64,000 nt of DNA, from the IMG/VR virus record IMGVR_UViG_3300029474_000225, positions 35,109-99,108 of that record; one strand, given 5' to 3'. The position numbers and the translations under genes are program-made. The stretch is from a virus (Duplodnaviria; Heunggongvirae; Uroviricota; Caudoviricetes). The notes beneath the pieces were generated by a model. That model was not told the origin of the DNA and did no database searches. It was given only the letters and a program-made list of their open reading frames with translations. Position 1 is the stretch's first letter. Each line of letters opens with the position of its first letter. This document shows positions 1 through 64,000 of this stretch, piece after piece.

Positions 1-409
1 ATGTAAGCTGCTTTGTATCAGGATTGATTTCAACATATGTATTTTTTAATATCTCAAAATCCTGTTTGGTAATATCATATTCTTCTATAACATTTGCAAC
101 TTCATCCATTATAAGCGTATAATTTTGCGCTCTACATAAATCAATCAGTTCATTGTCGAATTTTTGAAATAGAGCATGGGTTGACACTATGTTATTACCA
201 TTGCCGATCAATCTCTTAAGATCTCTAAGTTTACTGCCCCTATCATCCTTTTCATCTTTTAAAAATGTAGGTGCTTTAAAATTCTTACCATTACAATACG
301 TCCTATATCTGGTTATTTCATCAAGGAAAGGTGTTATTACCAAAAATTTCTCATCTTCATCTGATTGATTAATATAATTCATTATTGACTGAGTTTTACC
401 AGCACCCAT
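1..409 (-). CDS. P-loop NTPase (helicase/Zot-like), 5' part of gene; continues beyond window start
   Basis: Reverse-strand ORF with no stop before the window edge. Walker A MGAGKTQS at the N-terminus and Walker B-like LIMDEV downstream. The start is uncertain: ATG at 409 or TTG at 424, and no canonical SD was found. Confidence 0.5.
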   Translation of the reverse strand, partial: MGAGKTQSIMNYINQSDEDEKFLVITPFLDEITRYRTYCNGKNFKAPTFLKDEKDDRGSKLRDLKRLIGNGNNIVSTHALFQKFDNELIDLCRAQNYTLIMDEVANVIEEYDITKQDFEILKNTYVEINPDTKQLT

Positions 410-578
410 AATGGCATCTACAATATTAACTTTACAATTAAATTCCAATATAAAATCTCCTTTCTAAATACTTGTATATAACTATATTCTCCACTTAACG
501 ACAAAAATCCCTCCAACTGCCGTTTGGCTTGGCATAAAATTTTAACACCATTTTCAAAAAATAAGTTCTTGGATTTTT

Positions 579-727
579 CCCTTATAAATTAAGGGTTTTT
601 GAAGTTTTTGCAAAAATATGCCAAATTTGCAAAAGTTCTAAAATTGAAAAAAAAGCCTTATAAATCAAGGGTTTTTAGGGCTATCCCTTATAAAAGATAT
701 AATAAAAGTTCTAAAATTAAAATTCTT
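579..727. repeat. Two tandem ~75 bp repeat units, each starting with hairpin CCCTTATAAATYAAGGG + T-run and ending with AAAGTTCTAAAATT
   Basis: Direct comparison of 579-653 with 654-727. A third partial copy, CCCTTATAAAAG, lies at 686-697. Confidence 0.6.
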
Positions 728-834
728 ATATTTGTGGACTGCGTAAGCAGGACACAAGGGCATGAGCTTCGTAAGAAGCGATTGACCAACAACGCCGTAG
801 GCAATGAAGTGTACATATATGATTATTCTCTTTT

Positions 835-1251
835 CTATTTTTTATTCTCATCCAAATTCACATAGCTGTCTTTCCAATAATCCTCTACAAAGAATACTGG
901 TAATTTATCATGATATCTTTCATATATTTCTTCGTCTGGTATTCCAACCCAATACGGTTTCCATTTTTGTCTTTCTTTTTGTAATTCTTCAATCTCAGTA
1001 TGATATTTTCCGTTTTGCAAATATCCTTTGATTTTTCCGCATACGGCACAGTAACTGCTCAATGATGTGTGAATTTTATCTTTTTCTTCTTGTGTAAATA
1101 CATTACTTTTAAAATTCCATCTGTATTGAATTAAACATTCTTCATATTGATGTTTATGCTTAGATTTCTTCTTTGCTTTGGATATATTACTTTCTTTATG
1201 TTTGAGGTACTTTGGTGTCTCTGAATTGATTATATTGTTTGTATTGTTCAT
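835..1251 (-). CDS. hypothetical protein (Cys/His-containing, possible HNH-like)
   Basis: 138-aa ORF in the track with an AAAGGAA SD 8 nt upstream of the ATG. It is co-directional with the partial ATPase gene. Confidence 0.55.
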   Translation of the reverse strand: MNNTNNIINSETPKYLKHKESNISKAKKKSKHKHQYEECLIQYRWNFKSNVFTQEEKDKIHTSLSSYCAVCGKIKGYLQNGKYHTEIEELQKERQKWKPYWVGIPDEEIYERYHDKLPVFFVEDYWKDSYVNLDENKK

Positions 1252-1685
1252 GATATAATTCCTTTCTTGATTGATAATATATTATTCTCTGTTGGGATTG
1301 CTATTTATTGGTTTATTTTATATATGTCTACCCTAGAGATGTTCTTTTCTTGCTAACGCTACGAAAAGACCGTCCCTATCAAGGGACTACATCTTGTGCT
1401 ACGCACATTATCTGATGTATAATTTGGCAATTATGTATAAAATAATGTTTTGTACTGAAAATAATTTTGGTAAAAATCTACAATGAGTAACTTAAGTAGA
1501 TGCATTTTTGACAGCGTAGAATAGCCCTAGAAATGTTTTTTATTGCTTTTATGATAACTTGTTGGGGTAAAAATTAAAAAGCCTTATTTCGGCTTTTAAA
1601 TACGTTAGAATGATATATAATATTTTTGAGGAATTATATTAGTGAGATTTTATTTTATGAAAACATTTATATTGAAACATACTTA

Positions 1686-1714
1686 TTGTAATTCTTTTTA
1701 TATAAGAGTACAAT
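1686..1714 (+). promoter_or_regulatory. putative sigma-A promoter TTGTAA-17-TACAAT for gene 1749
   Basis: Hexamer match and spacing read from the sequence. Confidence 0.3.
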
Positions 1715-1748
1715 TAAATCAAATATTTTATATAGGAGGTTTTTATTT

Positions 1749-2624
1749 ATGAAGAAATCAAAGAGATTAAAGAGGGTATTTAGTTTTGTGTTATGTGTTG
1801 TAATGACTATTACCATTATTCAATTAACACCACAAAATACCTATGCTACCAAGAAGGTTAAATTGAATTATACAAAAATTACTTTGTATGCTGGAGAAGT
1901 AAAAAATTTGAAAATATATGAAGGGAAAACGGAAATATATTCTGCTAGATGGTCTTCTTCTAATAAAAATGTTGTGAAAGTTACTAATTATGGACATATA
2001 GAAGCATTAAAACATGGTTCTGTTAAAATAATCGCCAAATATAATAATAAAAATTATGTTTGCAAGGTTACTGTTAAGGATGCTTTAAAAGATCATGTAA
2101 GTTATGAGTTGATTGATATTCCTGAAAACAAAGATTTTAATAGAAATAATACTAATGCTATTAAGATAATAAATAACAATGATATTACTGTTGAAGCTAG
2201 AATTAAATGTAAACGTTACGATAAAGACGGATTTTATATTGGAAGTGGTGAAATTAGAGGTGTTGTAAATTCTAACAGGTATATTATTATTCCAATATCA
2301 TATGATGAATATACAAGAATAAACTTAAGCAATGTTTATAGAGCCGATCCTATAGATATAGAATATAGCATATCTAATCCATATACTAATGGAAACTTTG
2401 AATATAGAGATATTATATTTAATAATAATTCAAATCGTAATCAATCAGCAGTGTGCTCTATATTGTATTACAATAGTGAAAATAAACCAATTTGTATAAA
2501 CACTTCTTATAGTATAAAAACAAATAAAATACCTGTAGGTGAAAAAATAAAAATATCTGATCGTTATTTATTGGATATGAAAGAAAAATATGATATCCAG
2601 AGAATTGAGATTTATTTATATTAG
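1749..2624 (+). CDS. secreted protein with bacterial Ig-like (Big_2) domain
   Basis: N-terminal signal peptide (KR-rich, then a hydrophobic stretch ending ...TYA). Big_2 signature LYAGEVKNL...WSSSNKNVVKV...GSVKIIAKY. Strong SD TAGGAGGT. Confidence 0.75.
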   Translation: MKKSKRLKRVFSFVLCVVMTITIIQLTPQNTYATKKVKLNYTKITLYAGEVKNLKIYEGKTEIYSARWSSSNKNVVKVTNYGHIEALKHGSVKIIAKYNNKNYVCKVTVKDALKDHVSYELIDIPENKDFNRNNTNAIKIINNNDITVEARIKCKRYDKDGFYIGSGEIRGVVNSNRYIIIPISYDEYTRINLSNVYRADPIDIEYSISNPYTNGNFEYRDIIFNNNSNRNQSAVCSILYYNSENKPICINTSYSIKTNKIPVGEKIKISDRYLLDMKEKYDIQRIEIYLY

Positions 2625-2651
2625 TTGTATATTGTTGAATATTTGTTTATT

Positions 2652-2682
2652 GGACTATGGCTTTGGCTATAGTCCTTTTTTA
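2652..2682 (+). terminator. rho-independent terminator (10-bp stem GGACTATGGC/GGCTATAGTCC + T6)
   Basis: Inverted repeat followed by TTTTTTATT, immediately after the stop of gene 1749-2624. Confidence 0.7.
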
Positions 2683-2714
2683 TTGCTGTTTTATATATGG
2701 ATATCTCTATTTAA

Positions 2715-3020
2715 AAGGTGATTTGTGTGAAGGTTTTAATACCCCCATATGTTGAGATTCTTGAGTGTGACTTTTGATGGAAAAATCGTTATCGGCAAAA
2801 GTGCTTATAAATAAGGATAATTTTGAAATTATGGGTGAATTTTTGATGAGATAGGAGTTTAATTTTTGAGGGTTGAAGTGGCTGAAATGCTTGATTTTAG
2901 TGGGATTTGACGATATGGGGTACGATAAGTGGTTTGAAGGGTGAAATTTTAGATTTTGCTTGATTTTGTTGGGATTTTGAATATTGGGAAGGGTTAGATT
3001 TTTGAGTTGGTGTGTGGATG
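2715..3020. repeat. GT-rich iteron-like array (degenerate GRKTTTTGA / GATTTTG repeats, >12 copies)
   Basis: Strong G+T bias on the + strand. Repeated motifs include GGGATTTGACGA, GGGATTTTGAAT, AGATTTTTGAG, AATTTTTGAGGG and GATTTTGTTGGG. No ORF of 60 aa or more on either strand. Confidence 0.5.
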
Positions 3021-3273
3021 AATCAGCTATAAGGTTTACTGTATTTCCAGCCCATCTAATTAGTTTTAACTACCCCGGGTTAGGCAAAAACAGTGGATAA
3101 TAGATATATATTGACCATTCTTTTTCTGATCCTTTGATCAAGTTTGATGTAGTTTTTAAAACTATATGAGATAGTATTGATATTATTATTTTGTATAGTT
3201 TAAAACTATGACATATCGTTTAACATAGCTTTTATTTATACAAAACAATTTATAACTTGATAACAAAAAAGCG

Positions 3274-3302
3274 TTGACAAAACACAAACAACATGATATA
3301 TT
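3274..3302 (+). promoter_or_regulatory. consensus-like sigma-A promoter P1 (TTGACA-17-TATATT)
   Basis: Perfect -35 hexamer, a 17-nt spacer and a good -10 hexamer. Confidence 0.55.
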
Positions 3303-3353
3303 ATAGTCACAACAAAACAACGACAACACGAACATACATTACAAAAGTTTTTG

Positions 3354-3382
3354 TTGACAATCACAACATGTTGTGATAACAT
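3354..3382 (+). promoter_or_regulatory. sigma-A promoter P2 (TTGACA-17-TAACAT) with perfect 16-bp palindromic operator TCACAACATGTTGTGA in spacer (3361-3376)
   Basis: Perfect -35 hexamer. The palindrome was checked by reverse complement. Confidence 0.55.
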
Positions 3383-3450
3383 ATAACCAAGTTAATAAGG
3401 AAGCAGCCACACTTTAAACTACTTTGTTAGCAATCCTTAAAAACAAGTTA

Positions 3451-3479
3451 TTGACAATCACAATAATATGTGATATAGT
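3451..3479 (+). promoter_or_regulatory. sigma-A promoter P3 (TTGACA-17-TATAGT) with operator-like TCACAATAATATGTGA in spacer
   Basis: Perfect -35 hexamer, 17-nt spacer, TATAGT -10 hexamer. The spacer carries the inverted repeat TCACA-N6-TGTGA. Confidence 0.55.
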
Positions 3480-4198
3480 AATTACAACAAATAAACAAGC
3501 ACCAACAAGAAAGAAGGTTGATTCACTGATACTGATTTAACAATTTAACATGAATTAAAGCAAGCACCCACTAGCAGAACGGCAATTCTAACTAGCAGGT
3601 TGCAAGCTAGGAAAGTTCCCAAAACAATTCTAGCACATCTGCTTTAATTCCACAAGAACAAAACAGTCTTATGCGTGTATAGGTTCATAAGATTTGACTG
3701 TTTATCATTCCTAGAGTGACAAGCAAAAGACTAAAAGCGTATAGGGTTGCTAAGGGTTTTAATCAAAACGTTTCCCTTATACAAAGCACCACCAAAAGTG
3801 GGAATATATTGTGGACAATAGACACAAAGTCCCGAAAAAATAGTGTAGCTGTCCCGGTTTATTACCTTGGACAACAAATTATAGCATTTATTTTTAGCTA
3901 TAAATACGTGAGAGAACACTCACAAGTGTATACGGTCAAAAAGCCTAGTTATTTTCTAGGAGTGACGTTAAAGCTGATTAGAAACGGCACGAACTTAAAA
4001 AACCGCGCTACAACAAAAAGCGTGATTGACTTAGGTTCATAATCATACTTACTAAGTCAATAAATACATAAGAGACAGACACAAGTACAAAGTGGCAGGT
4101 AGCAGGGTAACACCTGCTATTCTTGGTGTTGGGTAACTCCAACTCACATGACCGTTGTATCTCTGTGTTCTGTATAATTCAAGTTATACATAGTTAGA

Positions 4199-4232
4199 GG
4201 AGCAGATCAGCACTACCAGTCTGCTCTTTTAT
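4199..4232 (+). terminator. rho-independent terminator (GGAGCAGA...TCTGCTCT + TTTTAT)
   Basis: 7-8 bp GC-containing stem followed by a T-run. It lies about 750 nt downstream of P3 and before the SD of gene 4313. Confidence 0.55.
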
Positions 4233-4312
4233 AGTGTGCATAACACTATTACAACAAATACAATAAATCATATTATAGCACCTATGCGTTAAATAGGAGA
4301 AAGAGGTACTTT

Positions 4313-5128
4313 ATGAAAACATTATCAATCAATTTCTATGCAAAGAATATCACAGAAGAGTCTAAGTCTGAACTTATGACAGCAGTACAGCACGAGTCTT
4401 GCAACATGAATATTCAGTTACTCGATGATACAATCGCTAAACTTGAGAAGAAGATTGCTAATGAGAATAGCAACTATTCCGATGAAGAAGTACAAGCTTT
4501 CCAGGTACAGTTAGACTCTGCAAATGAATCACGGACTAAGTTTGTGGAGACACAGACAGACACATTAAAAGTATACAATAAAGTTATTTCTGTTATGTCA
4601 CAGAAAAATGCTGACCACTTTGGCAACTCTACTGATGTTGTAAGAACTGTACTTCGTGTACTTGGTTCATGGGATAACTCTAAGCTTGTAAAGTATGCGA
4701 TTATTCCTGCTTTTGAATCACCTGAACTTTATGAGGCATTACAGGCAATTCATATTAACTCCAAAGCAGGAGATGACGGAAATCTTGTAATGAGCAAAGA
4801 GGTAAAAGAAGCCTATAAGAAGGCAAGTACAGAACTTGAAACAATCATCAAGAAAACTTTCTCTCTGCCTTTTGAAACCCCGTACACGGACAAGACAAGA
4901 GTGAAGCTGACAGCAGAAGATAAGAAACTTTTAAATGATTGCTACATCAAGGGATTTTCTAACAAATTTGATGTAGACGATGAAAAGGGAACTGTATCAT
5001 TTAAAAAGCGTCAGATTAACACGCTTGTAAAGGCAAAAAAGAACCGTAAGACAGGTGAAATCACCTATGATTATAGCGGACTTGCAAGCACTATCAGCAA
5101 CATTGTAATTAAGCATTATTTCGCATAA
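4313..5128 (+). CDS. hypothetical protein
   Basis: 271-aa ORF with SD GGAGAAAGAGG 8 nt upstream. Confidence 0.65.
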   Translation: MKTLSINFYAKNITEESKSELMTAVQHESCNMNIQLLDDTIAKLEKKIANENSNYSDEEVQAFQVQLDSANESRTKFVETQTDTLKVYNKVISVMSQKNADHFGNSTDVVRTVLRVLGSWDNSKLVKYAIIPAFESPELYEALQAIHINSKAGDDGNLVMSKEVKEAYKKASTELETIIKKTFSLPFETPYTDKTRVKLTAEDKKLLNDCYIKGFSNKFDVDDEKGTVSFKKRQINTLVKAKKNRKTGEITYDYSGLASTISNIVIKHYFA

Positions 5129-5155
5129 TACAAAACAAAAATGTATAGTACGAAA

Positions 5156-5180
5156 GGCAGAATTTTGGTTCTGCCTTTTA
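5156..5180 (+). terminator. rho-independent terminator (GGCAGAA-N6-TTCTGCC + TTTT)
   Basis: Hairpin plus T-run immediately after the stop of gene 4313-5128. Confidence 0.65.
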
Positions 5181-5216
5181 ATAGTGTGCATTTTAATAAA
5201 AGGAGAGTGAACGCAA

Positions 5217-5612
5217 ATGAAAATGAAAATTAGACGAACACTTGGAAATGAACTTTACCACGGAAAACAATTTCCGATCAATACAATTGTTTTGCGTAGT
5301 GAAAACGGAGTAGAGATTTTCTGCGCTGATTTTAGAATGAGAAAAGGCAAAATTACTGTACTTATTCATATTCCAGGTAGAAAGAAATTTCTCAAAACTG
5401 AAATGCGTAATGAATATACAAAGGCAATGTATGACTATACGCAGCAATTCAAAGACGATTCAAAACGCTTGAATTATAAACAAATGATGTCACATGATCG
5501 TAAACGGAAATGCGGATCTGGTGGAGTACGTTTAGGTAAATTCTGTGGTCAAATCACAGACTATGAGTGTACAAAAAATCCTATGCATGATTTTAGAAGA
5601 GTTTATTGCTAA
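5217..5612 (+). CDS. hypothetical protein
   Basis: 131-aa ORF with SD AAAGGAGAG. Confidence 0.6.
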   Translation: MKMKIRRTLGNELYHGKQFPINTIVLRSENGVEIFCADFRMRKGKITVLIHIPGRKKFLKTEMRNEYTKAMYDYTQQFKDDSKRLNYKQMMSHDRKRKCGSGGVRLGKFCGQITDYECTKNPMHDFRRVYC

Positions 5613-5634
5613 TCACAATTCTTTGTGGTAGAAT
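5606..5634 (+). promoter_or_regulatory. promoter TTGCTA-17-TGgTAGAAT (extended -10) with operator-like TCACAATTCTTTGTGG (5613-5628) in spacer
   Basis: Hexamers and spacing read directly. The operator shares the TCACAA-N4-TTGTGR format with P2 and P3. Confidence 0.5.
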
Positions 5635-5665
5635 GGAGGTGTAACAACGGAAAGGAGAATAACAA

Positions 5666-5944
5666 ATGATTGTATATAAGAAATTAGATAAATTATTGCA
5701 AGATAAAAAAATGCAATGGAAAGATTTATGCGAAGCGGGTATATCTGTTAATATGCCTCAAAGATTTTCACAAAATAAAACAATGAATACTGATACTCTA
5801 AATAAAGTCTGCGAATATCTCCATGTCCAACCAAGCGAAATCATGGAATGGATACCAGATGCAGAATATAACAAGGCAAACGAAGAAAAACAAGCCATAG
5901 AAGCTCAAATAGCTGAACTCCAAGAAAAGCTAAAAACCATGTAA
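5666..5944 (+). CDS. XRE-family helix-turn-helix transcriptional regulator (Cro/CI-like)
   Basis: HTH_XRE signature QWKDLCEAGISVNMPQRFSQNKTMNTDTLNKVCEYLHVQPSEI. SD AAAGGAGAA. Confidence 0.75.
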   Translation: MIVYKKLDKLLQDKKMQWKDLCEAGISVNMPQRFSQNKTMNTDTLNKVCEYLHVQPSEIMEWIPDAEYNKANEEKQAIEAQIAELQEKLKTM

Positions 5945-5960
5945 AAAGGGAGGAACCACT

Positions 5961-6209
5961 ATGCCAACAATAGAAGAAATGCGTCAATCAATGGCACAAG
6001 CAGGAGTGTATTCAAAAGCAGATATAGATAAAATCTGCGAACTCGAAAAGCAGTACAGAGAGGAATGCAAAGAGATAGCCGATCAGTGTGAAGCTGAAGG
6101 TTATCCAGCAAACGGAAGTAATTATGAACTCCGTTGTTCAGAAGCTCGTAAGTATTATGACGAGCAGTTTGCAGATATAGACGCAAATTATAATTTTGAT
6201 GAAGAATAA
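5961..6209 (+). CDS. hypothetical protein
   Basis: 82-aa ORF with SD AAGGGAGGAA. Confidence 0.55.
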   Translation: MPTIEEMRQSMAQAGVYSKADIDKICELEKQYREECKEIADQCEAEGYPANGSNYELRCSEARKYYDEQFADIDANYNFDEE

Positions 6210-6232
6210 TTTGCAAAACACAGCACCAATCA

Positions 6233-6261
6233 AGCACCCAATTTCCGGGTGCTATTTTTAT
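6233..6261 (+). terminator. rho-independent terminator (AGCACCC-N7-GGGTGCT + T-run)
   Basis: GC-rich 7-bp stem followed by ATTTTTAT. Confidence 0.65.
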
Positions 6262-6292
6262 ACCCAAAAACAATCAGAAAAGGAGAATAAAT

Positions 6293-6790
6293 ATGAAAAA
6301 GAAATTATTATCACTCATTCTTACAACAGCAACAATCCTTACATCCTACACAGTAGGCACAATGCAACCAATGCAAACAGTCAATGCCTCAACTCCAAAG
6401 CAGATCAGTGTCACAAATGCAATTCCAATCTGTGACATTGCTGGTTATTTCTATGACAAATATGGATATCTCTGCTTTGAGCTTGGCGATACAACAAAGC
6501 AGTTCAATAAGGCAGATGGATATTCGTATTCAAAAATCTGTGAGAAACTTCCGCATCTTAAAGATTTAGATGAAAACAAAACATATCCTTTGACAGCGAA
6601 AGTAACAAAGGTAAACAAAAAGAAAAACGTTGTCACTGTACAGGATTATAGCGGAAACAAATGGAAATTTCGTGGCTGTGAAGACTATGAAAATGGAGAC
6701 GTAGTATCTATGCTCATAGATAGTAACGGAACAGAAAAGGTAACTGATGATATTATTTTACAGGTCAGATACAGCGGTGCAGAGTGGTAA
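6293..6790 (+). CDS. secreted hypothetical protein
   Basis: N-terminal signal peptide MKKKLLSLILTTATILTSYTV...VNAST. SD AAAAGGAGAA. Confidence 0.65.
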   Translation: MKKKLLSLILTTATILTSYTVGTMQPMQTVNASTPKQISVTNAIPICDIAGYFYDKYGYLCFELGDTTKQFNKADGYSYSKICEKLPHLKDLDENKTYPLTAKVTKVNKKKNVVTVQDYSGNKWKFRGCEDYENGDVVSMLIDSNGTEKVTDDIILQVRYSGAEW

Positions 6791-6814
6791 ATAATAAGAA
6801 AGGAAGTAAAAACA

Positions 6815-6988
6815 ATGTCAGAGAAAGCAAAACAAATTCATGCAACCTATTGTAATTATGAAGTAGCAAAGGCAAGCAAACCGTCACGGATCTATTCAGT
6901 CCGGACAGAAGTAAAACGAAACCATGGAATCAAAACCCATAATATGAGTAAAGCGATGTTAGCACAGACGTTAGCATCGCTTTTTTAG
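6815..6988 (+). CDS. small hypothetical protein (57 aa)
   Basis: Not in the track because it is under 60 aa. SD AAGGAAG lies 8 nt upstream of the ATG. Codons were checked line by line. Confidence 0.45.
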   Translation: MSEKAKQIHATYCNYEVAKASKPSRIYSVRTEVKRNHGIKTHNMSKAMLAQTLASLF

Positions 6989-7011
6989 TACAGAAGGAGG
7001 ATGAAAACCAA

Positions 7012-7188
7012 ATGATAATTATCATTAAGGATGGTTATGATGTTATTGATAATCGTCCAGAAGCAGAAATTGCACAGTCAGAGCGTGATTACTTTGAGGA
7101 GCGTTACAACAGAGAGTTGAAACGCAAACTCGAAGCAAACAAACATCCATTTGCAAAAAAGCTTTTAGCTGCATGTGGACTGTTATAG
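7012..7188 (+). CDS. small hypothetical protein (58 aa)
   Basis: SD AAGGAGG upstream, ATG at 7012, stop TAG at 7186-7188. Confidence 0.45.
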   Translation: MIIIIKDGYDVIDNRPEAEIAQSERDYFEERYNRELKRKLEANKHPFAKKLLAACGLL

Positions 7189-7205
7189 AAGGGAGAGTGA
7201 AAATC

Positions 7206-7364
7206 ATGGCAAGAACATTACGGGATAATCAGGCATCATGGGATGCATTATTCTATGCGATTATTACAGGATGCACAGCAAAAGATGCATTATTAGCTAT
7301 GGGAATTTGTCCAGATAGCGAAAATAGTTTGGCAAGGAGAACAGAAAGAGAGGCGAAAAAATAA
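7206..7364 (+). CDS. small hypothetical protein (52 aa)
   Basis: Internal ATG of track ORF 7173-7364, preceded by SD AAGGGAGAG. Confidence 0.45.
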   Translation: MARTLRDNQASWDALFYAIITGCTAKDALLAMGICPDSENSLARRTEREAKK

Positions 7365-7478
7365 ATGAAAGGATATGAAGTACCGGATGGTTATATGGGT
7401 TGGATCAATGGAAAATACCAGCTTTTTGAAAGCGAAAGCCAATATTACGAAACACTTTTAGAGAGAGAAGAGGTCTAA
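7365..7478 (+). CDS. small hypothetical protein (37 aa)
   Basis: The ATG directly abuts the upstream stop (TAAATG). The ORF bridges to the next gene, but the SD is weak. Confidence 0.3.
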   Translation: MKGYEVPDGYMGWINGKYQLFESESQYYETLLEREEV

Positions 7479-7616
7479 ATGGCAAAGGAAATTAAGGAAA
7501 CATTGTTCGTTTCACTATGTAAGCGATGTGGAGAACGCAGAACTTGTCGTGGAATTTGTATTGAAATGAATAATGCAATAATAAAGGCAAATGAATTAAA
7601 AGCGACTGCGAAATAA
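7479..7616 (+). CDS. small Cys-rich protein (45 aa; CKRCGERRTCRGIC)
   Basis: TAAATG stop/start overlap with the upstream small ORF. Four-Cys motif. Confidence 0.35.
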   Translation: MAKEIKETLFVSLCKRCGERRTCRGICIEMNNAIIKANELKATAK

Positions 7617-7672
7617 TGTGGTCGCTATTTTAATGCAAAAAATTATTTTAAGAAAGGTAAAAGGTGAATATT

Positions 7673-8608
7673 ATGTGTAAAATGTTTGAAGTTGTAACAG
7701 GAAAGAGATCAAAAGGAAGTGTAGACAAATTAGAAGGTCTTACAAAGATGTATACGGATATCAATGAAGAGATTGCGATTATTAAAATTCCTGTTGAGTT
7801 AATGGAAGTTGATTCACGGTATCAGACAGACGAGAGAACGGAAAGAGATCTTCAGTATCTTGTACGGAATTGGGATGAACGGAAACTTATGCCACTTATG
7901 GGCGTTCCGCATTGGGAAGAAGGTAAAGTATACATTGTAGATGGTTATGGTCGTTGGATTGCAAGTCAGATTGTAAACAAAAAGAAATACAAAGATTTGA
8001 AAGTACAGATGATCTTAAATGCACCAACTGATCCAGAAGAAAGACTTGAATTTGAGGCTGAAATGTACGCATTCCAGAATAGAGATGTAAAAGATTTAAC
8101 ACCTATTCAGAAGCATGGTGCAATGATGGTTTTACATGATCCATCAACAGAAACATTGGAGAATATGAGAAAGAAATATGGCTTTGAATATGTTGCAAAT
8201 AAGGGAAACAGAGAAGCTTCTGTTCTTGGTTCGTATACAGAGACATTGCGGTTATGCAAGTTAGACAACGGAAAAGCTGCTGAATATGTATTTGATATTT
8301 GTGCAGGAGCTGGATTTGATCGGAAACCAAACGGATATTCTACATATATTATGCGATCATTAAGAGATATTTATAAACTCTATGCGAATGACCGTGAAGC
8401 AACAAAAGAATTTTTAATTGAAGAACTTAGACAGATTACACCTGTTGGATTAAAGGCAAAGGCAACTGTAAAATATCCAATGCTTGATATGAAAACTGCT
8501 GTATCTCTTTACACAGAAGATATGGTTGTTAAAAATCTTGGACTTGAACAATCAAGGGAAGTTTCTGGAACTAGAGTTGTTCCAATTAAAAAGACAAAGA
8601 CGGCATAA
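7673..8608 (+). CDS. ParB-like nuclease domain (ParB N-terminal/Srx fold) protein
   Basis: ParBc signature IPVELMEVDSRYQ ... YIVDGYGRWIAS, matching the DGHHR-type motif. SD AGGTGA 5 nt upstream of the ATG. Confidence 0.65.
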   Translation: MCKMFEVVTGKRSKGSVDKLEGLTKMYTDINEEIAIIKIPVELMEVDSRYQTDERTERDLQYLVRNWDERKLMPLMGVPHWEEGKVYIVDGYGRWIASQIVNKKKYKDLKVQMILNAPTDPEERLEFEAEMYAFQNRDVKDLTPIQKHGAMMVLHDPSTETLENMRKKYGFEYVANKGNREASVLGSYTETLRLCKLDNGKAAEYVFDICAGAGFDRKPNGYSTYIMRSLRDIYKLYANDREATKEFLIEELRQITPVGLKAKATVKYPMLDMKTAVSLYTEDMVVKNLGLEQSREVSGTRVVPIKKTKTA

Positions 8609-8726
8609 AACAGAGAACAACATATTAGAAATTGAGGTGATGAAAATGAAACATCGGTAAAAGCGAAACTAAGCTGCGCTATTAGGCTATACGGGTACAT
8701 TATAATAAGGAAAGGACAGATGAATT

Positions 8727-8924
8727 ATGGCATATAGAAAGACAAAACAACTAAGAGAATTTGAACCGATTCTGTTACAGAATGGATACAGATTTACACG
8801 GTGCAAGGGAAGTCATTTCATTTATATGAATCGAACTTCTCATAAAATCATAGCAGTCAATAAAGACTTGAACAGAATGGTTCGTGAACGATTAATAAAA
8901 GAGAATAAGTTACAGGAGGTATAA
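8727..8924 (+). CDS. HicA-like (YcfA family) mRNA interferase toxin homolog
   Basis: NGYRFTRCKGSHFIY...KIIAVN.KDLNRMVRERLIKE matches the HicA GW..R.KGSH / DL..G.....LK pattern. 65 aa. Confidence 0.6.
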   Translation: MAYRKTKQLREFEPILLQNGYRFTRCKGSHFIYMNRTSHKIIAVNKDLNRMVRERLIKENKLQEV

Positions 8925-8928
8925 AACT

Positions 8929-9099
8929 GTGCAGACAAGAGAAATTAAAGTAGGAACAAAATTCAAGCATATGAAAGAAGAATGGATCTGTACATCGAAC
9001 GATGGATTCATATTTGAAGCAGATTGTTTGAATAAAAATTGTCCAATGAAAGATTTAATGCTTATTGGATCAAGCGAAGAAGTAGAAGTGATTGAATAG
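8929..9099 (+). CDS. small hypothetical protein (56 aa, GTG start)
   Basis: SD AGGAGG lies 8 nt upstream of the GTG. A possible partner of the HicA-like gene, though it is too short for a typical HicB. Confidence 0.4.
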   Translation: MQTREIKVGTKFKHMKEEWICTSNDGFIFEADCLNKNCPMKDLMLIGSSEEVEVIE

Positions 9100-9112
9100 G
9101 AGGTGTAAGAAC

Positions 9113-9487
9113 ATGAAATGGACAGAGTTATTACGGAAAGATAATTATGCTTTACTGCAAAGCGAAAGTGATACACAGTATGCGGTTGCAAGTGGCTATG
9201 ATCCAACGCAGCCTGAAGATCAGCAGTGGTCAAGTGGAACATATTTTACTTATTGGAATGACGCAAAGCGAAAAGCTGATTGCTTGCAAAATGCTTTAGA
9301 TTGTTTTAGAAGTAGAACAGAAGAGAACTATGTAACCAAAGGTCAGAAATACCTTGAAATCTACAGAGAAGATTATAGCGAAGGCACATTCAATGAAATT
9401 ATTACATCGCTTGGAATTGATAATGACAGAGTTGGAAATGCGATTGGTTGTTATTGCATTGTAGATGAAGAAAGTTTAAAAAGGTAA
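9113..9487 (+). CDS. hypothetical protein
   Basis: Internal ATG of track ORF 9092, with SD AGGAGGTG 7 nt upstream. Confidence 0.6.
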   Translation: MKWTELLRKDNYALLQSESDTQYAVASGYDPTQPEDQQWSSGTYFTYWNDAKRKADCLQNALDCFRSRTEENYVTKGQKYLEIYREDYSEGTFNEIITSLGIDNDRVGNAIGCYCIVDEESLKR

Positions 9488-9510
9488 AAGAATGCGAAGA
9501 GGTATAGTTC

Positions 9511-9717
9511 ATGCGATTAAGTGATTTATTATCATATATAAGCGAAAATGAAAACGTTTATGTATGGTTGGATGGAAAAATTGTAGCTGAATATAATGGG
9601 AGAGATAGTATTTCTCTTAAATATAATGATTTTGAGGTTGAAAAAGGAAGTCTTAGAAAGTGTGAAAATGGAATCGAAGTTACATTGACAGGAAATTTAA
9701 TTGTTCCTAAAAGATAA
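9511..9717 (+). CDS. hypothetical protein
   Basis: 68-aa ORF with SD GAAGAGG. Confidence 0.5.
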   Translation: MRLSDLLSYISENENVYVWLDGKIVAEYNGRDSISLKYNDFEVEKGSLRKCENGIEVTLTGNLIVPKR

Positions 9718-9805
9718 TGAGCAGGAAGATGTGGATTTTATTATCTCGATGAATGTAATAGCAGAGTAAACAGATATTTCATAATGAAAGGTAAAGGGTA
9801 ATAGC

Positions 9806-9958
9806 ATGAAAAAAGTAAAAGTAACAATGACCGTTGTTTTAAATGATAATGCAGATGTAAAAGAAATTAAAAAGTGGGAGCATCATATTGATTATGCGAT
9901 TGATATGGATAGTTATCCAGAGATTGAACATATTGAGAATGTTAAGGTTGAAGAATAG
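9806..9958 (+). CDS. small hypothetical protein (50 aa)
   Basis: ORF with a weak SD (AAGGG) that fills a gap between neighbouring genes. Confidence 0.3.
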   Translation: MKKVKVTMTVVLNDNADVKEIKKWEHHIDYAIDMDSYPEIEHIENVKVEE

Positions 9959-9992
9959 AAAATGGATATTTCACAAGAAGGAGGATAGAATC

Positions 9993-10169
9993 ATGAAGTA
10001 CAGATTAGGTTGTTATAACACAGATGGAAGTTTAGAGTGTCTTCGTGCTGTAGATAATAAAGAGAGTGCAAAACTTGCGTACAAACATCTGAAAGAAGAA
10101 TATCAGTGTACGATTTGGGTTCAGAAGATAGAGTTTGTTGATCCAAAAGAGGAGTTTAAAGAAGCATAA
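9993..10169 (+). CDS. hypothetical protein (58 aa)
   Basis: Internal ATG of track ORF 9888, with SD AAGGAGGA. Confidence 0.5.
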   Translation: MKYRLGCYNTDGSLECLRAVDNKESAKLAYKHLKEEYQCTIWVQKIEFVDPKEEFKEA

Positions 10170-10212
10170 CAAATGCGTGTTTCATTGGATTTAATAAGAA
10201 GGAGTGATAAGT

Positions 10213-10464
10213 ATGGAATTTTTAGTACAGTATACTATTGAAGGAAGTGAAAAAATTATAAACAAGATTGTAAATTCTTGTTGGATTATTGAAGTAACAA
10301 ATGAAAGCGATTTTAATGGAATTGAAGAAATGCATGTGTTTGATATAACAGATCTTGGAAAAATCAAACCGTTGCATTACAGAGGATGGCAGCCAGGATG
10401 CTTAATTGAATATGTAGACGATAAAAACAATGTAGTTATTCATGGATATGGAACAGACCATTAA
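10213..10464 (+). CDS. hypothetical protein
   Basis: SD AAGGAG upstream of the ATG at 10213. Confidence 0.55.
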   Translation: MEFLVQYTIEGSEKIINKIVNSCWIIEVTNESDFNGIEEMHVFDITDLGKIKPLHYRGWQPGCLIEYVDDKNNVVIHGYGTDH

Positions 10465-10499
10465 ATTCGCATTTACTAGGGAAATGGAGGACAACAGAT

Positions 10500-10736
10500 A
10501 TGAATATCAATTATTTTAGAGATAAGTATATGAATAAAGAATTTATGATAATTACTAATACTGAACGAACAGTATTAGTAACTGATATTGATGACTTTTA
10601 TATGACAGTCAAAGTGACAAAGAATAAATACAGTAGGCAAAACTGTATTGGAAATTATTTTCCGTATGTGGATGATATTGTGAAATATCCTCTCACGGCA
10701 TTACCAGTGATGTATGAAGTATCAGAAGGAAACTAA
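10500..10736 (+). CDS. hypothetical protein
   Basis: SD ATGGAGGA upstream. Confidence 0.55.
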   Translation: MNINYFRDKYMNKEFMIITNTERTVLVTDIDDFYMTVKVTKNKYSRQNCIGNYFPYVDDIVKYPLTALPVMYEVSEGN

Positions 10737-10762
10737 GATTTACTTGGAAGGAGTGAAGAGAA

Positions 10763-10951
10763 ATGTCTAAGTATATATGTGAAAAGACAAAGGATGAAAT
10801 CCTTGAGATTATTGCAGATGAGTTTGATAAAGTAAACAAAGATTACGATAATGCGATGCAGAATGATAACGAAAAACTCAAGGAACGGAATCAGGGTAGA
10901 TACGTAGCAATGTTTGATTTGCTGCATAGGTTAGAGATTTATGAAAAGTAA
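10763..10951 (+). CDS. hypothetical protein
   Basis: SD GGAAGGAGTG upstream. Confidence 0.55.
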   Translation: MSKYICEKTKDEILEIIADEFDKVNKDYDNAMQNDNEKLKERNQGRYVAMFDLLHRLEIYEK

Positions 10952-11025
10952 ATAGCAAACGCAAAGGCAGTTAGGAGAATAATCTACTAGCTGCCTATTT
11001 TATTACAAGAAAGTGAGGAACGATT

Positions 11026-11298
11026 ATGCTAAAAGTAAACGATAAAGTAAAAGTGCATATGTACGACACATACAACAGAGAAATTAAAACACGGAATTAT
11101 GGAGCTGTGTTTACTGTGAAAGAAGTAAACGGAAAGCTTGGTATTGACTGGAATACAGAGAAATCACCAACGACTTGTGATGGCGAAGTGTTCACACCAT
11201 TTGAAACATTTTCATATTCAGTAATTTTTGAGAATGTAGAAAATGGAAAGAAGTACCATTGGAGCAATGCGGAAAACGGAATTGTAGAGGAGGTTTAA
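11026..11298 (+). CDS. hypothetical protein
   Basis: SD AAGTGAGGAA upstream. Confidence 0.55.
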   Translation: MLKVNDKVKVHMYDTYNREIKTRNYGAVFTVKEVNGKLGIDWNTEKSPTTCDGEVFTPFETFSYSVIFENVENGKKYHWSNAENGIVEEV

Positions 11299-11299
11299 T

Positions 11300-11572
11300 A
11301 TGAGCAGATGGTTATATGATCCTGAAACGGATTCACGGAATGGAAAAGAGTTTACATATAACTCACCAATACATGAGAACGATACATTATTCAGTGGTTT
11401 CTCATATAGAGAAATTATGGATGTTGTAATTGCAAATTATGGTCACGACATTACAGAAGAACAGTTTGACAAGGCACTCAAAGAGTTTATGGATATGCGA
11501 ATTGAGGATATGAAAGAGAACTTAATGATGTGTAAAACGAATATGTTAAAGGAAATTAGAAAGGCAGGTTGA
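11300..11572 (+). CDS. hypothetical protein
   Basis: SD GAGGAGG upstream. Start abuts the upstream stop. Confidence 0.55.
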   Translation: MSRWLYDPETDSRNGKEFTYNSPIHENDTLFSGFSYREIMDVVIANYGHDITEEQFDKALKEFMDMRIEDMKENLMMCKTNMLKEIRKAG

Positions 11573-11577
11573 TTAGT

Positions 11578-12612
11578 ATGAGAGAAATTAAAGTTCAGTT
11601 ATATAGAGGCGAAGATGATAATTATGTTGAGCTTTGGAAAACAGTTGAAGAAATCGAAGGAAAGCACAGATATTATGGAAGATACACATTTGGAAATGAG
11701 GGAACTTGGTATTCAGTATGTGATCCACTTGGTTATTGTGAATTAAATGCACCGATGGCAGATGATGTAATGTTTATTTGCTGTGATGAAAATGGAAATG
11801 AAGTAATCAGATATTCAAATGCTGATGGAAATAAACTTCCGAAATTTGAAACAGTAATCAAAAGAGAATGGAATAAGGTAAAAGAAAAGCTTCAGCATAA
11901 CACAGAAGATTTGACTAAAAACTTTTGGGCTGAGTGCTGGAACGGAGACACTACAATGAAAATAAATCAGTGGTTGTTATCTTATAAAGATCCAGACTTA
12001 TATCCTGAAAAGGCAAAAGATTATGATGAAAACTGGACAAATTGTTGGGCAGAAAAAGAAATTGGATATGAACCTATTCCAGATACAGAATTTGAGTATT
12101 TAGGTCATAAATATCAGTTCACAAAGGTAAAACATAAACATGAATACTGTGGTGTTGAGTGGTACGAATTTGTATGTACCGATTCTCCTTATGTAATGCA
12201 GGATACACCTTGGGTAAAAGATAGGGCATGGATTCAGTCTTATATGTATCTTGGAAATTGGTTCAATGATAAGACTTATGGAACAATGTATGATCAAAGA
12301 ACAGCAAGAGAAAGGGTAGTTGCAGCACTTATTAAAAAGTTCCCTATGAAAGAGAAATGGGACAAGTTACTTTATGTAAAGAAGAGAACTGGAAATGAAT
12401 TTTATAATTGTGATTGCTGTTATGAAAAGTCATATTCCGATATGGCAGATGTACTTATTAACAGAAATTATCACAGAAAAGATGTTGACCATCTTTGTAA
12501 GTTCATTAACAAGGAAACAGAAGGAATTGTATTTGCAAGCAATAGAGGTAATAAGTACACAATCAGACAGATTTATCCAGATATTTATGACTATGATAAT
12601 TGTTTGATATAA
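11578..12612 (+). CDS. hypothetical protein (345 aa, Cys/Trp-rich)
   Basis: Long ORF whose start overlaps the end of the upstream gene. Confidence 0.6.
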   Translation: MREIKVQLYRGEDDNYVELWKTVEEIEGKHRYYGRYTFGNEGTWYSVCDPLGYCELNAPMADDVMFICCDENGNEVIRYSNADGNKLPKFETVIKREWNKVKEKLQHNTEDLTKNFWAECWNGDTTMKINQWLLSYKDPDLYPEKAKDYDENWTNCWAEKEIGYEPIPDTEFEYLGHKYQFTKVKHKHEYCGVEWYEFVCTDSPYVMQDTPWVKDRAWIQSYMYLGNWFNDKTYGTMYDQRTARERVVAALIKKFPMKEKWDKLLYVKKRTGNEFYNCDCCYEKSYSDMADVLINRNYHRKDVDHLCKFINKETEGIVFASNRGNKYTIRQIYPDIYDYDNCLI

Positions 12613-12629
12613 GAAATGAGGTGACTGAT

Positions 12630-12995
12630 ATGCAGGTCATAGATAAAGTTGTTACACCAGACGGAATAGAAATTGAGCTTAGAGATCTAAGTGGTGAACA
12701 CAAACTACCAGATTATAACGGAATGGAAATTGTCTTCCGTACAATTGCAAAGAAAACATTTCCACCAAACAAAGGATGGTATGCACAGAAAGGAAAAGAA
12801 TTTCATTCATGTATTTGTTACTATAAAAATTATACATCAGATATGTTGAAAGCAGATTATGAGGAGTTAAAAAATGGTACAAAAACTCTTGCAGATTTGA
12901 AATCATATTTCTGGAATGGTAAGAGAGACAGTTATGTACTTGGATTAGAAGGAAGTGAGAATTATGCAGAAAACATTAATGGAAATGCTGATTGA
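12630..12995 (+). CDS. hypothetical protein
   Basis: SD GAGGTGA upstream of the ATG at 12630. Confidence 0.55.
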   Translation: MQVIDKVVTPDGIEIELRDLSGEHKLPDYNGMEIVFRTIAKKTFPPNKGWYAQKGKEFHSCICYYKNYTSDMLKADYEELKNGTKTLADLKSYFWNGKRDSYVLGLEGSENYAENINGNAD

Positions 12996-13197
12996 AGCAG
13001 GTTATCCGAAAGAAGAAATGTATCATCCTTCGTATGGATCTGATTTATATGTATATGTAATACCACTCACAACAAAAGTAATTGAGGAATGGTGCAAAAT
13101 ACATAATTATAGAATGGCTTGGCATTGTCCTACATTCAAAGATCAGATAACAGGCAAAATGATGTATGATTGTGCATTTCAGTGGTATGAAAATTAA
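12964..13197 (+). CDS. hypothetical protein
   Basis: Track ORF. The 5' end overlaps the upstream gene. Confidence 0.45.
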   Translation: MQKTLMEMLIEAGYPKEEMYHPSYGSDLYVYVIPLTTKVIEEWCKIHNYRMAWHCPTFKDQITGKMMYDCAFQWYEN

Positions 13198-13216
13198 CAG
13201 ATAGGAGCGTGATTAT

Positions 13217-13432
13217 ATGGCGAAACATATTATTGATAAAGACAATACATTAAAAGCGTTGGGAAGCATTAACACATTATTATCTCAATCGTTACAGATA
13301 ATTAAAAAGGTAAACGAAGATGAACAATGGGATTTTTGTACAGATGATGTTTTGGCAAGACGAGTCAATGCTGCTGAAAGATTAATAAAACAAATATCAG
13401 ACGTTGTATTTCAGAACGAAAAAGCAAAGTAA
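13217..13432 (+). CDS. hypothetical protein
   Basis: SD TAGGAGCG upstream. Confidence 0.5.
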   Translation: MAKHIIDKDNTLKALGSINTLLSQSLQIIKKVNEDEQWDFCTDDVLARRVNAAERLIKQISDVVFQNEKAK

Positions 13433-13525
13433 ATTGTAATTTCTTGGTAAAATAATTGCAAGATATAGTGGTGTATAAAACGAGTAACCACGATATATAG
13501 TATAAGAGAAAAGGAGATTAAAACT

Positions 13526-14011
13526 ATGAGAGTAAACGAAGTAAGAAAAACAGAAACAATTGAGAAACTTGTAAGAACAGAGTACATCGCAGAAGATGGC
13601 ACAGTATTTAGAAGTGAAGAAGAGTGTAAAAAGTATGAGGAATCAGCACTGTTTGCAATCAGCAAAGAGTTAAAGAGACTTGATAATAAGAAAAATGGAG
13701 CTTCTGAATATGATATTTATGATGAATGTTCTGATGACTATCTGGTAGAGATTTTCAATGCAGAAACAGAAAGAGATATTGAGAATATCAGAAGATATGT
13801 ATATCTTAAAGCTCTTTCGAATAGTTCATATGCGAGAAAGGAAGATGTTGATTTACCTAATATCACAGCAGGGCATGAGGTAATTATCCATTGGAATTAT
13901 GATGAAGATAGTTGTTGGACTATTGGAAATGGAAGTATTGATGCTTTCTGTGGTTATATTAGAGAGAATCTTATGAGTTTAATCACACCAAAAGAAGAGA
14001 AAGTAGATTAA
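13526..14011 (+). CDS. hypothetical protein
   Basis: SD AAAAGGAGA upstream. Confidence 0.6.
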   Translation: MRVNEVRKTETIEKLVRTEYIAEDGTVFRSEEECKKYEESALFAISKELKRLDNKKNGASEYDIYDECSDDYLVEIFNAETERDIENIRRYVYLKALSNSSYARKEDVDLPNITAGHEVIIHWNYDEDSCWTIGNGSIDAFCGYIRENLMSLITPKEEKVD

Positions 14012-14081
14012 TACAGAGAATAAATAAAGGCAGATGCAAATAATTGTGTCTGTCTTATTTTATTATGAAGGAGAATGTGAA

Positions 14082-14381
14082 ATGCAGTTGATGAAATTTG
14101 TAACAAGAGACACCAAAGACAAAAACAAAATTCTTGTATGGTGTACAACAAACAGACTAATTACATTCAGAGATTTCATGCAGTATGTATTGGACAATGT
14201 GAAAAATCCAAAAGATTTTATGATTATTGATACGGAAAAGGATCTTGTTTATGACATGTATAAAGTTGCAACAGAAATGTATGGAATGAGAAAGAGAACT
14301 TTTGAAGAAAGAATGAATGGTGTTTATACAGGAAAATGGGCAAAATATACAAATTTAGATTTGAACTATGGAGGCAAGTAA
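14082..14381 (+). CDS. hypothetical protein
   Basis: SD GAAGGAGAA upstream of the ATG at 14082. Confidence 0.55.
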   Translation: MQLMKFVTRDTKDKNKILVWCTTNRLITFRDFMQYVLDNVKNPKDFMIIDTEKDLVYDMYKVATEMYGMRKRTFEERMNGVYTGKWAKYTNLDLNYGGK

Positions 14382-14382
14382 A

Positions 14383-15021
14383 ATGGGACTTTTATATTTA
14401 AAGAATGAAGAGAAACAGTTATACAGTGCATACGGATTAACCGTATATGGCAGACAGGATAGATATGAACGGACTATCTACAATAATAAACCAGATGAAA
14501 ATGTATATACATCATTACGGATTGAGCGAAACGGAGAGGAAATCTACAACAGAAATCTTGGTAACAGATGTATCTTTGAAGAGAATTTCAACAGGACAAT
14601 TGATAACTTCTTATGGTGGATTGACAAAGATGATCCTGATGCATATGACATTGATAATGCAGTTATTAAGAATCTGTGTGAAACAAACTCATTATTTAAT
14701 CATCTGATTGGAAATCGTAAGCGAAAAGAACAAGCAGAAGCTAATGAAAAAGCAAGGGTTGAAGCAATCAGAGAAAAGGAACAGAAACAGATTGATTTGA
14801 TTAAGCAGTATTGTGAAAAGAAAAATCTGTTATTCAAACGGTATTATGAAAAGGTTTATCTGATTAAGCTGCACAATAAAGATGTAAGACAGATGATTGA
14901 AAATGCAGACAATAAGCAGTTTGAAGGATTGAGAGATTTTATGAATGAACATCCTGATAACAAAGATGCTGTGATTGTAATGAATGGAAACATTGAAGAC
15001 ATAGCAAGGCAGATAGCATAG
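14383..15021 (+). CDS. hypothetical protein
   Basis: SD GGAGG upstream. Start is coupled to the upstream stop. Confidence 0.6.
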   Translation: MGLLYLKNEEKQLYSAYGLTVYGRQDRYERTIYNNKPDENVYTSLRIERNGEEIYNRNLGNRCIFEENFNRTIDNFLWWIDKDDPDAYDIDNAVIKNLCETNSLFNHLIGNRKRKEQAEANEKARVEAIREKEQKQIDLIKQYCEKKNLLFKRYYEKVYLIKLHNKDVRQMIENADNKQFEGLRDFMNEHPDNKDAVIVMNGNIEDIARQIA

Positions 15022-15039
15022 AAAGTGAGGTTGATGATT

Positions 15040-15843
15040 ATGGCAGAGATTAAAGAATTAGTCGCAAAAGCAAACGAACAGTGTAAACGGATTAAAGATT
15101 ATATTGCAGAAAATGAAGGTATGTTTGATTCAATGGATCTGAAATTGCACGATGCAAGTTTCTATGAGTACAGAAATATGGAAAAAGAGTTCCCACTTTG
15201 CTATGCAGATAATGAAGAATGTAGTGAAAATTCATACTTTTATAGATTTTGTAATTCAACATATGACCAGTTCACAGATTGGTGTGCTGAAGAGAAAATT
15301 GATTTTAGAGCAATGTGTCATCATATTGGCAGAACTTCATCGTTTTACCTGTATGATAAAGATCTTGTACAAAGAGAAAATGGAAGAATTAATTGGTCTT
15401 GGACAATGTATAACATTTTCAATGAGCTTGGATATTCAAATTATTATCAGTTGCTTGAATTTGATAATGAAGGAAATGTAGATGAAGAAGAATCATTCAA
15501 GTGCAATGAAGATTATTACACAAGAGAAGAGTGGATTGAAGAACTGAAACCAGCATTACAATATATTGTTGATGATATGTATGACGATTTTATAAGGGAA
15601 ATTGAAGATGTTAAAAAGGTATATGAGTATATCAAAGATACAAAAAATAATCAAGTTGAATATTTCAAGGAATTTCTTGAATGGAATGAAGATGATTTAC
15701 AATACGAGAAAGACAAGAGAGATAAGGAAATGGCAAAACGAAAAGAAATTATTTCAAAAATGCCCCAAAAGATACATGCAATAATGAATCGTTCTGCATT
15801 GGATAGTGATGACTTAAATATAGTGCTTGGTTGTATGAATTAA
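15040..15843 (+). CDS. hypothetical protein (acidic, 267 aa)
   Basis: SD GTGAGGT upstream. Confidence 0.6.
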   Translation: MAEIKELVAKANEQCKRIKDYIAENEGMFDSMDLKLHDASFYEYRNMEKEFPLCYADNEECSENSYFYRFCNSTYDQFTDWCAEEKIDFRAMCHHIGRTSSFYLYDKDLVQRENGRINWSWTMYNIFNELGYSNYYQLLEFDNEGNVDEEESFKCNEDYYTREEWIEELKPALQYIVDDMYDDFIREIEDVKKVYEYIKDTKNNQVEYFKEFLEWNEDDLQYEKDKRDKEMAKRKEIISKMPQKIHAIMNRSALDSDDLNIVLGCMN

Positions 15844-15887
15844 AACCAGAGGAAAGAACTGTTTATTTAGAAAGTGAGGCAAGTAAA

Positions 15888-16112
15888 ATGGTTGATTATA
15901 CAAGAATAAATGTGTCAAAAGATGGCAAATATTTATTCGCAACAGAACAAGGACAGCTTACATACGATTGGGAAGCAAAACGGGTTTACAAATTATTAAA
16001 AGAAAAATTTCCAGAAAACGAAGGCTACAAAGTTTCTGTAATAGAATGGAGAGCAAGAGGAATTGAACCAGATTGGGCGAAGGAGGTAAACGATAATGAA
16101 AACAATAATTGA
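15888..16112 (+). CDS. hypothetical protein
   Basis: SD GTGAGGCAAG upstream of the ATG at 15888. Confidence 0.5.
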   Translation: MVDYTRINVSKDGKYLFATEQGQLTYDWEAKRVYKLLKEKFPENEGYKVSVIEWRARGIEPDWAKEVNDNENNN

Positions 16113-16419
16113 TAGAAGCGAATGTAAACCATTAAGTGACAATATTGAAGGCAAGTTAGTAGTAATTAAACCAGATTTTTTCAAACCAGAATTTAGAGAT
16201 GCAAAATATCAAATTGTACTTGCAACTGGTGGTTTTGGATGTGATGCAGATAAATTTGGAACTGCTGTGTTTGTAACAGAATGTTGTGAAGATCCCGAAG
16301 AATATAGGCAAGAAAGATACAATCTTATTGGTGAACCTACAAAAGAAATGATTGCTGAATGGAAAGCGAAGTACGGAGATTTCAATAAGAAAGTACAAAA
16401 AGCATTAAAAGGAGAGTGA
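16096..16419 (+). CDS. hypothetical protein
   Basis: SD AAGGAGGT upstream. The 5' end overlaps the upstream gene. Confidence 0.6.
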   Translation: MKTIIDRSECKPLSDNIEGKLVVIKPDFFKPEFRDAKYQIVLATGGFGCDADKFGTAVFVTECCEDPEEYRQERYNLIGEPTKEMIAEWKAKYGDFNKKVQKALKGE

Positions 16420-16424
16420 TTAGT

Positions 16425-16613
16425 ATGAGAGATTTAAAACCTGGTGATGTTGTTCATGTTCAAGGAATTGTTTGTGAGATTGCAGAAATTGCATGGCAAG
16501 AGCCTTGGGATTGGAGAGAGGCATATTACTTAGAGTTTAGAGATGTAAACGGAATATACAGAAGTTGGAAACAAAATTTCGATGGTGGTTATGCTGAATT
16601 GAAGGGAGAGTGA
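16425..16613 (+). CDS. hypothetical protein
   Basis: SD AAAAGGAGAG upstream. Confidence 0.5.
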   Translation: MRDLKPGDVVHVQGIVCEIAEIAWQEPWDWREAYYLEFRDVNGIYRSWKQNFDGGYAELKGE

Positions 16614-16618
16614 TTAAT

Positions 16619-16798
16619 ATGATTACACGAGAAAGATTTGTAGAAGAAACAAATTGGAAAATGAGCTACGAAGAATACAAGAAATGTTACTGTCCAGAGT
16701 GCAAAAGAGAAGAGTGCCCACACAGAGAAGCATATAGAAGAGTGCCTAGGATTGATGGTGGTCTTGGATTGTGTCCTAACTTAAAGGAGGATGATTAA
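16619..16798 (+). CDS. hypothetical Cys-rich protein (CPEC...CPH)
   Basis: SD AGGGAGAG upstream. Confidence 0.5.
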   Translation: MITRERFVEETNWKMSYEEYKKCYCPECKREECPHREAYRRVPRIDGGLGLCPNLKEDD

Positions 16799-16990
16799 AT
16801 GGAAGACTTACTAAACAAATTAACAGAAGAACAGAAAACAGAGTTGGGTAATCTGTGCCAAAAAATTAATGATATTTTTGAGGAAAATGATAACTTTACT
16901 GAAGATGATGTAGATAAATATACATGTACTTCATTACAAAATGGAATTTGCCAAGTAATGAATGAGTTAGGCTTATGGTGTACTATATAA
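16799..16990 (+). CDS. hypothetical protein
   Basis: SD AAGGAGGA upstream. Confidence 0.55.
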   Translation: MEDLLNKLTEEQKTELGNLCQKINDIFEENDNFTEDDVDKYTCTSLQNGICQVMNELGLWCTI

Positions 16991-17158
16991 ACTGTCTGGT
17001 GAAAATAAAGGTAATTTAGACCACGAAGAAATGTTCAATACCAAAGAGCAGATGGATAAAAGATATGATGAATTGTTCAAAAAAGGATTTGTATGGCTTA
17101 AATCCGACTGCATGGGAACAGAAAAATGGTGAATGGAAACGATTGGAGGGATATTAAT

Positions 17159-17380
17159 ATGGAAGTAAGGATATATCAAAACAAGCGAAATAAACAAAAG
17201 TACATAGAAGTGCATAATGATGGACATCATCATAATTCTGTTCGTCAGTATATACAGCACGATCAGAAAGTTGCAGGTCATAAGGTTGGAGTTGTTAGAA
17301 ATTATACTGGCGATGGAAAACTTCATCGGTGGAGAAAAGGTAACTTAAATGAGCTATTGGAAGATTACAAAGAGGTATAA
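17159..17380 (+). CDS. hypothetical His-rich protein
   Basis: SD TGGAGGGA upstream of the ATG at 17159. Confidence 0.55.
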   Translation: MEVRIYQNKRNKQKYIEVHNDGHHHNSVRQYIQHDQKVAGHKVGVVRNYTGDGKLHRWRKGNLNELLEDYKEV

Positions 17381-17382
17381 GT

Positions 17383-17694
17383 ATGGTAGATCAGTGGACA
17401 GGTAAATGGACAGAGGAAAAGGATTACAATATATATCCAAAAGAGAAATGGTGCGATTACGATTATATAGCTGCATGGATCAGAGAACAGAAATACGAAC
17501 CAGAAACATCAATGAAAAATTTAATAGAAATGATTTTTGGTTATTACTTTGAAGATGATGATGTAAAAGAAAGAGGATATTTTGCAATTAAGGATGAAAG
17601 AAAATATCCTGATAATCTTATGATATTTGTTCCAGATGTAGCAGAATATGTATTTGCAAGTGGTGGATTAAGCGAATTTGATTATGAAGCATAG
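17383..17694 (+). CDS. hypothetical protein
   Basis: SD AAGAGGT upstream. Confidence 0.55.
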   Translation: MVDQWTGKWTEEKDYNIYPKEKWCDYDYIAAWIREQKYEPETSMKNLIEMIFGYYFEDDDVKERGYFAIKDERKYPDNLMIFVPDVAEYVFASGGLSEFDYEA

Positions 17695-17700
17695 ATTGGA

Positions 17701-17907
17701 GTGATGGAAATGAAAATTACACAGACAAGAGTAAAACAATATAACAGTACATACAAGACAGTTATTGCAGTAGATGGGATTCCTGTATGTATTACACGAA
17801 GCAATAAAAGAGCAAGTGATATTGTTTCTTATTTGTCAGGATATGATGTTGAAATTAACGATGGAAAATTAAAGAAGCAGTTGGATAAAATTAGAAATGA
17901 AAAGTGA
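17701..17907 (+). CDS. hypothetical protein
   Basis: SD TTGGAGTG upstream. Confidence 0.5.
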   Translation: MMEMKITQTRVKQYNSTYKTVIAVDGIPVCITRSNKRASDIVSYLSGYDVEINDGKLKKQLDKIRNEK

Positions 17908-17918
17908 GGTAATTTATT

Positions 17919-18218
17919 ATGGTAAGAAAAATAAATAATAGACTATTCAAAGTAAATACATATGCTTCTAGCATTGTTGTTGAAGTCGATGACAAATATA
18001 CAGAAGAAGTGCAGAAAATGAGAGAGAAAATTGATTTCGATTCTATTGGATGGAAATTAAATTTGCTAACATATTTAGCAGAATTGACAGTACAAGGTTA
18101 TGCAATTTCAAGTGTAACGGAATTTAATATTGATGGAAGCAAGCCGAAAGTAGCATATGCAAGAGATAAAGATTTTAAGAAAATTGTAAAATACATTAAT
18201 AATGGTTATAGGAAATAG
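17919..18218 (+). CDS. hypothetical protein
   Basis: SD GTGAGGT upstream. Confidence 0.55.
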   Translation: MVRKINNRLFKVNTYASSIVVEVDDKYTEEVQKMREKIDFDSIGWKLNLLTYLAELTVQGYAISSVTEFNIDGSKPKVAYARDKDFKKIVKYINNGYRK

Positions 18219-18248
18219 CAATTTCATTTTAAGATTGGAGGAATAAAT

Positions 18249-18422
18249 ATGGCAAAATTTAATGTTAGATATTATGAGTGTTATGAAGGATATTATGAAG
18301 TAGAGGCAAACAGCAAAGAAGAAGCAGAAGAAAAGTTAATTTATGCTATTAAGGAAGGTAGAGAAAATGTACCAGATCAGTGCTATGACAGTGATGCGGA
18401 AGCTACAGAAATGGAGGAATAA
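18249..18422 (+). CDS. small hypothetical protein (57 aa)
   Basis: Below the track's 60-aa cutoff. Strong SD TTGGAGGAA. Codons verified. Confidence 0.5.
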   Translation: MAKFNVRYYECYEGYYEVEANSKEEAEEKLIYAIKEGRENVPDQCYDSDAEATEMEE

Positions 18423-18424
18423 TT

Positions 18425-18811
18425 ATGTTAAAGGCAATAAATATTAAATGGGACACAGACGGAGATATGGAAGTATTAAATGAACTTCCAACAGAACTTA
18501 TTATTCCTGATGATTTAGAAGAATTATACAAAAGAAAAGAAGATAGAGAATATGCTCTTGAAGAAATTGCTGATTGGTTATCAGAAGATACAGGATTTTG
18601 TCATGACGGATTTGAAATTGAAAAAGTAATCACAAAAGAGTTTGTTGAGGATGATTTATATGATTTTTTCAGTGACAAAATGGAAACAGGTGATGCGCCT
18701 GAAATTGAAAGGGTTGGTCGTTATCCAGATATGTATACCACACGAGATAACGGAATTGTTATTGATTGTGTAGGCGGGAAACGGATTAGATTGATTATTC
18801 AGGTAGATTAA
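18425..18811 (+). CDS. hypothetical acidic protein
   Basis: SD ATGGAGGAA upstream. Confidence 0.6.
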   Translation: MLKAINIKWDTDGDMEVLNELPTELIIPDDLEELYKRKEDREYALEEIADWLSEDTGFCHDGFEIEKVITKEFVEDDLYDFFSDKMETGDAPEIERVGRYPDMYTTRDNGIVIDCVGGKRIRLIIQVD

Positions 18812-18824
18812 GGAGTGGTGATTT

Positions 18825-19160
18825 ATGAATTATACTTATTTTGGAAACAGAATTGAAAGAAGCCCATTAGGGAATATGGGGTTACAGTTATTAGAATCTC
18901 AAGAGAAATTAGTTTCTCAGGAATATGAAATTGAGAATCTTAGAATTAAAGCAGCCATGTATAAAGCATATTTCTTTCGTAATTTTTCATTAGCAGAAAA
19001 ATTACAAAAACAAAGTGAAGAAAACAGAGATGCACTTATTGGAGAGTTTGATGGTTTTTCATATGCAAGTTGGAGAGCAAACGCTGTATATAGAACGCTT
19101 GAAAATATGTGCGATGAAGGACTATTAACTGAAAGAGAATACAAAGAATGCAAAGTATGA
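18825..19160 (+). CDS. hypothetical protein
   Basis: SD AAGGAGTGGTGA upstream. Confidence 0.6.
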   Translation: MNYTYFGNRIERSPLGNMGLQLLESQEKLVSQEYEIENLRIKAAMYKAYFFRNFSLAEKLQKQSEENRDALIGEFDGFSYASWRANAVYRTLENMCDEGLLTEREYKECKV

Positions 19161-19194
19161 AACAAGAGTTTCCTTGGAAGAATGGAGTAATTAT

Positions 19195-19524
19195 ATGCGA
19201 CTAGAATATAACGAAAATCAGGAGAAAGAACTGCGAATAACAGAAATAGAAGCTATTCTTGAAAATGACTTGTATGAAAACGAAGTGGAAGAACATTGTT
19301 TAGAAATTGAGTTGCAATTTCTACAAGGCAATAAAAATTCATATGGTGAACCACATGCATTCGTTGAAACAGATAACGTGTCATTTGATGTCATTTACGA
19401 ATATGAAAATGATAGATATTCTGCGACATTATACGATAAGAATGGAAATCCACAGCTTCCATATCTGAATAGTGAAAACTTAGAAAAACTTATTGGACAG
19501 ATTTTGAAAATCAAAACACAATGA
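19195..19524 (+). CDS. hypothetical protein
   Basis: Internal ATG with SD GGAG upstream. Preceded by a GTTTCCTTGGAAG motif. Confidence 0.5.
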   Translation: MRLEYNENQEKELRITEIEAILENDLYENEVEEHCLEIELQFLQGNKNSYGEPHAFVETDNVSFDVIYEYENDRYSATLYDKNGNPQLPYLNSENLEKLIGQILKIKTQ

Positions 19525-19558
19525 AACGATGATTTACTGTGAAACGAGGTTGATAATT

Positions 19559-19888
19559 ATGGATAAAGGAAAGTTTTATATCAGGCTAGAAGATAGATTA
19601 GCGGAAGAAATTGGATATATAGATAAAGAAAATTCAATAGCATATTCTGATGATGACTCTTTAATTTGGCATAATGAAAAGTGGACAGCAACTGATATTG
19701 AAACTGGTTGTAAACTTACGACTGGACGTACTCTTGAAGAGTGTAAAAGCAATGTTATGCAAATTATGAATAAAATTATTGATAGAAGAAATTCTAATGC
19801 AGGACAGATGTATAGAGAACAGTTTAAACAAATTCTCAACGAAGAACTTGGAAATGGAGTTATAAAGTTAGAGAATGAATATATTTAA
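19559..19888 (+). CDS. hypothetical protein
   Basis: SD ACGAGGT upstream. Confidence 0.55.
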   Translation: MDKGKFYIRLEDRLAEEIGYIDKENSIAYSDDDSLIWHNEKWTATDIETGCKLTTGRTLEECKSNVMQIMNKIIDRRNSNAGQMYREQFKQILNEELGNGVIKLENEYI

Positions 19889-19976
19889 ACCCAATGAATC
19901 GGAAATTTACTTGGAGAATATATAAGAGGTTGGAATATCCAATCTCTTATTTTTATGGAAAGGAATGGTAATTACT

Positions 19977-20201
19977 ATGTTTAATTACAAAGATTTTAAG
20001 AAGGAAATGTCTAAAAGAGGACACGAAGTACATAAGAATGGAAAGTATCTTACAATTATTCCTAATAATAATTACGAGGGATACAGTAAAGGGTTTTTGT
20101 TTGCAACGGATATCATTAAAGGCTTTGAGGATGTATTAAAGTTACTAAATATGGATCATTTTAATACTTGGATATATAGTGCAAAATTTAAGATTGTATG
20201 A
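19977..20201 (+). CDS. hypothetical protein
   Basis: Internal ATG of track ORF 19965. Confidence 0.5.
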   Translation: MFNYKDFKKEMSKRGHEVHKNGKYLTIIPNNNYEGYSKGFLFATDIIKGFEDVLKLLNMDHFNTWIYSAKFKIV

Positions 20202-20256
20202 TAAAATTAAAATAACAGTAATAGGAACGTAAACAATTATAACGGAGGTAATTATT

Positions 20257-20409
20257 ATGGCACAGTTAATTGGATGTTTGATTGCAGGATACTTCTGTAT
20301 TTATCTTCCTTGGAAAGCGAATCAAAAGGAAGAATCTCGTAAGAGACAAGATATGTATAATAATCTCAACAAGAAGTCGGTAGATGAAATGGATAAATGG
20401 CGAAAATAA
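20257..20409 (+). CDS. small membrane protein (50 aa, one TM helix)
   Basis: Strong SD ACGGAGGT upstream. Hydrophobic N-terminus LIGCLIAGYFCIYLPW. Confidence 0.5.
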   Translation: MAQLIGCLIAGYFCIYLPWKANQKEESRKRQDMYNNLNKKSVDEMDKWRK

Positions 20410-20436
20410 TATAGAAGAGAAAAGAGGTTGATGAAT

Positions 20437-21060
20437 ATGTTCGGAGGACTATTAGCATTCTTAGGAATTTATGCAGGAAGTGCTGCAAAGGCATCTAAAG
20501 ATAATTATGATATGAAGAAAACTACTCGTAGAGTTGATGAAAATGGGAACGTGCATTATATGGACAGATTGTGCAATGATTACATCAATGGAGAGCGAGT
20601 AAAGAGGGTTGAAACTACTGATAGAAACGGAGTTAAATTGTATTCAACTGTTGGTGTAAACAGTAGTAAAGTGTATGACACTTCTTATGGGAGGGGTACA
20701 CAGCAGTTATTCGAAATGAGTGAACGTGAAAAGCAAGATGCAATTGAAAGAGGCAAATTAGCTTATATGCAGTACAATCCTTATTTTGGAAGATCGGTTA
20801 CAACGGAGATTGCTACTGGTAGAACAATTACTTGTCTTTTTGCATGGGAACATGGAGATAAACCAATTTATAAGAAATGGTACTTCAGACCTGAATGCCA
20901 GGATAAATTCGGCTATAGAGAAACTGTTAAAGGCGATTATGGAATCGACATTACAAAAGAAGAATACTACAAGTTACAGACTATTGGAATTAGTTATTCG
21001 AATCTACCAAGCGATCAGAAAGTATTAAACGACCTATGGGGAAGGAATTGCGTAAAATAA
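20437..21060 (+). CDS. hypothetical protein with N-terminal hydrophobic anchor
   Basis: SD AAGAGGTTGA upstream. Hydrophobic N-terminus MFGGLLAFLGIYAGSAA. Confidence 0.6.
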   Translation: MFGGLLAFLGIYAGSAAKASKDNYDMKKTTRRVDENGNVHYMDRLCNDYINGERVKRVETTDRNGVKLYSTVGVNSSKVYDTSYGRGTQQLFEMSEREKQDAIERGKLAYMQYNPYFGRSVTTEIATGRTITCLFAWEHGDKPIYKKWYFRPECQDKFGYRETVKGDYGIDITKEEYYKLQTIGISYSNLPSDQKVLNDLWGRNCVK

Positions 21061-21063
21061 AAA

Positions 21064-21090
21064 CAGAGAAGGGATTACCTTCTCTGTTTA
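21064..21090 (+). terminator. rho-independent terminator (CAGAGAAGG-N5-CCTTCTCTG + TTT)
   Basis: 9-bp stem immediately after the stop of the upstream gene. Confidence 0.65.
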
Positions 21091-21185
21091 ATTAGTCACG
21101 TAATTCGAAAAGGTACTAAACCTAATCTTCCAACACAAAAAATATAATAGCATTAAATATTAAATATGTCAATGAGGTGATTAAA

Positions 21186-21785
21186 ATGAAAAAAGACAAA
21201 TTAACAGCAGAATTTTTTGAAAATGCGATTTGCAAAAATAAAGACATAGAAACAAAAGAATATTGGAGTAATATTTTTAAGTCTAATTTGAAAACTTTTT
21301 TGGATGAAGTGGATGAGAATGACTTTAAGGAAATTAGAGATGATGTAAATTCAGATTATCTAATGGATTATAATACATATCAAAATCATTATAGTTTTAT
21401 TTGCGAAGTGATTGACATAGATATGGAAGATACATATGAGCCATATAAAAGGAAAATAGATAAAATTGAAAAATTGTCTGAAGGATATTCAAACATTATT
21501 AAGAATTTTCCAGATGATGTTGATTACGCTGTTGAGTTTTCCAGAAGTAGTTTGTCTGTATATCTGAATATTAATATTCCTGTTACAGAGGATAATATCG
21601 GTAAATTTCTTAATATCGGAGAAACAATTAGAGGGATTAATATTACAGAAACGTACTCTGAATATGAAGAAAATGATTACAAGAATAAAACAATTGTGAT
21701 TAGAATGTCAGATCACGATTTTGGTGGAAACAGAGACTACTCATATAGAATTCCTTGTATTAACATTGTTTTAGAGAATAAATAG
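21186..21785 (+). CDS. hypothetical protein
   Basis: SD TGAGGTGA upstream. Confidence 0.6.
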   Translation: MKKDKLTAEFFENAICKNKDIETKEYWSNIFKSNLKTFLDEVDENDFKEIRDDVNSDYLMDYNTYQNHYSFICEVIDIDMEDTYEPYKRKIDKIEKLSEGYSNIIKNFPDDVDYAVEFSRSSLSVYLNINIPVTEDNIGKFLNIGETIRGINITETYSEYEENDYKNKTIVIRMSDHDFGGNRDYSYRIPCINIVLENK

Positions 21786-21909
21786 ATTGGAGTGATAAGA
21801 ATGAAATCAAATTGATGAGATAGAAAGAGATGCATTGTTGAAGTATAATAAAGAATTTACTAAAAGATATTATTAATTAAAATAATGGATTTAAAACGGA
21901 GAAATAATA

Positions 21910-22449
21910 ATGCTATTATACAAAAACGTAGATATTTGTGATTTGAAGTCCATAATTGAGAATGGAATTCTGAGCATGGATGAGTGTGGAAATAATAATT
22001 GGGACGAAGGAAAACGAGCAGAAAATGATACATCGGTGGTATATTTATTTAGCCCGATTGGTAAACAGAACTCATTCCCTAATTATGGTGCAGCATTGTT
22101 GGAGATTCAATGTGAAGCAAAGGAAAATAAAATTGGTAAAACAGATACACATGTAGATGATTATATAGAATATATTACAAAAAGAGTTGAACCATCAGAA
22201 ATAAAAAGAGTTATTATTCCTAAAATTTTTAAAGAATACATTTCAGTTCCTCAAAATGTTGGAATTACATGGTGTGAATTGAAGGCAGAATGTTATGGTA
22301 ATAATGGATTAGAAGAATGTAGTAATAAAATTTTGGAACAGTTCGCAAAAACCGCTCCATTAATGAATTCTACGGAATTTAATTTCTTTAGAGGTACAAC
22401 TGAAAAACGCACGATGATTGATTTGTATAATATAGAATACATATTCTAA
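21910..22449 (+). CDS. hypothetical protein
   Basis: SD ACGGAGAA upstream. Confidence 0.6.
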   Translation: MLLYKNVDICDLKSIIENGILSMDECGNNNWDEGKRAENDTSVVYLFSPIGKQNSFPNYGAALLEIQCEAKENKIGKTDTHVDDYIEYITKRVEPSEIKRVIIPKIFKEYISVPQNVGITWCELKAECYGNNGLEECSNKILEQFAKTAPLMNSTEFNFFRGTTEKRTMIDLYNIEYIF

Positions 22450-22489
22450 GTAAATAATAGTTTCATTGGAAGAATGGAGGCGAAAATAT

Positions 22490-23023
22490 ATGAAATATGG
22501 AGACATTGTTGTATACAAAAATCAGATTGGAACAGTAGTAAAAAGTAAAAATGATTTTAAGTTTCCTTTGATGATTGGAGGTAGAAAAATGGAAAATAAA
22601 AATTTAGACAGTTATGGATATTTATTAAATTGCCCAGATGAAATGCTTGGCGATGTGAATAAAACGATGAACGATAAACGAGCCATCATAAATTGGAATA
22701 ATTTTAATGTAGGTGATGCTTTTTACACAGAAAATATTTACAGATGTGCAATGGTAGATCACGTAATGAAAAGAATTATGTTTGTAACTGAAGAGGAATA
22801 TAAAAATGAGTTTGAATTAAGATATAATAACAATAAACATAAAAAGCCAGATATGAGAGAAAAGATAAAAGAATATATCGGTGAGCTTGATACAGAAATT
22901 GACAGACTTGAGAATTTGTTAAAAAATACTGATAGTCCATATGATTTACAGATTAAAGGTAGATTGAATGCTATAATCGAAGTAAAGAATGATTTGCTTG
23001 GAAGATTGGAAGAGGTGATATAA
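22490..23023 (+). CDS. hypothetical protein
   Basis: SD ATGGAGGCG upstream. Preceded by a GTTTCATTGGAAG motif. Confidence 0.6.
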   Translation: MKYGDIVVYKNQIGTVVKSKNDFKFPLMIGGRKMENKNLDSYGYLLNCPDEMLGDVNKTMNDKRAIINWNNFNVGDAFYTENIYRCAMVDHVMKRIMFVTEEEYKNEFELRYNNNKHKKPDMREKIKEYIGELDTEIDRLENLLKNTDSPYDLQIKGRLNAIIEVKNDLLGRLEEVI

Positions 23024-23024
23024 A

Positions 23025-23261
23025 ATGACTAATGGTATTAAAGAGAAAGACATTCGTGATATGCAAAAATGCTTTGATAAAATTGAAACGATTCTAAAAA
23101 GGATTCAGGTATATAATCCTGAAGCACGAATTATTTGTATTGAAAGTGATACAATAGCTCTAGTTAATTTCAATGGTGAGTTTATTGATTCAGCTCCACA
23201 AATAAAAGATGAACATATTGTTGCAAGTCAAAACATACCAGCAATGGATAACTATTGTTAA
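23025..23261 (+). CDS. hypothetical protein
   Basis: SD GAAGAGGTGA upstream. Confidence 0.55.
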   Translation: MTNGIKEKDIRDMQKCFDKIETILKRIQVYNPEARIICIESDTIALVNFNGEFIDSAPQIKDEHIVASQNIPAMDNYC

Positions 23262-23304
23262 AAGAAATGACGATTTCTTGCGAACATTTGGAGGTAAATA
23301 GATA

Positions 23305-23556
23305 ATGAATAATACAGTTTATATGTTTGGGATTGCTCTTTTAGAGCATGATGGATATTGCGAGCCTATGGATGACAGTACACAGTATAAGGTTGTTGAA
23401 TGGAAACTTGCAGATATGAATAAATATGATGGAGAATATGCTGTTATAGGATTCGATGGTGCATTGAAAATATATGAAGCAGAAGGCAAAAAAATATTTG
23501 ATGGCTCATTACTTGATTCCATTGACTTTTGCAATAAACTAAGAGAAAAGATATAA
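23305..23556 (+). CDS. hypothetical protein
   Basis: SD TTGGAGGT upstream. Confidence 0.55.
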   Translation: MNNTVYMFGIALLEHDGYCEPMDDSTQYKVVEWKLADMNKYDGEYAVIGFDGALKIYEAEGKKIFDGSLLDSIDFCNKLREKI

Positions 23557-23641
23557 CCCAAAGAAAAATTGCTTTCTTATTTAAAGCAAATAAAATTAAA
23601 AACTGGCATTTATATCAAGTATTATAAAAAGAGGTCTTAAT

Positions 23642-24160
23642 ATGAAATGGAATGAAGTTCCGAAATTTACAGAATATGAATTAGTAAATCCAACATGTTT
23701 TGGTTTTATTTCTTATGTTGATTTTATTGAGAATGAAATAAAAGAATATAATCTAAATATGAACCCTGATTTTCAGAGAGGGCATGTTTGGACAGAGATT
23801 CAGCAAAGTAAATATGTTGAGTTTATTTTAAAAGGTGGAAAATCTGGAAGAGATTTTTATTTTAACTGGAATCCTGATACAAATGACTATGTTTGTGTCG
23901 ATGGGTTGCAAAGAACTATGGCTCTTCAAAATTTTGTACATAATAAGTTAAAAGCATTTGGACAATTTTTTGATGAGTTCAGTTTTACAAAATATATTGC
24001 TGCTTATAATCCATTACCGGAATATCGCATTAATGTATATCGAAATAATCTGAAGACTAAAAGAGAAATTCTTCAATGGTATGTTGATATGAATGCAGGT
24101 GGCACACCACATACAAATGAAGAGATTGAACGAATCAAGAAGATGATAGAAAATTTATAA
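23642..24160 (+). CDS. DUF262 (ParB-like nuclease superfamily, GmrSD N-terminal-type) domain protein, short stand-alone form
   Basis: Motifs PDFQRGHVW and VCVDGLQRTMAL (the DGQQR signature). SD AAGAGGT. Confidence 0.65.
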   Translation: MKWNEVPKFTEYELVNPTCFGFISYVDFIENEIKEYNLNMNPDFQRGHVWTEIQQSKYVEFILKGGKSGRDFYFNWNPDTNDYVCVDGLQRTMALQNFVHNKLKAFGQFFDEFSFTKYIAAYNPLPEYRINVYRNNLKTKREILQWYVDMNAGGTPHTNEEIERIKKMIENL

Positions 24161-24184
24161 AGCTAAATATAGAAATAAGCAATA

Positions 24185-24214
24185 GAAGCAGAAACCAACT
24201 GCTTCTTTTATTTT
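24185..24214 (+). terminator. rho-independent terminator (GAAGCAG-N7-CTGCTTC + TTTTATTTT)
   Basis: Hairpin followed by a T-run immediately after gene 23642-24160. Confidence 0.7.
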
Positions 24215-24305
24215 CCATAGAAATATGGTAAAATAAAAACAATTATAAACCATAACATGAGATGTGCTGTTTTACGGAAATAATTATAACAAGGGGGTTC
24301 AAAAT

Positions 24306-24692
24306 ATGAATTACAATGAAAAGAAAGATCTTCTTAAAAGAGTAAAAGAAGGCGCAGAAAAGAAAGAATTCTGTGTAAACAACATTGAAGAATGGGGATT
24401 CATTTGTGGCGCATGGGTGGAACATGTTTTAAAGAACAGTGAATTACCAGATAGAATCTACAAAGGTAGAGAAACATGGATGATGAAAGAGCTTAATGGT
24501 GATAATATAGAACCTTTTAAGAAAAAATTGATGGAAACTTTCACAAAACAGTACATGGAAAATGTAGGAGAAACTGAATTCTTGAATGGTGTTTATCTTG
24601 CAATTATCAGCTATGATATTGAAGATGGAGAAAAATGGTCAGATGCATCTGAGATGTTTTCTGCTGGATTGGTTTCGGAAGTAAATTGGTAA
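24306..24692 (+). CDS. hypothetical protein
   Basis: SD AAGGGGG upstream of the ATG at 24306. Confidence 0.55.
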   Translation: MNYNEKKDLLKRVKEGAEKKEFCVNNIEEWGFICGAWVEHVLKNSELPDRIYKGRETWMMKELNGDNIEPFKKKLMETFTKQYMENVGETEFLNGVYLAIISYDIEDGEKWSDASEMFSAGLVSEVNW

Positions 24693-24722
24693 TTGAAATA
24701 TAAATTTAATATTATAGTAAAC

Positions 24723-24757
24723 AAAGCAACTAGATTAAGGTCTGGTTGCTTTTTTAT
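24723..24757 (+). terminator. rho-independent terminator (AAAGCAAC-N14-GTTGCTTT + TTTTATT)
   Basis: Hairpin followed by a T-run. It lies inside the track's extended N-terminus of ORF 24693, which supports the later start at 24780. Confidence 0.55.
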
Positions 24758-24779
24758 TACAGAAAAAGAGGTGATAAAA

Positions 24780-25046
24780 ATGAATATGGGAAATCCAAAA
24801 AGAGCATCAAGATTCTTATGTCTTCATTGTATGAAAATCAACCAGTTAGGAAGTGGGATTCAAAGAAATGGAAATCAACGTAAGAAAAAACATATTAAAG
24901 ATCTAACATGTTTTAATGAAGGTTGCAACGGAGAAATTACAAAGAATGTAGAAATTCGCTGGTGTGACGATTATCTGGAAATGTTTGATTATGCTCAACG
25001 AATTAGATCACGTTATTATACGGATAAAGTAGAGAATAATATGTAG
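24780..25046 (+). CDS. Cys-rich zinc-finger-like protein (CLHC...C..GCNGE...WCDDY)
   Basis: SD AAGAGGTGA upstream of the ATG at 24780. Confidence 0.55.
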   Translation: MNMGNPKRASRFLCLHCMKINQLGSGIQRNGNQRKKKHIKDLTCFNEGCNGEITKNVEIRWCDDYLEMFDYAQRIRSRYYTDKVENNM

Positions 25047-25062
25047 AAAGGTGGAACATAAT

Positions 25063-25332
25063 ATGGAAAATTATAAAATCGGTTATAATGGTGATGCTTA
25101 TGTTGAAAATATTCACCATATGGGTGTTGAGTATAATGGAAATTATTATAGTGTGATTTTCGGAGAATATGTAAATGGAGGATTCTTTAGTATTCCAAAC
25201 TGGAATTGCGGTGGTGAGTTAGCTGATTTTAGTGATGTTTTTTGGAATACAGAATCTATTCAGAAATCATTGAAAAGTAAAAGAGCAGCTAAAGCTATTG
25301 CAAAAGTGATAGCGGATTACACAAGGGAGTGA
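25063..25332 (+). CDS. hypothetical protein
   Basis: SD AAAGGTGG upstream. Confidence 0.55.
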   Translation: MENYKIGYNGDAYVENIHHMGVEYNGNYYSVIFGEYVNGGFFSIPNWNCGGELADFSDVFWNTESIQKSLKSKRAAKAIAKVIADYTRE

Positions 25333-25337
25333 TAATT

Positions 25338-26318
25338 ATGTGTTATAAGATAGAAGTTCAAAATAAAAATGCTGAAAAGCTTAATAGGAAGTTGGATGAG
25401 TTAAATCTTCCTATATATATGAGAAAATATTTCACTGTTAAAATAGAGAGTAAGGCAGGTGCATTGAATTATCTTGGAGCTATTGTAGATTTGCTCAATT
25501 GGTTTATTAAAGAGAAACTTATTGATAAAACAAATATTTCAGATATTGAGCCATCGGATTTTACCGATATTATGGCAGAGGATATTACATTATATTTGAA
25601 AACTAAAGAACAGAATGGTATGTCACCAACTACATTGGAAACCAGAAAACATATGATAAGTAGCTTTTGGGATTATATGAGTAGAGTAAATGGAACTGAA
25701 ATTAAAGAGAAATTCTTCAAAGATGTAACATATAAAGGAATTCCATCTGGAAACAATTTAACTAAAAAACTTCCAACAGAAAAACAGCTTAATGATATGG
25801 AAGAAAAAATAATGTGGAAAAAGGATATTCCTGTAAGAAATAGAAATATTGCTATCTTTCGTGTATTAAGAGGAACTGGAATAAGAGAATCTGAACTTGC
25901 TGGCTTGGATTTATCTGATTTACATTTGGACGAAGAAATGCCATATATTACAATTCTTGGAAAAGGCGTGTACAGAGAAATGCAAAATAGAACGGTATAT
26001 CTTAGCGGATCTGCTTTAAAAGCATTAAGTGAATGGTTAGAATACAGAAGCACCTTAGATAATATTGTAGATACGGAAGCTGTATTTATCAATAAGAATG
26101 GCACACGCACAACAGAGAGAAATATCAAACAGATATTTGAAAATTATGGAAATGGTATTACTCCACATATGATGCGACATTATTATGCCAGTATAATGAA
26201 CAGTAATGGAAATCTTGCGTTCGTGCAGCAACAGTTGGGGCATAGTAGTGTAAATACAACGATTAATAATTATGCAAATGGATCAGTCGGAATGAAAAAA
26301 ATATTGGAGAATATGTAA
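25338..26318 (+). CDS. int: tyrosine-type site-specific recombinase / phage integrase
   Basis: C-terminal catalytic signature RGTGIRESELAGL...ILGKGVYREM...HMMRHYYAS...LGHSSVNTTINNYANG, giving the R...K...HxxR...Y residues. Confidence 0.8.
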   Translation: MCYKIEVQNKNAEKLNRKLDELNLPIYMRKYFTVKIESKAGALNYLGAIVDLLNWFIKEKLIDKTNISDIEPSDFTDIMAEDITLYLKTKEQNGMSPTTLETRKHMISSFWDYMSRVNGTEIKEKFFKDVTYKGIPSGNNLTKKLPTEKQLNDMEEKIMWKKDIPVRNRNIAIFRVLRGTGIRESELAGLDLSDLHLDEEMPYITILGKGVYREMQNRTVYLSGSALKALSEWLEYRSTLDNIVDTEAVFINKNGTRTTERNIKQIFENYGNGITPHMMRHYYASIMNSNGNLAFVQQQLGHSSVNTTINNYANGSVGMKKILENM

Positions 26319-26513
26319 ATGGTTAAATATATTGGAAAGAAGACTAGAAACGAAAAGAAAATAACAGTAAGAGGACTTGCAGAATTAGCAGTTGTTGCAC
26401 CAAGCACGATCAGCAAATGGGAAAACGGAAGTGCAGTTCCAGATCTGGCAGTATTAGAACTTGTAGCAAATGCGATGGAAGTTAAACCATTTGATCTTGT
26501 AGAGTTTGTGTAA
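26319..26513 (+). CDS. XRE-family HTH transcriptional regulator
   Basis: ITVRGLAELAVVAPSTISKWENGSAVPDLAVLELVANAM. The start abuts the integrase stop. Confidence 0.7.
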   Translation: MVKYIGKKTRNEKKITVRGLAELAVVAPSTISKWENGSAVPDLAVLELVANAMEVKPFDLVEFV

Positions 26514-26526
26514 TATGTAAACGACA

Positions 26527-26697
26527 CTAAGAAATAGTGTCGTCAAACTTATTAACTTCATTTGTTACGAGGTTACGAATCCAACCAGATAACGAGCGTC
26601 CATCCGCTGTTGCAATTCTGGCTGCCTTTTCTTTTATATCTTTAGAAAGAAGCACCATAACCCTTGTGTTTTCATCCTTGATTTTTCCTTGTGGCAT
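26527..26697 (-). CDS. ribbon-helix-helix (CopG/Arc/MetJ-like) DNA-binding protein, 56 aa
   Basis: Reverse-strand ORF absent from the track. The protein MPQGKIKDENTRVMVLLSKDIKEKAARIATADGRSLSGWIRNLVTNEVNKFDDTIS has an RHH signature. SD GGAGAT 7 nt upstream. Confidence 0.6.
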   Translation of the reverse strand: MPQGKIKDENTRVMVLLSKDIKEKAARIATADGRSLSGWIRNLVTNEVNKFDDTIS

Positions 26698-26727
26698 AGT
26701 AAATATCTCCTTTATTAATATAAGTTG

Positions 26728-26756
26728 ATTATAAGTTGTTGCAAACTATATGTCAA
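26728..26756 (-). promoter_or_regulatory. perfect-consensus sigma-A promoter (TTGACA-17-TATAAT) for RHH gene, overlapping two direct TATAAGTTG repeats
   Basis: Reverse complement reads TTGACATATAGTTTGCAACAACTTATAAT. Confidence 0.55.
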
Positions 26757-26783
26757 TTATTTTAAAAAACTGACATAAACCCA

Positions 26784-26812
26784 TTGACAAGTTGATGACA
26801 ACTTGCTATAAT
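26784..26812 (+). promoter_or_regulatory. perfect-consensus sigma-A promoter (TTGACA-17-TATAAT) with palindrome CAAGTTG-ATGA-CAACTTG (26788-26805) in spacer, driving toxin-like gene
   Basis: Hexamers and the palindrome were read directly. The AAGTTG half-site is shared with the RHH promoter region. Confidence 0.6.
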
Positions 26813-26869
26813 GCGAAGTATCAAAGGTAATCCACAAGTACATAAACACAAAAGAGAGGAGGAGTACAT

Positions 26870-27250
26870 ATGGATTTACAGAGATACGACATAATAAAGG
26901 CAAAAATTAATTATGAAGGAAATTCAGTACAAGCGAATGAAAGACCTTATGTAATAGTAAGTAATCCATTGGGTACGAAATATGCTCCGATTATAACAGT
27001 GATGCCTTTGACAAGTAAGATTAAAAAGACAAACATGCCTTGTCATGGATGTATTCAAGCAAACGAAAATAATGGATTAACATTATATTCTATGGCGTTA
27101 GGTGAGCAGATCACAACAATCTCAAAAGATGAAGTGATCTCAAAAATTGGAACTATTACTGATGATAAAAATAAAAGAATGGTAGATAAAGTATGCTTTA
27201 ATTCTTTATTTTTTGGAACAGACTACAAGCTTGAGGAGGTAATGGCATAA
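26870..27250 (+). CDS. MazF/PemK/Kid-family endoribonuclease toxin homolog
   Basis: RYDIIKAKI...ERPYVIVSN...IITVMPLTSKIKK...HGCIQANENNGLTLYSMALGEQITTISKDEV..KIGTIT matches the PemK fold consensus. SD GAGAGGAGGAG. Confidence 0.65.
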   Translation: MDLQRYDIIKAKINYEGNSVQANERPYVIVSNPLGTKYAPIITVMPLTSKIKKTNMPCHGCIQANENNGLTLYSMALGEQITTISKDEVISKIGTITDDKNKRMVDKVCFNSLFFGTDYKLEEVMA

Positions 27251-27501
27251 TGTATGTAGATAAAGAAATAGCAAAAAAAATGATTGATGAAACACCTGGT
27301 AAAATATGGGTTGATTCCTTCAACGGTATGACTTTTATCCATACAAGACCAAGACAGATAACTGTTGATGAAGGAAAGCGAATAATAAATAGGGCAAACA
27401 CAATTAATTATCAAGATAATGACTTTTTTGGGTTGCTTTCGCTGGATGGAGTGCAGGAATTTATTGTGCATAATATTAAGTTTCCCCAAATAGTGTCCTG
27501 A
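27250..27501 (+). CDS. hypothetical protein translationally coupled to toxin-like gene (candidate antitoxin in reversed order)
   Basis: Its ATG overlaps the upstream stop (TAATG). 83 aa, with no recognised fold. Confidence 0.5.
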   Translation: MYVDKEIAKKMIDETPGKIWVDSFNGMTFIHTRPRQITVDEGKRIINRANTINYQDNDFFGLLSLDGVQEFIVHNIKFPQIVS

Positions 27502-27829
27502 TTATAGGACTTGAAGTATTATATAATAAAAATATTAAACGAACAAATATCGAACGAATGTTCTGGAAATGCGTTGACAAGAACAAATGTTTGGAGTATT
27601 ATAATTTTCGTAAATAATAAAAAAGATAGAGTCAAGCGATTCAAACGCTGCGCCAACAGCTTTCTACTTGACTCTATCAAACCAAATACATACAACAGCA
27701 TTAAGCCATTGCAGAAGCGAAATATCGCTTGAATTTATTTTACATATATTTCGAAAGAAAGTCAAGCTTCAAGCGTTTTCTGCAATTAAAATTCCTAAGT
27801 TACACAATTAAATATGGAAATAATATTAT

Positions 27830-27901
27830 AGGGCATTCGCCAAGCGGTAAGGCATCGCACTTTGACTGCGAAATTTGTCAGTTCGAATCTGATATGCCCT
27901 G
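27830..27901 (+). tRNA. tRNA-Gln (anticodon TTG), no encoded CCA
   Basis: Manual cloverleaf: acceptor AGGGCAT/ATGCCCT, D-arm GCC..GGC, anticodon stem TCGCA/TGCGA with loop CTTTGAC, T-arm GTCAG-TTCGAAT-CTGAT. Confidence 0.7.
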
Positions 27902-28065
27902 CTATGCGATACTTCCAGACCGGGTTCTATCGCAGAACGCAAGAATTAATCATTGTAAGAGCAAAATGTGTAGTTGCTATAGTTCTACCATAGCCTGATC
28001 CACTAACGGATTACAAGCTGATACTATAGAACTTCCTGATAAACTTGCGATAGTGTCAGCGACTT

Positions 28066-28139
28066 GGATCATTAGCACAATTGGTTAGTGCATTCGGCTC
28101 ATAACCGGACGGTTCAGAGTTCAAGTCTCTGATGATCCA
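28066..28139 (+). tRNA. tRNA with CAT anticodon (Met, fMet or Ile2), no encoded CCA
   Basis: Manual cloverleaf: acceptor GGATCAT/ATGATCC, D-arm GCAC..GTGC, anticodon stem TTCGG/CCGGA with loop CTCATAA, T-arm CAGAG-TTCAAGT-CTCTG. Confidence 0.7.
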
Positions 28140-28164
28140 TTGCTAAATCAAACAAAGAGAGGAG

Positions 28165-28782
28165 ATGATTACGTTGGCACAATATGTAATTACAGATGGT
28201 TCTCGTTGGATTATGAGAAATCGTAATGGTAAATATGTTCCAACATCTTGCGAGGCATTGGCTGATACATTTTCAAATAAAGCAGCCAATAATCTATATA
28301 ATAACTCGCTACCCAAAGCCTTGAAATCAGTATTTCATATCCAGAAAATTGATACCCCACCCGATAATGTAAAGCAGATTACACAATCAGAAGTGGAAAA
28401 TAATACCGAAAAAGTTATGGTTGCTGAAAATATCCAGAAATGGATTGACAAAATAACTGATCTTAATGGATTAGCAACAGATGCATTACATAGAAAAGAA
28501 GAATTGTGTGAAGAACTTAGCTTTGTAGACAGGGAATTATCCGATATCAATCATTATATAGAATTTTGCAATCTTAATGCAGCACAAGGATGGAAAGCAT
28601 ATAAGATGATAAAGGAACGGAGGATAAAAAGAAGAAGTATCAAAAATGAGATACAAATTCTTAACATTATTCTTGATAAAAAGATTTCTGATACAGTTAC
28701 AAATGAGATTTTGGAATCCATGTCGAAAATGGATAAGCGTACATATGAACCACGAGTAATGAACGAGCTGTTTGATTTGTAA
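28165..28782 (+). CDS. hypothetical protein (205 aa)
   Basis: SD GAGAGGAG upstream. The start may instead be the TTG at 28174. Confidence 0.55.
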   Translation: MITLAQYVITDGSRWIMRNRNGKYVPTSCEALADTFSNKAANNLYNNSLPKALKSVFHIQKIDTPPDNVKQITQSEVENNTEKVMVAENIQKWIDKITDLNGLATDALHRKEELCEELSFVDRELSDINHYIEFCNLNAAQGWKAYKMIKERRIKRRSIKNEIQILNIILDKKISDTVTNEILESMSKMDKRTYEPRVMNELFDL

Positions 28783-28797
28783 AGAAAGGATATACAT

Positions 28798-28980
28798 ATG
28801 GTGATTTGTAAAAGGTGTTATACGTCTATGGTTGTTGTTATGTCGTTTTCAAAGGACAAGCATGAGAAATTCTGTCGTTGTCCGAAGTGTTGTTCAGAGA
28901 CACGACATATAAAAATCAATGATAATGAGTTGAGTTTTGGAGAATATTTGTATAGAGAGTTAGACAGAAAAAGGAAATGA
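28798..28980 (+). CDS. zinc-ribbon protein (CKRC...CRCPKCC)
   Basis: 60 aa with two Cys pairs. SD AAAGGA upstream. Confidence 0.5.
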   Translation: MVICKRCYTSMVVVMSFSKDKHEKFCRCPKCCSETRHIKINDNELSFGEYLYRELDRKRK

Positions 28981-28990
28981 AGTAAGGCAG

Positions 28991-31198
28991 GTGCATGAAG
29001 TGAAAGACGAAATATTGCGTGAAAAATTAAATAATCTTTCATCACAACAGTTGGAATGGATTAATGAATACTGTGTAAATGATATGTCAAAATTGAAGAA
29101 AATTAGTTACAATGCATTTTTCAGGTATGGGATTCCAGCACATGAACATGACGAATTGTACGATGATGCAATGAATGTTCTGATGGAAAGTGTTATCAAC
29201 TTTGATTCATCTCAAGGTGCGAGTTTTAAAACTTACCTTATTAATAATATTAAAAAATCTGTTATTGACTGGTATAGAGACAACTATCAGAGATGTAAAA
29301 GAAAAAATCTATTAACTGATAAAAATGGAAAGATAGTAAAGGTTGATAAAAATGGAAATGTAACAGATGACGATAAAGGAAAACCAGTTATTATTCCAGA
29401 TACTTCATTTGATGCACCTACTGAAGAAGATAATGATTTAGTAGAAAAAATTGCATCTGACTTTAACGTAGAAGACAAGAGTGAGTTCGATTTTAGTGCC
29501 GATGAAAAAGTTGATAATTTTATTGATTCTTTGCCGAGGATACAAAAAAATATTTTGCTGATGCGGATGGAGAATGTTCCTGCTGATAATATAAAACAAA
29601 AATTGAATATATCAGACAGAGAATATAGTAGTGCTATGAAGTCAATTAAGATAAATAAAGGACTTTCAGTATTTTCAAAGAATAAAAATGATGGGAATTA
29701 TGATGTGGAGGTAAATAATATGGAAGACAGAATTATTGAAATTAGCGAATCTGAAAATTACAGGACGGACAAGTATAGCATGTATTCGTTGTTACAGGAT
29801 AAGAAAAATGGAGACGTGAACTGCAACTACATCTTGCAACGTGAACCTTTTCAGTGGACTACAGAAGAAGCGAATAGATATTTTTGTCGTATTCTTAGTA
29901 ATCTTCCTATTCCAGAAATTATTCTTTGTGAACAGAAGAAAAAGGGATTGACAATCTCTCATTTAATTGACGGATTGCAGAGACTTTCATATGCTGAGGC
30001 ATTCAAGGAAAATCGTATTAAGATTGGTTCAGCAGGAGCAGAGAGACATTTAATTCAGTATAGAGATTATGTCTTAGATGATAATGGAAATCGTGTACTT
30101 GATGAAGATGGCTTACCAGAATATGAGATGAAAATATTTGATGTTATAGGGAAATATTATAAAGATCTTCCTGATGAGTTAAAGAAACGATTCAATAATT
30201 TCAATATAAACGTAACAAAATTCTTTGATTGTACAGATGAGCAGATTGCAGATCATATTCGTGATTATAACAATCATGCGAGTATGAATAAGGAACAGGG
30301 TGGTTTTCTTAATGTATCTGCACAGACAGCGGGATATATTAAAAATATTTCACAGAAAAACACATTCTTTAAAAATTGTGGGAAGTTTACAGATAATAAT
30401 GTTATTAAGGGAAAGTTGGAACGTGTTGTTGCAGAATCAATAATGTTAATGTTCTTCCGTGATTCATGGAAAGCAAAACTTGATACAATTTACAAATATG
30501 TTGATGAAAATGCAACAGAACAGCAGTTCTTAAAACTTAATTCACATTTTAATAGATTGGAATTAGCATTAGGCGATGACAATAAAGACTTGAAGTCATT
30601 ACTTACTCCAACTACAATGCCAATGTGGATTGCAGTATTTGATAAATTTACTACATATAATATTGAAGATTCAAGATTCATTGATTTCTTAAGAGCATAT
30701 AATACAGAACTTAAAGATAAAGAAGTTGATGGTGTATCTATGGCAGATTTTAAAGACCAACAGACAAAGAAAAAGGCAACTATTACAGGTAAAATTGATT
30801 TACTTATAAAACTGATGAATGAATTTTTACATATTGGTACAAGAGAAGTAAATAACACAGAATTGGAGAATAACAATACGAAAGAAAGTGCTGAAGAAAA
30901 TACGGAAGAAAGTGTTCTTTCTTTTGTTCAAGAAAATGCAAATCCAAATGTGACGGACGAAGATATAAACCTTTACACAGACATGGTGGAAGATTGTGTG
31001 AAGATTGATGATCCAGTTTATAAGGAATGCGGAACTGCATTAGTAGCACTCATGGCATATGCTTGCCAAAATGATAAGGATCAAGACTTTGAAAAATGGA
31101 TTGAAAACTATAGAAATAAATCTGAATTTAGTCCATCACAGAAAGTTAATTATACATATATGAAACGCAGCTTTGATAATTTCGTAGCAAATGCGTAA
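28991..31198 (+). CDS. sigma-70 family (regions 2 and 4) domain fused to DUF262/ParB-like (DGxQR) domain protein, 735 aa
   Basis: N-terminus matches sigma region 2: HDELYDDAMNVLMESVINFDSSQGASFKTYLINNIKKSVIDWYRD. Region 4 HTH: LPRIQKNILLMRMENVPADNIKQKLNISDREYSSAMKSI. DUF262 motifs: QREPFQW ... LIDGLQRL. GTG start. Confidence 0.7.
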   Translation: MHEVKDEILREKLNNLSSQQLEWINEYCVNDMSKLKKISYNAFFRYGIPAHEHDELYDDAMNVLMESVINFDSSQGASFKTYLINNIKKSVIDWYRDNYQRCKRKNLLTDKNGKIVKVDKNGNVTDDDKGKPVIIPDTSFDAPTEEDNDLVEKIASDFNVEDKSEFDFSADEKVDNFIDSLPRIQKNILLMRMENVPADNIKQKLNISDREYSSAMKSIKINKGLSVFSKNKNDGNYDVEVNNMEDRIIEISESENYRTDKYSMYSLLQDKKNGDVNCNYILQREPFQWTTEEANRYFCRILSNLPIPEIILCEQKKKGLTISHLIDGLQRLSYAEAFKENRIKIGSAGAERHLIQYRDYVLDDNGNRVLDEDGLPEYEMKIFDVIGKYYKDLPDELKKRFNNFNINVTKFFDCTDEQIADHIRDYNNHASMNKEQGGFLNVSAQTAGYIKNISQKNTFFKNCGKFTDNNVIKGKLERVVAESIMLMFFRDSWKAKLDTIYKYVDENATEQQFLKLNSHFNRLELALGDDNKDLKSLLTPTTMPMWIAVFDKFTTYNIEDSRFIDFLRAYNTELKDKEVDGVSMADFKDQQTKKKATITGKIDLLIKLMNEFLHIGTREVNNTELENNNTKESAEENTEESVLSFVQENANPNVTDEDINLYTDMVEDCVKIDDPVYKECGTALVALMAYACQNDKDQDFEKWIENYRNKSEFSPSQKVNYTYMKRSFDNFVANA

Positions 31199-31418
31199 TC
31201 AATTTGGTAATAAGCAATAGCTTTTACATAAAAGATGGACAACGATATGTCGTGAAGTTGCTGTTGCCCATCTCACATATCAACCAGGAATAATCCAGAA
31301 GTCGATATACATATATAGTAATCTTTTCTTGAGGTTAAATCAACAACCAAATTGACATTCTTCTCGTTCTGAGTTGGATTATTCCATTATTAAAAAGTTT
31401 TAAAAGGAGAATAAATAT

Positions 31419-31574
31419 ATGCCGGCATTAGTATTATTGATTTTAATTGGTATCGTAATAATTTGGTTTTTGCTGTCGCCATTTTTTGATAAGATTGGCT
31501 CATTTGTCATCAGAAAAATAAATGGAATTACGGCAGATGAAAATAAAAACAATAAAGAAGAAAAGGAGATTTAA
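31419..31574 (+). CDS. small membrane protein (51 aa)
   Basis: Strong SD AAAAGGAGAA upstream. TM helix ALVLLILIGIVIIWFLLSPF. Its stop lies 5 nt before the start of the next gene. Confidence 0.5.
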   Translation: MPALVLLILIGIVIIWFLLSPFFDKIGSFVIRKINGITADENKNNKEEKEI

Positions 31575-31579
31575 GAAAC

Positions 31580-32449
31580 ATGAAAAAAGCAGTAGGTGGA
31601 GTTGTAGCAGCAGTTGTAATTGTTGTTGCAGTAGTTTTGTTAGCAATGTGTAGTGTAAAAATTCCGGCAGGTTATGTTGGTGTCCAGTATTCACTTAACG
31701 GAGGAATCAAAGGTAAAGTTCTTTCACAGGGATTACATTTTGTGTCGCCAACAACAAAAGTAACAAAATATACCGTTGGAATTGAGCAGTCATATCTCAC
31801 AAAGGCAGATAAGGGAGATTCCCCTAAAGATGAGAGTTTTTCTGCAAGTTCATCAGAAGGAAAAGCAATGACAATTGATCTTACTTATACATATCAGTAT
31901 CAACCAGATAATGTTGCGGATGTATTTTCAAGATTTAAAGGACAGAGTGGAAAAGAAATCAGAGATTCTTTCATTAAACCAAACATTATTTCTTGGACTA
32001 AAGAAGTAATTGCAAATTATCCTGTGTCTGATATTCTTGGATCAAAGAGAGCAGAAGTTAACACAGAATTGACAAAATATTTATCAAAGAAGTTTGAAGA
32101 TTACGGCATTACAATTTCAAATGTTTCAATGATTGATGTTTCTGTTGATAAGAAAACACAGAAGGTTATCAATGATAAGATTGCTGCACAGCAAGATGCA
32201 GAGACCCAGGAGATTAAAAATAGAACAGCAATTGAAAAAGCAAAAGCGGATGCAGAAGTTAAAAAGACAGAAGCACAAGCAAAAGCAGATGCTCAGTTAA
32301 TTGAGGCAAAGGCAGAAGCAGAATCAAATAACAAATTAAGTGGATCTATTACAGATGAACTTATTCGTATGAAAGAAGCAGAAGCAAGATTGAAACACGG
32401 ATGGGTTGAAGTAACTGGTAGTGAAGCAACAGTAGTCAAAGACAAGTAA
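31580..32449 (+). CDS. SPFH/band-7 (prohibitin/HflC-like) membrane protein
   Basis: N-terminal TM, then a band-7 core (VSPTTKVTKYTVGIEQSY...IRDSFIKPNIISWTKEVIANYPVSDILGSKRAEV) and an Ala/Lys/Glu-rich coiled-coil tail. Confidence 0.75.
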   Translation: MKKAVGGVVAAVVIVVAVVLLAMCSVKIPAGYVGVQYSLNGGIKGKVLSQGLHFVSPTTKVTKYTVGIEQSYLTKADKGDSPKDESFSASSSEGKAMTIDLTYTYQYQPDNVADVFSRFKGQSGKEIRDSFIKPNIISWTKEVIANYPVSDILGSKRAEVNTELTKYLSKKFEDYGITISNVSMIDVSVDKKTQKVINDKIAAQQDAETQEIKNRTAIEKAKADAEVKKTEAQAKADAQLIEAKAEAESNNKLSGSITDELIRMKEAEARLKHGWVEVTGSEATVVKDK

Positions 32450-32464
32450 GGAGATTCTTAAAAA

Positions 32465-32587
32465 ATGGGATTAACATGCAAACCAACTGGGAGAATGAAA
32501 CAAGTTTTGACAAAACTTACAAATCAGATTGAGAAAAATCGTATTGAAACTGAGAAGGCAAAGAGAGTAAGAAAAATCAAAAAATAA
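32465..32587 (+). CDS. small basic protein (40 aa)
   Basis: SD AAGGAGA upstream. Basic tail KRVRKIKK. Confidence 0.3.
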   Translation: MGLTCKPTGRMKQVLTKLTNQIEKNRIETEKAKRVRKIKK

Positions 32588-32682
32588 GTAAACTATTTAT
32601 ATGGACTTGTTTATATGGTGTTATAGACAAGTCCATTATACTAAAAGGAAAATTCTCTTTCTTTGGATTGTGAGGTGAGAAT

Positions 32683-33054
32683 ATGCAAATAAATATTAGT
32701 TATACATTATATACAGACGGTGATTACAGTTTAAGGAATGCCGAAGATTTTGGTTGTACTAATAGAGACGTAGTAGTTGATGATTTTGAATATTATGATT
32801 ATGTTGGTTCTATGGAATTTAAATATGAAGAGGAGTGGCGTTGTAAAAGCGAAGCAAAAGATTTTCTTTGGAGATTTTTATGTGATGGAATTCATATATC
32901 TTATACACATCCTTGGTTACTTAAAGACTTTTATGACATTATGGAATCTTTAGAGAATGTCATTAATGAATATAAAGATGGAATATCTGTAGCCAAAAGG
33001 CATATAACAGGTAACTATGAGGGAACAGAAATTCAAATAGAAATATCTAAGTAA
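32683..33054 (+). CDS. hypothetical protein
   Basis: SD GTGAGGTGAG upstream. Preceded by a TTTCTTTGGA motif. Confidence 0.6.
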   Translation: MQINISYTLYTDGDYSLRNAEDFGCTNRDVVVDDFEYYDYVGSMEFKYEEEWRCKSEAKDFLWRFLCDGIHISYTHPWLLKDFYDIMESLENVINEYKDGISVAKRHITGNYEGTEIQIEISK

Positions 33055-33087
33055 AGTTCGATTTCTTTGGAAGAGAGGTGAAAATAA

Positions 33088-33243
33088 ATGGCATGTGATT
33101 ATTGTGTGTACCGTTATTCTTATGATTGTGATGATGGTTGGAATTGCCATAAAAATTGTGAAAGTTTTAAGTTAAATTGGGATAGTTTATCTGAGAAAGA
33201 TAAGAAAACCATTCAAAAAATTTTGGATAGAAGAGGAGGCTAA
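33088..33243 (+). CDS. small Cys-rich protein (51 aa; CDYC...C..C..C)
   Basis: Below the track's cutoff. SD GAGAGGTGA upstream. Codons verified. Confidence 0.5.
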   Translation: MACDYCVYRYSYDCDDGWNCHKNCESFKLNWDSLSEKDKKTIQKILDRRGG

Positions 33244-33446
33244 GTTATGGAACAGATTCAGGAAAATGAATAGTGGAAATTGAATGGCAACTGTGAAAAA
33301 TGTAGAAGGAACAATTATTGTTCAAAACCATGTACTCAGCATAATAGACGAATAAGAGCCGAGTTTAAAAGTCTTGTTGCAGATACAATGAACAAAATGA
33401 CAGGTGGAGTGATAAAAGAAGTTATTGAAAAGACAGTAAATGGAAT

Positions 33447-33689
33447 TTGGTAAATGAGAAGAGGTATTATATGAGTCAATGGATTAGAAATAAGTCATGT
33501 GAGATTTGCGGAAGAATAGAAGTTGGATTAATAGAAATGAATGTAGGAAAAACTATGCATTATCTATGTTATCCATGTATGGCAAATTTCGCATCAGACG
33601 TTCTTGATTATGCCAGAATGAATTTGACCGAGAAAGTCAATGAATATGGAAATACATATTTTATAGACGAAGAACAGAAACCACAGTAA
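33447..33689 (+). CDS. Cys-rich protein (CEICG...CYPC)
   Basis: Track ORF with a TTG start. An internal ATG at 33471 has SD GAAGAGGT, so either start is possible. Confidence 0.5.
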   Translation: MVNEKRYYMSQWIRNKSCEICGRIEVGLIEMNVGKTMHYLCYPCMANFASDVLDYARMNLTEKVNEYGNTYFIDEEQKPQ

Positions 33690-33725
33690 ACTTCGATCTT
33701 TGGAAAATGAAAGGAGTATTTAATA

Positions 33726-34181
33726 ATGACTGTTAAATATATTTTAGAAAATATTTTTGGCAAAGATATTAAGTGGCATTGCAAAAATCTTAATAATAAA
33801 GCAATGATCGAATTTAATGTCGCTTCTCCATTTCAGCCATTCGCTGAACCAATTATTGATATAAAAGAAATGATTGTTGATACAAAATATTTATTTAACA
33901 CTCATCGAGACTATAAAACAGATAAAATAAAAATTGTTTGTTTAATAAATTCATGTGAAGAAGGCGATCAAAATCAATGGATGAGTGTGAAAGATGTAAT
34001 AGAAAAACTCAAACAATTCGATGAAGATTTAGACTTGTGTAATGTGGATAAACAATATGTTGATGGATGGATACCTGCAATTATAAATGTTTATGACGAA
34101 GATCCTGAGTATGCATATGAATGTGACAAAAAGATTATTCCAGATAATTTTATTGATGGAATTACATTCTTTTTAACATAA
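33726..34181 (+). CDS. hypothetical protein
   Basis: SD AAAGGAG upstream. Confidence 0.6.
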   Translation: MTVKYILENIFGKDIKWHCKNLNNKAMIEFNVASPFQPFAEPIIDIKEMIVDTKYLFNTHRDYKTDKIKIVCLINSCEEGDQNQWMSVKDVIEKLKQFDEDLDLCNVDKQYVDGWIPAIINVYDEDPEYAYECDKKIIPDNFIDGITFFLT

Positions 34182-34230
34182 AACAACACAAGAAAACTTC
34201 GTTTCATGCGAAATTAAGAAAGGAGACAAT

Positions 34231-34542
34231 ATGCTAAACGTTGGAGATTATGTAGGACAGATCATTAAAGATTCATCTGGTGTATGGAAGTTATATAAGG
34301 ATAAGATAAATAAAATCACGACAACAAAGAAATATGGTAGAAGATATTTTACCAAGACAGTGTTTCGACCATTAGACGCAGATAACGTAGATAACAACAC
34401 AAAAGAAATGGAAGAGTCGATTGGTAAGGGATATATACTTACAAGAGAAGTGTTTGGATTAAATAGTAAAACTGAATCTTATGCTGAAAGATGGGTAAAA
34501 TGGGCTAATGAGAATCCAGATAAGGCAACTGGTTTGATATAA
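34231..34542 (+). CDS. hypothetical protein
   Basis: SD AAAGGAGA upstream. Confidence 0.6.
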   Translation: MLNVGDYVGQIIKDSSGVWKLYKDKINKITTTKKYGRRYFTKTVFRPLDADNVDNNTKEMEESIGKGYILTREVFGLNSKTESYAERWVKWANENPDKATGLI

Positions 34543-34604
34543 ACGGAGAATATAACAGTAGAAACAATTAAAAAAAATAAATATAAGAAAGAAGAGGTAA
34601 CAAT

Positions 34605-36662
34605 ATGGATGGATTTATGATGTTTAAGAAGGCATTACAGAAGCATTTTGATGAAATGCAGAAAGAGGCAACACATTTATTTGAGGTAAATGTAGATAAG
34701 GATGAATTATGGAATACATATCTTGATAGCTTCCCTGCTGGTACAAATGAGATTTTCAGAGAGCGTAGAGAGCATGATTGCAGTTGTTGTAGACAGTTTA
34801 TTAAGAATATTGGTTCTGCTGTCACTATCAAGGATAATCAGATTCACACAATTTGGGAACTGAATCTTGGTGGTACAACATATCAGCCAGTATGTGATGC
34901 ACTTGACGCATTTGTAAAGGCTCATACAGTAACAGATATTTACACAACTAAGTTTCCTAAAATTGGTACAGATTTTAATTTCGAGGAAATCAATGGCAAG
35001 TCTCATCAGTGGGATCATTTCTTCTTAGAGCTTCCAAGTAAGTTCGTAAATAGAAGTAGTCGTTCTAATGAGGAAGTTAAAGGACAGTTCAGAGATACAA
35101 GAAACGTATTTAAGCGTTCTCTTGATGAAATTACTATGGATGCACTTGATACAATTCTTGAACTTATCAATTCAAATACACTTTACAAGGGTGAAGAGTG
35201 GAAAGGCGTACTCACAGAGTTCAAGAAGTATAAGAAGGAATATGATAAGCTGACTTCTGATACTGAAAAGGATTTATATGCTTGGGAGAAGTCGGTAACA
35301 GCAGGTATGGCTATTGGTAGAATTAGAAATCATTCTATTGGAACACTTCTTATTAATGTAAGTGAGGATATGGATCTTGACACAGCAGTTAAGAAGTATG
35401 AGCAGATTGTCGCTCCAAGTAATTATAAGCGTCCAAAGGCGATTTTTACAAAGAAGATGCTTGAGGATGCAAAGAAGACCATTACAGAACTTGGATATAT
35501 GGATTCATTACAGAGAAGATTTGCTAATCTGAATGATATTACTGTAAATAATGTACTGTTTTCAAATAAGAGTGCCGCAAGAAGAATGGTTGGAGCTGAT
35601 GATATTTTCGGTCAGATGGAGAAGGATGTAGCCGTAAGTCCTAAGAAGTTTTCAAAGGTTGAAGAGATTTCAGCACAGGATTTCGTTGATAAGGTACTTC
35701 CAACTGCAAAGGAGATTGAAGCTTTTGTAGAGAATAAACATGAGAAGAACTTTGTTTCTATGATTGCACCTGTTAATTCAGATGCTAAGACAATGTTCAA
35801 ATGGAATAATGGATTATCTTGGGCTTATTCAGGAAACATTACTGACTCTGATATGAAGCAGAATGTAAAAGCTGCTGGCGGTAATGTCGATGGTATACTC
35901 AGATTTTCAATTCAGTGGAACGAAGATGGACATGACAATTATGATCTTGATGCTCATTGCGTTGAACCAAACGGAACAGAAATCTATTATGGTAGTTACA
36001 AAGCACCAAGAATTACTTCTATGGGTGGTCAGTTAGATGTTGATGTAATTGATCCATGTGGAAAAGTTGCAGTAGAGAATATTACTTGGCAGGATTTATC
36101 AAGAATGAGACCAGGAACATATAGATTTTTTGTACATCAGTATTCAGGTGCAGTAAGACATGGATTCAGAGCAGAAGTTGAGTTCAATGGAGAGATTTAT
36201 TCATTTGATTATAGCAATCCTATGAGAACTGGTGAGAAAGTTCAGGTGGCAGAGGTAACACTTGACGAGAATGGCAACTTCTCAATTAAGGAAAAGCTGT
36301 CTGGAAGTTCATCTATCTCAAGTCGTGAGATTTGGGGTGTAAATACAAATCAGTTTGTTCCTGTATCAGTAATTAGTTACAGCCCAAACTATTTTGACGA
36401 GCAGGATGGAATTGGTCATAGACATTTATTCTTCTTCCTGAAGGATTGTGTGAACAACGAAAGTCCTAATGGCTATTACAATGAGTTCTTAAAGAGTGAC
36501 CTTGAAAAGCACAAGAGAGTATTTGAGGCTTTAGGTGCTAAGTGCCATGTAGAAGATACTGATGATCAGCTTTCAGGAATTGGATTCTCTATGACTAAGA
36601 GAGCAGATTTAGTTGTTAAGGTTAAAGGCGCAACAGAGCGTGTAATGAAGATTAAATTTTAA
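34605..36662 (+). CDS. large hypothetical protein (685 aa) with N-terminal HDCSCC Cys cluster
   Basis: Long ORF with SD AAGAGGT upstream. No family recognised by eye. Confidence 0.65.
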   Translation: MDGFMMFKKALQKHFDEMQKEATHLFEVNVDKDELWNTYLDSFPAGTNEIFRERREHDCSCCRQFIKNIGSAVTIKDNQIHTIWELNLGGTTYQPVCDALDAFVKAHTVTDIYTTKFPKIGTDFNFEEINGKSHQWDHFFLELPSKFVNRSSRSNEEVKGQFRDTRNVFKRSLDEITMDALDTILELINSNTLYKGEEWKGVLTEFKKYKKEYDKLTSDTEKDLYAWEKSVTAGMAIGRIRNHSIGTLLINVSEDMDLDTAVKKYEQIVAPSNYKRPKAIFTKKMLEDAKKTITELGYMDSLQRRFANLNDITVNNVLFSNKSAARRMVGADDIFGQMEKDVAVSPKKFSKVEEISAQDFVDKVLPTAKEIEAFVENKHEKNFVSMIAPVNSDAKTMFKWNNGLSWAYSGNITDSDMKQNVKAAGGNVDGILRFSIQWNEDGHDNYDLDAHCVEPNGTEIYYGSYKAPRITSMGGQLDVDVIDPCGKVAVENITWQDLSRMRPGTYRFFVHQYSGAVRHGFRAEVEFNGEIYSFDYSNPMRTGEKVQVAEVTLDENGNFSIKEKLSGSSSISSREIWGVNTNQFVPVSVISYSPNYFDEQDGIGHRHLFFFLKDCVNNESPNGYYNEFLKSDLEKHKRVFEALGAKCHVEDTDDQLSGIGFSMTKRADLVVKVKGATERVMKIKF

Positions 36663-36683
36663 TTAGAAAAGGAGATTATTATT

Positions 36684-37073
36684 ATGACAAACAATGAATT
36701 ATTTATCAATGCAACAAGAGCAAACTATCAGTTCCCATTCAGAGGAATGATTAACGTAATTGATTTGTGGGATTTATCTCTCACAAATCTGGACTCAGTA
36801 TTTAAGACACTCAATGCAGAAGCAAAGAAGTCTGAGGAAGAAAGTCTTCTGAATACCAAATCAAAGGAAGATGAGGAGATTTCTAATAAGATTGAAATTG
36901 TCAAGTATATTGTTGGTGTGAAGCTGGATGAGAAGAAGAAGAGAGAAGACGCTAAGAAAAATGCTGAGATGAGACAGAGATTGCTTGAAATCAAGGCTAA
37001 GAGACAGGATGTAGCACTTGAAAATATGTCTGATGAGGATCTGGATAAGGCACTTGCAGAGTTAGACGAGTAA
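36684..37073 (+). CDS. hypothetical protein with charged coiled-coil C-terminus
   Basis: SD AAAAGGAGA upstream. Confidence 0.6.
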   Translation: MTNNELFINATRANYQFPFRGMINVIDLWDLSLTNLDSVFKTLNAEAKKSEEESLLNTKSKEDEEISNKIEIVKYIVGVKLDEKKKREDAKKNAEMRQRLLEIKAKRQDVALENMSDEDLDKALAELDE

Positions 37074-37188
37074 TTGTTGCAAATATACCATATATAGTAT
37101 TGGAAATAAGTAATATATACTATATATGGTATATATTTTACATTAGAATGAAACGCACATTTCTTGCGGAATTTTGGAGGTTAAGACA

Positions 37189-38217
37189 ATGACAATTGAA
37201 CAGATTAAGGACAAATTAAAATCAAAAGAGTATGACTTCCTGAGAACAGATAAGAATTTGGGTAACAATATCATTATCTTAACTCTTGGTGGAAGTCATG
37301 CATATGGAATGGATAAAGAAGGATCTGATTTAGATGTGAGAGGTATTGCACTCAACAGCAAATCAGATATTTTACTTGGAACAGACTTTGAACAGGTCGT
37401 AGATGTTGATACAGATACAACTATGTATTCGTTTAATAAAATGATACAGCTTTTAGCATCAAGTAATCCTAATACAATTGAACAACTTGGCTGTTTACCT
37501 GAGCATTATTTACATTTATCTAAAATTGGTAAAGAATTATTAGACAATAGAAAAATGTTTCTTTCGCAGATTTGTGTTCACACCTTTGGAGGATATGCGG
37601 GTTCTCAGCTCAGACGTATGGAAAACAAGGCTGCAAGATTGGTTGGTCAGGCAGAAAATGAAGCCTACATTTTAAAAAGCATCAATAATGCAAGATATGA
37701 ATTTAAAAACAGATATTATCCTCATGAAAATAGTGATGTGAAACTATATATTGATAAGGCTGTTCAAGAAGGATATGATAGTGAGATTTTTATGGATGTA
37801 AACTTGCAACATTATCCGTTAAGAGATTGGGCTGGCATGTGGAACGAAATGAAGTCCATTGTTAGTAGTTACAGTAAATTTGGTAAAAGAAATGAAAAGG
37901 CTGTAGCCCATGATAAATTAGGAAAGCATATGGCTCATTTGATTCGATTATATATGATGGGTATTGATATTCTGGAAAAGGAAGAGATTATCACTTATAG
38001 ATCAGACGAACACGATTTACTTATGAGTATTAGAAATGGAGAATATTTAGATGAAAATAGACAACCTATTTCTGCGTTCTATGATTTATTGAATGAATAT
38101 GAAAAACGTTTTGAATACGCAAAAGAAAATACATCTTTGCCTGATAAACCTGATTATAAGAAAATCAATGAATTTAAGATGCATGTAAATGAGAGAATTG
38201 TGAAAGGAGATATCTGA
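37189..38217 (+). CDS. nucleotidyltransferase (pol-beta superfamily) domain protein
   Basis: NTase signature IIILTLGGSHAYGMDKEGSDLDVRG, matching the GS-x9-13-DxD motif. SD GGAGGTTAAG upstream. Confidence 0.6.
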   Translation: MTIEQIKDKLKSKEYDFLRTDKNLGNNIIILTLGGSHAYGMDKEGSDLDVRGIALNSKSDILLGTDFEQVVDVDTDTTMYSFNKMIQLLASSNPNTIEQLGCLPEHYLHLSKIGKELLDNRKMFLSQICVHTFGGYAGSQLRRMENKAARLVGQAENEAYILKSINNARYEFKNRYYPHENSDVKLYIDKAVQEGYDSEIFMDVNLQHYPLRDWAGMWNEMKSIVSSYSKFGKRNEKAVAHDKLGKHMAHLIRLYMMGIDILEKEEIITYRSDEHDLLMSIRNGEYLDENRQPISAFYDLLNEYEKRFEYAKENTSLPDKPDYKKINEFKMHVNERIVKGDI

Positions 38218-39179
38218 TGGAAATATCAAATAGAGCGAAAGAAAGATTCTGTAAGGATTGCAATATACCAATTAGATTATTCCAAGAGCCATACTTTTTA
38301 GATAGAATTAAGCTTTTTGATGAGTTCTATGGAACTGTTGACAAGTGGATTAGATTTGCAAGCGAATTACAGGGGTATAATTGTGAGCAGGATTATTTTG
38401 AAGAATATAATCATGTAAAGGATGCAGCTATTACAAGTATCAAAGAGTCAGAGGCATATCAGAGATTTAATGCGGAAAATATGAACAAATTCACTGTGAT
38501 TCATAAAAATTTATCTAATAAAGATATATTTAAGCCAACTAATACTGGAAGAGTTTTTATCAGTATTGATATGAGAAAGGCTAATTTTTCATCTTTACAC
38601 GAATATGATAAAAATATATTTCTTGGAACTGATACATGGGAAGATTTTATTTCTCAATTCACAGATAACGAACATATTATAAATAGTAAATATATTCGTC
38701 AGGTAATTTTGGGTAATTGCAATCCCAAAAGACACATCACATATGAAAAGTACCTTATGGATCAGACATTATCGTTATTATATGACATCATTGGTGAAGA
38801 GAGAATTGTATTCTTTTCAAATGATGAGATTGTTTATGATATGACAACAGTAAGTAATTTGCACATGTTAAATCTTGTGAGAAATTGTGTTGAAGAAAGA
38901 TTAAGTACAAAATCTAATATCCCATTCAGAGTTGAATTATTTTCGCTCCACAAAATCAATGGTACTGACGGATACTGTAAAAAAATCTACAAAGAAAATG
39001 GAGAATATAGTATTGAGTTCAAATGTTTAGACAACTATATGATGCCATTCGTACTTAGATATTTCTTGGGAGAAGAAATTACTGAAAGTGACAAGGTATT
39101 CTACCATGAAGGACTATTGGCAAAGTTTATTGATGAACCGAAAATTGAGGTGAATTTTGATGAAAAGATTGAAAATTGA
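38217..39179 (+). CDS. hypothetical protein coupled to NTase gene
   Basis: ATGA start/stop overlap with the upstream gene. 320 aa. Confidence 0.6.
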   Translation: MEISNRAKERFCKDCNIPIRLFQEPYFLDRIKLFDEFYGTVDKWIRFASELQGYNCEQDYFEEYNHVKDAAITSIKESEAYQRFNAENMNKFTVIHKNLSNKDIFKPTNTGRVFISIDMRKANFSSLHEYDKNIFLGTDTWEDFISQFTDNEHIINSKYIRQVILGNCNPKRHITYEKYLMDQTLSLLYDIIGEERIVFFSNDEIVYDMTTVSNLHMLNLVRNCVEERLSTKSNIPFRVELFSLHKINGTDGYCKKIYKENGEYSIEFKCLDNYMMPFVLRYFLGEEITESDKVFYHEGLLAKFIDEPKIEVNFDEKIEN

Positions 39180-40533
39180 AATTCCATCTGGTGCAAATGA
39201 AATTATTCATACTTTACAGAATAATGGATATGAAGCTTTCCTGGTAGGAGGATGCGTGAGAGATAGTATTCTTGGCAGATCAATTCACGATTATGACATT
39301 ACAACTTCTGCCACGCCAGATGAAATGATAGAAGTATTCAAGGACAAGAGAATTATTGAAACTGGTTTGCAACATGGAACTATTACCATTGTAATTGACG
39401 GTGAGGGATATGAATGTACCACTTACAGAATTGACGGTAATTACTCAGATAGCCGTAGACCTGATAGCGTAACATTTACACGAAGTCTTAAAGAAGATCT
39501 AAAGCGTAGAGATTTTACAATCAATGCGATGGCATACAATGATGAAATTGGTCTTATAGATCCGTTTAATGGTATGGAAGATATTGAGCATTATAAAATC
39601 AGATGTGTTGGTAGAGCAGAGGATAGATTTTCAGAAGATGCTTTAAGGATTTTACGTGCTATTCGGTTTGCTTCACAATTGGGATTTGTAGTTGACTCTG
39701 ATGTAAGTTTGAACATTCATAAAATGTATAAGAATTTAGAGAATATATCTATTGAGAGAATCAACAGTGAGTTTTGTAAGATTGCATTATCAAGCGAGTT
39801 TTATATACAGATAGGATTATTCCGTGAAGTATTCTCGTTGTTCATTCCTGAAATTAAAGATATGTTTGGCTTTCAACAGAATAATCCATATCACATCTAT
39901 GATGTATGGAATCATACAGTACATGCAGTACAAGCTTATGAATGTGATTGTGAACCAGACTTGAATCCAAGAGATTTGATTACATCATTGGCTGTATTTT
40001 TTCATGATATTGGAAAGCCACATTGTTATCAAGATGTCGAGGATGGCATTAGACATTTCAAAGGTCATGGAAGAGTCAGTGCTGATATGACTGATGAAAT
40101 AATGAAGCGATTAAGATTTGATAATGACACAAGAGAAAAGGTTGTTGAATTAGTTTATTATCATGATGCTACTTTTGAGGTTGGAAAGAAATATGTCAAG
40201 AGATGGCTTAATAAAATTGGAGAAGAACAATTTAGAAGATTATTAAATATTCGTAGAGCCGATATTAAAGCACAAGCAGGCATGAATCAGGAAACAAGAT
40301 TACAGAAGATTGATAACATCGAATATATTTTAGAAGAAGTCTTACAGGATGATGAATGTTTTTCTCTAAAGGATTTAGCAGTTAATGGTAAGGAGTTAAT
40401 TACTATTGGATATAAGCCAGGAAAAGAAATTGGTGAGGTATTAAATAATCTGTTGGATTCAGTCATTAGTGGAGAATATATAAATGAGAAAGAAAAATTA
40501 TTAGAAATAGCAGAGAGGAGATTACATGGTTAA
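39160..40533 (+). CDS. CCA-adding enzyme (tRNA nucleotidyltransferase) with HD domain
   Basis: PolyA-polymerase head domain GGCVRDSILGRSIHDYDITT...RRDFTINAMAY, plus HD motif FFHDIGK. Confidence 0.8.
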   Translation: MKRLKIEIPSGANEIIHTLQNNGYEAFLVGGCVRDSILGRSIHDYDITTSATPDEMIEVFKDKRIIETGLQHGTITIVIDGEGYECTTYRIDGNYSDSRRPDSVTFTRSLKEDLKRRDFTINAMAYNDEIGLIDPFNGMEDIEHYKIRCVGRAEDRFSEDALRILRAIRFASQLGFVVDSDVSLNIHKMYKNLENISIERINSEFCKIALSSEFYIQIGLFREVFSLFIPEIKDMFGFQQNNPYHIYDVWNHTVHAVQAYECDCEPDLNPRDLITSLAVFFHDIGKPHCYQDVEDGIRHFKGHGRVSADMTDEIMKRLRFDNDTREKVVELVYYHDATFEVGKKYVKRWLNKIGEEQFRRLLNIRRADIKAQAGMNQETRLQKIDNIEYILEEVLQDDECFSLKDLAVNGKELITIGYKPGKEIGEVLNNLLDSVISGEYINEKEKLLEIAERRLHG

Positions 40534-41452
40534 ATTATTTTCACATACGGATCTTGATGGAATCGGTTGTGGTATTTTGGCAAAACTTGTATTTGGTAAA
40601 GATAATGTAGAAATTTCATATTGTGATTACGACAATATTGATTCAACTGTAAAGGAATATTTAGAAACAGAACAGGACGACACAATCCCAATTTATATTA
40701 CCGATATTCGTGTCAATGAAGAAACTGCTGAGTTGCTGAATAAAAGAGGCAATGTTCAGTTATTAGATCATCACCCAACAGCTCTTGGATTAAATAAGTA
40801 TGATTGGTGTGATGTAGTTATCGAAGATTCTAAAGGAATTAAAACATCGGGAACTATGTTGTTTTATCATTGGTTAGGTATGAATGGTTGCCTGAGTGAA
40901 GAGTTAGAGAATAATAATGCGTTAAAGAGATTTGCTGAATTAGTGAGAGATTACGACACTTGGAGATGGTCAGAACTTGGTGAAGATGGTGTTATTTGCA
41001 AGCAGGTGAACGATTTACTTTATCTGTATGGTCGAGATGATTTTATTCATTGGTGTATTTCAGAGATACGTGGTGAAATATTCCCATTGTTATCTGCTAA
41101 AGATGAGGTTGTTCTGAAGATTAAGCAGGATGAAATTGATAGATATATTGAGGAGAAGAATGAAACCATGTTTACCAGTCCTATGTGTGGTAAGGTTTGT
41201 GGTTTTGTATTTGCAGATAGGTTTGTTAGCGAATTAGGTAATAGACTTTGTAAAATGCATCCTGAAATTGATTTTGTGGCAATGATTGATATTGATGGTT
41301 GTACGGTATCTTATAGAACCGTTAAAGAAGATATTGATCTTGGTAAAGATGTAGCAAATTTATTTGGTGGTGGTGGTCATCCAAAAGCTGCTGGTTCAGA
41401 ATTTGGTCAGAGTATTAAGTTGAAAATTATTGGGGAAATCTTTGGACAGTGA
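40526..41452 (+). CDS. DHH-family phosphoesterase (NrnA-like oligoribonuclease/pAp phosphatase type)
   Basis: DHH motif SHTDLDGIGCG...LDHH and DHHA1 motif GGGHPKAAG. Confidence 0.75.
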   Translation: MVKLFSHTDLDGIGCGILAKLVFGKDNVEISYCDYDNIDSTVKEYLETEQDDTIPIYITDIRVNEETAELLNKRGNVQLLDHHPTALGLNKYDWCDVVIEDSKGIKTSGTMLFYHWLGMNGCLSEELENNNALKRFAELVRDYDTWRWSELGEDGVICKQVNDLLYLYGRDDFIHWCISEIRGEIFPLLSAKDEVVLKIKQDEIDRYIEEKNETMFTSPMCGKVCGFVFADRFVSELGNRLCKMHPEIDFVAMIDIDGCTVSYRTVKEDIDLGKDVANLFGGGGHPKAAGSEFGQSIKLKIIGEIFGQ

Positions 41453-41465
41453 GGTGAGAGAATAA

Positions 41466-41672
41466 TTGGAATGGATTAAATGTGTCGAAGGACAAATGCC
41501 CGAAGATGATAAAAGATACGAAGGTAAGAAAGTAATTAATGTACTTGTTACTACGAATAGAGGCATGGTAACAAAAGTACAAAGACAACGCTATGATGGG
41601 ACATGGTTTTGGGGAAGAATTAATGGTGGCATGAAAGCTTGGATGCCGTTGCCTGAACCATACAGAGAATAA
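41466..41672 (+). CDS. hypothetical protein
   Basis: Track ORF packed tightly against its neighbours. Confidence 0.45.
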   Translation: MEWIKCVEGQMPEDDKRYEGKKVINVLVTTNRGMVTKVQRQRYDGTWFWGRINGGMKAWMPLPEPYRE

Positions 41673-41684
41673 GCGAGGTAAAAT

Positions 41685-41882
41685 ATGAGAAAAAGTAAAT
41701 TTACATATCCAAAATGTCCATATTGCAAGAAAGAATATCAAGATGGAGTTATGGAATATGATTTGATGAATTTGGTAACTCAAGGTTGGTGCAAAGAAGT
41801 AAAAGTAAAATGTCATAGTTGTGGTGAGTATTTCAAAGTGAAGGTACATATTACTTATTATGGTTCAAAGTTAGCGAGGTGA
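41685..41882 (+). CDS. zinc-ribbon protein (CPYC...CHSCG)
   Basis: SD GCGAGGT upstream. Confidence 0.5.
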   Translation: MRKSKFTYPKCPYCKKEYQDGVMEYDLMNLVTQGWCKEVKVKCHSCGEYFKVKVHITYYGSKLAR

Positions 41883-41886
41883 AAGA

Positions 41887-42117
41887 GTGTTAGATTACAG
41901 TAATGCAGATTTCCCTAAAGAAACTTATTACATAAGACATCCAAATCGCATATATTTTTCTACAGATTTTTATGATGGTGAAAAAATATTCTATTATGGC
42001 AAACATACTAAACCAAGTAGTAATGCGAGAGGATATAGATGGTATCGAAATGTGCATGGTTTAATGAAACTTGTTCATTGGACTGATATTAAACATGGGA
42101 AATTATTTCAAAGATAG
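41887..42117 (+). CDS. hypothetical protein (GTG start)
   Basis: SD GAGGTGA upstream. Confidence 0.45.
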   Translation: MLDYSNADFPKETYYIRHPNRIYFSTDFYDGEKIFYYGKHTKPSSNARGYRWYRNVHGLMKLVHWTDIKHGKLFQR

Positions 42118-42348
42118 TTAATACAAATAGAGAATAATCCAATATAGAAGTAATTCTATTCATGGCTGATCAGCCAAACTTTCCAAATAAAAGTAACAAG
42201 AAATATTTTTTTCTTTATTCTCTGTCAAAATCCTTTAATCTACAGAGATTGCGCAATCATTTATCCTAGAATTTACTGTTAAATCCTTTCGTTTTAATAT
42301 TATTTTGTTGTGAAAATCACTCGAAAATAGACACGTCTGCCTAATCGG

Positions 42349-43841
42349 ATGAAAAAAATAATTATTGTGAGTTAAGTGTAATTGAGCTTTGTAGTGGTAT
42401 TGGTGCGCAGATGAAGGGAATTGATAATACTCATCTATTTAATGCAAATATGATTGCAACAGCAGATTTAGACAAAGAAGTAGTAGTTAGTTATGCTGCA
42501 ATTCATTGTGGTTTGACTAATGAAATGATTGAAAACTATGAAGATTATCCAAGCAAAGAAGAAATGGTAAGACAGCTTACAGATAAGAGACTTGGATATG
42601 ATTTTAAAAAAGATGTTCCGTATGATTGGGAAAAGCTTTCACGAAAGAAGAACAAGACAAAAGGTATTGAGAAATATTGGTTAGCAGACCATATTTCACA
42701 TAATCTTGGTGATATGATGCAGATTGAGTCTTTACCATATTGCGACTTACTTACATACTCAACGCCATGTACCGATCTTTCCATCGCTGGTAAGCAGGAA
42801 GGATTAAAGTGGACATGTCATGATTGTGGTTGTGAATATGATCCATCAGAATTAGATGTAGATACTCGTTATACTTGCCCTAATTGTGGCAGTCACAACA
42901 TTAAATCAACTCGTTCAGGTTTATTGTATGAAGTTGAAAGACTTCTTGTAAAAGCAAAAGAGAATAATACATTACCAAAGTATTTGCTTATGGAGAATGT
43001 AGATGCTCTTGTATCAAAGAAGTATATTGATAGTTTCAAGGATTGGTTGATTCGACTTGATAACTTGGGATATAACTCATATTATCAGACAATCAATGCA
43101 AAGAATACAGGTATCCCACAGAATCGTAATAGAATCTTTTGTATCTCTATTCGTAAGGATGTTGATACCAAGTCATTTGAATTTCCACAGCCTTTTGATA
43201 CAGGAATCAGATTAAAGGATTTATTAGAAACAGATAGCAGCGTTCTGGAGAAATATTTCTTATCTGATGAAGTACAGAAAAGACTTCAGATAACAGATCC
43301 AAAATTTGAAAAGAATATCGTTGGTACTACAAAACCTGAATTCAGAACTATCGGTCAGAGAGATTTAGTCTATCAGCAGGATTCAGTAATGGGTGCTTTG
43401 GTGGCAACTGATTATAAACAGCCAAAACAGATTCTTGCTGATTCAAATAATATAAAAAGACTTTTTAATATTTATGGTGAAAATAAAGGAACTGGATTCG
43501 CAGGAAATGTTTGGGACAAAGATTATATTTCTCCAACAATAACAACATGTCAAGGAGGAAATCGACAACCAATGGTCGAAGAAGAGAGAGACAATTTAAG
43601 AGTTGTGAGAAAACTTACGCCAAAAGAGTGTCATAGGCTCATGGGATTCGATGATATTGATTATGAGAATTGTAAAGCAGTTGGAATGTCTGATACTCAG
43701 GGATATAAACAAAGCGGTAACAGTATAGTGACAACTTGCATTTCTTTGTTGATTGAGCATTTATATAAGGCTCAGTACGACAATACATATATTTGTACAG
43801 ATGAGAAGATGGTAAATTTTCATCAGCCACAAGTGGATTAA
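42349..43841 (+). CDS. DNA (cytosine-5)-methyltransferase; N-terminus interrupted by a frameshift at an A7 tract (42352-42358)
   Basis: Motif I ELCSGIGA is encoded in the main frame upstream of the first in-frame ATG. An ATG at 42349 opens the +1 frame as MKKIIIVS, which then hits a stop. Further motifs: PC motif TPCTDLSIAGK, ENV, QNRNR and GNS. Confidence 0.7.
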
Positions 43842-43948
43842 GTTCTGCTTGTGGTGATAAACCACAGTTAGTTGGTGGTGTCGGTGAAATAAATTTTGGA
43901 AAGCAATTTCGTCAGGGTAATAGAGTATATGATTCAGACCATATAGCG

Positions 43949-44200
43949 ATGTGTTTATTAGCACAGCCTGTAGGAAATGCTGGTGGATTCAGTTACTTGT
44001 ATACGGTGGCAAAAAATTTTAACTTGCCCTCTATTCAAAATATAGCTTATGAAAACGATGTTCAAAAAGTTGGAACTGTAAGTGAGAATAGTCTTATTGG
44101 TGGTAGAGTTATTGGAATAGAGGGTATTTGTTTCACATTAATGGCTTGTACTCATGGCTATGGTATGGGAAACATCTATGACAGTAGAAAACTAAAATAA
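43949..44200 (+). CDS. possible C5-methyltransferase C-terminal fragment / remnant (83 aa ORF)
   Basis: The open frame upstream of its ATG encodes RVYDSDHIAMCLLAQPVGNAGGFSYLY, which resembles motif IX of C5-MTases. No start codon exists for the longer frame. Confidence 0.3.
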   Translation: MCLLAQPVGNAGGFSYLYTVAKNFNLPSIQNIAYENDVQKVGTVSENSLIGGRVIGIEGICFTLMACTHGYGMGNIYDSRKLK

Positions 44201-44339
44201 TATATACAATATATAGTATCAAGAAATTGCGGAAAATACTATATTTTGTATAAAAATCAAAACCGATTGAAAGCGGAATTTCTTCTTAGGTTTCAGAAAA
44301 TAAATACATATAAAAACAAAGAAAAGGAGGGTTAAATAT

Positions 44340-44615
44340 ATGACAAAAGCTGTTTTAGCGATAGACATGCCAAATAGCTGTGATAAATGTCCATGTTTTT
44401 GTAGTTATTATTCTGATATGTGTTGCATGGCTTTAAATAATCGTACAATTGATTATCCTTATCCGAAAGATTTTAGACAAAGATGGTGTCCGTTAAAAGA
44501 ATTGCCAGATGAGACACACAACGATGAATATATTGATGAATATTGTGATGGTTATGATGATGGTTGGAATTCGTTAAGAAAGAAGATTTTGGGTGAAGAT
44601 AAGGAGAATGAATAG
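44340..44615 (+). CDS. Cys-rich hypothetical protein
   Basis: SD AAGGAGGG upstream. Confidence 0.6.
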   Translation: MTKAVLAIDMPNSCDKCPCFCSYYSDMCCMALNNRTIDYPYPKDFRQRWCPLKELPDETHNDEYIDEYCDGYDDGWNSLRKKILGEDKENE

Positions 44616-44703
44616 ATGAGTGTATGGATAAGTACAACGGATCGAATGTCAAAAATAAAGTCACAAGAATCATAGATTTCCTTGTGAGATTGTGAGGTAA
44701 GAA

Positions 44704-44889
44704 ATGGTTAAATATATAATTATACTTATGGTGTTATGGTTAATTTTATCAATCTGCTTTTCTTATATGACATATTTGATTGGATATACCAAGGGGTTAA
44801 ATAAATGTAAAAGAATAAATAATGAAATATTGGATGAACATTCCAAAGAAAATAGGAAGTTCGATACTAGAAGAAATAAAGTATATTGA
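44704..44889 (+). CDS. small membrane protein
   Basis: SD GTGAGGT upstream. Hydrophobic stretch IIILMVLWLILSICF. Confidence 0.5.
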   Translation: MVKYIIILMVLWLILSICFSYMTYLIGYTKGLNKCKRINNEILDEHSKENRKFDTRRNKVY

Positions 44890-44908
44890 GGATTAGGAGG
44901 ATATATTT

Positions 44909-45103
44909 ATGACTAACTTATTAGATTTGTTGAAGATGGCTTCTATAGGAAAACCATATACAATTTCAAAATCCGTAATACATTATCCAGTGCCAGGAAT
45001 GACAAAAGAATATGCTATTAAAGTATGGAAGCAACAAAAGAAACGTGGTGTAACCACATTAAGCAAAAAAGAATGGTTAAGAAGATATGGATTAGGAGAA
45101 TAA
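44909..45103 (+). CDS. hypothetical protein
   Basis: SD TAGGAGGA upstream. Confidence 0.55.
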   Translation: MTNLLDLLKMASIGKPYTISKSVIHYPVPGMTKEYAIKVWKQQKKRGVTTLSKKEWLRRYGLGE

Positions 45104-45122
45104 ATTAACAGGAGGTGATGCG

Positions 45123-45806
45123 ATGAGCAAGATATACGATTATGAAGAATATCAAAATCAACGAGTAAAAGTTACATATACTGATAAAAGAAAATACAGA
45201 GAAGAAAACATTGTTGGTCTATATGGACAAGTTATTAAAACTACAAGCGGATCAATAGCTGTTCAGATTGATGGAATGTATAATGCAGCAAGCTCCAATG
45301 GATTATATTGGTTTAAAAGAAGTGAATTGGATATTATTAGAGATGAAAGTGAGGAGAATAAAATGACAGGATTTAATAAAGTGGCGATTGTAAATTTGGT
45401 AGATAATTACAATAAGAAGGATTATGGATTTGCTTTATATGATGAAGATTTTGATGAAATTATTGAGTATGATACAAAGCATCCGTTGTATGTGATTGTA
45501 AATGCAAGAGGAAAGGATAATAGAGTTCTTGGAATTATAAAACAAATTAAAACAGTCAAAGAGTATGGTAAGAATGTGACAGCTCAGGTTGTTGGTGTAG
45601 TTAATATGAATGCGTATAATGCAAGAATTGACGAAGAAAATCGTCAGAAAGAAATTGCAAAGCAGAAAGCTTCTATTGAGAAGGAATTAAAGTCTGAGAT
45701 TGAAAAGATGAATAATATTGCTTTATATGAAAAGATGGCAAAGGAGCATCCTGAGAATCCAAGACTCGCTGAACTTGTTAATGCACTAAAAGAATTGGGA
45801 GAATAA
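45123..45806 (+). CDS. hypothetical protein
   Basis: SD AGGAGGTGA upstream. Confidence 0.6.
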   Translation: MSKIYDYEEYQNQRVKVTYTDKRKYREENIVGLYGQVIKTTSGSIAVQIDGMYNAASSNGLYWFKRSELDIIRDESEENKMTGFNKVAIVNLVDNYNKKDYGFALYDEDFDEIIEYDTKHPLYVIVNARGKDNRVLGIIKQIKTVKEYGKNVTAQVVGVVNMNAYNARIDEENRQKEIAKQKASIEKELKSEIEKMNNIALYEKMAKEHPENPRLAELVNALKELGE

Positions 45807-45811
45807 ATTAT

Positions 45812-45958
45812 ATGAAGAAATGTGTAATTTTAGAAATGGAAAATAGTAATGATTTTGAGAATGCTATGAATGATTATTTGGATGATGGATACAAAGTAGA
45901 ATCCAGTTCATGCAATAGTAGATACTATAAAGCAATTCTTGTATTGAAGGAGGAATAA
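45812..45958 (+). CDS. small hypothetical protein (48 aa)
   Basis: SD GGGAGAA upstream. Codons verified. Confidence 0.4.
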   Translation: MKKCVILEMENSNDFENAMNDYLDDGYKVESSSCNSRYYKAILVLKEE

Positions 45959-45963
45959 ACCAT

Positions 45964-46323
45964 ATGAAGAAGAAAATTTTATATAGTTTGGCTTTAGTAT
46001 TAGCATTTATGTTTATATTAACCGGCTGTGCAAAATGCATTAGCACCGAAACATCTACGGTTCAAGTAAAAATAATAGATGAATATCACAGGGCTGCTTA
46101 TACAACAATGTATTATAGTCCTGCGACTAAAACGATGATACCACAATCGCATTCAGCAGTTTATAGAATTACTGTTGAATATAACAGTGTAGAATATAAT
46201 ATTTCTGGTAGTAATACATATAACAAATATTCAGACAAAATTGGAGAATATGTTGATGGAATATTAGAAACCAAGAAATATGACGATGGTACTGTTAGAT
46301 ACAATATTGTTGACTTACCATAG
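45964..46323 (+). CDS. lipoprotein (lipobox LTGC)
   Basis: Signal peptide MKKKILYSLALVLAFMFILTGC. SD GGAGGAA upstream. Confidence 0.65.
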   Translation: MKKKILYSLALVLAFMFILTGCAKCISTETSTVQVKIIDEYHRAAYTTMYYSPATKTMIPQSHSAVYRITVEYNSVEYNISGSNTYNKYSDKIGEYVDGILETKKYDDGTVRYNIVDLP

Positions 46324-46386
46324 TAAATAAATGATATTACAAAAGACACAGTAAACCGAAGTTTCTTTGGAAGTTAGGAGGTAGAA

Positions 46387-46587
46387 ATGGCGAATTTAAA
46401 TTTAGAAGATTTTAGTGAAGAATACAGAAAAACAGCACCAATGGAGTGTTCTTTATATTTAGTTTCTTGCTTAGATAAAGATACACAAACGCAGTTAAAG
46501 AAAGATTGGAATGAAGTTGGTGGTGTTAAAGTAATTCCATATTGGAAATGGTGTATGGAACATATTGATGTAATCTATCGCAAATAA
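46387..46587 (+). CDS. hypothetical protein
   Basis: SD TAGGAGGT upstream. Confidence 0.55.
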   Translation: MANLNLEDFSEEYRKTAPMECSLYLVSCLDKDTQTQLKKDWNEVGGVKVIPYWKWCMEHIDVIYRK

Positions 46588-46656
46588 GAGAATAATACAT
46601 TGAAAGGAGCGAGAGATTTGCTGCAGCATTAAATCTGGATTTGCTCTGAGTAAGAA

Positions 46657-47421
46657 ATGTTAGAGATTAACAAAATATACAATGAAGATTGTCTTGAAGG
46701 TATGAAAAAGATTGATGATAAATCAGTCGATGCGATTATTACGGATCTTCCTTATGGACAAACTTCACGAAATAAATGGGATTCAGTTATTCCATTTAAA
46801 CCATTATGGGAACAGTATGAAAGAATCATTAAAGATAATGGTGCAATTATTCTATTTGCGAATGGTATGTTTACTGCAGATTTAATGCAAAGTAATCGTA
46901 AGCTTTGGAAATATAATCTGATTTGGGAGAAAACACAACCAACAGGATTTCTAAATGCTAAGAAAATGCCATTACGTTCACACGAAGATATTTGTATTTT
47001 CTATAAGAAACTTCCAACATATAATCCACAAAAAACAACCGGACATCCAAGAAAAGTTAGTAAAGCAGAACATAAGACTAACTGTAAAGAGACTACTGAT
47101 TATGGAGAACATGGTTTTACTACTTATGATAGTACAGAAAGATATCCTAAGTCGGTATGGACATTTGCAAAGGATATTCAAAAGTCGGCACTTCATCCGA
47201 CACAAAAGCCTGTAGCACTGATTGAAGAGTTGATCAAGACCTACACAAATCCAGGAGATTTAGTTCTTGATTCATGTGCAGGAAGTTGTACAACTGCAAT
47301 TGCAGCTTTGAATACTGGTAGAAACTATATATGTTTCGAGAAGGACAAGGATATTTTTGAGGTTGGAAGTAAGAGAGTAGCTGAATATGCTAATCAAGAT
47401 TTATTGATGAGTGCAACTTAA
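46657..47421 (+). CDS. DNA methyltransferase, beta-class N6-adenine/N4-cytosine (DPPY-type)
   Basis: Motif IV IITDLPYG precedes motif I LDSCAGSCTT. Confidence 0.75.
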   Translation: MLEINKIYNEDCLEGMKKIDDKSVDAIITDLPYGQTSRNKWDSVIPFKPLWEQYERIIKDNGAIILFANGMFTADLMQSNRKLWKYNLIWEKTQPTGFLNAKKMPLRSHEDICIFYKKLPTYNPQKTTGHPRKVSKAEHKTNCKETTDYGEHGFTTYDSTERYPKSVWTFAKDIQKSALHPTQKPVALIEELIKTYTNPGDLVLDSCAGSCTTAIAALNTGRNYICFEKDKDIFEVGSKRVAEYANQDLLMSAT

Positions 47422-47495
47422 TTAAGAGAATAAGAATAATGAAAGGAGACGAGGTTTGTGTACACAAGAAGGAATTCCTTACTCCAAGTAATTAA

Positions 47496-48227
47496 ATGGT
47501 ATATCAAGGAAGTAAAAACAGATTGGCAAAATTTTTAGTGCCAATTATTCAGAAGTATATTGATGATAATAATATTAAAACTTACATAGAGCCTATGGTT
47601 GGTGGAGCTAATCTTATTGATAAGATTAAATGTGACAAAAGAATTGGAGCGGATATTAACGAGGAATTGGTTACTTTGTTGAAATATGCTCAGACAGACA
47701 ACAGCTTATCTATTGCATCTGAAGTATGTACATTTGAACATTATGCAGAGGTTAGAGAAGATAGAAAACTTGGAACTCATAAGTATTCACCAGAATATAT
47801 TGCATTGATTGGATATATGGCAAGCTATGGTGGTAGATATTTTGATGGTGGTTATGGTAGAGATTCAAAGGGTGGTAGAAGTATTTATAATGAGAGATTA
47901 AATAATTTCAAGGAACAAGCACCGAATTTAAATGATATTGAATTTATGTGTTGTGATTATCAGAATTTCTCAGATTATAAAAACTGTGTATTCTATTTTG
48001 ATCCACCTTATAAAAATACAAAACAGTATTCTAAACAGTCAATTGACTACGATTCTTTTTACGATTTTCTTCGTAAACTTTCAGAGAACAATATAGTGTT
48101 GGTAAGTGAATATAATATGCCTAATGATTTTAAGTGTATCTGGCAGAAAGAGCGTAAAGTGTTGCAGAAGTCAGATAGAGTAACAGGCGAAAAAGCAGTA
48201 GAAAAGTTATTTGAAATAAGAGAATAA
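47496..48227 (+). CDS. dam: Dam-family DNA adenine methyltransferase (alpha class)
   Basis: N-terminal YQGSKNRL motif, FxGxG-like EPMVGGANL, and motif IV FYFDPPY. Confidence 0.75.
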   Translation: MVYQGSKNRLAKFLVPIIQKYIDDNNIKTYIEPMVGGANLIDKIKCDKRIGADINEELVTLLKYAQTDNSLSIASEVCTFEHYAEVREDRKLGTHKYSPEYIALIGYMASYGGRYFDGGYGRDSKGGRSIYNERLNNFKEQAPNLNDIEFMCCDYQNFSDYKNCVFYFDPPYKNTKQYSKQSIDYDSFYDFLRKLSENNIVLVSEYNMPNDFKCIWQKERKVLQKSDRVTGEKAVEKLFEIRE

Positions 48228-48246
48228 ATATCTGGAAGGTGATAAT

Positions 48247-48633
48247 TTGATAGAACCACAGTTTTGTGTTCAAGAATTAATATCTATGGAATATGTAGAC
48301 AGAGGAGTTTTAATCCTATATCCATATGAACTTAGCAATGAACCAATATTAAAAGACAATATTCCCAAAATGACAAAAGTGATAAGAGAATATATAAAAG
48401 AGTCTGAGATGTATAGAAAGTGTGTAGATACAATTCCAAATCTTATATGGGATTCTCAAAAATTATCTATGCAGAATGAAGCTGATGAGCATCAAAGAAA
48501 AGCCGATGAACTTGCAGAAATAATGAATGAAGGTATCAGTCCTTATGTATGGTATGTCAAAGATAGGTTTGATGGGGAGATAAGTGGTTTTCATTACAAT
48601 GTAGATAATATAGTTTATTTGGACAAAAAATAA
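48247..48633 (+). CDS. hypothetical protein (TTG start)
   Basis: SD GGAAGGTGA upstream. Confidence 0.45.
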   Translation: MIEPQFCVQELISMEYVDRGVLILYPYELSNEPILKDNIPKMTKVIREYIKESEMYRKCVDTIPNLIWDSQKLSMQNEADEHQRKADELAEIMNEGISPYVWYVKDRFDGEISGFHYNVDNIVYLDKK

Positions 48634-48666
48634 CAAGAAATTTTGGTTTCCTATGGAGGTGGTCTG

Positions 48667-48873
48667 TTGGAATTAGACAGAGCAATAAGAATCATAAATC
48701 ATGATATTGATGAAAATGCGTCAGAATCAGAACAATTAGAAGCATTTAAAGTATTCTTTAAAGAATTATTTGATACAGATATACAAAATAGTGATGGTGG
48801 ATATAGAAGTATCTATGATGTATTTTCAGAAGCAAGCAAAAAATACAATCAAAAAAACGACAAAGGTGATTGA
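48667..48873 (+). CDS. hypothetical protein (TTG start)
   Basis: SD GGAGG 7 nt upstream of the TTG. The track ORF begins 24 nt earlier. Confidence 0.45.
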   Translation: MELDRAIRIINHDIDENASESEQLEAFKVFFKELFDTDIQNSDGGYRSIYDVFSEASKKYNQKNDKGD

Positions 48874-48875
48874 TT

Positions 48876-49067
48876 ATGAGAATTGAAGAAGGAGAATATA
48901 TTGAACCAGAGTCCATAAATGAAGACATCATAAATGCTATAAATACAGTTAAAGAGTATTGTAGCGCACATGAAGAATATGAAGATTGTAGAAGATGTGT
49001 TCTTGGAGACGGTATTCATAATTGTGGATGTAGCAGTCCTTATTTATGGAGCATTAGAAAGAAGTAA
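48876..49067 (+). CDS. Cys-rich hypothetical protein
   Basis: SD AAGGTGA upstream. Confidence 0.5.
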   Translation: MRIEEGEYIEPESINEDIINAINTVKEYCSAHEEYEDCRRCVLGDGIHNCGCSSPYLWSIRKK

Positions 49068-49155
49068 CAGAGAATATAACAAAGTAATTACAATTAAGGA
49101 AAGGAAAATGTTCACATGTGAGTAAAGCTGCGCAGCTACTATCGGTGAACGAATA

Positions 49156-49698
49156 TTGGCATTAAATATTGGATATTTAACATCAGATAAGGAAGATAAT
49201 GAGTTATACACGCCCTATTACGCAACAGATCACATTATTAAATATCTTCCAAAGGATAAAATTATATGGTGTCCATTTGATGAAGACTGGTCTGCTTTCT
49301 ATAACAGGCTAAAAGAGGAAGGATACAATGTAGTCAGAAGTTCATTAGCTGAAGGTCAGGATTTCTTCAATTACGAACCTGAAAAATGGGATATCATAGT
49401 TAGCAATCCACCCTTCTCAATCAAAGATAAAGTCTTAGAAAGACTCTATTCATTCAATAAACCATTTGCGGTTCTTCTACCGCTTAATTCCCTACAAGGT
49501 AAAACAAGATATAAATATTTCAAAGATGGTATTCAGATCCTTAGTTTTGATGCAAGAATTTGCTATCACAATAAAGAGCATATGGACTCTGTAGTAAAGG
49601 GTAGTCCATTTGCAACGGCATATTTCTGTAGAGATTTATTACCAAAGGATCTAATTGTTGAAAAATTGGTTACATATGAAAGACCATTAGGAGAATAA
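49156..49698 (+). CDS. putative N6-adenine methyltransferase (NPPF motif)
   Basis: Motif IV IIVSNPPF. TTG start with a weak SD. Confidence 0.5.
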   Translation: MALNIGYLTSDKEDNELYTPYYATDHIIKYLPKDKIIWCPFDEDWSAFYNRLKEEGYNVVRSSLAEGQDFFNYEPEKWDIIVSNPPFSIKDKVLERLYSFNKPFAVLLPLNSLQGKTRYKYFKDGIQILSFDARICYHNKEHMDSVVKGSPFATAYFCRDLLPKDLIVEKLVTYERPLGE

Positions 49699-49702
49699 AA
49701 GT

Positions 49703-49903
49703 ATGAGAATGTATGAATGTACCAAAGAATTTAAAACAACCTTATTTGATAAAAATGAGGTAGAAAGAATAAAAATAGAAATTGGTTCTATTTGGTTCGT
49801 AGCACAGAAATTATCAGATGGCAGATATATTCTCAGTAATAACAAAATAGAACTTACTCTATGTGAAAATTTATTAAAAAGTAATTTTGAGAAATATGGA
49901 TAG
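49703..49903 (+). CDS. hypothetical protein
   Basis: SD TTAGGAGAA upstream. Confidence 0.55.
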   Translation: MRMYECTKEFKTTLFDKNEVERIKIEIGSIWFVAQKLSDGRYILSNNKIELTLCENLLKSNFEKYG

Positions 49904-49967
49904 TTTTATTAAAATCTCAATTTCTGAAACGCCCTAAAATCAAGGCTTTCAGAGGTTGAAAAAGGCA

Positions 49968-50456
49968 ATGAAAACCACGTTTCTTGTGGTTGTGAAAGTA
50001 GGTGATAAATTGAAAAACACACTATCAGATGTAGCTCAGAACTTTGATAAGATGAGCGATTCAGAAAAAGCAAAAGCGAATGATAAAATTCGAGAAAATG
50101 TTAAAGAAATTATGAAACCTCATCCAAGAACTGAACGAGAAAAAGAACTTGACAGATTGGCGAAGGAAGAAAAAGAGGAGTATGAAAGAAACAAAAATGC
50201 TTTCTATGCTAATCCTATTCATTGGAATAATAATAAGCGTAGAAGACATGGATTACATGCGTTAAGAGGCGATGTTAATAAATATCGCTCAAAGATATAT
50301 CCAGTATTTCATCCTTCTGTAAAATTCTTTGGATTGTTAGATGATATTACTTCTGAAATATTAGAAAATAAATTTAAAAATGGTGAATTTGATTATCTTT
50401 TTAATTCTTTTGTAGAAGTAAAAGATTTGGCAGTTGGTGATGCGAAGGTGTTTTAG
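49968..50456 (+). CDS. hypothetical protein
   Basis: Track ORF. The start is uncertain: TTG at 49956 or ATG at 49968. Confidence 0.5.
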   Translation: MKTTFLVVVKVGDKLKNTLSDVAQNFDKMSDSEKAKANDKIRENVKEIMKPHPRTEREKELDRLAKEEKEEYERNKNAFYANPIHWNNNKRRRHGLHALRGDVNKYRSKIYPVFHPSVKFFGLLDDITSEILENKFKNGEFDYLFNSFVEVKDLAVGDAKVF

Positions 50457-50481
50457 AGTGAGCGAATAGGAGAATAACAGT

Positions 50482-50733
50482 ATGGAGTTATCACAAGATG
50501 AAAGACAAAGATTTTTAGAGTTAATAGATAAAGTAAGTCCATGTGCTGCAATTTCTGAAAAAGAAAATCTTGAAAAGTTTAAAGAGTGGCTGGATAGTGA
50601 TAGATCAAAAAGAGTTACATTTGTTGAAGCTCCAAAAATATTTAAAGATCAGGTTGGAGCTGACAAAGTGATTCTTATACCAACAAATGACGAAACTATA
50701 AAGCCAATAAGAGTAATATTCGAAGGAGAATAA
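50482..50733 (+). CDS. hypothetical protein
   Basis: SD TAGGAGAA upstream. Confidence 0.55.
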   Translation: MELSQDERQRFLELIDKVSPCAAISEKENLEKFKEWLDSDRSKRVTFVEAPKIFKDQVGADKVILIPTNDETIKPIRVIFEGE

Positions 50734-50737
50734 CAGT

Positions 50738-51037
50738 ATGAAAAGATACAAATTAACCAGAAGTCCTAATCCAGAAACTCATGCATCTGGTGAAGTAATA
50801 TTTATAAAAGATGAAAATGGTAATGAGCTTAATGTCGGATTTGGTGATCAATGTGATGCATTTGATTATATAAAATTGCAAGTAGAAAACGACAAAGAGT
50901 ATACTGACTGTCTTAATAATCCAAGCAAACATATTATGGATATGTATAATTCATTGGATGAGTTTGATAAAAAGATGATCGAACAGAGTTTAATACAAAA
51001 ATATAGAAACGAATGCATGTATCAATATTTTAGGTAG
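50738..51037 (+). CDS. hypothetical protein
   Basis: SD GAAGGAGAA upstream. Confidence 0.55.
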   Translation: MKRYKLTRSPNPETHASGEVIFIKDENGNELNVGFGDQCDAFDYIKLQVENDKEYTDCLNNPSKHIMDMYNSLDEFDKKMIEQSLIQKYRNECMYQYFR

Positions 51038-51046
51038 GTGAGAAAT

Positions 51047-51328
51047 ATGAATAAGAGACAGAGAAAGAAATCATTTAAACAGACACTTATTAAGGTTAGA
51101 AAACTGCATCCACAGAAGGGTGATGTGATTTGTTTTCAGCCTAATTTTGATTATGTTGACTTGGGAACTATGTGTGATTTTTTGAGAGTATATGAAGATA
51201 ATAAGATTTTTGGAGAAGCTAAACTTACTATTATTCCGTCAGATATTAGACATATATATGGTGGTAAAGAATCAGCACAAGTCTTTGTTGACAAGTTACA
51301 GAGTATTGTAGATCAGATGGGAGAATAA
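51047..51328 (+). CDS. hypothetical protein
   Basis: SD GTAGGTGAGAA upstream. Confidence 0.55.
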   Translation: MNKRQRKKSFKQTLIKVRKLHPQKGDVICFQPNFDYVDLGTMCDFLRVYEDNKIFGEAKLTIIPSDIRHIYGGKESAQVFVDKLQSIVDQMGE

Positions 51329-51332
51329 AACT

Positions 51333-51611
51333 ATGGGGTTGACAAAAGATCAACAGATATATGCAGCCATAGACTTATTAAAACATCATGGATACAAAGT
51401 ATATAAAGATTATTCAATGTTGATTGGTAAGTGGGTTGCATTTTGGCAGGAAGGAATGACACATATTTTGCATGGAAAAGTCATAGAAGTTTGTGGTGAA
51501 GATAATACATATTTTAAAGTTAAATGTAAGAATTCTTATTATAGATATGTTGCTATGATCGATGTAATTGAGTTCTGCGACAATAAAAGTGATTGTTATG
51601 CGATAAGATGA
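51333..51611 (+). CDS. hypothetical protein
   Basis: SD TGGGAGAA upstream. Confidence 0.55.
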   Translation: MGLTKDQQIYAAIDLLKHHGYKVYKDYSMLIGKWVAFWQEGMTHILHGKVIEVCGEDNTYFKVKCKNSYYRYVAMIDVIEFCDNKSDCYAIR

Positions 51612-51715
51612 AAGAAGCATTTCTTGTTGATTTTATCTAAGAGCGTTTCTGCTCACAATTTCCAAATAAAAGAGAGAATAATTAGGTGACAATAAATTAT
51701 AAGGAGACATGTTTT

Positions 51716-52408
51716 ATGAGTAAGAAACAGCAATTTAAGGGTTTGAAATTTAATTATTCCATAAATGGGAAAGGATTGAAAAGTAAATATAAGACAATCG
51801 AGGATTTCTTAGACACAGAATTTCCAAAGAACAATAATCCGTTGTCGCCTACTCTTGATACAGAAATTACAAGAATTAAATGGAATGGTAATACTATTTC
51901 TATTTCCAATAAAATTCATACAGTAAGAGATTTGATTGATTTATTAAGTAAGGAAAATGCAGAAAATGTTTTTATTTCAAATATAGATATTAGGTTACAT
52001 GAGTTTAAACCAAAACATGACAATCTCATCAGAAAATCTACATATTCCATAGATGAGGTATACCATAAGGTTAAAGATGTTTTATTTGAGAAAGATAGGC
52101 GACTTGCAAAAGTGGATTTTGATGGAGATTTGATTAAAGGTAATAGTCAAAGATACCAGACATTTTTTACGAAGGGTTGCAAATGTGCAATCTGTGGTAT
52201 CGAAGGAAAGTTTTTCGCAAAAGAAAAATTTGCAGACCAATCAACATATCATCTGAATTTGTATGCAGTTGATGATAATGGTGATGAAATTTTAATGACA
52301 AAAGATCATATTATACCACGCTCAAAAGGTGGTATTGATGATATTAGTAACTATCAAACAATGTGTAAGCTTTGTAACGAAGCAAAAGGTAACAAATTAG
52401 AAGATTAA
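51716..52408 (+). CDS. HNH endonuclease
   Basis: C-terminal HNH motif CKCAICG...H..H.IPRSKGGIDDISNYQTMCKLCNEAKGN. SD AAGGAGA upstream. Confidence 0.75.
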   Translation: MSKKQQFKGLKFNYSINGKGLKSKYKTIEDFLDTEFPKNNNPLSPTLDTEITRIKWNGNTISISNKIHTVRDLIDLLSKENAENVFISNIDIRLHEFKPKHDNLIRKSTYSIDEVYHKVKDVLFEKDRRLAKVDFDGDLIKGNSQRYQTFFTKGCKCAICGIEGKFFAKEKFADQSTYHLNLYAVDDNGDEILMTKDHIIPRSKGGIDDISNYQTMCKLCNEAKGNKLED

Positions 52409-52479
52409 ATAAGAAAGGAAAAATTAGAAAAGTTCCTTAAGGATAAAGTGCGCACTACTTACTAAGGTAAGAGGAACTT

Positions 52480-53799
52480 ATGTATTGTGCTTATATCACA
52501 ACATTAAAAGGATTAAGAAAACATAGTAACGCTGATAGATTACAGTGTGTAGAAGTATTTGGACAGAATGTAATTGTAGATTTGAGTTATCAGGAAGGAC
52601 AGAAAGTAGTCTTCTTTCCATCTGACGGTCAGTTATCACTTGAATATGCAACAGATAATAACCTTGTCAGAAAGAAAGACGAGAATGGAAACAACATTGG
52701 TGGTTATATGGATGCTGAGAAGAGAAATGTAACCGCTATTAGACTTAGAGGTGAGAAGTCAGAAGGACTTGTATTACCTGTTGAGACGCTTTCTAAGTAT
52801 ACAGATATTTCAAAATTAAAAGATGGCGATCAGATTACAGTTCTTGGTGGTCATGAGATTTGTCAGAAATATATTCCAAGAGGAAAGAATCGTTCAAGAG
52901 GTAATGGAAATAGTTCAAATAAGAAGAACAAGTTTCAGAAAGAAACAGTATCATATCCATTTTTTGAGGAGCATAAAGATACAGCACAGCTTGCATATAA
53001 TATGTCAGCATTTAAGCCAGGAGATACAATTTATATTACTCGTAAGCTCCACGGAACATCAGCTCGTACTATGAAGACTGTTAAGATTACAAAAAAGAAT
53101 AATAAGCTGAGAAAATTCTTACATATGCAGCCAAAGGTTACAAGAGAAGTTTCTGTTGTATCTGGTAGTAGAAGAGTTGTATTAAAGGATATGACAAAGA
53201 ATGATGGATATTATTCTGATAATGGATTTAGAAAAAAGTACCACGATTTATTAAAAGACAAGCTTCCTGAAGGTGCTGAAATTTTCTATGAAATTGTCGG
53301 ATATGTAAATGAAACAACACCAATTATGGGTTCAGTATCTAATAAGGGAGTTAAAGAAAAAGAATTTACAAAGAAATTTGGCGACACTACAACATTCTCA
53401 TATGGTTGTGAGCCAGGCGAAAATGAGATGTATGTGTATCGAATGACAATGACAACAGCAGACGGAACAGTTGTTGAAGTGCCTTGGGAAACTGTAGAGG
53501 TATGGTGTGACAAGTTAGGTGTTAAGCATGTACCTGATTTAGAGAAGTTTATTTTTACTACACCAGAAGATTTGAAAAAAAGAGTAAATAAATATCTTGA
53601 TGGTATGCCAGCAGATGAAATTGGCAAGACACATATTGCTGAAGGTGTGGTTGTTCGTATTGATAACAGAGCGACATTTACAGCTTATAAGGATAAAGTA
53701 TTTGAATTTAAGGTAATAGAATCGATCATTAAAGATACGTCTGATGTGCCAGATATGGAAGAAGCAGAGGAAGTTTTAGAGGAGACTTTAAATGAATAA
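52480..53799 (+). CDS. ATP-dependent RNA ligase (Rnl-type, KxHG nucleotidyltransferase motif)
   Basis: Motif I ITRKLHGTSA, with flanking conserved blocks EIFYEIVGY and VPWETVEVWC. SD TAAGAGGAA upstream. Confidence 0.6.
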   Translation: MYCAYITTLKGLRKHSNADRLQCVEVFGQNVIVDLSYQEGQKVVFFPSDGQLSLEYATDNNLVRKKDENGNNIGGYMDAEKRNVTAIRLRGEKSEGLVLPVETLSKYTDISKLKDGDQITVLGGHEICQKYIPRGKNRSRGNGNSSNKKNKFQKETVSYPFFEEHKDTAQLAYNMSAFKPGDTIYITRKLHGTSARTMKTVKITKKNNKLRKFLHMQPKVTREVSVVSGSRRVVLKDMTKNDGYYSDNGFRKKYHDLLKDKLPEGAEIFYEIVGYVNETTPIMGSVSNKGVKEKEFTKKFGDTTTFSYGCEPGENEMYVYRMTMTTADGTVVEVPWETVEVWCDKLGVKHVPDLEKFIFTTPEDLKKRVNKYLDGMPADEIGKTHIAEGVVVRIDNRATFTAYKDKVFEFKVIESIIKDTSDVPDMEEAEEVLEETLNE

Positions 53800-54682
53800 A
53801 CCTACACTATGGATCATGTGTGGTCTGTCTGGTAGTGGCAAATCAACCATTGCCACTCAGATTGCCAATGAGAACCCAAATACAATAATTGTATCATCAG
53901 ATGCAATTCGTGAAGAATTGACAGGTAATTACGAAGACCAAGAACATAATGAAGAAGCGTTTAAGATTTTTCATGATAGAATACGCAAGAATTTAGAGAA
54001 TAAAAAGAATGTAATTGCAGATGCAACTAATCTGACTATGAAATCTCGCAGAGCAATTATGATGAAAGTGAATGGGTTAAATATCAAAAAAGTGTGTGTA
54101 ATTATACCAAAACCATTTGAGCAGTGCAAAGAAGATAATTTACATAGAGAACATCCTGTACCTGGGTTTGTATTAGAGAAGCAGATTAGAAAATATCAGA
54201 TTCCATTCAAGGAAGAGGGATTTGATGAAATTATTATTCATAAATTTCATAATGCTAATGCAATGACCATAGGTAAATTGATTGCTAAAATGAAAGATTT
54301 TGACCAGAAGAATCCTCATCATACTATGACTTTAGAAAATCATTGCTTTAATACATATGATTTATTTATAGAAAAAGGATATAAAGCTGAATACAACATG
54401 GGAGCAGTTCTTCATGATTATGGCAAACTATATTGCCAGATAATTGATGAAAATGGTATAGCTCATTATTATGACCACCCATCTGTTGGATGCTATTTGG
54501 TTTTAGAGAATTTAATAGAAAAGTTTAATAAGGTTGTCTTAGACACATGTTTCCTTATCAATTACCATATGATGCCTTTTAATTGGGATACTGATAAAGC
54601 AAAGCAGCGATGGAAAGAAAGATTTGGAGAATATAAATATAAGATGCTTTTAGATTTTAATAAATGCGATAGAGCGAGGTAA
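53792..54682 (+). CDS. polynucleotide kinase-like P-loop kinase fused to HD-domain phosphohydrolase
   Basis: Walker A GLSGSGKST, then HD-domain motifs LHDYGK and HPSVG. It overlaps the RNA ligase gene by 8 nt. Confidence 0.65.
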   Translation: MNKPTLWIMCGLSGSGKSTIATQIANENPNTIIVSSDAIREELTGNYEDQEHNEEAFKIFHDRIRKNLENKKNVIADATNLTMKSRRAIMMKVNGLNIKKVCVIIPKPFEQCKEDNLHREHPVPGFVLEKQIRKYQIPFKEEGFDEIIIHKFHNANAMTIGKLIAKMKDFDQKNPHHTMTLENHCFNTYDLFIEKGYKAEYNMGAVLHDYGKLYCQIIDENGIAHYYDHPSVGCYLVLENLIEKFNKVVLDTCFLINYHMMPFNWDTDKAKQRWKERFGEYKYKMLLDFNKCDRAR

Positions 54683-54686
54683 GAAG

Positions 54687-55244
54687 ATGAATTATTTTAT
54701 ATCAGATTTACATTTTGGACATAAAAATTGTCTATCTTTTGATAATCGACCTTTTAAATCAATCGAAGAGAATGACGAGACGATTATTAAAAATTGGAAT
54801 AACACAGTAAAAATTGATGATGATGTATACTTGCTTGGAGATATTTCGTGGTACAACACAACAAAAACTATTGGAATTTTTAACAATTTGAATGGGAATA
54901 TCCATCTAATCAAGGGCAATCATGATGGTAAGTTGCTAAAGAACAGGGAATTGCAGAGTAGATTTTGTGAGATTGTTGATTACAAGGAACTCGATATTGG
55001 TGATGGTAAGATTGTAGTTCTGTGCCATTATCCAATTCCTTGCTTTAAGAATCACTACTACGGAAGCTACCATCTCTACGGTCATGTACATACAGGTTTT
55101 GAAGATAATATGATGGAACAAGTCAAGTATCAGATGATAGCTTTATATGATAAACCATGTAATATGTGGAATGTCGGATGTATGAAAAGTTATATGAATT
55201 ACACGCCCAGAACATTAGAAGAAATCATTAAGAGTGGAGAATAA
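54687..55244 (+). CDS. calcineurin-like metallophosphoesterase
   Basis: Motifs DLHFGH, LLGD, GNHD and GHVH. Confidence 0.75.
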   Translation: MNYFISDLHFGHKNCLSFDNRPFKSIEENDETIIKNWNNTVKIDDDVYLLGDISWYNTTKTIGIFNNLNGNIHLIKGNHDGKLLKNRELQSRFCEIVDYKELDIGDGKIVVLCHYPIPCFKNHYYGSYHLYGHVHTGFEDNMMEQVKYQMIALYDKPCNMWNVGCMKSYMNYTPRTLEEIIKSGE

Positions 55245-55250
55245 AGATTT

Positions 55251-55898
55251 ATGAGTCTATTAGAAAAATATAGCTGCATATTTTGCAAATATAGAAAACT
55301 TAACAAAAATCATAATTATGCTTGTATGGATAGTTGGAATAAAGATGAATATGGTTATCCTATTGGCAAGTGTAATTCATTATCAAATATATACTATGGC
55401 AAAATCACTAAACTTTTTCCATTCAAGCAAATTGATTATTGGCAAACAGAAAGAGCTTATAAAAAAGAAGAAAAGTACAATGAAGTAATGGACAAAAAGT
55501 ATGGTGATTGTGGTATAGAGACAGATGATTGGAAATTCATTTGGGGAATAACAAGTTGGGATGATTTATCTGGTCACGAAGCAAATATGTATACCATGAA
55601 TGATATAGATATTACATATGACAAGCAGAAAAAAGAATATATGCTTGGAGTTGAAACAGCATATATGTTTGAAACATATAATTCCGCTTGTAATTATCTA
55701 AAAGCATGTTTAGAAGCATTTACAAAATATATGGATGATAACGGATTAGATAAAAATAAACAGTATAGTCTATTCATGAGCAATCCCTGTACAAGTATGG
55801 TAGCTGATTCGATTGAGGATTTATATACCAATTTTAAAATTTTTGTTGATGGGTTTTGCAATCAGAATATCACTGAAAATAAAAAGGATGGAGAATAA
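55251..55898 (+). CDS. hypothetical protein
   Basis: SD AGTGGAGAA upstream. Confidence 0.6.
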   Translation: MSLLEKYSCIFCKYRKLNKNHNYACMDSWNKDEYGYPIGKCNSLSNIYYGKITKLFPFKQIDYWQTERAYKKEEKYNEVMDKKYGDCGIETDDWKFIWGITSWDDLSGHEANMYTMNDIDITYDKQKKEYMLGVETAYMFETYNSACNYLKACLEAFTKYMDDNGLDKNKQYSLFMSNPCTSMVADSIEDLYTNFKIFVDGFCNQNITENKKDGE

Positions 55899-55900
55899 TT

Positions 55901-56077
55901 ATGTGTAACCGTTGTGATTATGACTCACCTGATAATCGAATATATGTAGATCCATTAACAAATGAATACTATTTAGATATTGAAACATCTGAATGGGATG
56001 AGTACGATGATGGGTTCGTTCATCAGAAGGAATATATTTCGTATTGTCCTTGGTGTGGCAGGGAATTAGGAGAATAA
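55901..56077 (+). CDS. small zinc-ribbon protein (58 aa; CNRC...CPWCG)
   Basis: Below the track's cutoff. SD GGATGGAGAA upstream. Codons verified. Confidence 0.5.
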   Translation: MCNRCDYDSPDNRIYVDPLTNEYYLDIETSEWDEYDDGFVHQKEYISYCPWCGRELGE

Positions 56078-56545
56078 ATGAAGATAAAATTAATCAAATT
56101 AAAATTCAATGACACTCATTCATACAAGTACAAACCATTTACATATTGCTGTAATAAAATTCAGAATGATAAAGCCATTGTATTTACAGGTGAAGATATA
56201 AACGACATTGGTGGAGAATATAAAGATGAAGGTATTTCTATTCCTCATTTCTGTACTTCTCATACAGAAGTTATTACATCATACGAAGATGAATGGGAAC
56301 AGACTGACAATTATCCTATTCGGTTCTGCCCTCACTGTGGAGAGAAGATTGGGATTTCAGTTGTAAAAGAGATTGATGTGTCTGATAAATATAAAGAATT
56401 AACTAAACAGCGTGATGAACTATGGAAGAAGTGCCAGTCAACAGATAGTAAGAAAGAAGATTATGAGCTGAGAAAACAGGTTAGAAAATTGGATGACCAG
56501 ATAGATGACTTCTATGAGTTGGATGAGTGGAAAGGAGAATATTAA
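56078..56545 (+). CDS. hypothetical protein with Cys cluster (CPHCG)
   Basis: SD TTAGGAGAA upstream. Confidence 0.6.
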   Translation: MKIKLIKLKFNDTHSYKYKPFTYCCNKIQNDKAIVFTGEDINDIGGEYKDEGISIPHFCTSHTEVITSYEDEWEQTDNYPIRFCPHCGEKIGISVVKEIDVSDKYKELTKQRDELWKKCQSTDSKKEDYELRKQVRKLDDQIDDFYELDEWKGEY

Positions 56546-56546
56546 A

Positions 56547-56867
56547 GTGGAAAACAGATTATTATTTGAGAAAGACGTAATCAAAGCAGTTGATAGGCAT
56601 ACAAAAGATGATGATCGGCTAGACGATGATATTAGTTGTATTCTTGAAGAGATTGCTTCACCAATTCAAGTTGGTTCAATAAAAATAGAGGATAAGCCAA
56701 TACAGAAACAGAGACGAGTATTATTATTCGAGAATGAGAATCTTGACTTAGAACAGCGTGACAACAGATATTATTTATCCCTTTATAATAAGGATGGAAA
56801 ATTTCAGAGAGAAGTCACTATTAATGTTAAGGATGACTACAAGGTTGGACTTTGCAATGGTAAGTAA
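56547..56867 (+). CDS. hypothetical protein (GTG start)
   Basis: SD AAGGAGAA 8 nt upstream of the GTG. Confidence 0.5.
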   Translation: MENRLLFEKDVIKAVDRHTKDDDRLDDDISCILEEIASPIQVGSIKIEDKPIQKQRRVLLFENENLDLEQRDNRYYLSLYNKDGKFQREVTINVKDDYKVGLCNGK

Positions 56868-56878
56868 AGGAGATTATT

Positions 56879-57151
56879 ATGGCAGTATTTAAAAATTTTA
56901 AAGATGATGAGCTGATTGTAAGCTGTAAATGTGGATGTGATGAAGGTATTCATTTTAAGATTCATGATGAAGATGGTGATTATGCCTTCTTAACATATAC
57001 AAACGGTAATTTTTATACTCAGCAAAGATCGTTTTTTGAGAAGTTGAAGAAAATTTGGGCGATTATCAGGAATAAAGATTTTTATTATTCTGATGTCGTG
57101 ATGACAAAGGATGATTTCAAAGAGTTTAAGGAATGGGTTGATAGAAAGTAG
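56879..57151 (+). CDS. hypothetical protein
   Basis: SD AAAGGAGA upstream. Confidence 0.55.
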   Translation: MAVFKNFKDDELIVSCKCGCDEGIHFKIHDEDGDYAFLTYTNGNFYTQQRSFFEKLKKIWAIIRNKDFYYSDVVMTKDDFKEFKEWVDRK

Positions 57152-57160
57152 GTTTGATGT

Positions 57161-57367
57161 ATGAGAGATGAAGAAACAAGATTGTTATTTCAAGCATTGA
57201 GTCAGATTTTAGCCAATCAGGATGACATTAAGAAACACTTAGGACTTAATAGACTTGATTCAGAATATGGTTGGAATGATGAAGATACGATGAAATTATC
57301 AAGAAAGTGTTCAGAAACAGCGGATGATTTTGAACATAATGATAATAATTCTAGTAACTATTGGTAA
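57161..57367 (+). CDS. hypothetical protein
   Basis: Track ORF with a weak SD. Confidence 0.45.
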   Translation: MRDEETRLLFQALSQILANQDDIKKHLGLNRLDSEYGWNDEDTMKLSRKCSETADDFEHNDNNSSNYW

Positions 57368-57409
57368 GTAAATTCAGGTTTCTTGTGAATATTTAAAGGA
57401 GGAATAATA

Positions 57410-57574
57410 GTGAGTAATTCGACACTAGTAGAAGTTGTATATACATTGGCTTGCTTCGCAATGATGTTCTTTTTAGGATTACAGATCGAAGTGTCTAAGA
57501 AAGTACAGAATCTTGCAAGCGTGTTTTGGTTAATTAGCGTAATTGTAGCATGGATATGTATATTTTTGAAATAA
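57410..57574 (+). CDS. small membrane protein (54 aa, GTG start)
   Basis: SD AAGGAGGAA upstream. Two hydrophobic segments. Codons verified. Confidence 0.45.
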   Translation: MSNSTLVEVVYTLACFAMMFFLGLQIEVSKKVQNLASVFWLISVIVAWICIFLK

Positions 57575-57662
57575 TAATTCCGCAATAAAAGAGAGAATAT
57601 TAAAGCAAGGATAAAATCAATGTTTTTTATGAACTAAGAAAGATAAAAGAGGTGAACGATTA

Positions 57663-58289
57663 ATGTCTTTGGCATATAAAAATAACACATACAACTATAA
57701 TGGCGAATATGAAATGGGTTCATTAAATAAGTTTGCACAAGCAGAAAGAAGATTGTCTGCAAAGAAGCAGGCGTTAGATGATATGAAGAATGAGTATGAC
57801 CTTATTCAACAACAGGCACTTCACATTTATAAAGAGAATATTCAGTATATGCTGCTTGATCAACCTTCTACGCTTAAAACGTGTAGAGAATGGTTAAATA
57901 TGTTATCAAAGAATCAGGATACAGATGGTAACAAGCTTGATAAGAGAAAGAAGTATAAAGAAAAGGAAACATATGATTGGTATATTAATTATATAAAAGA
58001 GCTTCTTAATGTTGAGTACATGAATGATATTAAATTCATTGACTATAATTTTGGTCAAGCTACTTATATTCAGTTTGAATATAAAAAGCATAATTGGCGT
58101 TTAGAAATTCCTCATATTAAAGCTATCAAATTAGATGCATATAAGAATTATGGTAGCAGTGTATTTAAACTTGCGTTAATACACAATGATACAGAATATA
58201 GTTGTAGTTGGTCACAGTTTGGCTCTACATATGAGGAAGATGAATTAAGAGATATTATGACACAAGGTATTGAGAAATATTGTAATTAG
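57663..58289 (+). CDS. hypothetical protein
   Basis: SD AGAGGTGA upstream. Confidence 0.6.
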   Translation: MSLAYKNNTYNYNGEYEMGSLNKFAQAERRLSAKKQALDDMKNEYDLIQQQALHIYKENIQYMLLDQPSTLKTCREWLNMLSKNQDTDGNKLDKRKKYKEKETYDWYINYIKELLNVEYMNDIKFIDYNFGQATYIQFEYKKHNWRLEIPHIKAIKLDAYKNYGSSVFKLALIHNDTEYSCSWSQFGSTYEEDELRDIMTQGIEKYCN

Positions 58290-58354
58290 TTATTTCACAG
58301 GAAAGCAACATATCCTTGGATTTTGAGAGAATAGTACATTGGAGGTGAAAAAAC

Positions 58355-58939
58355 ATGAGAATTATAAATCGTGGACGTGGGACTGGTAAAACAGCAATAC
58401 TCATTTCAACAGCATATGTAACGGGAAAACCAATTATTACATCTACAATGGATACTAAAAACAGTCTTATGAGCATGGCAGAGAAAATGGGTATATCAAC
58501 TTGTATAGAAGTTTATACAATAAACGAATGGTTAGAATGTCATAGAGTGTATAAACAGAGTAACGAAATACTTGTAGATAACGTAGAGTTAATACTTGGA
58601 GATGCTTTATCAAAGGTTCTTAATGCAAATGTTATAGCAGGAACAATGACAGTTCCAATGGATAATATAAAAGACGATGCAAAAGAAAATGGTAAAAAAC
58701 ATGGTTATTGGTACGCATTAGATGAATGTGCAAATGAAGGTGTATATTGCTCAGTTTGTAATAAAAAAGTATATAAACTGAACTATGCGAATCAGAAGTT
58801 GAAATCAAAATATTGTCCTAATTGTGGTGCAATTATGGATGGGAAAGAGACTACTGAGACTGGTAAAAATGATGATAGACCACAATGCTGTATAGACTAT
58901 GATAAATTCTTTTCGGCATGTAACACTTGTAAATTTTGA
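58355..58939 (+). CDS. P-loop (GRGTGKT) protein with C-terminal zinc ribbon
   Basis: Walker A-like GRGTGKTA and Cys pairs CSVC...CPNCG. SD TGGAGGTGA upstream. Confidence 0.55.
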   Translation: MRIINRGRGTGKTAILISTAYVTGKPIITSTMDTKNSLMSMAEKMGISTCIEVYTINEWLECHRVYKQSNEILVDNVELILGDALSKVLNANVIAGTMTVPMDNIKDDAKENGKKHGYWYALDECANEGVYCSVCNKKVYKLNYANQKLKSKYCPNCGAIMDGKETTETGKNDDRPQCCIDYDKFFSACNTCKF

Positions 58940-58972
58940 GAATAACAAAAAAATTAAAGGAGAATATTAAAC

Positions 58973-59284
58973 ATGGAAACAATTTTAAGATTATTAGCAG
59001 AGAACCCAGAAAGTTTAGGAGAGGTAGTAAAGACATACATTACAAAGTACAAAGAGCCTGTATATGATGTTCTGAAGGAACTCATGATTATTGCAAAGGA
59101 TTATTCTGAGAATACTGAGTATCCTGCAATTCAGGCGAGAACTAAGAAAAATATGTTTGATGCATATGTAAGTGTTGGTTTTACAGAGGATCAAGCATTA
59201 GCACTTATGATTAACGACAATATTCAGCTTATGAAGAATATTCAGAAGTCACTTAATAATACTTCTGTAAAAAAGAGTAAGTAG
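58973..59284 (+). CDS. hypothetical protein
   Basis: SD AAAGGAGAA upstream. Confidence 0.55.
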   Translation: METILRLLAENPESLGEVVKTYITKYKEPVYDVLKELMIIAKDYSENTEYPAIQARTKKNMFDAYVSVGFTEDQALALMINDNIQLMKNIQKSLNNTSVKKSK

Positions 59285-59338
59285 TGGTTTCGCAGTAAAG
59301 ATTCGTTTCTTTTGAAAATTTGAAAGGAGAAAATAATA

Positions 59339-59668
59339 ATGAAGATGTTTAACAGAATTTTTGATGTAATTAGCAGTCTTAATAACAACATTGTACATTT
59401 AATTGATTGTTATAAAAGAGAACATGATGAAGTGATCAGAACATACGACAATTACAGAGGTATTATTCAGGAACAGGACAGAATTATTCAGTCGCTATTG
59501 AAATCACAGACAAGCAATAAAGATATGGAATGTATGGTGTTCGTCCCATATAGAGGTAAACCAGTTGTAATTAAAAATGGCGAAGTAGTCAGTACAGATA
59601 ATATGACTTCATTTGATGTTGATTGGGCTTATGATAGACGAACTGATGTAACTGTAAGAGGAGAATAA
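59339..59668 (+). CDS. hypothetical protein
   Basis: SD GAAAGGAGAA upstream. Confidence 0.55.
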   Translation: MKMFNRIFDVISSLNNNIVHLIDCYKREHDEVIRTYDNYRGIIQEQDRIIQSLLKSQTSNKDMECMVFVPYRGKPVVIKNGEVVSTDNMTSFDVDWAYDRRTDVTVRGE

Positions 59669-59672
59669 ATAT

Positions 59673-60194
59673 ATGAACACAAAAATTATTAGTGCATTCC
59701 ATGCTTGTGGTAAGACATATGCTTTTAAAAAATTAAATGAGAAAGGTTACAAGATTCTCGATAGCGATAGCAGTCAGTTCAGTTGGTGTTATGATTATGA
59801 TCCAACTAATTCAGATAAGATTGAAAAGTATCGCAATCCTGAATTTCCAAAGAATTATATCCAACACATTAAAGACAATATTGGGAAAGTTGATTACATC
59901 TTTGTAAGCAGCCATAAAGAAGTTAGAGACGCTTTGATTGAGAATGGAATTTATTTCACATTAGTTTATCCTGGCAGAAAGATGAAAGCTGAATGGGTTG
60001 GTAGATGTTTCTTACGTGGAAGTGGCGAAAAGTTCTGTCAGTTAATTGCAGACAATTGGGATAAATGGATTGATGAAATGGAAGAAGTAGAAGATTGTGA
60101 TAGATATATTCTTGGTGAAGACGACTCCATTGATCCAGATGACTTAGATAGATATTACTACTTAGGAGAATTAATCGAAAAAAGATTGATTTAA
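59673..60194 (+). CDS. P-loop kinase-like protein (AFHACGKT)
   Basis: Walker A-like motif near the N-terminus. SD AGAGGAGAA upstream. Confidence 0.5.
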   Translation: MNTKIISAFHACGKTYAFKKLNEKGYKILDSDSSQFSWCYDYDPTNSDKIEKYRNPEFPKNYIQHIKDNIGKVDYIFVSSHKEVRDALIENGIYFTLVYPGRKMKAEWVGRCFLRGSGEKFCQLIADNWDKWIDEMEEVEDCDRYILGEDDSIDPDDLDRYYYLGELIEKRLI

Positions 60195-60322
60195 AGAGTG
60201 AATAACAATATATAGAAAAGTTAAAAAAATAGTACACTATATATAGCGGTTATATAAATTAAAACTACTATATATAGTAACAAAATGGACAAGAAATATC
60301 GGTTTCCTTTGGAGGTGAAAAA

Positions 60323-61045
60323 TTGGAGAAAGAAATAGTATACATTGCAGATTTAGACCAAGATGTTGATGATGTTGTTGCAGCACATTATCTTCATAAC
60401 GAAGGTGTATTGAAATGTGTTGTATGTGATCCATATCCAATGACAGAAGATGGGTTGAAAAGAAAAGACATTCTTGAAAGTTTGGGCGTTCAAGTATTAA
60501 AGAAAATGCCACCAGTTGCAAAATATGTATTTGTTGGTGGTGCATTAACGCTTGTTGCCGATTATATCAAAATGCATCACATTGACTGGTTAGTAATGAA
60601 TGGTGGTTTTGTTGGTACAAACATCGCTTCGTTTGGACTGGATAAATTTAAAGGAAAAGAAACAGTAAGAACATTTAATTTTAATTGTGATGTAAATGCA
60701 ACTGATTATGTCTTAAAAGTCGGGAAAGAGAGAATATCTAACATGGTACTTGTTGGTAAAAACGTGTGCCATGATATCAGAAATACAAGAGTTGGCATAT
60801 GGTCGGATAAGAAGTATAAAGAATTATTTGATACATATGAAGTAAAAGATAAAAAACGTCAGCATGATATGTTGGCTTGTCATGAAGGATTAGCATTTTT
60901 GAATAATTCTACAAAATATTGTAAGTATGAAGTTGTAAAGCCATATAACACAGGTTTAAAGGGAACATATACCCAATGGGGAAGTACAAAAACAAGGGAA
61001 ACACCGTACAGAGAAGTGTTGGCTGCAATAGAATATGAAACATAG
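60323..61045 (+). CDS. inosine-uridine-preferring nucleoside hydrolase family protein
   Basis: N-terminal aspartate cluster IADLDQDVDDVVA, matching the DXDXXXDD nucleoside hydrolase motif. TTG start with SD GGAGGTGA. Confidence 0.65.
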   Translation: MEKEIVYIADLDQDVDDVVAAHYLHNEGVLKCVVCDPYPMTEDGLKRKDILESLGVQVLKKMPPVAKYVFVGGALTLVADYIKMHHIDWLVMNGGFVGTNIASFGLDKFKGKETVRTFNFNCDVNATDYVLKVGKERISNMVLVGKNVCHDIRNTRVGIWSDKKYKELFDTYEVKDKKRQHDMLACHEGLAFLNNSTKYCKYEVVKPYNTGLKGTYTQWGSTKTRETPYREVLAAIEYET

Positions 61046-61084
61046 TAAATTTCGATTTCTTTTGGAGAATATACATAAGGAGGA

Positions 61085-61942
61085 TTGATACATACGAATT
61101 TAGTACAAGCATTAGAAAAGCAGATTGAGTTCTGTAATCAATATACAAAGTATAAATGTGGGGTATTTGTAAGAACAAAAGAACAATGTGAGATTGTAAT
61201 GAAATGCATTTCAAACTTATTGTTAGACCGAAGGAATACTCAATTAAAAAATTATGCATGGAAATTGGGCTGTTATTGGAATAATGGTAATTGTATTGAA
61301 GTATTACCTGTAAACGATTCCGTTAGAGGACACAGATTTAATGGTGTAATAATTGAAAATGAAATCGAAAGAGATATTGTTAATTCTTTGATTATGCCAT
61401 ATTTAATGGTAAGGATTGATTCTAGTGGACATAAAATTGAAGAATTTAATAATGTTAAAGAGAGAATATTTACAGTAGATATTAGCAAGAGTAATGTCAT
61501 TGAAAGTAAAAATCGTTCAATTTATATTTCGACTGGTTGGCGTAGAGGACTAAGAAATTCAAATATATTTATTGATGATTTATGCGAAGAAAGTTTTAAG
61601 AAGGAGTATACATGTATGTTTAATAATCACACAGCAGCTTTTAGAGTTGCACAGGTAGGAACAGATAAGATTTATATTTACAATGCGATTGGTATTCCAA
61701 AGGAGAATATTAAATATGAGACAGAGTTTGTCAATAGAACCAAGGAAACTTATCTGAATATCAAAGGCGCACATAAAGTTGAAGGTATTGGATTTGAGAA
61801 TGAAATTGATGTTCATTTACTTATTGATACTAATGTATATGATAAGTATGAAGTTGATTTCCATGATGGTCTTATTTTTGTTTTTTTACATGAAATTATC
61901 AATGAGAAACCTGTTTTAGAAGATGTTTCAGGTGAAAAATAA
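61085..61942 (+). CDS. hypothetical protein (TTG start)
   Basis: SD AAGGAGGA upstream. Confidence 0.55.
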   Translation: MIHTNLVQALEKQIEFCNQYTKYKCGVFVRTKEQCEIVMKCISNLLLDRRNTQLKNYAWKLGCYWNNGNCIEVLPVNDSVRGHRFNGVIIENEIERDIVNSLIMPYLMVRIDSSGHKIEEFNNVKERIFTVDISKSNVIESKNRSIYISTGWRRGLRNSNIFIDDLCEESFKKEYTCMFNNHTAAFRVAQVGTDKIYIYNAIGIPKENIKYETEFVNRTKETYLNIKGAHKVEGIGFENEIDVHLLIDTNVYDKYEVDFHDGLIFVFLHEIINEKPVLEDVSGEK

Positions 61943-61994
61943 AACACAAGAATCTGACATTTCTTGGTGCAGATTGGAGACAAGGAGAAATAAA

Positions 61995-62282
61995 ATGTGT
62001 TCTGATACAGTAATTGCTTTATTAAGCATATTTGTAATATTGAGTATATTATTTGCAGGATTCTATATATGCTGCAAAGCGGATATTGAAAATATATCTA
62101 TTTTCAATTCTATAAAGAATTTCGTTATTGATTTATTTAAAGATAGAAATATTTTAGGTAAATTTCTTTCAAGCGTTATATTTTTATTATCTATTCCAGG
62201 CATATTATTTGTGATGCTTTTAGCAATAGTGGATGTGTTTATAAAGTTATTTATAAGAATATGGAAATTAGGAAATAGATAA
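61995..62282 (+). CDS. membrane protein (two TM segments)
   Basis: SD AAGGAGAA upstream of the ATG at 61995. Confidence 0.5.
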   Translation: MCSDTVIALLSIFVILSILFAGFYICCKADIENISIFNSIKNFVIDLFKDRNILGKFLSSVIFLLSIPGILFVMLLAIVDVFIKLFIRIWKLGNR

Positions 62283-62672
62283 AATTTTATATAAATAAGA
62301 GAATATATAGATGGAGGTGAAAATGTGATTCAAGTAATTGAGACAAATTTGAGTATTGATAAAGATAATATCATAAGAGATCATCAGTCACGAATTGTTG
62401 AAGTTGAAGATTAGGATACATACTGCAAAGCATTTGAGGAATACAATGGCGAAGCTGTTTATTTTAAATCAAAAGCTATGCGTGGCTACAGTATCTTATC
62501 GAATTGTACAATGACAGATTTGATATATGATGACATTCATCTATCTTGTATGGTTTTACATCAATCAGGTATTGTTACAAAGAAACTTGCTTATAGGATT
62601 GTTTTATAATCTATGACTCATTCGAGTCAAAATTTCCAATAAAAATGAAACCGAATAGAGAATAAGTAAGAG

Positions 62673-63011
62673 GTGGATATGGATAATCAAACATATAACG
62701 CTTGCCGTTATTTTATTAGTAGTATTGATTCAATAAGCAGTAATGCAAAAATTATTATTGATAACATTAAATCTTATAACAATGATACTGATTCATCGGC
62801 AAAATTATTTATTCATTCAAAATGCTCAAATACGGAGAATATATTATCAGAAGATGAGGTGAATTTAGTGATTTCAATGATATTAAAAAAATATAAGAAA
62901 AGTATTGAGCAATATCAAAAGGAATTGAATGAATGTATTAATGAAGAAGTTTTGAAAATAACGGAAACATTAAAAGAGTTGGATAATAAGAGTAAAACAG
63001 AGAATAAGTAA
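62673..63011 (+). CDS. hypothetical protein
   Basis: SD AAGAGGTGGA upstream. Confidence 0.55.
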   Translation: MDMDNQTYNACRYFISSIDSISSNAKIIIDNIKSYNNDTDSSAKLFIHSKCSNTENILSEDEVNLVISMILKKYKKSIEQYQKELNECINEEVLKITETLKELDNKSKTENK

Positions 63012-63026
63012 GTGAAAGGAAAACAT

Positions 63027-63182
63027 ATGAGTAAGAAAATTATTGTAAAGATTACAAGATTATTATGCAAGCTAACACATAATGAATTTCTCATTATATT
63101 AGATGGAATCAGTTTTTGGTCTGTATCTAAGAATACACATATAAGAGATGTGGTTTATTATCATAGAAAATTATTATCATAG
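63027..63182 (+). CDS. small hypothetical protein (51 aa)
   Basis: SD AAAGGAAAA upstream. Codons verified. The 3' end overlaps a 16-bp tandem duplication. Confidence 0.35.
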   Translation: MSKKIIVKITRLLCKLTHNEFLIILDGISFWSVSKNTHIRDVVYYHRKLLS

Positions 63183-63240
63183 AAAAACAGAAAGTTGATT
63201 GTAAATCACTGTTTCATTCGGATTTTGAGGAGGTGAGAAA

Positions 63241-63684
63241 GTGTCACAGTTTAGATTTAATGAAGATTTTGCAAATAATTGGAAGTCAGGTCAGATAGTT
63301 GCTTGTGAAGAAAAAGAAGATGGTTATTTAATTGATAAAGCTGCACTTATTGAAAAGGACGAACTTTTAAAACATGGTGAATTTATCACAATGAATGTTC
63401 AGATATTGGGACATATGGAATCAAATGGCGTAGATGATTTATTTGTGTATGACAGAGATTTCAAGCCAGGAGACACAGTACAACATTTCAAAGGTGGTTT
63501 CTATAAGATTGTTGCCATTGGAACTAATACAGAAACAGAAGAAAAGATTGTTGCGTATCAGAACTTAAAGGATCAGAGAGTATGGATTAGACCATATGAT
63601 ATGTTTATCAGTAAAGTGGATAGAGAGAAATATCCAAATGCTTATCAGCCATATAGATTTATCAAAGTAAAGATTACTGCTTAG
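63241..63684 (+). CDS. hypothetical protein (GTG start)
   Basis: SD GAGGAGGTGA upstream. Confidence 0.6.
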   Translation: MSQFRFNEDFANNWKSGQIVACEEKEDGYLIDKAALIEKDELLKHGEFITMNVQILGHMESNGVDDLFVYDRDFKPGDTVQHFKGGFYKIVAIGTNTETEEKIVAYQNLKDQRVWIRPYDMFISKVDREKYPNAYQPYRFIKVKITA

Positions 63685-63906
63685 TAATTAGTCTGAACGA
63701 TTCAGTTCAAAAATTCCAAAAATCAAAACTGAATAGTGAATATATGAATGGGTGGAAGAACAGCATACCCTTGGGTTTTTACGCTCAAAAATCACTGTTG
63801 AAGATAGATTTTTACATAAATTTATTTTCTGTGTTCCAGTCGCAAGACTGTTCAAATATAGTTATCAAAAAATTTTATTTCATATTATAAGGAGGACATT
63901 TTTTAA

Positions 63907-64000
63907 ATGGCAGAGACAAAGAAAAAAGGAAGATTATTTGATTTACCTGAGACAAAGGGTGCATTCCAGTTAAAGGGAGTTGTATCTGGTATGGAGAAGG
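63907..64000 (+). CDS. hypothetical protein, 5' part (continues beyond window end)
   Basis: SD AAGGAGGA 8 nt upstream of the ATG. The ORF is open to the window edge. Confidence 0.5.
   Translation, partial: MAETKKKGRLFDLPETKGAFQLKGVVSGMEK

Follow-up and report, generated by a model that had tools for sequence, protein, structure and literature searches.

The window analysed here, which is the whole stretch of DNA of 64,000 nucleotides, forms part of a large phage genome, and nearly all of its genes lie on the plus strand. Its products include an integrase and a sigma factor, and also a CCA-adding enzyme, a polynucleotide-kinase-like protein and an RNA ligase. At the locus described below we observed three closely spaced promoter sequences, a region of ~1 kb that contains a conserved structured RNA, the gene of a 271-aa protein and, further downstream, the gene of a small XRE/Cro-type protein (Table 1). 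The relatives of the phage are IMG/VR contigs of about 80-180 kb, many of which we take to be from human gut samples, going by the sample numbers. We regard the clade as one of uncultured phages of ~150 kb, found mainly in gut samples. A blastn search of the region against cultured phages and plasmids gave no match. One copy of the 271-aa gene was located on the assembled 4.99-Mb contig ERZ27273294 contig_88, which suggests an integrated prophage. The promoter type, the low G+C content and the GGAGG ribosome-binding sites suggest that the host belongs to the Bacillota, and a scan of bacterial genomes for the host, with a motif that was too loose, gave chance matches only.

Table 1. Features of the promoter, RNA and repressor region (positions counted from the first nucleotide of the window)
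Feature	Position	Strand	Basis
Predicted promoter P1, TTGACA-17-TATATT, TG extended -10	3274..3302	+	consensus scan, strict-pattern count
Predicted promoter P2, TTGACA-17-TAACAT, TG extended -10	3354..3382	+	consensus scan, strict-pattern count
Candidate operator ATCACAACATGTTGTGAT, fills P2 spacer and overlaps extended -10	3360-3377	+	motif scan
Predicted promoter P3, TTGACA-17-TATAGT, TG extended -10	3451..3479	+	consensus scan, strict-pattern count
Candidate operator ATCACAATAATATGTGAT, within P3 spacer	3457-3474	+	motif scan
Variable 5' leader of transcript	3486..3640	+	alignment, inverted repeat
Conserved structured RNA core, ~600 nt, at least 15 covariation-supported helices	3641..4232	+	nhmmer, MFE, covariation
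Helices of 5' domain	3664-3676/3737-3749, 3751-3756/3774-3779, 3789-3792/3798-3801	+	
5' kissing loop UCCUAGAG in hairpin 3699-3706/3718-3725	3709..3716	+	covariation
Middle module, variable, clade-specific	about 3802-3945	+	
3' kissing loop UUCUAGGA, complementary to 3709-3716	3954..3961	+	covariation
Helices	4004-4009/4019-4024 and 4025-4034/4052-4061	+	
3' domain, long enclosing helix 4075-4097/4149-4173	4075..4173	+	helices 13-17
Closing hairpin, 12-13 bp, loop of 11-13 nt, followed by UUUUAU	4195..4235	+	fold, helix 18
TTTTATAGTGTGCATAACACTA element, inverted repeat TAGTGT-N5-ACACTA, gene-side part	4228..4248	+	conservation
5' UTR hairpin of 271-aa gene, 3' arm in ribosome-binding site (CCUA...UAGGAG)	4284..4306	+	
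271-aa protein gene, downstream of RNA	4313..5128	+	co-occurrence
Predicted promoter of XRE gene, TTGCTA-17-TAGAAT, candidate operator ATCACAATTCTTTGTGGT at 5612-5629 in spacer	5606..5634	+	
XRE/Cro-type HTH_26 protein, 92 aa, proposed repressor	5666..5944	+	Pfam HTH_26, E 7.6e-15

The original prediction had described three tandem consensus promoters, and all three were found. Each has the TTGACA box, the 17-nt spacer and the TAnnnT box of the sigma-70/sigma-A type, together with the optional TG, and from their sequence P1-P3 are predicted to be near-consensus, very strong sigma-A-type promoters. In a sigma-70-type consensus scan of positions 2500-6500 they made up three of the top five sites; taken as a whole, this loose scan showed no enrichment (18 sites found versus 18 expected). 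The strict pattern TTGACA-N14-TGNTANNNT (TTGACA-N14-TGnTAnnnT) occurred five times in the 64 kb against 0.15 expected, a number that none of 100 shuffles reached, and three of these five matches were P1-P3, all inside 206 nt. The tandem layout was also seen in the relatives.

Operators had been described as a perfect palindrome in P2 and a near-palindrome in P3. The palindromes TCACAACATGTTGTGA in P2 and TCACAATAATATGTGA in P3 were confirmed by a check of the sequence. P1 carried only a degenerate copy (judged by reading the sequence). We observed that the operator is better given as ATCACA-N6-TGTGAT. In this form, at 0-1 mismatch, it was present in the whole 64-kb window only at 3360, 3457 and 5612, the last site being in the promoter directly upstream of the XRE gene. 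Most of the 80 related loci had two to three operator-bearing consensus promoters ~1 kb upstream of the 271-aa gene, and one further operator-bearing promoter before the HTH gene. The arms of the operator were conserved among the relatives and its central 6 nt were variable. Other relatives had ACTACA-N6-TGTAGT, CACTTTATAAAGTG or CTACC..GGTAG inverted repeats instead in the same promoter spacers, and in the relatives of the CACTTT type the identical type of repeat was seen again before the HTH gene.

The co-change of operator and regulator could be followed in the two relatives L001 and L002. Their 271-aa proteins are 98% identical, yet their operators and HTH proteins differ: the ATCACA operators of L002 go with an HTH protein that is 98.5% identical, whereas the operators of L001 are of the ACTACA type and its HTH protein aligns at just 40%, over a fragment. 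An inverted repeat in the promoter core, the same site at the repressor's own promoter and operator types that change along with the HTH types are the features by which an XRE/Cro repressor-operator module would be recognized in sequence, and all of them were present here. The swapping of operator and HTH types together, as in interchangeable phage immunity modules, supports in silico a role of the XRE-type protein as the regulator of P2, P3 and its own promoter, which is the protein that the original prediction had named.

Downstream of the promoters, we observed a conserved RNA core that ends with the closing hairpin and its U-run. A profile of this core gave one full-length match in the window with nhmmer (3641-4245). 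Among 80 loci that were chosen only by the presence of the 271-aa gene, the profile matched 74; the match was always just upstream of the gene and in many cases, although identity was low, spanned all ~600 nt. Five of the six remaining loci were found with a covariance model (R1) built on the 3' domain, in the expected place and at E <= 5e-4. Profile and covariance model together placed the RNA before the 271-aa gene in about 79 of the 80 related loci. The reverse search, by motif and without the protein, gave 33 RNA loci; in 31 of these the 271-aa gene was immediately downstream, and the other two were cut by the locus edge.

We also evaluated the fold of the RNA. Folding of the transcript gave an MFE z-score of -4.9 in comparison to shuffled sequence. 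The structure that was scored for covariation was derived with RNAalifold, with one loop-loop pairing added manually, and had 113 pairs in 18 helices over 20 distinct sequences, all of one phage clade with shared ancestry. In this structure 89.3% of cells were paired, as against 37-45% when the 3' partners were slid by 1-3 columns, although the percentage is inflated by scoring the structure on the same alignment from which it came. The counts of double changes are less affected by this, and 60 of the 113 pairs had changed on both sides (19-33 in the slid controls). The covariation score was 0.377 versus 0.07-0.12 in the slid controls. For cells paired, double-changed pairs, double-changed cells and the covariation score, none of 500 shuffles came up to the observed value; for further pair types two of 500 did. 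A wider alignment of 29 sequences gave 39 pairs with RNAalifold, 27 of them with compensatory changes, and a second clade (~50% identical) folded independently into a similar set of helices. The alignments contained a compensatory series (CUAAGGG/CCCUUA, CUAGAGG/CCUCUA, CUAGUGG/CCACUA and CUAGCGG/CCGCUA) as well as the compensatory variants CCAC/GUGG, CUGC/GCAG and GUCC/GGAC. Compensatory pairs above the controls and the lack of a conserved frame are what is expected of a structured non-coding RNA in general, and both were observed here. We consider it highly probable that a conserved structured RNA element is transcribed from P1-P3. The complementarity of the core to the rest of the window was no better than that of a reversed-sequence control, and the RNA is not obviously an antisense regulator.

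The RNA could be divided into a variable leader, two domains with a middle module between them, and the closing hairpin. The leader in the window forms a long hairpin (arms at 3552-3562 and 3640-3650), in place of which many relatives have a small ORF of 38 aa. In the 5' domain, the helices 3664-3676/3737-3749 and 3699-3706/3718-3725 present the loop AUUCCUAGAGU, and beyond the middle module a second hairpin presents UUUUCUAGGAG at 3951-3961. The loops UCCUAGA and UCUAGGA showed a complementarity of 6-13 bp in 22 of 22 distinct variants, and in the L048 clade they read CCCUGGA/UCCAGGG, which is a compensatory substitution along with a compensatory inserted pair; pairing of the two loops within one molecule and between two molecules would look alike in the sequence. 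Inside the enclosing helix of the 3' domain are two hairpins, at 4098-4121 and 4124-4146, each of which has a GUAAYN hexaloop. Near-invariant single-stranded motifs, including AUACAAA, AAAUACAUAAGAG and GUUAUACAUAGUUAG, were also evident from the alignments.

A terminator had been placed at 4199-4232. We found a hairpin at 4195-4231, followed by UUUUAU, and both the hairpin and its U-run were conserved. However, it is atypical, with only four U before the A, and it was not listed by the consensus terminator scan, which we attribute to the loop of 11-13 nt and the short U-run. We take the hairpin to be a probable, atypical intrinsic terminator, as predicted from its sequence. In the relatives its loop takes insertions of 12 to about 270 nt. 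Nearly all relatives have the TTTTATAGTGTGCATAACACTA element ~80 nt before the 271-aa gene, and its left half is repeated after the gene (5178-5191). The original prediction had an element recurring after two terminators; exact copies of TAGTGTGCAT were indeed present at 4232 and 5182, and the element was conserved near the gene, but the count of copies in the window was not above chance. As there are just two to three copies in 64 kb, TAGTGTGCAT is unlikely to be a general promoter of the phage.

Between the closing hairpin and the 271-aa gene there is an A-rich spacer, and the hairpin in the 5' UTR of the gene showed the compensatory variants CCGA/UCGG, CCCAC/GUGGG and CCUG/CAGG. In the interval that separates the RNA from the gene no sigma-A promoter was convincing, and the scan lists only a 9/12 match at 4248-4276. 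Transcripts from P1-P3 may therefore well run on into the gene, and the RNA may be mainly the 5' part of the mRNA of the 271-aa gene.

The 271-aa protein was modelled as a long antiparallel coiled-coil hairpin with a C-terminal domain (pLDDT 96.8). No significant structural match to this predicted C-terminal domain was found, and searches of the protein against Pfam, PHROGs, NCBIfam, PDB sequences and PDB folds yielded nothing beyond 'coiled-coil hairpin'. A tblastn search against cultured phages was also without a match. The protein had 552 homologues at E <= 0.001 among clusters at 90% identity, and at 50% identity there were about 120 clusters. Gene adjacency alone hints that this protein may bind the RNA.

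A repressor-controlled non-coding RNA, or else a leader, had been proposed for this region, and the conserved ~600-nt RNA with strong covariation upstream of one gene supports that proposal. We lean towards an abundant, discrete early RNA under the control of the XRE-type repressor, which turns it off; the RNA would work either together with the 271-aa protein or as an assembly of RNA. On infection or induction, this RNA would be the first that the host RNA polymerase makes, and its output would be very large. In most cases transcription would stop at the closing hairpin, giving a discrete RNA of ~750 nt (longer when started from P1 or P2), and some transcripts would read through into the 271-aa gene. 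The XRE-type protein, as it accumulates, would bind ATCACA-N6-TGTGAT across the -35/-10 spacers and so silence its own promoter along with P2 and P3. The amount presumably made and the elaborate fold suggest a role for which many copies are needed: the RNA may form a ribonucleoprotein together with the 271-aa protein, or may serve as a decoy or as an assembly of RNA only, and is less likely to be a simple antisense regulator. A more specific version is that the loops UCCUAGA/UCUAGGA, with their self-complementary CUAG core, pair between molecules to give a homo-oligomer or a large ribonucleoprotein with the coiled-coil 271-aa protein, which, made in bulk during the first minutes of an infection, takes over or shields a host process. 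We regard it as a tentative idea that is more probably wrong than right by a good measure.

We also considered whether the locus could be explained otherwise. The whole RNA may be a giant cis-acting leader of the 271-aa mRNA, working by attenuation or processive antitermination and/or by control of translation, with no separate RNA being made. Such a leader would account for the strict adjacency of RNA and gene on the same strand, for the hairpin and U-run between a sensor-like RNA and the gene, for the covarying hairpin that sequesters the SD in the 5' UTR, and for the fact that a strong promoter between RNA and gene was not seen. However, ~600 nt and about 18 helices are, to our knowledge, several times beyond the leaders known from bacteria or phages, and no riboswitch, T-box or other aptamer or leader family was matched in Rfam. 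A candidate antiterminator pairing of AAGAGACAGAC (4068-4078) with the 3' arm of the closing hairpin was rejected, since by eye it was not conserved in divergent members. Moreover, three tandem near-consensus promoters would better suit the production of RNA in bulk, and in some relatives insertions of 200-350 nt part the RNA core from the gene. We consider a leader less likely than not, though it is the main competing explanation. A role at the level of the DNA is improbable. By this account the region would be a replication origin or packaging region that is activated by transcription, and the RNA fold would be incidental. Gene orientation and GC skew both change at the RNA region, which also adjoins a conserved, strand-asymmetric, G+T-rich stretch with iteron-like repeats, and tandem promoters beside origins have, by analogy, a precedent in T7 and lambda. 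But the 60 pairs with compensatory double changes and the conserved loops indicate selection on the fold of the RNA rather than on the DNA, and the iteron-like stretch is upstream of the promoters, outside their transcript.

The idea that the region codes for a protein, either from ORF 3716-4042 or as a small peptide, is hardly credible. An ORF of 108 aa with a GTG start does occur there, but apart from the window only L032, its near-identical twin, has this ORF, which had no Pfam or PHROG match. Across the ORF region the relatives have 4-14 stops in each of the three frames and are distinguished by frame-breaking indels, and substitutions are spread evenly over the codon positions (e.g. 35/41/36) without a third-position bias. 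No relative had a conserved ORF in the ~1 kb from the promoters to gene 4313. The absence of conservation, the stops and the unbiased substitutions led us to reject ORF 3716-4042 as a coding sequence; this agrees with the earlier claim that no credible ORF lies here, and the stops and even substitutions support the non-coding status of the long RNA that had been proposed. Somewhat less remote, although still very improbable, is a TIGR-Tas-like locus, with the 271-aa protein as a TasA-type Nop-domain protein and the RNA as a stem-loop guide array. TIGR-Tas systems consist of a phage-borne Nop-domain protein and a guide-RNA array (PMC12045711; bioRxiv 10.64898/2026.09.09.750476). The small TasA proteins contain a coiled coil and occur in phages beside terminator-ended non-coding arrays, sometimes along with ParB homologues (PMC12045711). 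The locus resembles this in its small coiled-coil phage protein beside a long non-coding unit ended by a probable terminator; a ParB-like gene is nearby (7664-8608), and the top Foldseek PDB matches of the 271-aa model were TasH chains. However, these matches were not significant (E 0.065-0.2, TM about 0.25), and neither a Nop domain nor a Tas sequence was found in the 271-aa protein by profile search. The box C/D dual-spacer units that make up such arrays were also missing: the published rules for box C/box D units, even when relaxed, picked out not a single unit, whether applied to the RNA or to the window as a whole, and no tandem array was found. We therefore rejected a TIGR-Tas assignment.

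Returning to an abundant, discrete RNA under repressor control, we compared it with known RNA families and phage systems. The original prediction had named a covariance search against Rfam as a check, and this search matched no family. Rfam 15 at the gathering threshold gave two tRNAs only for the whole window, both ~24 kb from the RNA, and at E <= 10 positions 3100-4400 gave just two chance-level matches of 11-14 bits. There was no family match in 11 divergent related loci either, and the covariance models of ROOL, GOLLD, OLE, raiA and every other Rfam 15 family did not match the RNA. We found no description of the ~600-nt unit in the literature, of which our coverage is incomplete, and an earlier account elsewhere is possible. 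Most likely, the RNA is a new class or family of large structured phage non-coding RNA. A catalogue of structured-RNA candidates from IMG/VR has elements of 29-151 nt only (PMC10690425), and individual hairpins of the RNA could be among them.

The regulation predicted from the sequence is similar to the Cro/CI-type control of temperate phages by XRE-family HTH proteins, where the operators likewise overlap the promoter core, occur in several copies and provide autoregulation. These systems also have interchangeable 'immunity types', in which operator and HTH protein change together, as seen here. A divergently transcribed CI-like gene adjoining P1-P3 was not seen, and the first product, unlike that of Cro/CI-type units, would be a 600-nt structured RNA and not a protein. 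As for the RNA itself, the pRNA of phi29 is made from a strong early promoter near the genome end, and its copies assemble by complementary loop-loop pairing. However, pRNA is about 174 nt long and confined to small phi29-like phages, and homology to it was not detected; a packaging role for the RNA described here, drawn from this analogy, would be pure speculation.

OLE RNA (about 600 nt, from Bacillota) is comparable in size and complexity, and forms a ribonucleoprotein with OapA/B/C, partner proteins that are encoded nearby (PMC12054373, PMC12286853). In contrast to the RNA described here, it is encoded by the host, among extremophiles and anaerobes, and is not a phage RNA; there was no Rfam match to it, and the 271-aa neighbour could not be related to any known family.

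The closest likeness in kind is to the large 'ornate' RNAs of phages and bacteria, to which OLE belongs along with ROOL and GOLLD. The latter two, from phages and prophages, are phage-encoded, about 600-800 nt long and heavily paired, with pseudoknots or kissing loops and conserved loops (PMC12286853), and have no protein product and no known function. ROOL reportedly reaches the abundance of 16S rRNA, and the expression of GOLLD reportedly goes up during phage lysis (PMC12286853), findings which would fit a production in bulk from the three strong promoters predicted here. ROOL, GOLLD and OLE form RNA-only assemblies, which for ROOL and GOLLD were seen as nanocages by cryo-EM (PMC12286853). 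The RNA is not a member of ROOL or GOLLD, since their covariance models did not match it. It also differs from them in not being adjacent to tRNA genes, and in having a fixed partner gene and, as predicted, repressor-controlled early promoters, which are undescribed for ROOL and GOLLD. Few large and highly structured RNAs are known from bacteria and phages, and the RNA described here would be an unrelated addition to them. Its surroundings are informative, as it would be the first product of a repressor-controlled early unit with a single conserved partner gene, in a phage clade that is well represented in public metagenome data. The locus thereby offers experimental handles, namely the timing of expression, a candidate partner protein and a candidate regulator, of a kind not described for ROOL and GOLLD in PMC12286853.

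When we examined the interval between the conserved RNA core and the gene for the 271-aa protein (4313-5128), we observed a hairpin in the 5' UTR of this gene. Its stem covaries among the relatives (CCGA/UCGG, CCCAC/GUGGG and CCUG/CAGG), and as the hairpin also buries the ribosome-binding site, these sequence features suggest that the 271-aa gene is under translational control. We also evaluated the element TTTTATAGTGTGCATAACACTA, which lies about 80 nt 5' of the gene and is kept in nearly all relatives, about half of which carry a second copy 3' of the gene. Its rarity in the window makes a role as a general promoter unlikely. The AlphaFold2 model of the 271-aa protein itself was very confident (pLDDT 96.8). 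PDB matches to the model covered the coiled-coil hairpin only. Nothing in the PDB matched the C-terminal domain, which, judged against that database, may represent a new fold.

Features at the RNA locus and elsewhere (window positions unless a related locus is named)
Feature	Position	Remarks
G+T-rich non-coding stretch	2772-3030	nearly C-free (+ strand composition)
A+T-rich inverted repeats TGTAGTTTTTAAAACTAT and TGTATAGTTTAAAACTAT	3137-3261	also longer arms; immediately 5' of P1
TTTTATAGTGTGCATAACACTA	4228-4248	just 3' of the RNA's closing hairpin; left half again at 5178-5191, after the next terminator
Hairpin CCUA-UGCGUUAAA-UAGG(AG)	4284-4306	5' UTR of 271-aa gene; ribosome-binding site buried
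ParB-like protein	7664-8608	PHROG 1033
Consensus promoter	26784-26812	strict extended -10 pattern match
Consensus promoter	27574-27604	by eye; TTGACA, ~19-nt spacer, TATAAT, no TG extension
735-aa protein (sigma-70 region 2, weak GmrSD_N match) and RNA-repair-like genes	28991-31198, 39157-40533, 52480-53799, 53792-54682	one coordinate list
810-aa protein, Pfam RdRP (PF05183) match	L324 1-1425	minus strand
874-aa gene, position equivalent to the L324 gene	L320 and L323 1-1563	minus strand

Immediately 5' of the tandem promoters P1-P3, the G+T-rich stretch was kept in 70 of the 80 related loci at 70-83% identity. It contains iteron-like repeats (2888-2908/2957-2977 and 2857-2870/2993-3006), and it showed no significant RNA structure on either strand (z ~ -1.5). 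Possible roles for the stretch are those of an origin, a packaging site or a partition site, and the inverted repeats before P1 may form an additional protein-binding region.

Between P3 and the RNA core, many relatives (L002, L007 and others) carry a 38-aa ORF (MYNPKGYYVPSGYMGYVSEEKSYILFSTEQEYLEYITD), and at this position the window has a long hairpin. A small ORF judged by eye to be similar is present in the window at 7365-7478. As read from the sequences, this suggests a small protein family that is mobile within these phages.

The ParB-like gene was also kept downstream in the relatives, where it gave a weak DUF6551 match. It had seemed of interest in the light of TIGR-Tas, an RNA-guided system once considered for this locus, but the TIGR-Tas reading was rejected. 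The GmrSD_N match of the 735-aa protein was sub-threshold (24.9 bits against a cut-off of 33.2 bits). The RNA-repair-like set of the window comprises a CCA-adding enzyme, an RNA ligase and a polynucleotide-kinase-like protein. Downstream of the promoter found by eye lie about 250 non-coding nt, followed by tRNA-Gln (27830) and tRNA-Met (28065).

The window, which spans part of the genome, showed no upstream protein of the type found in the relatives L324, L320 and L323. The 874-aa gene of L320 and L323 had no recorded Pfam match. In L324, the RdRP-match gene is on the strand opposite to the RNA locus and a few kb 5' of it. The Pfam family in question, PF05183, takes in the YonO-type single-subunit RNA polymerase.

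Follow-up and report, generated by a model that had tools for sequence, protein, structure and literature searches.

Few bacterial toxins have been studied as closely as MazF, and to our knowledge all MazF proteins characterized so far have a MazE-type antitoxin encoded upstream. In canonical mazEF operons the antitoxin gene, which encodes an AbrB or ribbon-helix-helix (RHH) domain with a C-terminal toxin-binding tail, lies upstream of the toxin gene on the same strand. The cassette described here, from the window (the whole 64,000-nt stretch of phage DNA that was analyzed), resembles mazEF and pemIK (kis-kid) in having a PF02452 toxin with catalytic arginine and threonine, in being a small module borne by a mobile element, and in its palindromic operators, but it is arranged differently (Table 1). 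The sequence-only reading had proposed a non-canonical organization around a MazF/PemK-like toxin, and this was borne out: no MazE or PemI gene lies upstream on the strand of mazF, where mazF is the first ORF after the promoter; the DNA-binding protein is encoded divergently, is too short to include a toxin-binding tail and varies freely among relatives by exchange; and a conserved partner, here called X, which is unrelated to MazE of either the AbrB or the RHH type, is encoded downstream.

The omega protein of omega-epsilon-zeta (pSM19035), itself a small repressor of the RHH type, recognizes short repeats, both direct and inverted. In that system and in paaR-paaA-parE of E. coli O157 prophages, as also in the phage cassette if X is its antitoxin, the regulator is separate from the neutralizer, and paaR-paaA-parE is likewise prophage-borne; in such three-component toxin-antitoxin (TA) systems DNA binding and neutralization reside in separate polypeptides (PMC3141249). 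Both, however, are single operons in the order regulator-antitoxin-toxin, whereas in the phage cassette a divergent regulator has a promoter to itself, the toxin precedes X, the toxin is a MazF instead of zeta or ParE, and the partner belongs to another family. The toxin-first order, with a coupled partner immediately 3′, is shared with the reverse-order type II systems higBA, hicAB, mqsRA and rnlAB, but the antitoxins of these systems (RnlB excepted) carry helix-turn-helix (HTH) domains and autoregulate, whereas here the regulator is a separate gene, and the putative operators match the type of that regulator, not X. Among phage proteins, AimX and YosL (phi3T/SPbeta) bind and inactivate a Bacillota MazF, influencing lysis-lysogeny (PMC10769878), so phages do evolve MazF inhibitors other than MazE. 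Those inhibitors target host MazF by imitating the C-terminal helix of MazE, whereas X is predicted to be globular and shares an operon with a MazF that the phage itself encodes.

Table 1. Features of the mazF-X cassette and its divergent regulator, with positions in the window.
Feature	Position	Strand	Remarks
Terminator-like hairpin ACGACACTA-agaaa-TAGTGTCGT	26521..26543		Between convergent HTH_3 gene and RHH gene; read from sequence
Gene for 56-aa RHH (CopG/Arc-type) putative repressor	26527..26697	-	Exchangeable regulator of cassette
Direct repeats TATAAGTTG, putative autoregulatory operator	26719-26727 and 26730-26738		11 bp apart
RHH promoter	TTGACA 26756-26751, TATAAT 26733-26728	-	17-nt spacer; 12/12 match to consensus
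mazF-X operon promoter	TTGACA 26784-26789, TATAAT 26807-26812	+	17-nt spacer; 12/12 match to consensus; TG-extended
Palindromic putative operator CAAGTTG-ATGA-CAACTTG	26788-26805		Fills spacer of mazF-X promoter
Operon leader	26819..26869	+	Conserved box, two UACAUA, Shine-Dalgarno
Conserved box TATCAAAGG	26819-26827	+	6 nt past -10
UACAUA no. 1	26839-26844	+	In leader
Shine-Dalgarno GGAGG of mazF	26858-26862	+	In leader
UACAUA no. 2	26865-26870	+	Overlaps mazF ATG
mazF, gene for MazF/PemK-family endoribonuclease, 126 aa	26870..27250	+	Pfam PemK_toxin
Shine-Dalgarno GAGGAGG for X	27233-27239	+	Inside last mazF codons; read from sequence
X, 83 aa, uncharacterized family, candidate neutralizer	27250..27501	+	Directly 3′ of mazF
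Short hairpin GTCCT-gattat-AGGAC, possible weak operon end	27495..27510	+	Overlaps X stop codon

The product of mazF is a genuine MazF/PemK-family protein, as had been read from the sequence alone, and is predicted to be catalytically intact. It matched Pfam PemK_toxin (PF02452) at E=1.1e-16 (61.5 bits, where the cutoff is 23.1) and phrog_1936 at E=1.7e-19; for solved structures the E-values were 1.1e-11 with S. aureus MazF (4mzm) and 4.8e-10 with B. subtilis EndoA (4mdx). The catalytic residues Arg25 and Thr48 (B. subtilis numbering) are kept, with ERPYVIV aligning with VRPVLVI and PLTSK with AITAQ; across 21 relatives T48 is invariant and R25 nearly so (at least 90%). An EQ-x-T-I-x-K segment also aligns between the phage protein and the S. 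aureus and B. subtilis enzymes, and a C-terminal extension of about 18 aa is specific to the family. The phage enzyme is presumably toxic. Truncated MazF clusters (P0217 and others) were considered as pseudogenes, and this was rejected for three of the four places shown, which begin at a contig end and are thus artefacts; the fourth, in locus L045, begins 142 nt inside its contig.

The ORF that the sequence-only reading had noted across the toxin stop codon is present, its start codon sharing 1 nt with the stop codon of mazF (TAATG), and in all complete loci examined X lies directly downstream of mazF, overlapping or abutting it, down to 27-40% identity. Homologues of X form 103 clusters at ≥58% identity, and the family is represented by only 53 clusters (50% identity) among 1.84 billion representatives. 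Searches of Pfam, PHROG, NCBIfam, PADLOC and the PDB returned no sequence match to X, MazE structures in the PDB included; Pfam and profile searches detected no DNA-binding domain; and tblastn against 50,697 GenBank phage records gave 0 matches. At the nucleotide level, GenBank phages and PLSDB plasmids likewise yielded no megablast match to positions 24000-30000. A pattern scan of genome contigs for X found nothing, whereas the corresponding scan for MazF did find hosts. A 92-aa ORF in MT835469 may be a remote form of X (E=1.2e-4 at 55% probability in hhalign). The genes 3′ of MazF-like genes in Lactobacillus phage Satyr and Enterocloster phage CB473P1 proved unrelated to X, and profile matches to protein A in the PDB were dismissed as a repeat artefact in which no stretch was significant alone.

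Structure prediction for X was confident: the AF2 model built from a 46-sequence alignment (pLDDT 95.6, pTM 0.85) has a globular alpha/beta fold and an exposed hairpin, YQDNDFFG, that is strongly conserved. Intrinsic disorder, considered on a pLDDT of 48 from a shallow alignment, was rejected on the strength of this model. The type IV antitoxin YeeU acts on cytoskeletal targets, not through toxin binding. X differs from the CbeA/YeeU/YfjZ family (PF06154; 2inw, 2ea9), to which it aligns over only 57 of its 83 residues at 4-5% identity; Foldseek returned nothing significant, and X had no Pfam PF06154 match. The hairpin overlapping the X stop codon was taken from the centroid structure and was not significant against shuffled sequences; relatives keep a stem at this place despite base changes.

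MazF and X diverge together: across the loci compared, their percent identities (MazF/X) were 100/100, 99/90, 68/69, 65/66, 59/58, 54/40 and 39/38, and divergence of the integrase and of the regulator was decoupled from this trend. Because X is linked to MazF, translationally coupled to it and co-diverging with it, we infer that X is the antitoxin, and neutralization of MazF is its probable function. Several metagenomic variants (L065/L066, L064, L036 and P0093) combine a full-length MazF whose catalytic residues are intact with an X truncated after residue 34, 44 or 56, L064 having a coverage of 1.8x and L065 beginning with an adapter; source samples of the truncated variants are ERZ1740120, ERZ27232350 and ERZ28579159. 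In these variants either the N-terminal part of X would suffice, or repression alone would silence MazF, or they are dead remnants or assembly artefacts; they call for caution over X as the neutralizer. No locus was seen in which an intact MazF of the family lacked at least an N-terminal piece of X. The earlier suggestion of a downstream antitoxin in reversed order therefore stands as to linkage, coupling and co-divergence, and is tempered by the truncated variants as to neutralization.

The operon leader carries a recurrent sequence signal. UACAUA is the cut site (U^ACAUA) of MazF from the Bacillota B. subtilis, L. monocytogenes and S. aureus (bioRxiv 10.64898/2026.08.06.743204), and identity between the enzymes for which this specificity is established and the MazF of the phage is only about 35%. 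The hexamer was found in 30 of 31 operon leaders, with a second copy over the mazF start codon in many, the window included. In DNA terms, 31 distinct 86-nt leaders hold 53 copies of TACATA, against 0.07 expected in each, and the 31 mazF and X coding regions hold none, against 0.55 expected in each, statistics that overstate independence, the operon sequences being kin from about 10 lineages; TACATA occurred in 3 of 70 control leaders. The window as a whole shows no depletion of the site on its coding strand (UACAU 119; UACAUA 55, against 44 expected), which argues that MazF is normally restrained and not freely used in lytic growth. The leader in the window folds with z=-3.45, and 15 diverse leaders share no consensus base pairs, so the leader is conserved at the level of sequence, not of RNA structure. 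A type III (ToxIN-like) RNA antitoxin was considered and rejected: there is no repeat array, and the Rfam matches in 26300-28400 are two tRNAs only.

Upstream of the leader, the region 26728-26812 holds two back-to-back sigma-70 promoters that match the consensus at 12 of 12 positions, the sole such matches in the 64 kb when both strands were searched with spacers of 16-18. Both promoters, the palindrome in the spacer of one, the direct repeats over the other and the AAGTTG half-sites common to the pair had been claimed by the sequence-only reading, and all were located; the phage setting, the exchange of regulators and the leader hexamers were no part of that reading. Of the half-sites, 4 fall within 84 bp, where 0.08 would be expected per 120 bp, and they form the densest cluster in the window, in which the palindrome and the direct-repeat composite site are each unique with 2 mismatches tolerated. 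The TATAAGTTG repeats straddle the -10 of the RHH promoter and overlap its probable start site. Half-sites in the inverted pair are 10 bp apart and those in the direct pair 11 bp, lying in a promoter spacer and at a -10 respectively, and this is the layout expected for an RHH repressor, whose short half-sites recur over a promoter at a spacing close to one helical turn. Between lineages whose RHH proteins are only about 57% identical (tblastn) the AAGTTG half-sites are invariant, whereas the central spacer and flanks vary; the 4-nt center of the palindrome reads ATGA, ATAT, CTGT or CTGA depending on the RHH lineage, and the direct-repeat operator is retained in L036-L041, L051 and L059. Because the half-sites stay constant while spacer and flanks change across RHH lineages, the AAGTTG sites are very probably the operators of the RHH protein.

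Assignment of the regulator to the RHH fold comes mainly from its relatives. The window protein alone matched weakly (Pfam RHH_5 at E=1.3e-3, below the Pfam cutoff; a PHROG Arc-like repressor at E=9.5e-4), whereas 13 of 15 family members matched RHH_5, at best with E=2.9e-8; hhalign gave only weak matches to Arc (probability 36%) and CopG (10%). The homologue clusters (n=56) are all 43-63 aa long and nearly all 56-57 aa, and one variant is indexed in 1,934 blocks of an assembly collection. The regulator slot holds at least four unrelated regulators across the family, some of them with short acidic C-terminal tails. The clearest exchange is in locus L009, where the MazF differs from that of the window by one residue (99% identity) and X is about 89-90% identical, and the regulator is an unrelated Cro/C1 HTH protein with other operator repeats; homology between the two loci stops at the -10 hexamer. 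Loci with other regulators also have a perfect or near-perfect promoter at the mazF position, and those of HTH type have other repeats at the same promoter positions. By these comparisons, the regulator gene, the operators and both promoters are an exchangeable unit that recombines at the -10 hexamer, and the RHH protein is a predicted repressor, not an antitoxin. Its fold takes about 47 of 56 residues, leaving about 9 for any toxin-binding tail, and its C-terminal 'DDT' is encoded by the right arm of the terminator-like hairpin; L009 has a comparable hairpin in the same place, and the 'DDT' tail of its HTH regulator is encoded there. The tail common to the two proteins thus reflects constraint at the nucleotide level.

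We propose that these parts form a reverse-order, three-part TA-like cassette, a reading that we hold to be evenly balanced between right and wrong. The RHH protein, probably as dimers, would bind the AAGTTG half-sites and silence both its own promoter and that of mazF-X; in relatives, the exchangeable unit is swapped for Cro/C1-type HTH regulators with their own repeats. The operon would yield first the MazF-family endoribonuclease and then the translationally coupled X, which would bind and neutralize it, so that DNA binding and neutralization would be split between two proteins. Cleavage of the leader by free MazF, whether phage-encoded or the host's, would halt MazF translation, and synthesis of X may continue after the cut from its own ribosome-binding site. 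We infer these steps, from RHH repression through MazF toxicity and X neutralization to leader cleavage, and with them a role in prophage-borne defence, abortive infection or stabilization. More tentatively, and with rather more doubt than confidence, X may found a new class of MazF neutralizers under a form of control not described before, in which a divergent exchangeable repressor is combined with leader UACAUA sites that uncouple MazF from X and with sensing of host MazF.

It is possible, although we think it improbable, that MazF operates without a protein antitoxin, held in check by the repressor and by self-cleavage of the leader, and that X is a partner of another kind than an inhibitor, for example a subunit that sets specificity or target, a sensor, or a protein that protects certain RNAs. 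The truncated-X variants, in which MazF, promoter and regulator appear intact, would fit such an arrangement, as would the stable-looking globular domain of X with its conserved exposed hairpin, its lack of convincing likeness to any antitoxin, and a control that is tight and dual at the DNA level and plausible at the RNA level. A consensus promoter is nevertheless hard to silence fully, and free MazF is normally toxic at a low level; a neutralizer would need just such strict translational coupling, with co-expression at about 1:1, and X was not wholly absent beside any intact MazF found in the clade.

The three-part TA-like cassette can also be set against an early lytic device for host takeover, in which the consensus promoter would fire on infection, with no repressor yet present, and a pulse of MazF would degrade host mRNA until the repressor, and perhaps X, shut it off. 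We consider this unlikely. Phage MazF-like proteins are classed under host takeover in PHROG, strong back-to-back promoters with an autorepressor could give pulse kinetics, the phage encodes RNA-repair genes and tRNAs, and one relative has as its divergent regulator an ImmR-like HTH protein accompanied by an ImmA-type Peptidase_M78, a damage-inducible switch of mobile elements. However, UACAUA and UACAU are not avoided in the window, and such a nuclease would cut phage transcripts too; moreover, the cassette adjoins the integrase near the prophage end in temperate Lachnospiraceae phages of about 150 kb, a position typical of lysogen-expressed morons, and decayed prophage remnants still hold it. 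Highly improbable is the sequence-only suggestion that the divergent RHH protein acts as antitoxin in trans as well as repressor, with X an unrelated passenger: RHH domains are common as DNA-binding modules of antitoxins (B. subtilis MazE, ParD, RelB), the RHH gene was divergent from an adjoining family PemK gene in 6 of 6 contexts sampled, and several alternative regulators have acidic tails, but it is contradicted by the L009 exchange, the variety of regulators in the slot, the few residues outside the fold, the hairpin origin of the 'DDT' tail and the co-divergence of MazF with X, not with the regulator.

The clade is abundant in gut metagenomes, both human and animal, and the cassette was also found in scaffolds of cultured Lachnospiraceae, one of them 792 kb long, the cultured carriers being Lachnospiraceae bacterium A4, Acetatifactor muris DSM 23669 and Acetivibrio ethanolgignens; its presence in cultured strains makes the proposed working directly testable. 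In this clade MazF is wired differently, with a partner family that has no known relative and a plug-in repressor cassette, and the Bacillota MazF sites in the leader are placed where cleavage would uncouple synthesis of the toxin from that of its partner. If the proposed control is correct, the prophage module would limit itself and "listen" to host MazF, linking it to the MazF-dependent lysis-lysogeny control of phi3T. If X neutralizes MazF, it would represent a new antitoxin fold and would offer a handle on the RNases of gut Lachnospiraceae prophages in defence, stabilization and life-cycle decisions.

The toxin gene of the cassette was read from the sequence alone as MazF/PemK-like, which database matches bear out (see table), and its product aligns with S. 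aureus MazF (4mzm, E=1.1e-11) and B. subtilis EndoA (4mdx, E=4.8e-10). The correspondence of ERPYVIV to VRPVLVI and of PLTSK to AITAQ in these alignments indicates that the catalytic residues Arg25 and Thr48 are present; among 21 relatives (33-80% identity) Thr48 never varies and conservation of Arg25 is at least 90%, and the protein is likely to be an active RNase. Although the toxin belongs to the family found in canonical mazEF, the phage cassette lacks an upstream same-strand MazE and hence cannot be classed as a canonical mazEF operon, in agreement with the non-canonical toxin-antitoxin layout proposed in the sequence-only reading.

Coordinates of cassette features and of truncated X variants (window positions unless a locus or protein is named)
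Feature	Position	Strand	Details
Putative RHH repressor gene	26527-26697	-	RHH_5 E=1.3e-3; Arc-like PHROG E=9.5e-4 (both weak)
Two TATAAGTTG repeats, 11 bp apart	26719-26727, 26730-26738		Straddle -10 of - promoter
RHH promoter	26756-26728	-	TTGACA 26756-26751, 17 nt, TATAAT 26733-26728; 12/12, promoter scan
mazF promoter	26784-26812	+	TTGACA 26784-26789, 17 nt, TATAAT 26807-26812; TG-extended; 12/12, promoter scan
Palindrome CAAGTTG-ATGA-CAACTTG	26788-26805		Occupies spacer of + promoter
Conserved box TATCAAAGG	26819-26827		Begins exactly 6 nt past -10 in most lineages, with any regulator type
First TACATA in mazF leader	26839-26844	+	Upstream of Shine-Dalgarno sequence
Second TACATA in mazF leader	26865-26870	+	Final A is the A of the mazF ATG
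mazF (MazF/PemK)	26870-27250	+	Pfam PF02452 E=1.1e-16; phrog_1936 'MazF-like growth inhibitor' 1.7e-19
X ORF, 83 aa	27250-27501	+	Overlaps mazF stop by one base (TAATG)
X residues 1-56	L036, 4267-4449		Deletion reaching zinc-ribbon gene; RHH intact
X residues 1-56	P0093		Joined to tRNA-Gln
X residues 1-44	L064, 526-774		Contig coverage 1.8x
X residues 1-34	L065, 583-795; L066		Then MurJ-like gene; two samples

IMG/VR has 22 loci, on contigs reaching 157 kb (the larger ones span 83-157 kb), and the window comes from a phage of about 150 kb. Nearly all window genes lie on the + strand, and they include an RNA ligase, a polynucleotide kinase, a CCA-adding enzyme and a DNA methyltransferase. Related MazF-X modules are present in genomes of Lachnospiraceae and other Clostridia, cultured carriers being Lachnospiraceae bacterium A4 (792-kb scaffold), Acetatifactor muris DSM 23669 and Acetivibrio ethanolgignens, which shows these phages to be temperate and their hosts to be gut Lachnospiraceae. 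The cassette adjoins a tyrosine integrase or sits at a prophage edge.

The two TTGACA-17-TATAAT promoters, the spacer palindrome and the direct repeats were all present as first described, and a whole-window scan of both strands returned these as the sole perfect sigma-70 promoters in 64 kb, with four 11/12 matches elsewhere. AAGTTG occurs 45 times on the two strands of the window (0.08 per 120 bp); the 84 bp at the back-to-back promoters hold four copies, the densest cluster in the whole window, and the palindrome and direct-repeat composite sites are each unique there with up to two mismatches allowed. The CAAGTTG/CAACTTG half-sites are unchanged in lineages only about 57% identical in RHH (L041, with L051 and L059 similarly diverged), the palindrome's central four bases varying (ATGA, ATAT, CTGT, CTGA) and the flanks diverging; these lineages also keep the TATAAGTTG repeat that overlies the RHH promoter. 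Since loci with HTH regulators have other repeats at the corresponding promoter positions and RHH loci keep their half-sites, regulator type and repeat type co-vary, and this pattern points to the AAGTTG operators as belonging to RHH. RHH would very probably repress both promoters by occupying the + promoter's spacer and covering the -10 and start site of the - promoter.

The divergent regulator is not conserved across the MazF-X loci compared. RHH proteins, uniformly 56-57 aa long and matching RHH_5 in 13 of 15 homologues (best 2.9e-8), have about nine residues left beyond the second helix and are found in the window group, L036-L041, L051 and L059; other loci encode mutually unrelated Cro/C1 HTH_26 proteins (L017, L027, L029, L032, L042, L056), a weak HTH (L023), or an ImmR-like HTH followed by a Peptidase_M78 (ImmA-like) gene (L035). 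L009, a locus whose MazF differs from that of the window by one residue and whose X is about 89% identical, encodes a 68-aa HTH instead of RHH. Its intergenic DNA is unrelated as far as the -10 hexamer and thereafter identical to the RHH-type loci L036-L040, and its promoter is again a perfect TTGACA-17-TATAAT, here with CAATAT(A)TGCT repeats. The comparison shows a recent regulator swap: the regulator gene forms a plug-in cassette together with the operators and the two promoters. Because a cognate antitoxin could not be exchangeable for an unrelated protein with the toxin unchanged, RHH appears to be a repressor, and the earlier proposal that it serves as antitoxin in trans was rejected. RHH and the L009 HTH share a 'DDT' C-terminus, for which an arm of a terminator-like hairpin (26521-26543) provides the codons; this tail reflects a DNA-level constraint and not a toxin-binding motif.

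Variation extends to the neighborhood of the regulator. A 64-aa HTH_3 gene (26319-26513) begins directly after the integrase stop codon; it occurs only in relatives whose integrase is at least 70% identical to that of the window, is absent from RHH-type loci with an integrase about 41% identical, and looks, with the integrase, like a further exchangeable unit. Several independent assemblies break in or just upstream of mazF, and the contigs of L045-L048 begin inside it, consistent with assembly-graph branching at a variable regulator cassette in mixed phage populations.

The other candidate antitoxin is X, whose ORF overlaps the mazF stop as the sequence-only reading stated and has a GAGGAGG ribosome-binding site 10 nt upstream of its start. 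Searches of Pfam, PHROGs, NCBIfam, PADLOC and PDB sequences gave nothing for X, whose family is narrow, with 103 clusters at 58% identity or more and only 53 50%-identity clusters in a profile search of 1.84 billion representatives. A structure model from 17 aligned sequences was poor (pLDDT 48), and one from 46 was confident (pLDDT 95.6, pTM 0.85), predicting an alpha/beta fold with helix 5-13, strands 19-25 and 35-37, helix 39-48 and a three-stranded sheet at 51-79, so that X is, as modeled, a real, folded protein. Foldseek against the PDB gave no match below E=0.08, and BFVD matches were uncharacterized phage proteins only. In every complete locus examined X lies directly 3' of the PemK gene, overlapping or abutting its stop, even for X homologues as low as 27-40% identity. 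MazF/X identities to the window proteins fall jointly (100/100, 99/90, 98/95, 68/69, 65/66, 59/58, 54/40 and 39/38%), and the adjoining integrase does not track them, being 41-93% identical beside 99-100% MazF. These values show that X co-diverges with MazF, and we have little doubt that it is a functionally coupled partner.

Linkage and co-divergence favor the view that the antitoxin is downstream, in reversed order; against it stand metagenomic variants with full-length MazF, intact catalytic residues and truncated X, because of which we give X about an even chance of being the neutralizer. These variants may mean that X is needed mainly through its N-terminal part, that repression suffices in some remnants, or that they are non-viable or artefactual. 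The contig ERZ27232350:k141_163495 (L065) begins, at positions 1-34, with an Illumina TruSeq adapter, and L066, from a different sample, starts at the base directly after that adapter. MazF itself is truncated in the decayed prophage remnants L058, L059 and L060, and no intact MazF of the clade with X wholly absent was found at any locus examined. One contig carries an in-frame MazF(1-104)-X fusion (protein P0218), which arose by deletion between similar 'SKEE.K..ID' stretches in the MazF C-terminal and X N-terminal helices.

Repressor and antitoxin are also separate proteins in omega-epsilon-zeta and paaR-paaA-parE (PMC3141249), and by analogy the cassette would work most like these three-component systems, although it differs in gene order, orientation, toxin family and partner family. 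The toxin-first order is shared with higBA, hicAB and mqsRA, which have a DNA-binding domain that X lacks. Known MazF-binding phage proteins are AimX and YosL of phi3T (PMC10769878), MazE-helix mimics directed against the host enzyme. No description of the partner family or of the cassette architecture was found in the literature.

Directly downstream of the cassette are phage-borne tRNA-Gln(UUG) (27830-27902) and tRNA-Met(CAU) (28065-28140) genes. The conserved 330-nt stretch between X and tRNA-Gln (27511-27829), without an Rfam match, contains an 11/12 promoter (27574-27602) with GAAC-N4-GTTC-type palindromes on either side, and conserved blocks that include two more TACATA (27687, 27741); it may belong to the tRNA transcript, as its leader or as an ncRNA, and have a separate operator. 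A 735-aa protein (28991-31198) resembling PADLOC NsnA (E=2.9e-11) joins a Sigma70 region 2 segment to a GmrSD_N (DUF262) domain, parts that are separate genes in relatives. An RNA-repair and tRNA-maintenance set (37174-41452 and 52480-54682) comprises a nucleotidyltransferase, CCA-adding enzyme, DHH phosphoesterase, RNA ligase and polynucleotide kinase; cleavage of the MazF type produces 5'-OH and 2',3'-cyclic phosphate termini, and RNA-repair enzymes can heal these. The palindromes GGCC, GGACC/GGTCC, AGTACT and CAGCTG have zero copies in window 1-64000, where GATC, ACGT and CTAG are strongly depleted, likely reflecting restriction-site avoidance.

A feature missed in the sequence-only reading is the pair of TACATA hexamers in the mazF leader. 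The leader TACATA is conserved at the same position in L001-L059, the bases beside it varying freely, and 31 distinct 86-nt leaders from about ten lineages contain 53 copies against 0.07 expected per leader; the 637-nt mazF+X coding regions contain none against 0.55 expected in each. In 18 of 20 distinct 60-nt leaders a TACAT precedes the ATG by 25-37 nt, about two-thirds of the leaders have another at -5, and only 7 of 70 other gene leaders of the window contain it. The box TATCAAAGG is probably the 5' end of the mazF-X transcript, and no conserved RNA structure was detected in the mazF leader. U^ACAUA is reported as the strict cut site of B. subtilis MazF and is common to the L. monocytogenes and S. 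aureus enzymes (bioRxiv 10.64898/2026.08.06.743204), UACAU being given as a MazF site in earlier literature. The leader hexamer is the cut site of Bacillota MazF. The phage protein, only about 35% identical to the enzymes characterized, may have another specificity. UACAUA is not avoided window-wide (55 observed, 44 expected), which counts against free use of the nuclease in lytic growth. The leader would seem built for cutting by a MazF of U^ACAUA specificity, from either the phage or its host. Cleavage after the ribosome-binding site and ahead of the ATG would halt MazF synthesis and leave X, which has a ribosome-binding site of its own 380 nt downstream, still translatable. That these sites mediate MazF-dependent feedback is a tentative proposal, which we rate below an even chance; such a selective cut of MazF synthesis would remove the stoichiometry problem that a toxin-first operon poses.

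Follow-up and report, generated by a model that had tools for sequence, protein, structure and literature searches.

How is a sigma factor that shares one polypeptide with a DUF262 protein to be understood, and does it serve its phage in exclusion or in regulation? The question is raised by 64,000 nucleotides from the genome of a Caudoviricetes virus of gut bacteria (hereafter the window; IMG/VR record IMGVR_UViG_3300029474_000225, positions 35,109 to 99,108), in which a plus-strand ORF of 735 aa (28991..31198) encodes a fusion of sigma-70, ParB-DUF262, ParBDB and C-terminal domains (CTD). Its start is uncertain: besides the GTG at 28991 there is an in-frame GTG three codons later, at 29000, from which many relatives are called. 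A sequence-only reading of the locus had named five ORFs, all of which are present where it placed them, and had taken them for one cassette.

The N-terminal half is a genuine sigma factor with two domains of the sigma-70 family, region 2 and the region 4 helix-turn-helix (HTH). Region 2 (29042..29299, plus strand, as are all features below; aa ~18-103) is formed by three long helices and matches Pfam Sigma70_r2 at aa 43-98 with 28.4 bits (gathering cutoff 24). The sigma70-ECF profile TIGR02937 covers aa 43-218, reaching through region 4, with 41.6 bits against a cutoff of 42.9, and PHROG 351 ("RNA polymerase sigma factor") is matched at 5e-12, which bears out the two sigma regions recognised earlier. 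The linker between them (29300..29500, aa 104-170) holds a beta-hairpin insertion and a region-3.2-like acidic segment, IIPDTSFDAPTEEDNDLVEKIASDF; it is profile-aligned to a segment of SigA chains and is modelled with a pLDDT of 54-91. Region 4 (29501..29674, aa ~171-228) has four helices. F79, R104, L181 and I201 are the only nearly invariant residues of the sigma half, which is otherwise poorly conserved across the family. A disordered tether (29675..29755, aa 229-255; pLDDT below 50 at aa 234-251 of the structure model) leads to the DUF262 half.

This second half starts with a DUF262 (GmrSD_N) domain of predicted ParB/Srx fold (29756..30280) with QR...W and DGxQR motifs and an invariant N427. 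The GmrSD_N/DUF262 profile matches the window's protein at aa 281-422 with 24.9 bits, under its cutoff of 33.2; it is matched by 46 of the 62 family members, the best at 7.7e-18. Within the motifs Q283, R284 and G328 are invariant and W289, D327, Q330 and R331 nearly invariant, so that the proposed DUF262 module is upheld. Foldseek returns ParB-CDP, ParB-CTPgammaS and Noc for the ParB/Srx fold, but only at E values of 0.1-1. The remaining sequence, which had been put down as roughly 400 aa of unknown nature, is mostly a helical ParBDB-type domain shared with NsnA, followed by a variable CTD. The former, equivalent to NsnA-C or "ParBDB" as defined in PMC12065111, occupies 30281..30835 (aa 431-615; helices H434-612 in the model), and the structure model is all-helical, with no beta strand, after residue 411. 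The five helices of the CTD (30911..31195, aa 641-735) follow a disordered linker at aa 616-640, where pLDDT falls below 50 over aa 619-638. CTD identity varies between 27% and 97%, uncoupled from that of the remaining protein. The CTD is optional in the family, a size class of 560-640 aa being without it. The 765-aa protein of MT835469.1 is 27% identical to the fusion protein along its full length.

The fusion is real and not an artefact of assembly. Within the assembly collection, 151 blocks (94 contigs) contain the identical protein, and near-identical ones occur in hundreds of contigs; among 129 loci, 96 independent ones, including a complete Lacrimispora chromosome, carry the fused form. 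At 26 loci a separate sigma gene of ~200 aa lies immediately upstream of a DUF262 gene of ~480 aa, the division falling exactly at the disordered tether. Two of the loci (L052 and L056) have a 202-aa sigma and a 478-aa DUF262 protein at the position of the fusion, and their flanking sequence matches the window at 96-99% identity; within one phage lineage the split form here replaces the fused one as the allele at this site. In distant relatives whose DUF262 protein stands alone, its gene is preceded at 23 bp by a sigma gene of 207-221 aa. The prevalence of the fused form, the adjacent sigma genes, the replacement in L052 and L056 and the neighbourhood in distant relatives together speak for a functional coupling of the two halves. 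The pairing of sigma and DUF262, fused or as neighbouring genes, recurs in more than 100 related phages. No description of it was found in the literature searched and, as had been supposed from the sequence, the architecture appears to be undescribed.

Does the sigma-like N-terminus bind RNA polymerase at all? It might instead equip an NsnA-like protein with one more DNA-binding "sensor" domain, without polymerase binding, since additional N-terminal DNA-binding domains, some of them sigma region-1.1-like, are present on 23% of NsnA proteins, type II Menshen being diverse in this respect (PMC12065111), BrxL has a sigma-HTH-like domain (PMC12839542) and the sigma residues of our family are poorly conserved. 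We consider this very unlikely, because the N-terminus is a complete sigma (region 2, 3.2-like linker, region 4) rather than an isolated HTH and exists as a free-standing gene at the 26 split loci. Moreover, we know of no role for sigma region 2 except the binding of core and of the -10 element.

Upstream of the fusion gene lie a 205-aa partner (28165..28782), which consists of a small N-terminal beta/alpha domain and a long helical hairpin (coiled coil), and a 60-aa zinc ribbon (28798..28980) with two Cys knuckles (CxxC ... CxCxxCC). The ribbon, which weakly matches the zinc-finger family PHROG 1257, is present in 49 of 59 phage/metagenome loci. Equivalents are a 50-aa CxxC...CxxC protein in L008 and one in L066; L001 and L007 have none. 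Ribbon and partner occur together in only a few of the 63 bacterial-genome loci, and both are lineage-specific accessory partners of the large-phage lineage only. The idea that the ribbon is a zinc anti-sigma finds no backing: it is missing from most of the wider family, no Pfam anti-sigma family matches the 60-aa protein, there is no sign of a ZAS domain (H-x3-C-x2-C), and the L008 equivalent does not share the His.

The sigma-DUF262 unit ends with a conserved non-coding spacer of 198 bp (31199..31396; fold z-score -2.0), in which lie an inverted repeat of 11 bp (31233-31243 / 31263-31273) and, at 31312, a TATATAGTA motif. The spacer is ~93% identical across 19 loci with differing cargo downstream. 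Behind it a variable cargo region (31419..32636), outside the conserved unit, comprises a 51-aa membrane peptide with a hydrophobic N-terminus (31419-31574), an SPFH/Band_7 protein (31580-32449; Band_7 1e-25), a 40-aa ORF (32465-32587) and a terminal hairpin (32601-32636). The identities first assigned to ribbon, peptide and SPFH protein stand; their union with the fusion in one cassette does not. Of 59 related phage/metagenome loci, SPFH accompanies the fusion in 9 and the peptide does so in 12, and in phages with a 99% identical fusion both are replaced by P-type ATPase/TerD/PspA or Tpt1/CCA-enzyme cargo. SPFH and membrane peptide are unrelated, swappable cargo in a hotspot behind the spacer, and a stable membrane-coupled SPFH module is not seen.

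The five genes had been proposed to form a membrane-coupled exclusion cassette, in which the sigma would bring DUF262, taken as nuclease-like, to promoters or RNA polymerase, the ribbon would be the anti-sigma, and peptide and SPFH would make up the membrane module. The genes are adjacent and co-directional, and SPFH and peptide also lie 3' of the fusion gene in the clade L030-L041, whose fusion is 68% identical. The proposal is nevertheless extremely improbable and is contradicted by the distribution across loci: SPFH and peptide are missing from 47-50 of the 59, the spacer with its hairpin parts the two units, and ribbon and partner are absent from most bacterial-genome loci. Nor is there a nuclease to be delivered, profile searches having found no DUF1524/HNH in the window's protein or in any of the 62 family members.

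In GmrSD and SspE the DUF262 part is the NTPase or sensor, and the nuclease is DUF1524. The fusion protein shares with GmrSD a DUF262 domain with a DGQQR-type motif but lacks the DUF1524 His-Me nuclease of GmrSD, BrxU and SspE (type IV restriction and PT-sensing nucleases), and therefore cannot act as these do. Its best match in the defence library is the PADLOC profile of NsnA (~3e-11; 2.9e-11), of which the L001 homologue spans positions 17-383 of 385. Menshen NsnA has the same ParB-DUF262 and ParBDB core, including the motifs QR...W and DGxQR and, where motif III lies, an invariant Asn, and may likewise bear variable N-terminal DNA-binding domains (PMC12065111). Unlike NsnA, which is reported with region-1.1-like domains only, the protein studied here has a full sigma from region 2 to region 4, is phage-encoded at a fixed regulatory position and, according to PADLOC on the neighbouring proteins, has no NsnB ABC-ATPase or NsnC effector gene beside it. 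The closest characterised relatives of its C-terminal half (NsnA, SspE, BrxU/GmrSD) are defence sensors, an observation that speaks against an early phage sigma.

A switch for prophage defence or superinfection exclusion is accordingly to be weighed. Its DUF262-ParBDB half would sense foreign (e.g. modified) DNA in the manner of SspE, GmrSD or Menshen NsnA and would release or activate the sigma for a toxic or protective response, with neighbouring cargo genes or a MazF-like toxin as outputs. A sigma-based output is known in type III-E CRISPR (Csx30/RpoE), and the NCBIfam type III-E CRISPR-associated sigma weakly matches the fusion protein (8e-4). The rank of NsnA among the defence matches fits such a switch, as do the strong allelic diversification, the domain shuffling, the replacement of alleles in otherwise identical phages, a PemK toxin gene upstream in 54/59 loci and the adjoining cargo hotspot (TerD/PspA, SPFH, Tpt1; in L063 SIR2 and AAA_15/21). 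However, no NsnB/NsnC or fixed effector adjoins the gene and the genes downstream vary among strains. Its position is fixed across phages with 27-99% identity, more like that of a core regulator than of a moron, and its orientation is the lytic/early one, leading away from the HTH/RHH regulator on the minus strand and diverging from yonO. We regard a defence switch as unlikely, though a real possibility.

The gene is carried by temperate phages of Lachnospiraceae that are SPβ-like and encode a YonO homologue 41% identical to that of SPβ. In them the sigma-DUF262 gene, first or early, heads a rightward early gene array beside HTH regulators; that it follows integrase and regulators where accessory genes abound, as pointed out earlier, is supported. 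The fusion is divergent from the YonO homologue ~1.1 kb away in 33 of the 63 bacterial-genome loci, and likewise in the window's own phage group, where yonO lies ~29 kb upstream. The position at the head of the early array favours regulation over exclusion. The sigma is the sole one of its family found within the window and within the 176-kb MT835469.1. YonO in SPβ transcribes late genes only (PMC5467207), so that early and middle genes depend on host RNA polymerase. In SPβ itself the corresponding place is taken by yonR, yonS and other yon genes; it lacks a sigma-DUF262 gene, which is thus not essential to the SPβ-like lifestyle.

In our preferred reading, to which we give about an even chance, the protein would serve the phage early on as a sigma for host RNA polymerase, and the fused module, by sensing DNA and NTP, would control how active the sigma is or where it acts. 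Domain identities, fusion and fission, distribution and genomic position are what the comparison shows directly, whereas polymerase binding, NTPase activity, sensing of DNA and the logic of regulation are inferred. The protein would be made early in the phage programme, and its sigma half would bind the host core and direct it to phage promoters. The DUF262-ParBDB half may, in cis, switch or target the sigma depending on DNA and nucleotide, by keeping it inactive until phage DNA is engaged or by concentrating it on that DNA. Fused C-terminal regulatory extensions are known from ECF41/ECF42-like sigmas, and classical sigma/anti-sigma operons exist. As in these, a compact sigma2 and sigma4 is here followed by its putative regulator, C-terminally or in the next gene, and fused and split forms both occur; the module would be functionally analogous to the ECF41/42 extensions, and in the two-gene versions the DUF262 protein would resemble a co-transcribed anti-sigma. 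The sigma studied here differs in being phage-encoded, in a ~70-aa insertion in its linker and in its extension, a predicted ParB-DUF262 NTPase and ParBDB DNA-binding module of ~500 aa instead of SnoaL, TPR or ZAS.

Sigma2 (37-99% identity) and sigma4 (45-100%) are among the most variable parts of a protein whose DUF262 domain is conserved, and in L052/L056 the whole block from sigma to ParBDB is swapped in an otherwise near-identical phage. Such variability and replacement are hard to reconcile with a sigma that reads many dispersed phage promoters; they suggest a small or local regulon, a generic specificity or a role in an arms race. A search of intergenic motifs found no promoter motif tying the sigma to a target, and the sole enriched one, TATATAGTA, looks like an ordinary -10 box.

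DndB, a DUF262-like protein, regulates transcription of the dnd operon. PMC12065111 cites it as an NTPase. DndB too puts a ParB/DUF262-type NTPase to DNA binding and transcription control, not cleavage, but is a stand-alone repressor, whereas the DUF262 domain here is physically coupled to a sigma.

A further reading, quite unlikely in our estimate, is that DUF262-ParBDB is an NTP-gated DNA clamp or a reader of DNA state that couples the sigma physically to phage DNA. In T4 late transcription the sigma gp55 works with gp33 and the sliding clamp gp45, and KorB is a ParB-family CTPase clamp acting on transcription. No repeated parS-like site was found in the window, where the single inverted repeat beside the fusion gene does not recur beyond chance. 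Such a clamp or reader would be a single-polypeptide analogue of gp55/gp33/gp45, or else of a sigma joined to its enhancer-binding ATPase. Initiation by host RNA polymerase would then be permitted solely on DNA that the module is loaded onto or has recognised, such as phage DNA carrying marks set by methyltransferases of the phage itself, and this would be a new principle of self/non-self discrimination in transcription initiation.

Both halves that the sequence-only reading had assigned to the 735-aa fusion protein (28991-31198), sigma and DUF262, were confirmed by HMM libraries, by matches across the family and by an AlphaFold2 model. The sigma half is backed by three libraries, Pfam, NCBIfam and PHROG. 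Pfam Sigma70_r2 matches residues 43-98 with 28.4 bits and passes its gathering score of 24, NCBIfam TIGR02937 (sigma70-ECF) extends over residues 43-218 (profile positions 18-156 of 165) and hence through region 4, with 41.6 bits, below its 42.9 cutoff, and PHROG 351 'RNA polymerase sigma factor' is matched at 5e-12. GmrSD_N/DUF262 at residues 281-422 scores 24.9 bits, under the cutoff of 33.2; the DUF262 half is weaker in the window protein alone but clear across the family. The PADLOC model of Menshen NsnA matches the window protein at 2.9e-11, and in the distant homologue of MT835469.1 it is covered nearly over its whole length (17-383 of 385). In NsnA, a ParB-DUF262 domain bearing the motifs QRxxxW, DGxQR and FxxxN precedes a helical DNA-binding domain, 'ParBDB', that also occurs in DndB, GmrSD and SspE (PMC12065111).

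The AlphaFold2 model, built on a 100-sequence alignment, has a mean pLDDT of 89.4 and a pTM of 0.66. Three disordered segments (residues 158-160, 234-251 and 619-638) delimit four blocks: the sigma block, with sigma2 helices at residues 18-103 and sigma4 helices at 172-228, an alpha/beta DUF262 domain (256-430), a helical domain (431-615) and a helical C-terminal domain, CTD (641-735). Structure comparison aligned 124, 125 and 128 residues with the whole sigma factors SigB, RpoH and FliA in holoenzymes. Foldseek ranked BrxU first, followed by ParB-CDP and Noc, all with weak E-values, an expected outcome for a query with several domains.

When 1.84 billion cluster representatives were searched exhaustively with HMMER, 711 clusters related to the fusion protein passed E <= 1e-3 and 226 passed E <= 1e-30. 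Of the best 150, 60 reach full length (>= 660 aa) and 71 measure 440-660 aa; most of the latter start around query residue 255 and so consist of the DUF262 module with no sigma part. In 62 aligned full-length members, Q283, R284, G328, P394 and N427 are invariant and W289, D327, Q330 and R331 almost invariant; the QR...W and DGxQR motifs are thereby represented, and N427 takes the position of motif III. A Pfam scan of the 62 members detected GmrSD_N in 46, Sigma70_r2 in 28, Sigma70_r4_2 in 12, Sigma70_ECF in 10 and GerE in 8. DUF1524 was found in none of them. The proposal that a nuclease-like DUF262 domain is delivered by sigma to promoters or RNA polymerase is contradicted by this result, as the fusion protein contains no nuclease domain.

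Compared with all PDB sequences, the family profile matched only sigma factors and sigma4-like helix-turn-helix regulators (LuxR/GerE-type response regulators). The top match was SigH (3mzy, 1e-9, profile positions 38-192), and alignments to SigA chains take in the region-3.2 segment ('SLDaPieeedeltlgdviasd' against the SigA segment). A rival explanation regards the sigma-like region as a DNA-binding sensor domain only. What the family presents is a complete sigma-70-type factor, coupled covalently or operonically to an NsnA-like ParB-DUF262/ParBDB module devoid of a nuclease domain. In the Menshen survey, the only sigma-like N-terminal domains described on NsnA resemble region 1.1, whereas regions 2 and 4 of sigma-70 type are present here. 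The source databases offer no name for the protein beyond JGI's 'sigma-70 family'.

There is good support for the sigma-DUF262 architecture being real and widespread. No annotated phage matched the region by megablast, and a scan of genome contigs with the single protein found no relatives; an alignment of a sub-family was needed to find them. Hundreds of independent metagenome contigs hold the same or a near-identical fusion protein, and one variant, P0054, is recorded in 151 blocks of the assembly collection. IMG/VR contains 51 loci of 38-99% identity on contigs mostly of 90-160 kb, and the 765-aa homologue in the 176-kb human faecal phage MT835469.1 can be aligned over the full length with 27% identity. 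In GTDB species genomes, a scan with DUF262-internal motifs yielded 65 loci, almost all from the Lachnospiraceae or elsewhere in the Clostridia. Complete chromosomes are represented by Lacrimispora sp. HJ-01, near 4.84 Mb of NZ_CP173277.1, and by [Clostridium] asparagiforme DSM 15981, near 3.91 Mb of NZ_CP102272.1; isolates of Sporofaciens (S. musculi), Faecalicatena (F. contorta), Enterocloster, Lactonifactor and Eubacterium plexicaudatum ASF492 are also among the carriers.

Using HMMs made from each half of the family alignment, we classified 129 loci. The DUF262 module is fused to sigma in 96 and accompanied by a directly adjacent separate sigma gene in 26; the other seven (a distant Bacillus-phage DUF262, a marginal hit and MAG loci) show neither arrangement. 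An artificial joining of two genes during assembly is ruled out as the origin of the fusion, since the 96 fused loci come from independent assemblies and isolate genomes. The clearest split case is found in two loci, L052 and L056, where a 202-aa sigma gene and a 478-aa DUF262 gene, separated by 19 bp, replace the fusion gene. There the 205-aa gene on the upstream side shares 97-99% identity with that of the window, the zinc ribbon 70-78% and the last ~95 residues of the protein 96%. The split point corresponds to the disordered tether of the fused form. More distant stand-alone DUF262 relatives (P0146, P0167) lie 23 bp 3' of genes for 207-221 aa with weak matches to Sigma70 region 2 or region 4. 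Because 96 loci are fused and 26 adjacent among the 129, this Rosetta-stone pattern indicates that sigma and the ParB/DUF262 sensor work as one unit.

Domain-by-domain comparison within a clade of 57-99% overall identity showed that the DUF262 domain stays 80-100% identical, and in the same loci sigma2 (37-99%), sigma4 (45-100%) and the CTD (27-97%) each vary independently, which is consistent with frequent recombination within the gene at the disordered linkers. The alleles fall into roughly 30 classes. The fusion gene is an intragenic mosaic (window 28991-31198 compared with loci L009-L059), and in L052/L056 the whole sigma-to-ParBDB block is exchanged for the split-gene allele between near-identical flanks. 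Judged from these alignments, the mosaicism argues against a sigma factor tied to many dispersed promoters.

Concerning the surrounding genes, all open reading frames of the sequence-only reading are present as described: the 205-aa partner (28165-28782), a 60-aa zinc ribbon with two Cys knuckles (28798-28980), the fusion gene, a 51-aa peptide with a hydrophobic N-terminus (31419-31574) and a 289-aa SPFH protein (31580-32449); a 40-aa ORF (32465-32587) is additional. The five-gene cassette that it had drawn from them did not hold. Among 59 phage and metagenome loci bearing the fusion gene, a PemK/MazF gene upstream of the sigma gene occurs in 54, the 205-aa partner in 51 and the zinc ribbon in 49; the 51-aa peptide occurs in 12 and SPFH in nine. 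Downstream of 99%-identical fusion genes, loci L002, L004 and L005 carry a P-type ATPase, three TerD genes and PspA instead, and L003 carries Tpt1 and a CCA-adding enzyme. Given these differing neighbours and the low co-occurrence, SPFH and peptide are exchangeable hotspot cargo and not partners of the fusion. A 198-bp spacer 3' of the fusion gene (31199-31396), ~93% conserved in 19 loci with differing cargo, holds an 11-bp inverted repeat forming a hairpin (31233-31273); a second hairpin (32601-32636) ends the SPFH unit, which is bracketed by the two. The hotspot is seen at 31199-32640 of the window, at 8200-14199 in L002-L005 and at 8005-9600 in L052, and its modules differ by strain (SPFH and peptide; P-type ATPase, three TerD and PspA; Tpt1 and CCA-adding enzyme; an AbrB-like gene). 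The partner is conserved down to 21-30% identity and the zinc ribbon is also present in L008 and L066; both are almost absent from bacterial-genome loci (partner in 5 of 63).

Close 5' of the partner gene lie tRNA-Gln (27830-27902) and tRNA-Met (28065-28140), the only hits of an Rfam scan of 26-34 kb of the window. Farther 5' are an integrase (25329-26318) and a PemK/MazF-like gene (26870-27250), which overlaps an 83-aa ORF (27250-27501) and is preceded by a divergent 56-aa ORF (26527-26697), ribbon-helix-helix-like by eye. This arrangement may represent a toxin-antitoxin pair or else the leader of an early operon. Nearly all window genes are on the + strand. A 685-aa protein of phrog_1735 (34605-36662, E 3e-267), without a Pfam domain, is 75-100% identical in 27 of the 59 related loci at varying downstream distance.

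The window phage encodes several ParB-superfamily proteins. A ParB-like protein (PHROG 1033, 4e-8) is found elsewhere in the early region at 7664-8608, and a stand-alone 172-aa DUF262 paralogue (23642-24160, + strand) matches GmrSD_N with 42.7 bits, above the gathering score, as well as PADLOC NsnA and PD-T4-2_A. Further stand-alone paralogues are encoded in MT835469.1 (154206-155207, - strand) and L066 (3381-4460). An RNA-repair and tRNA-maintenance set at 37174-41452 and 52480-54682 (nucleotidyltransferase, CCA-adding enzyme, DHH phosphoesterase, RNA ligase, polynucleotide kinase) suggests counter-defence against anticodon nucleases. Three DNA methyltransferase genes (42411-43841, 46657-47421, 47496-48227) probably imply heavy methylation of the phage DNA, which would matter if modification state is what the DUF262 module reads. 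The repair set, the methyltransferases and the ParB-like protein are accessory genes.

The protein most often encoded next to the sigma-DUF262 gene in bacterial genomes measures ~910 aa, is read from the opposite strand and has no match in Pfam or PDB sequences. It belongs to phrog_8308 and is 41% identical to SPβ YonO over 97-99% of its length. YonO is a single-subunit RNA polymerase that transcribes the SPβ late genes (PMC5467207). Divergent orientation of yonO and the sigma gene is seen in 33 of the 63 genome loci, where the two are a median of 1.08 kb apart. In the window's phage group, four IMG/VR contigs hold both genes (yonO at L071:2124-4868 and L129:2607-5300, both on the - strand, and in L149 and L184), with yonO ~29-36 kb upstream on the opposite strand; in the window phage it would therefore lie just past the left edge. 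From the YonO-type polymerase in the carriers, the window derives from an SPβ-like temperate phage of ~150 kb. The carriers are SPβ-like temperate phages of Lachnospiraceae, in which the gene heads a rightward early array.

A role of sigma as specificity factor of YonO was considered and set aside. At the equivalent position SPβ has yonR, yonS and further yon genes and no sigma-DUF262 gene, and MT835469.1 carries the fusion gene together with the partner and a further DUF262 paralogue, but no YonO is detectable in it. The absence of most msRNAP domains from YonO (PMC5467207) was also counted against it.

K-mer enrichment in the intergenic regions of the window returned only TATATAGTA, an ordinary -10-like motif; all five window copies of this 9-mer are intergenic (13494, 31312, 37091, 44210 and 60271). 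The 9-mer is a candidate promoter element of -10 type, but a consistent -35 partner was not seen in the window. A generic sigma-70 promoter scan of the window gave no more matches than shuffled sequence, 29 non-redundant loci had no shared promoter 5' of yonO, these regions being mostly coding, and parS-like sites did not exceed chance.

In the mechanism that we propose, the sigma half would recruit host RNA polymerase, and the DUF262/ParBDB half would gate or target sigma according to DNA and nucleotide. Such a gated sigma would resemble ECF sigmas with C-terminal regulatory extensions, and the split two-gene form would resemble a sigma/anti-sigma operon. Sigma factors and ParB/DUF262 NTPase sensors are each well studied; a report of a joint unit was not found. 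Full-text literature searches combining DUF262, GmrSD or ParB-like with sigma factor returned no description of the architecture, in agreement with the initial impression that none had been described. The carriers form a large and very common group of gut Lachnospiraceae phages, and human-gut metagenomes contain near-identical copies by the hundred. If the unit is a defence switch with a sigma output, as a rival view has it, it would represent a new sensor-to-sigma output architecture. If instead the module gates or targets sigma, it would represent a new control of transcription initiation by DNA or nucleotide state, and gating could explain how SPβ-like phages time the early and middle genes that depend on host RNA polymerase before the YonO-dependent late genes.
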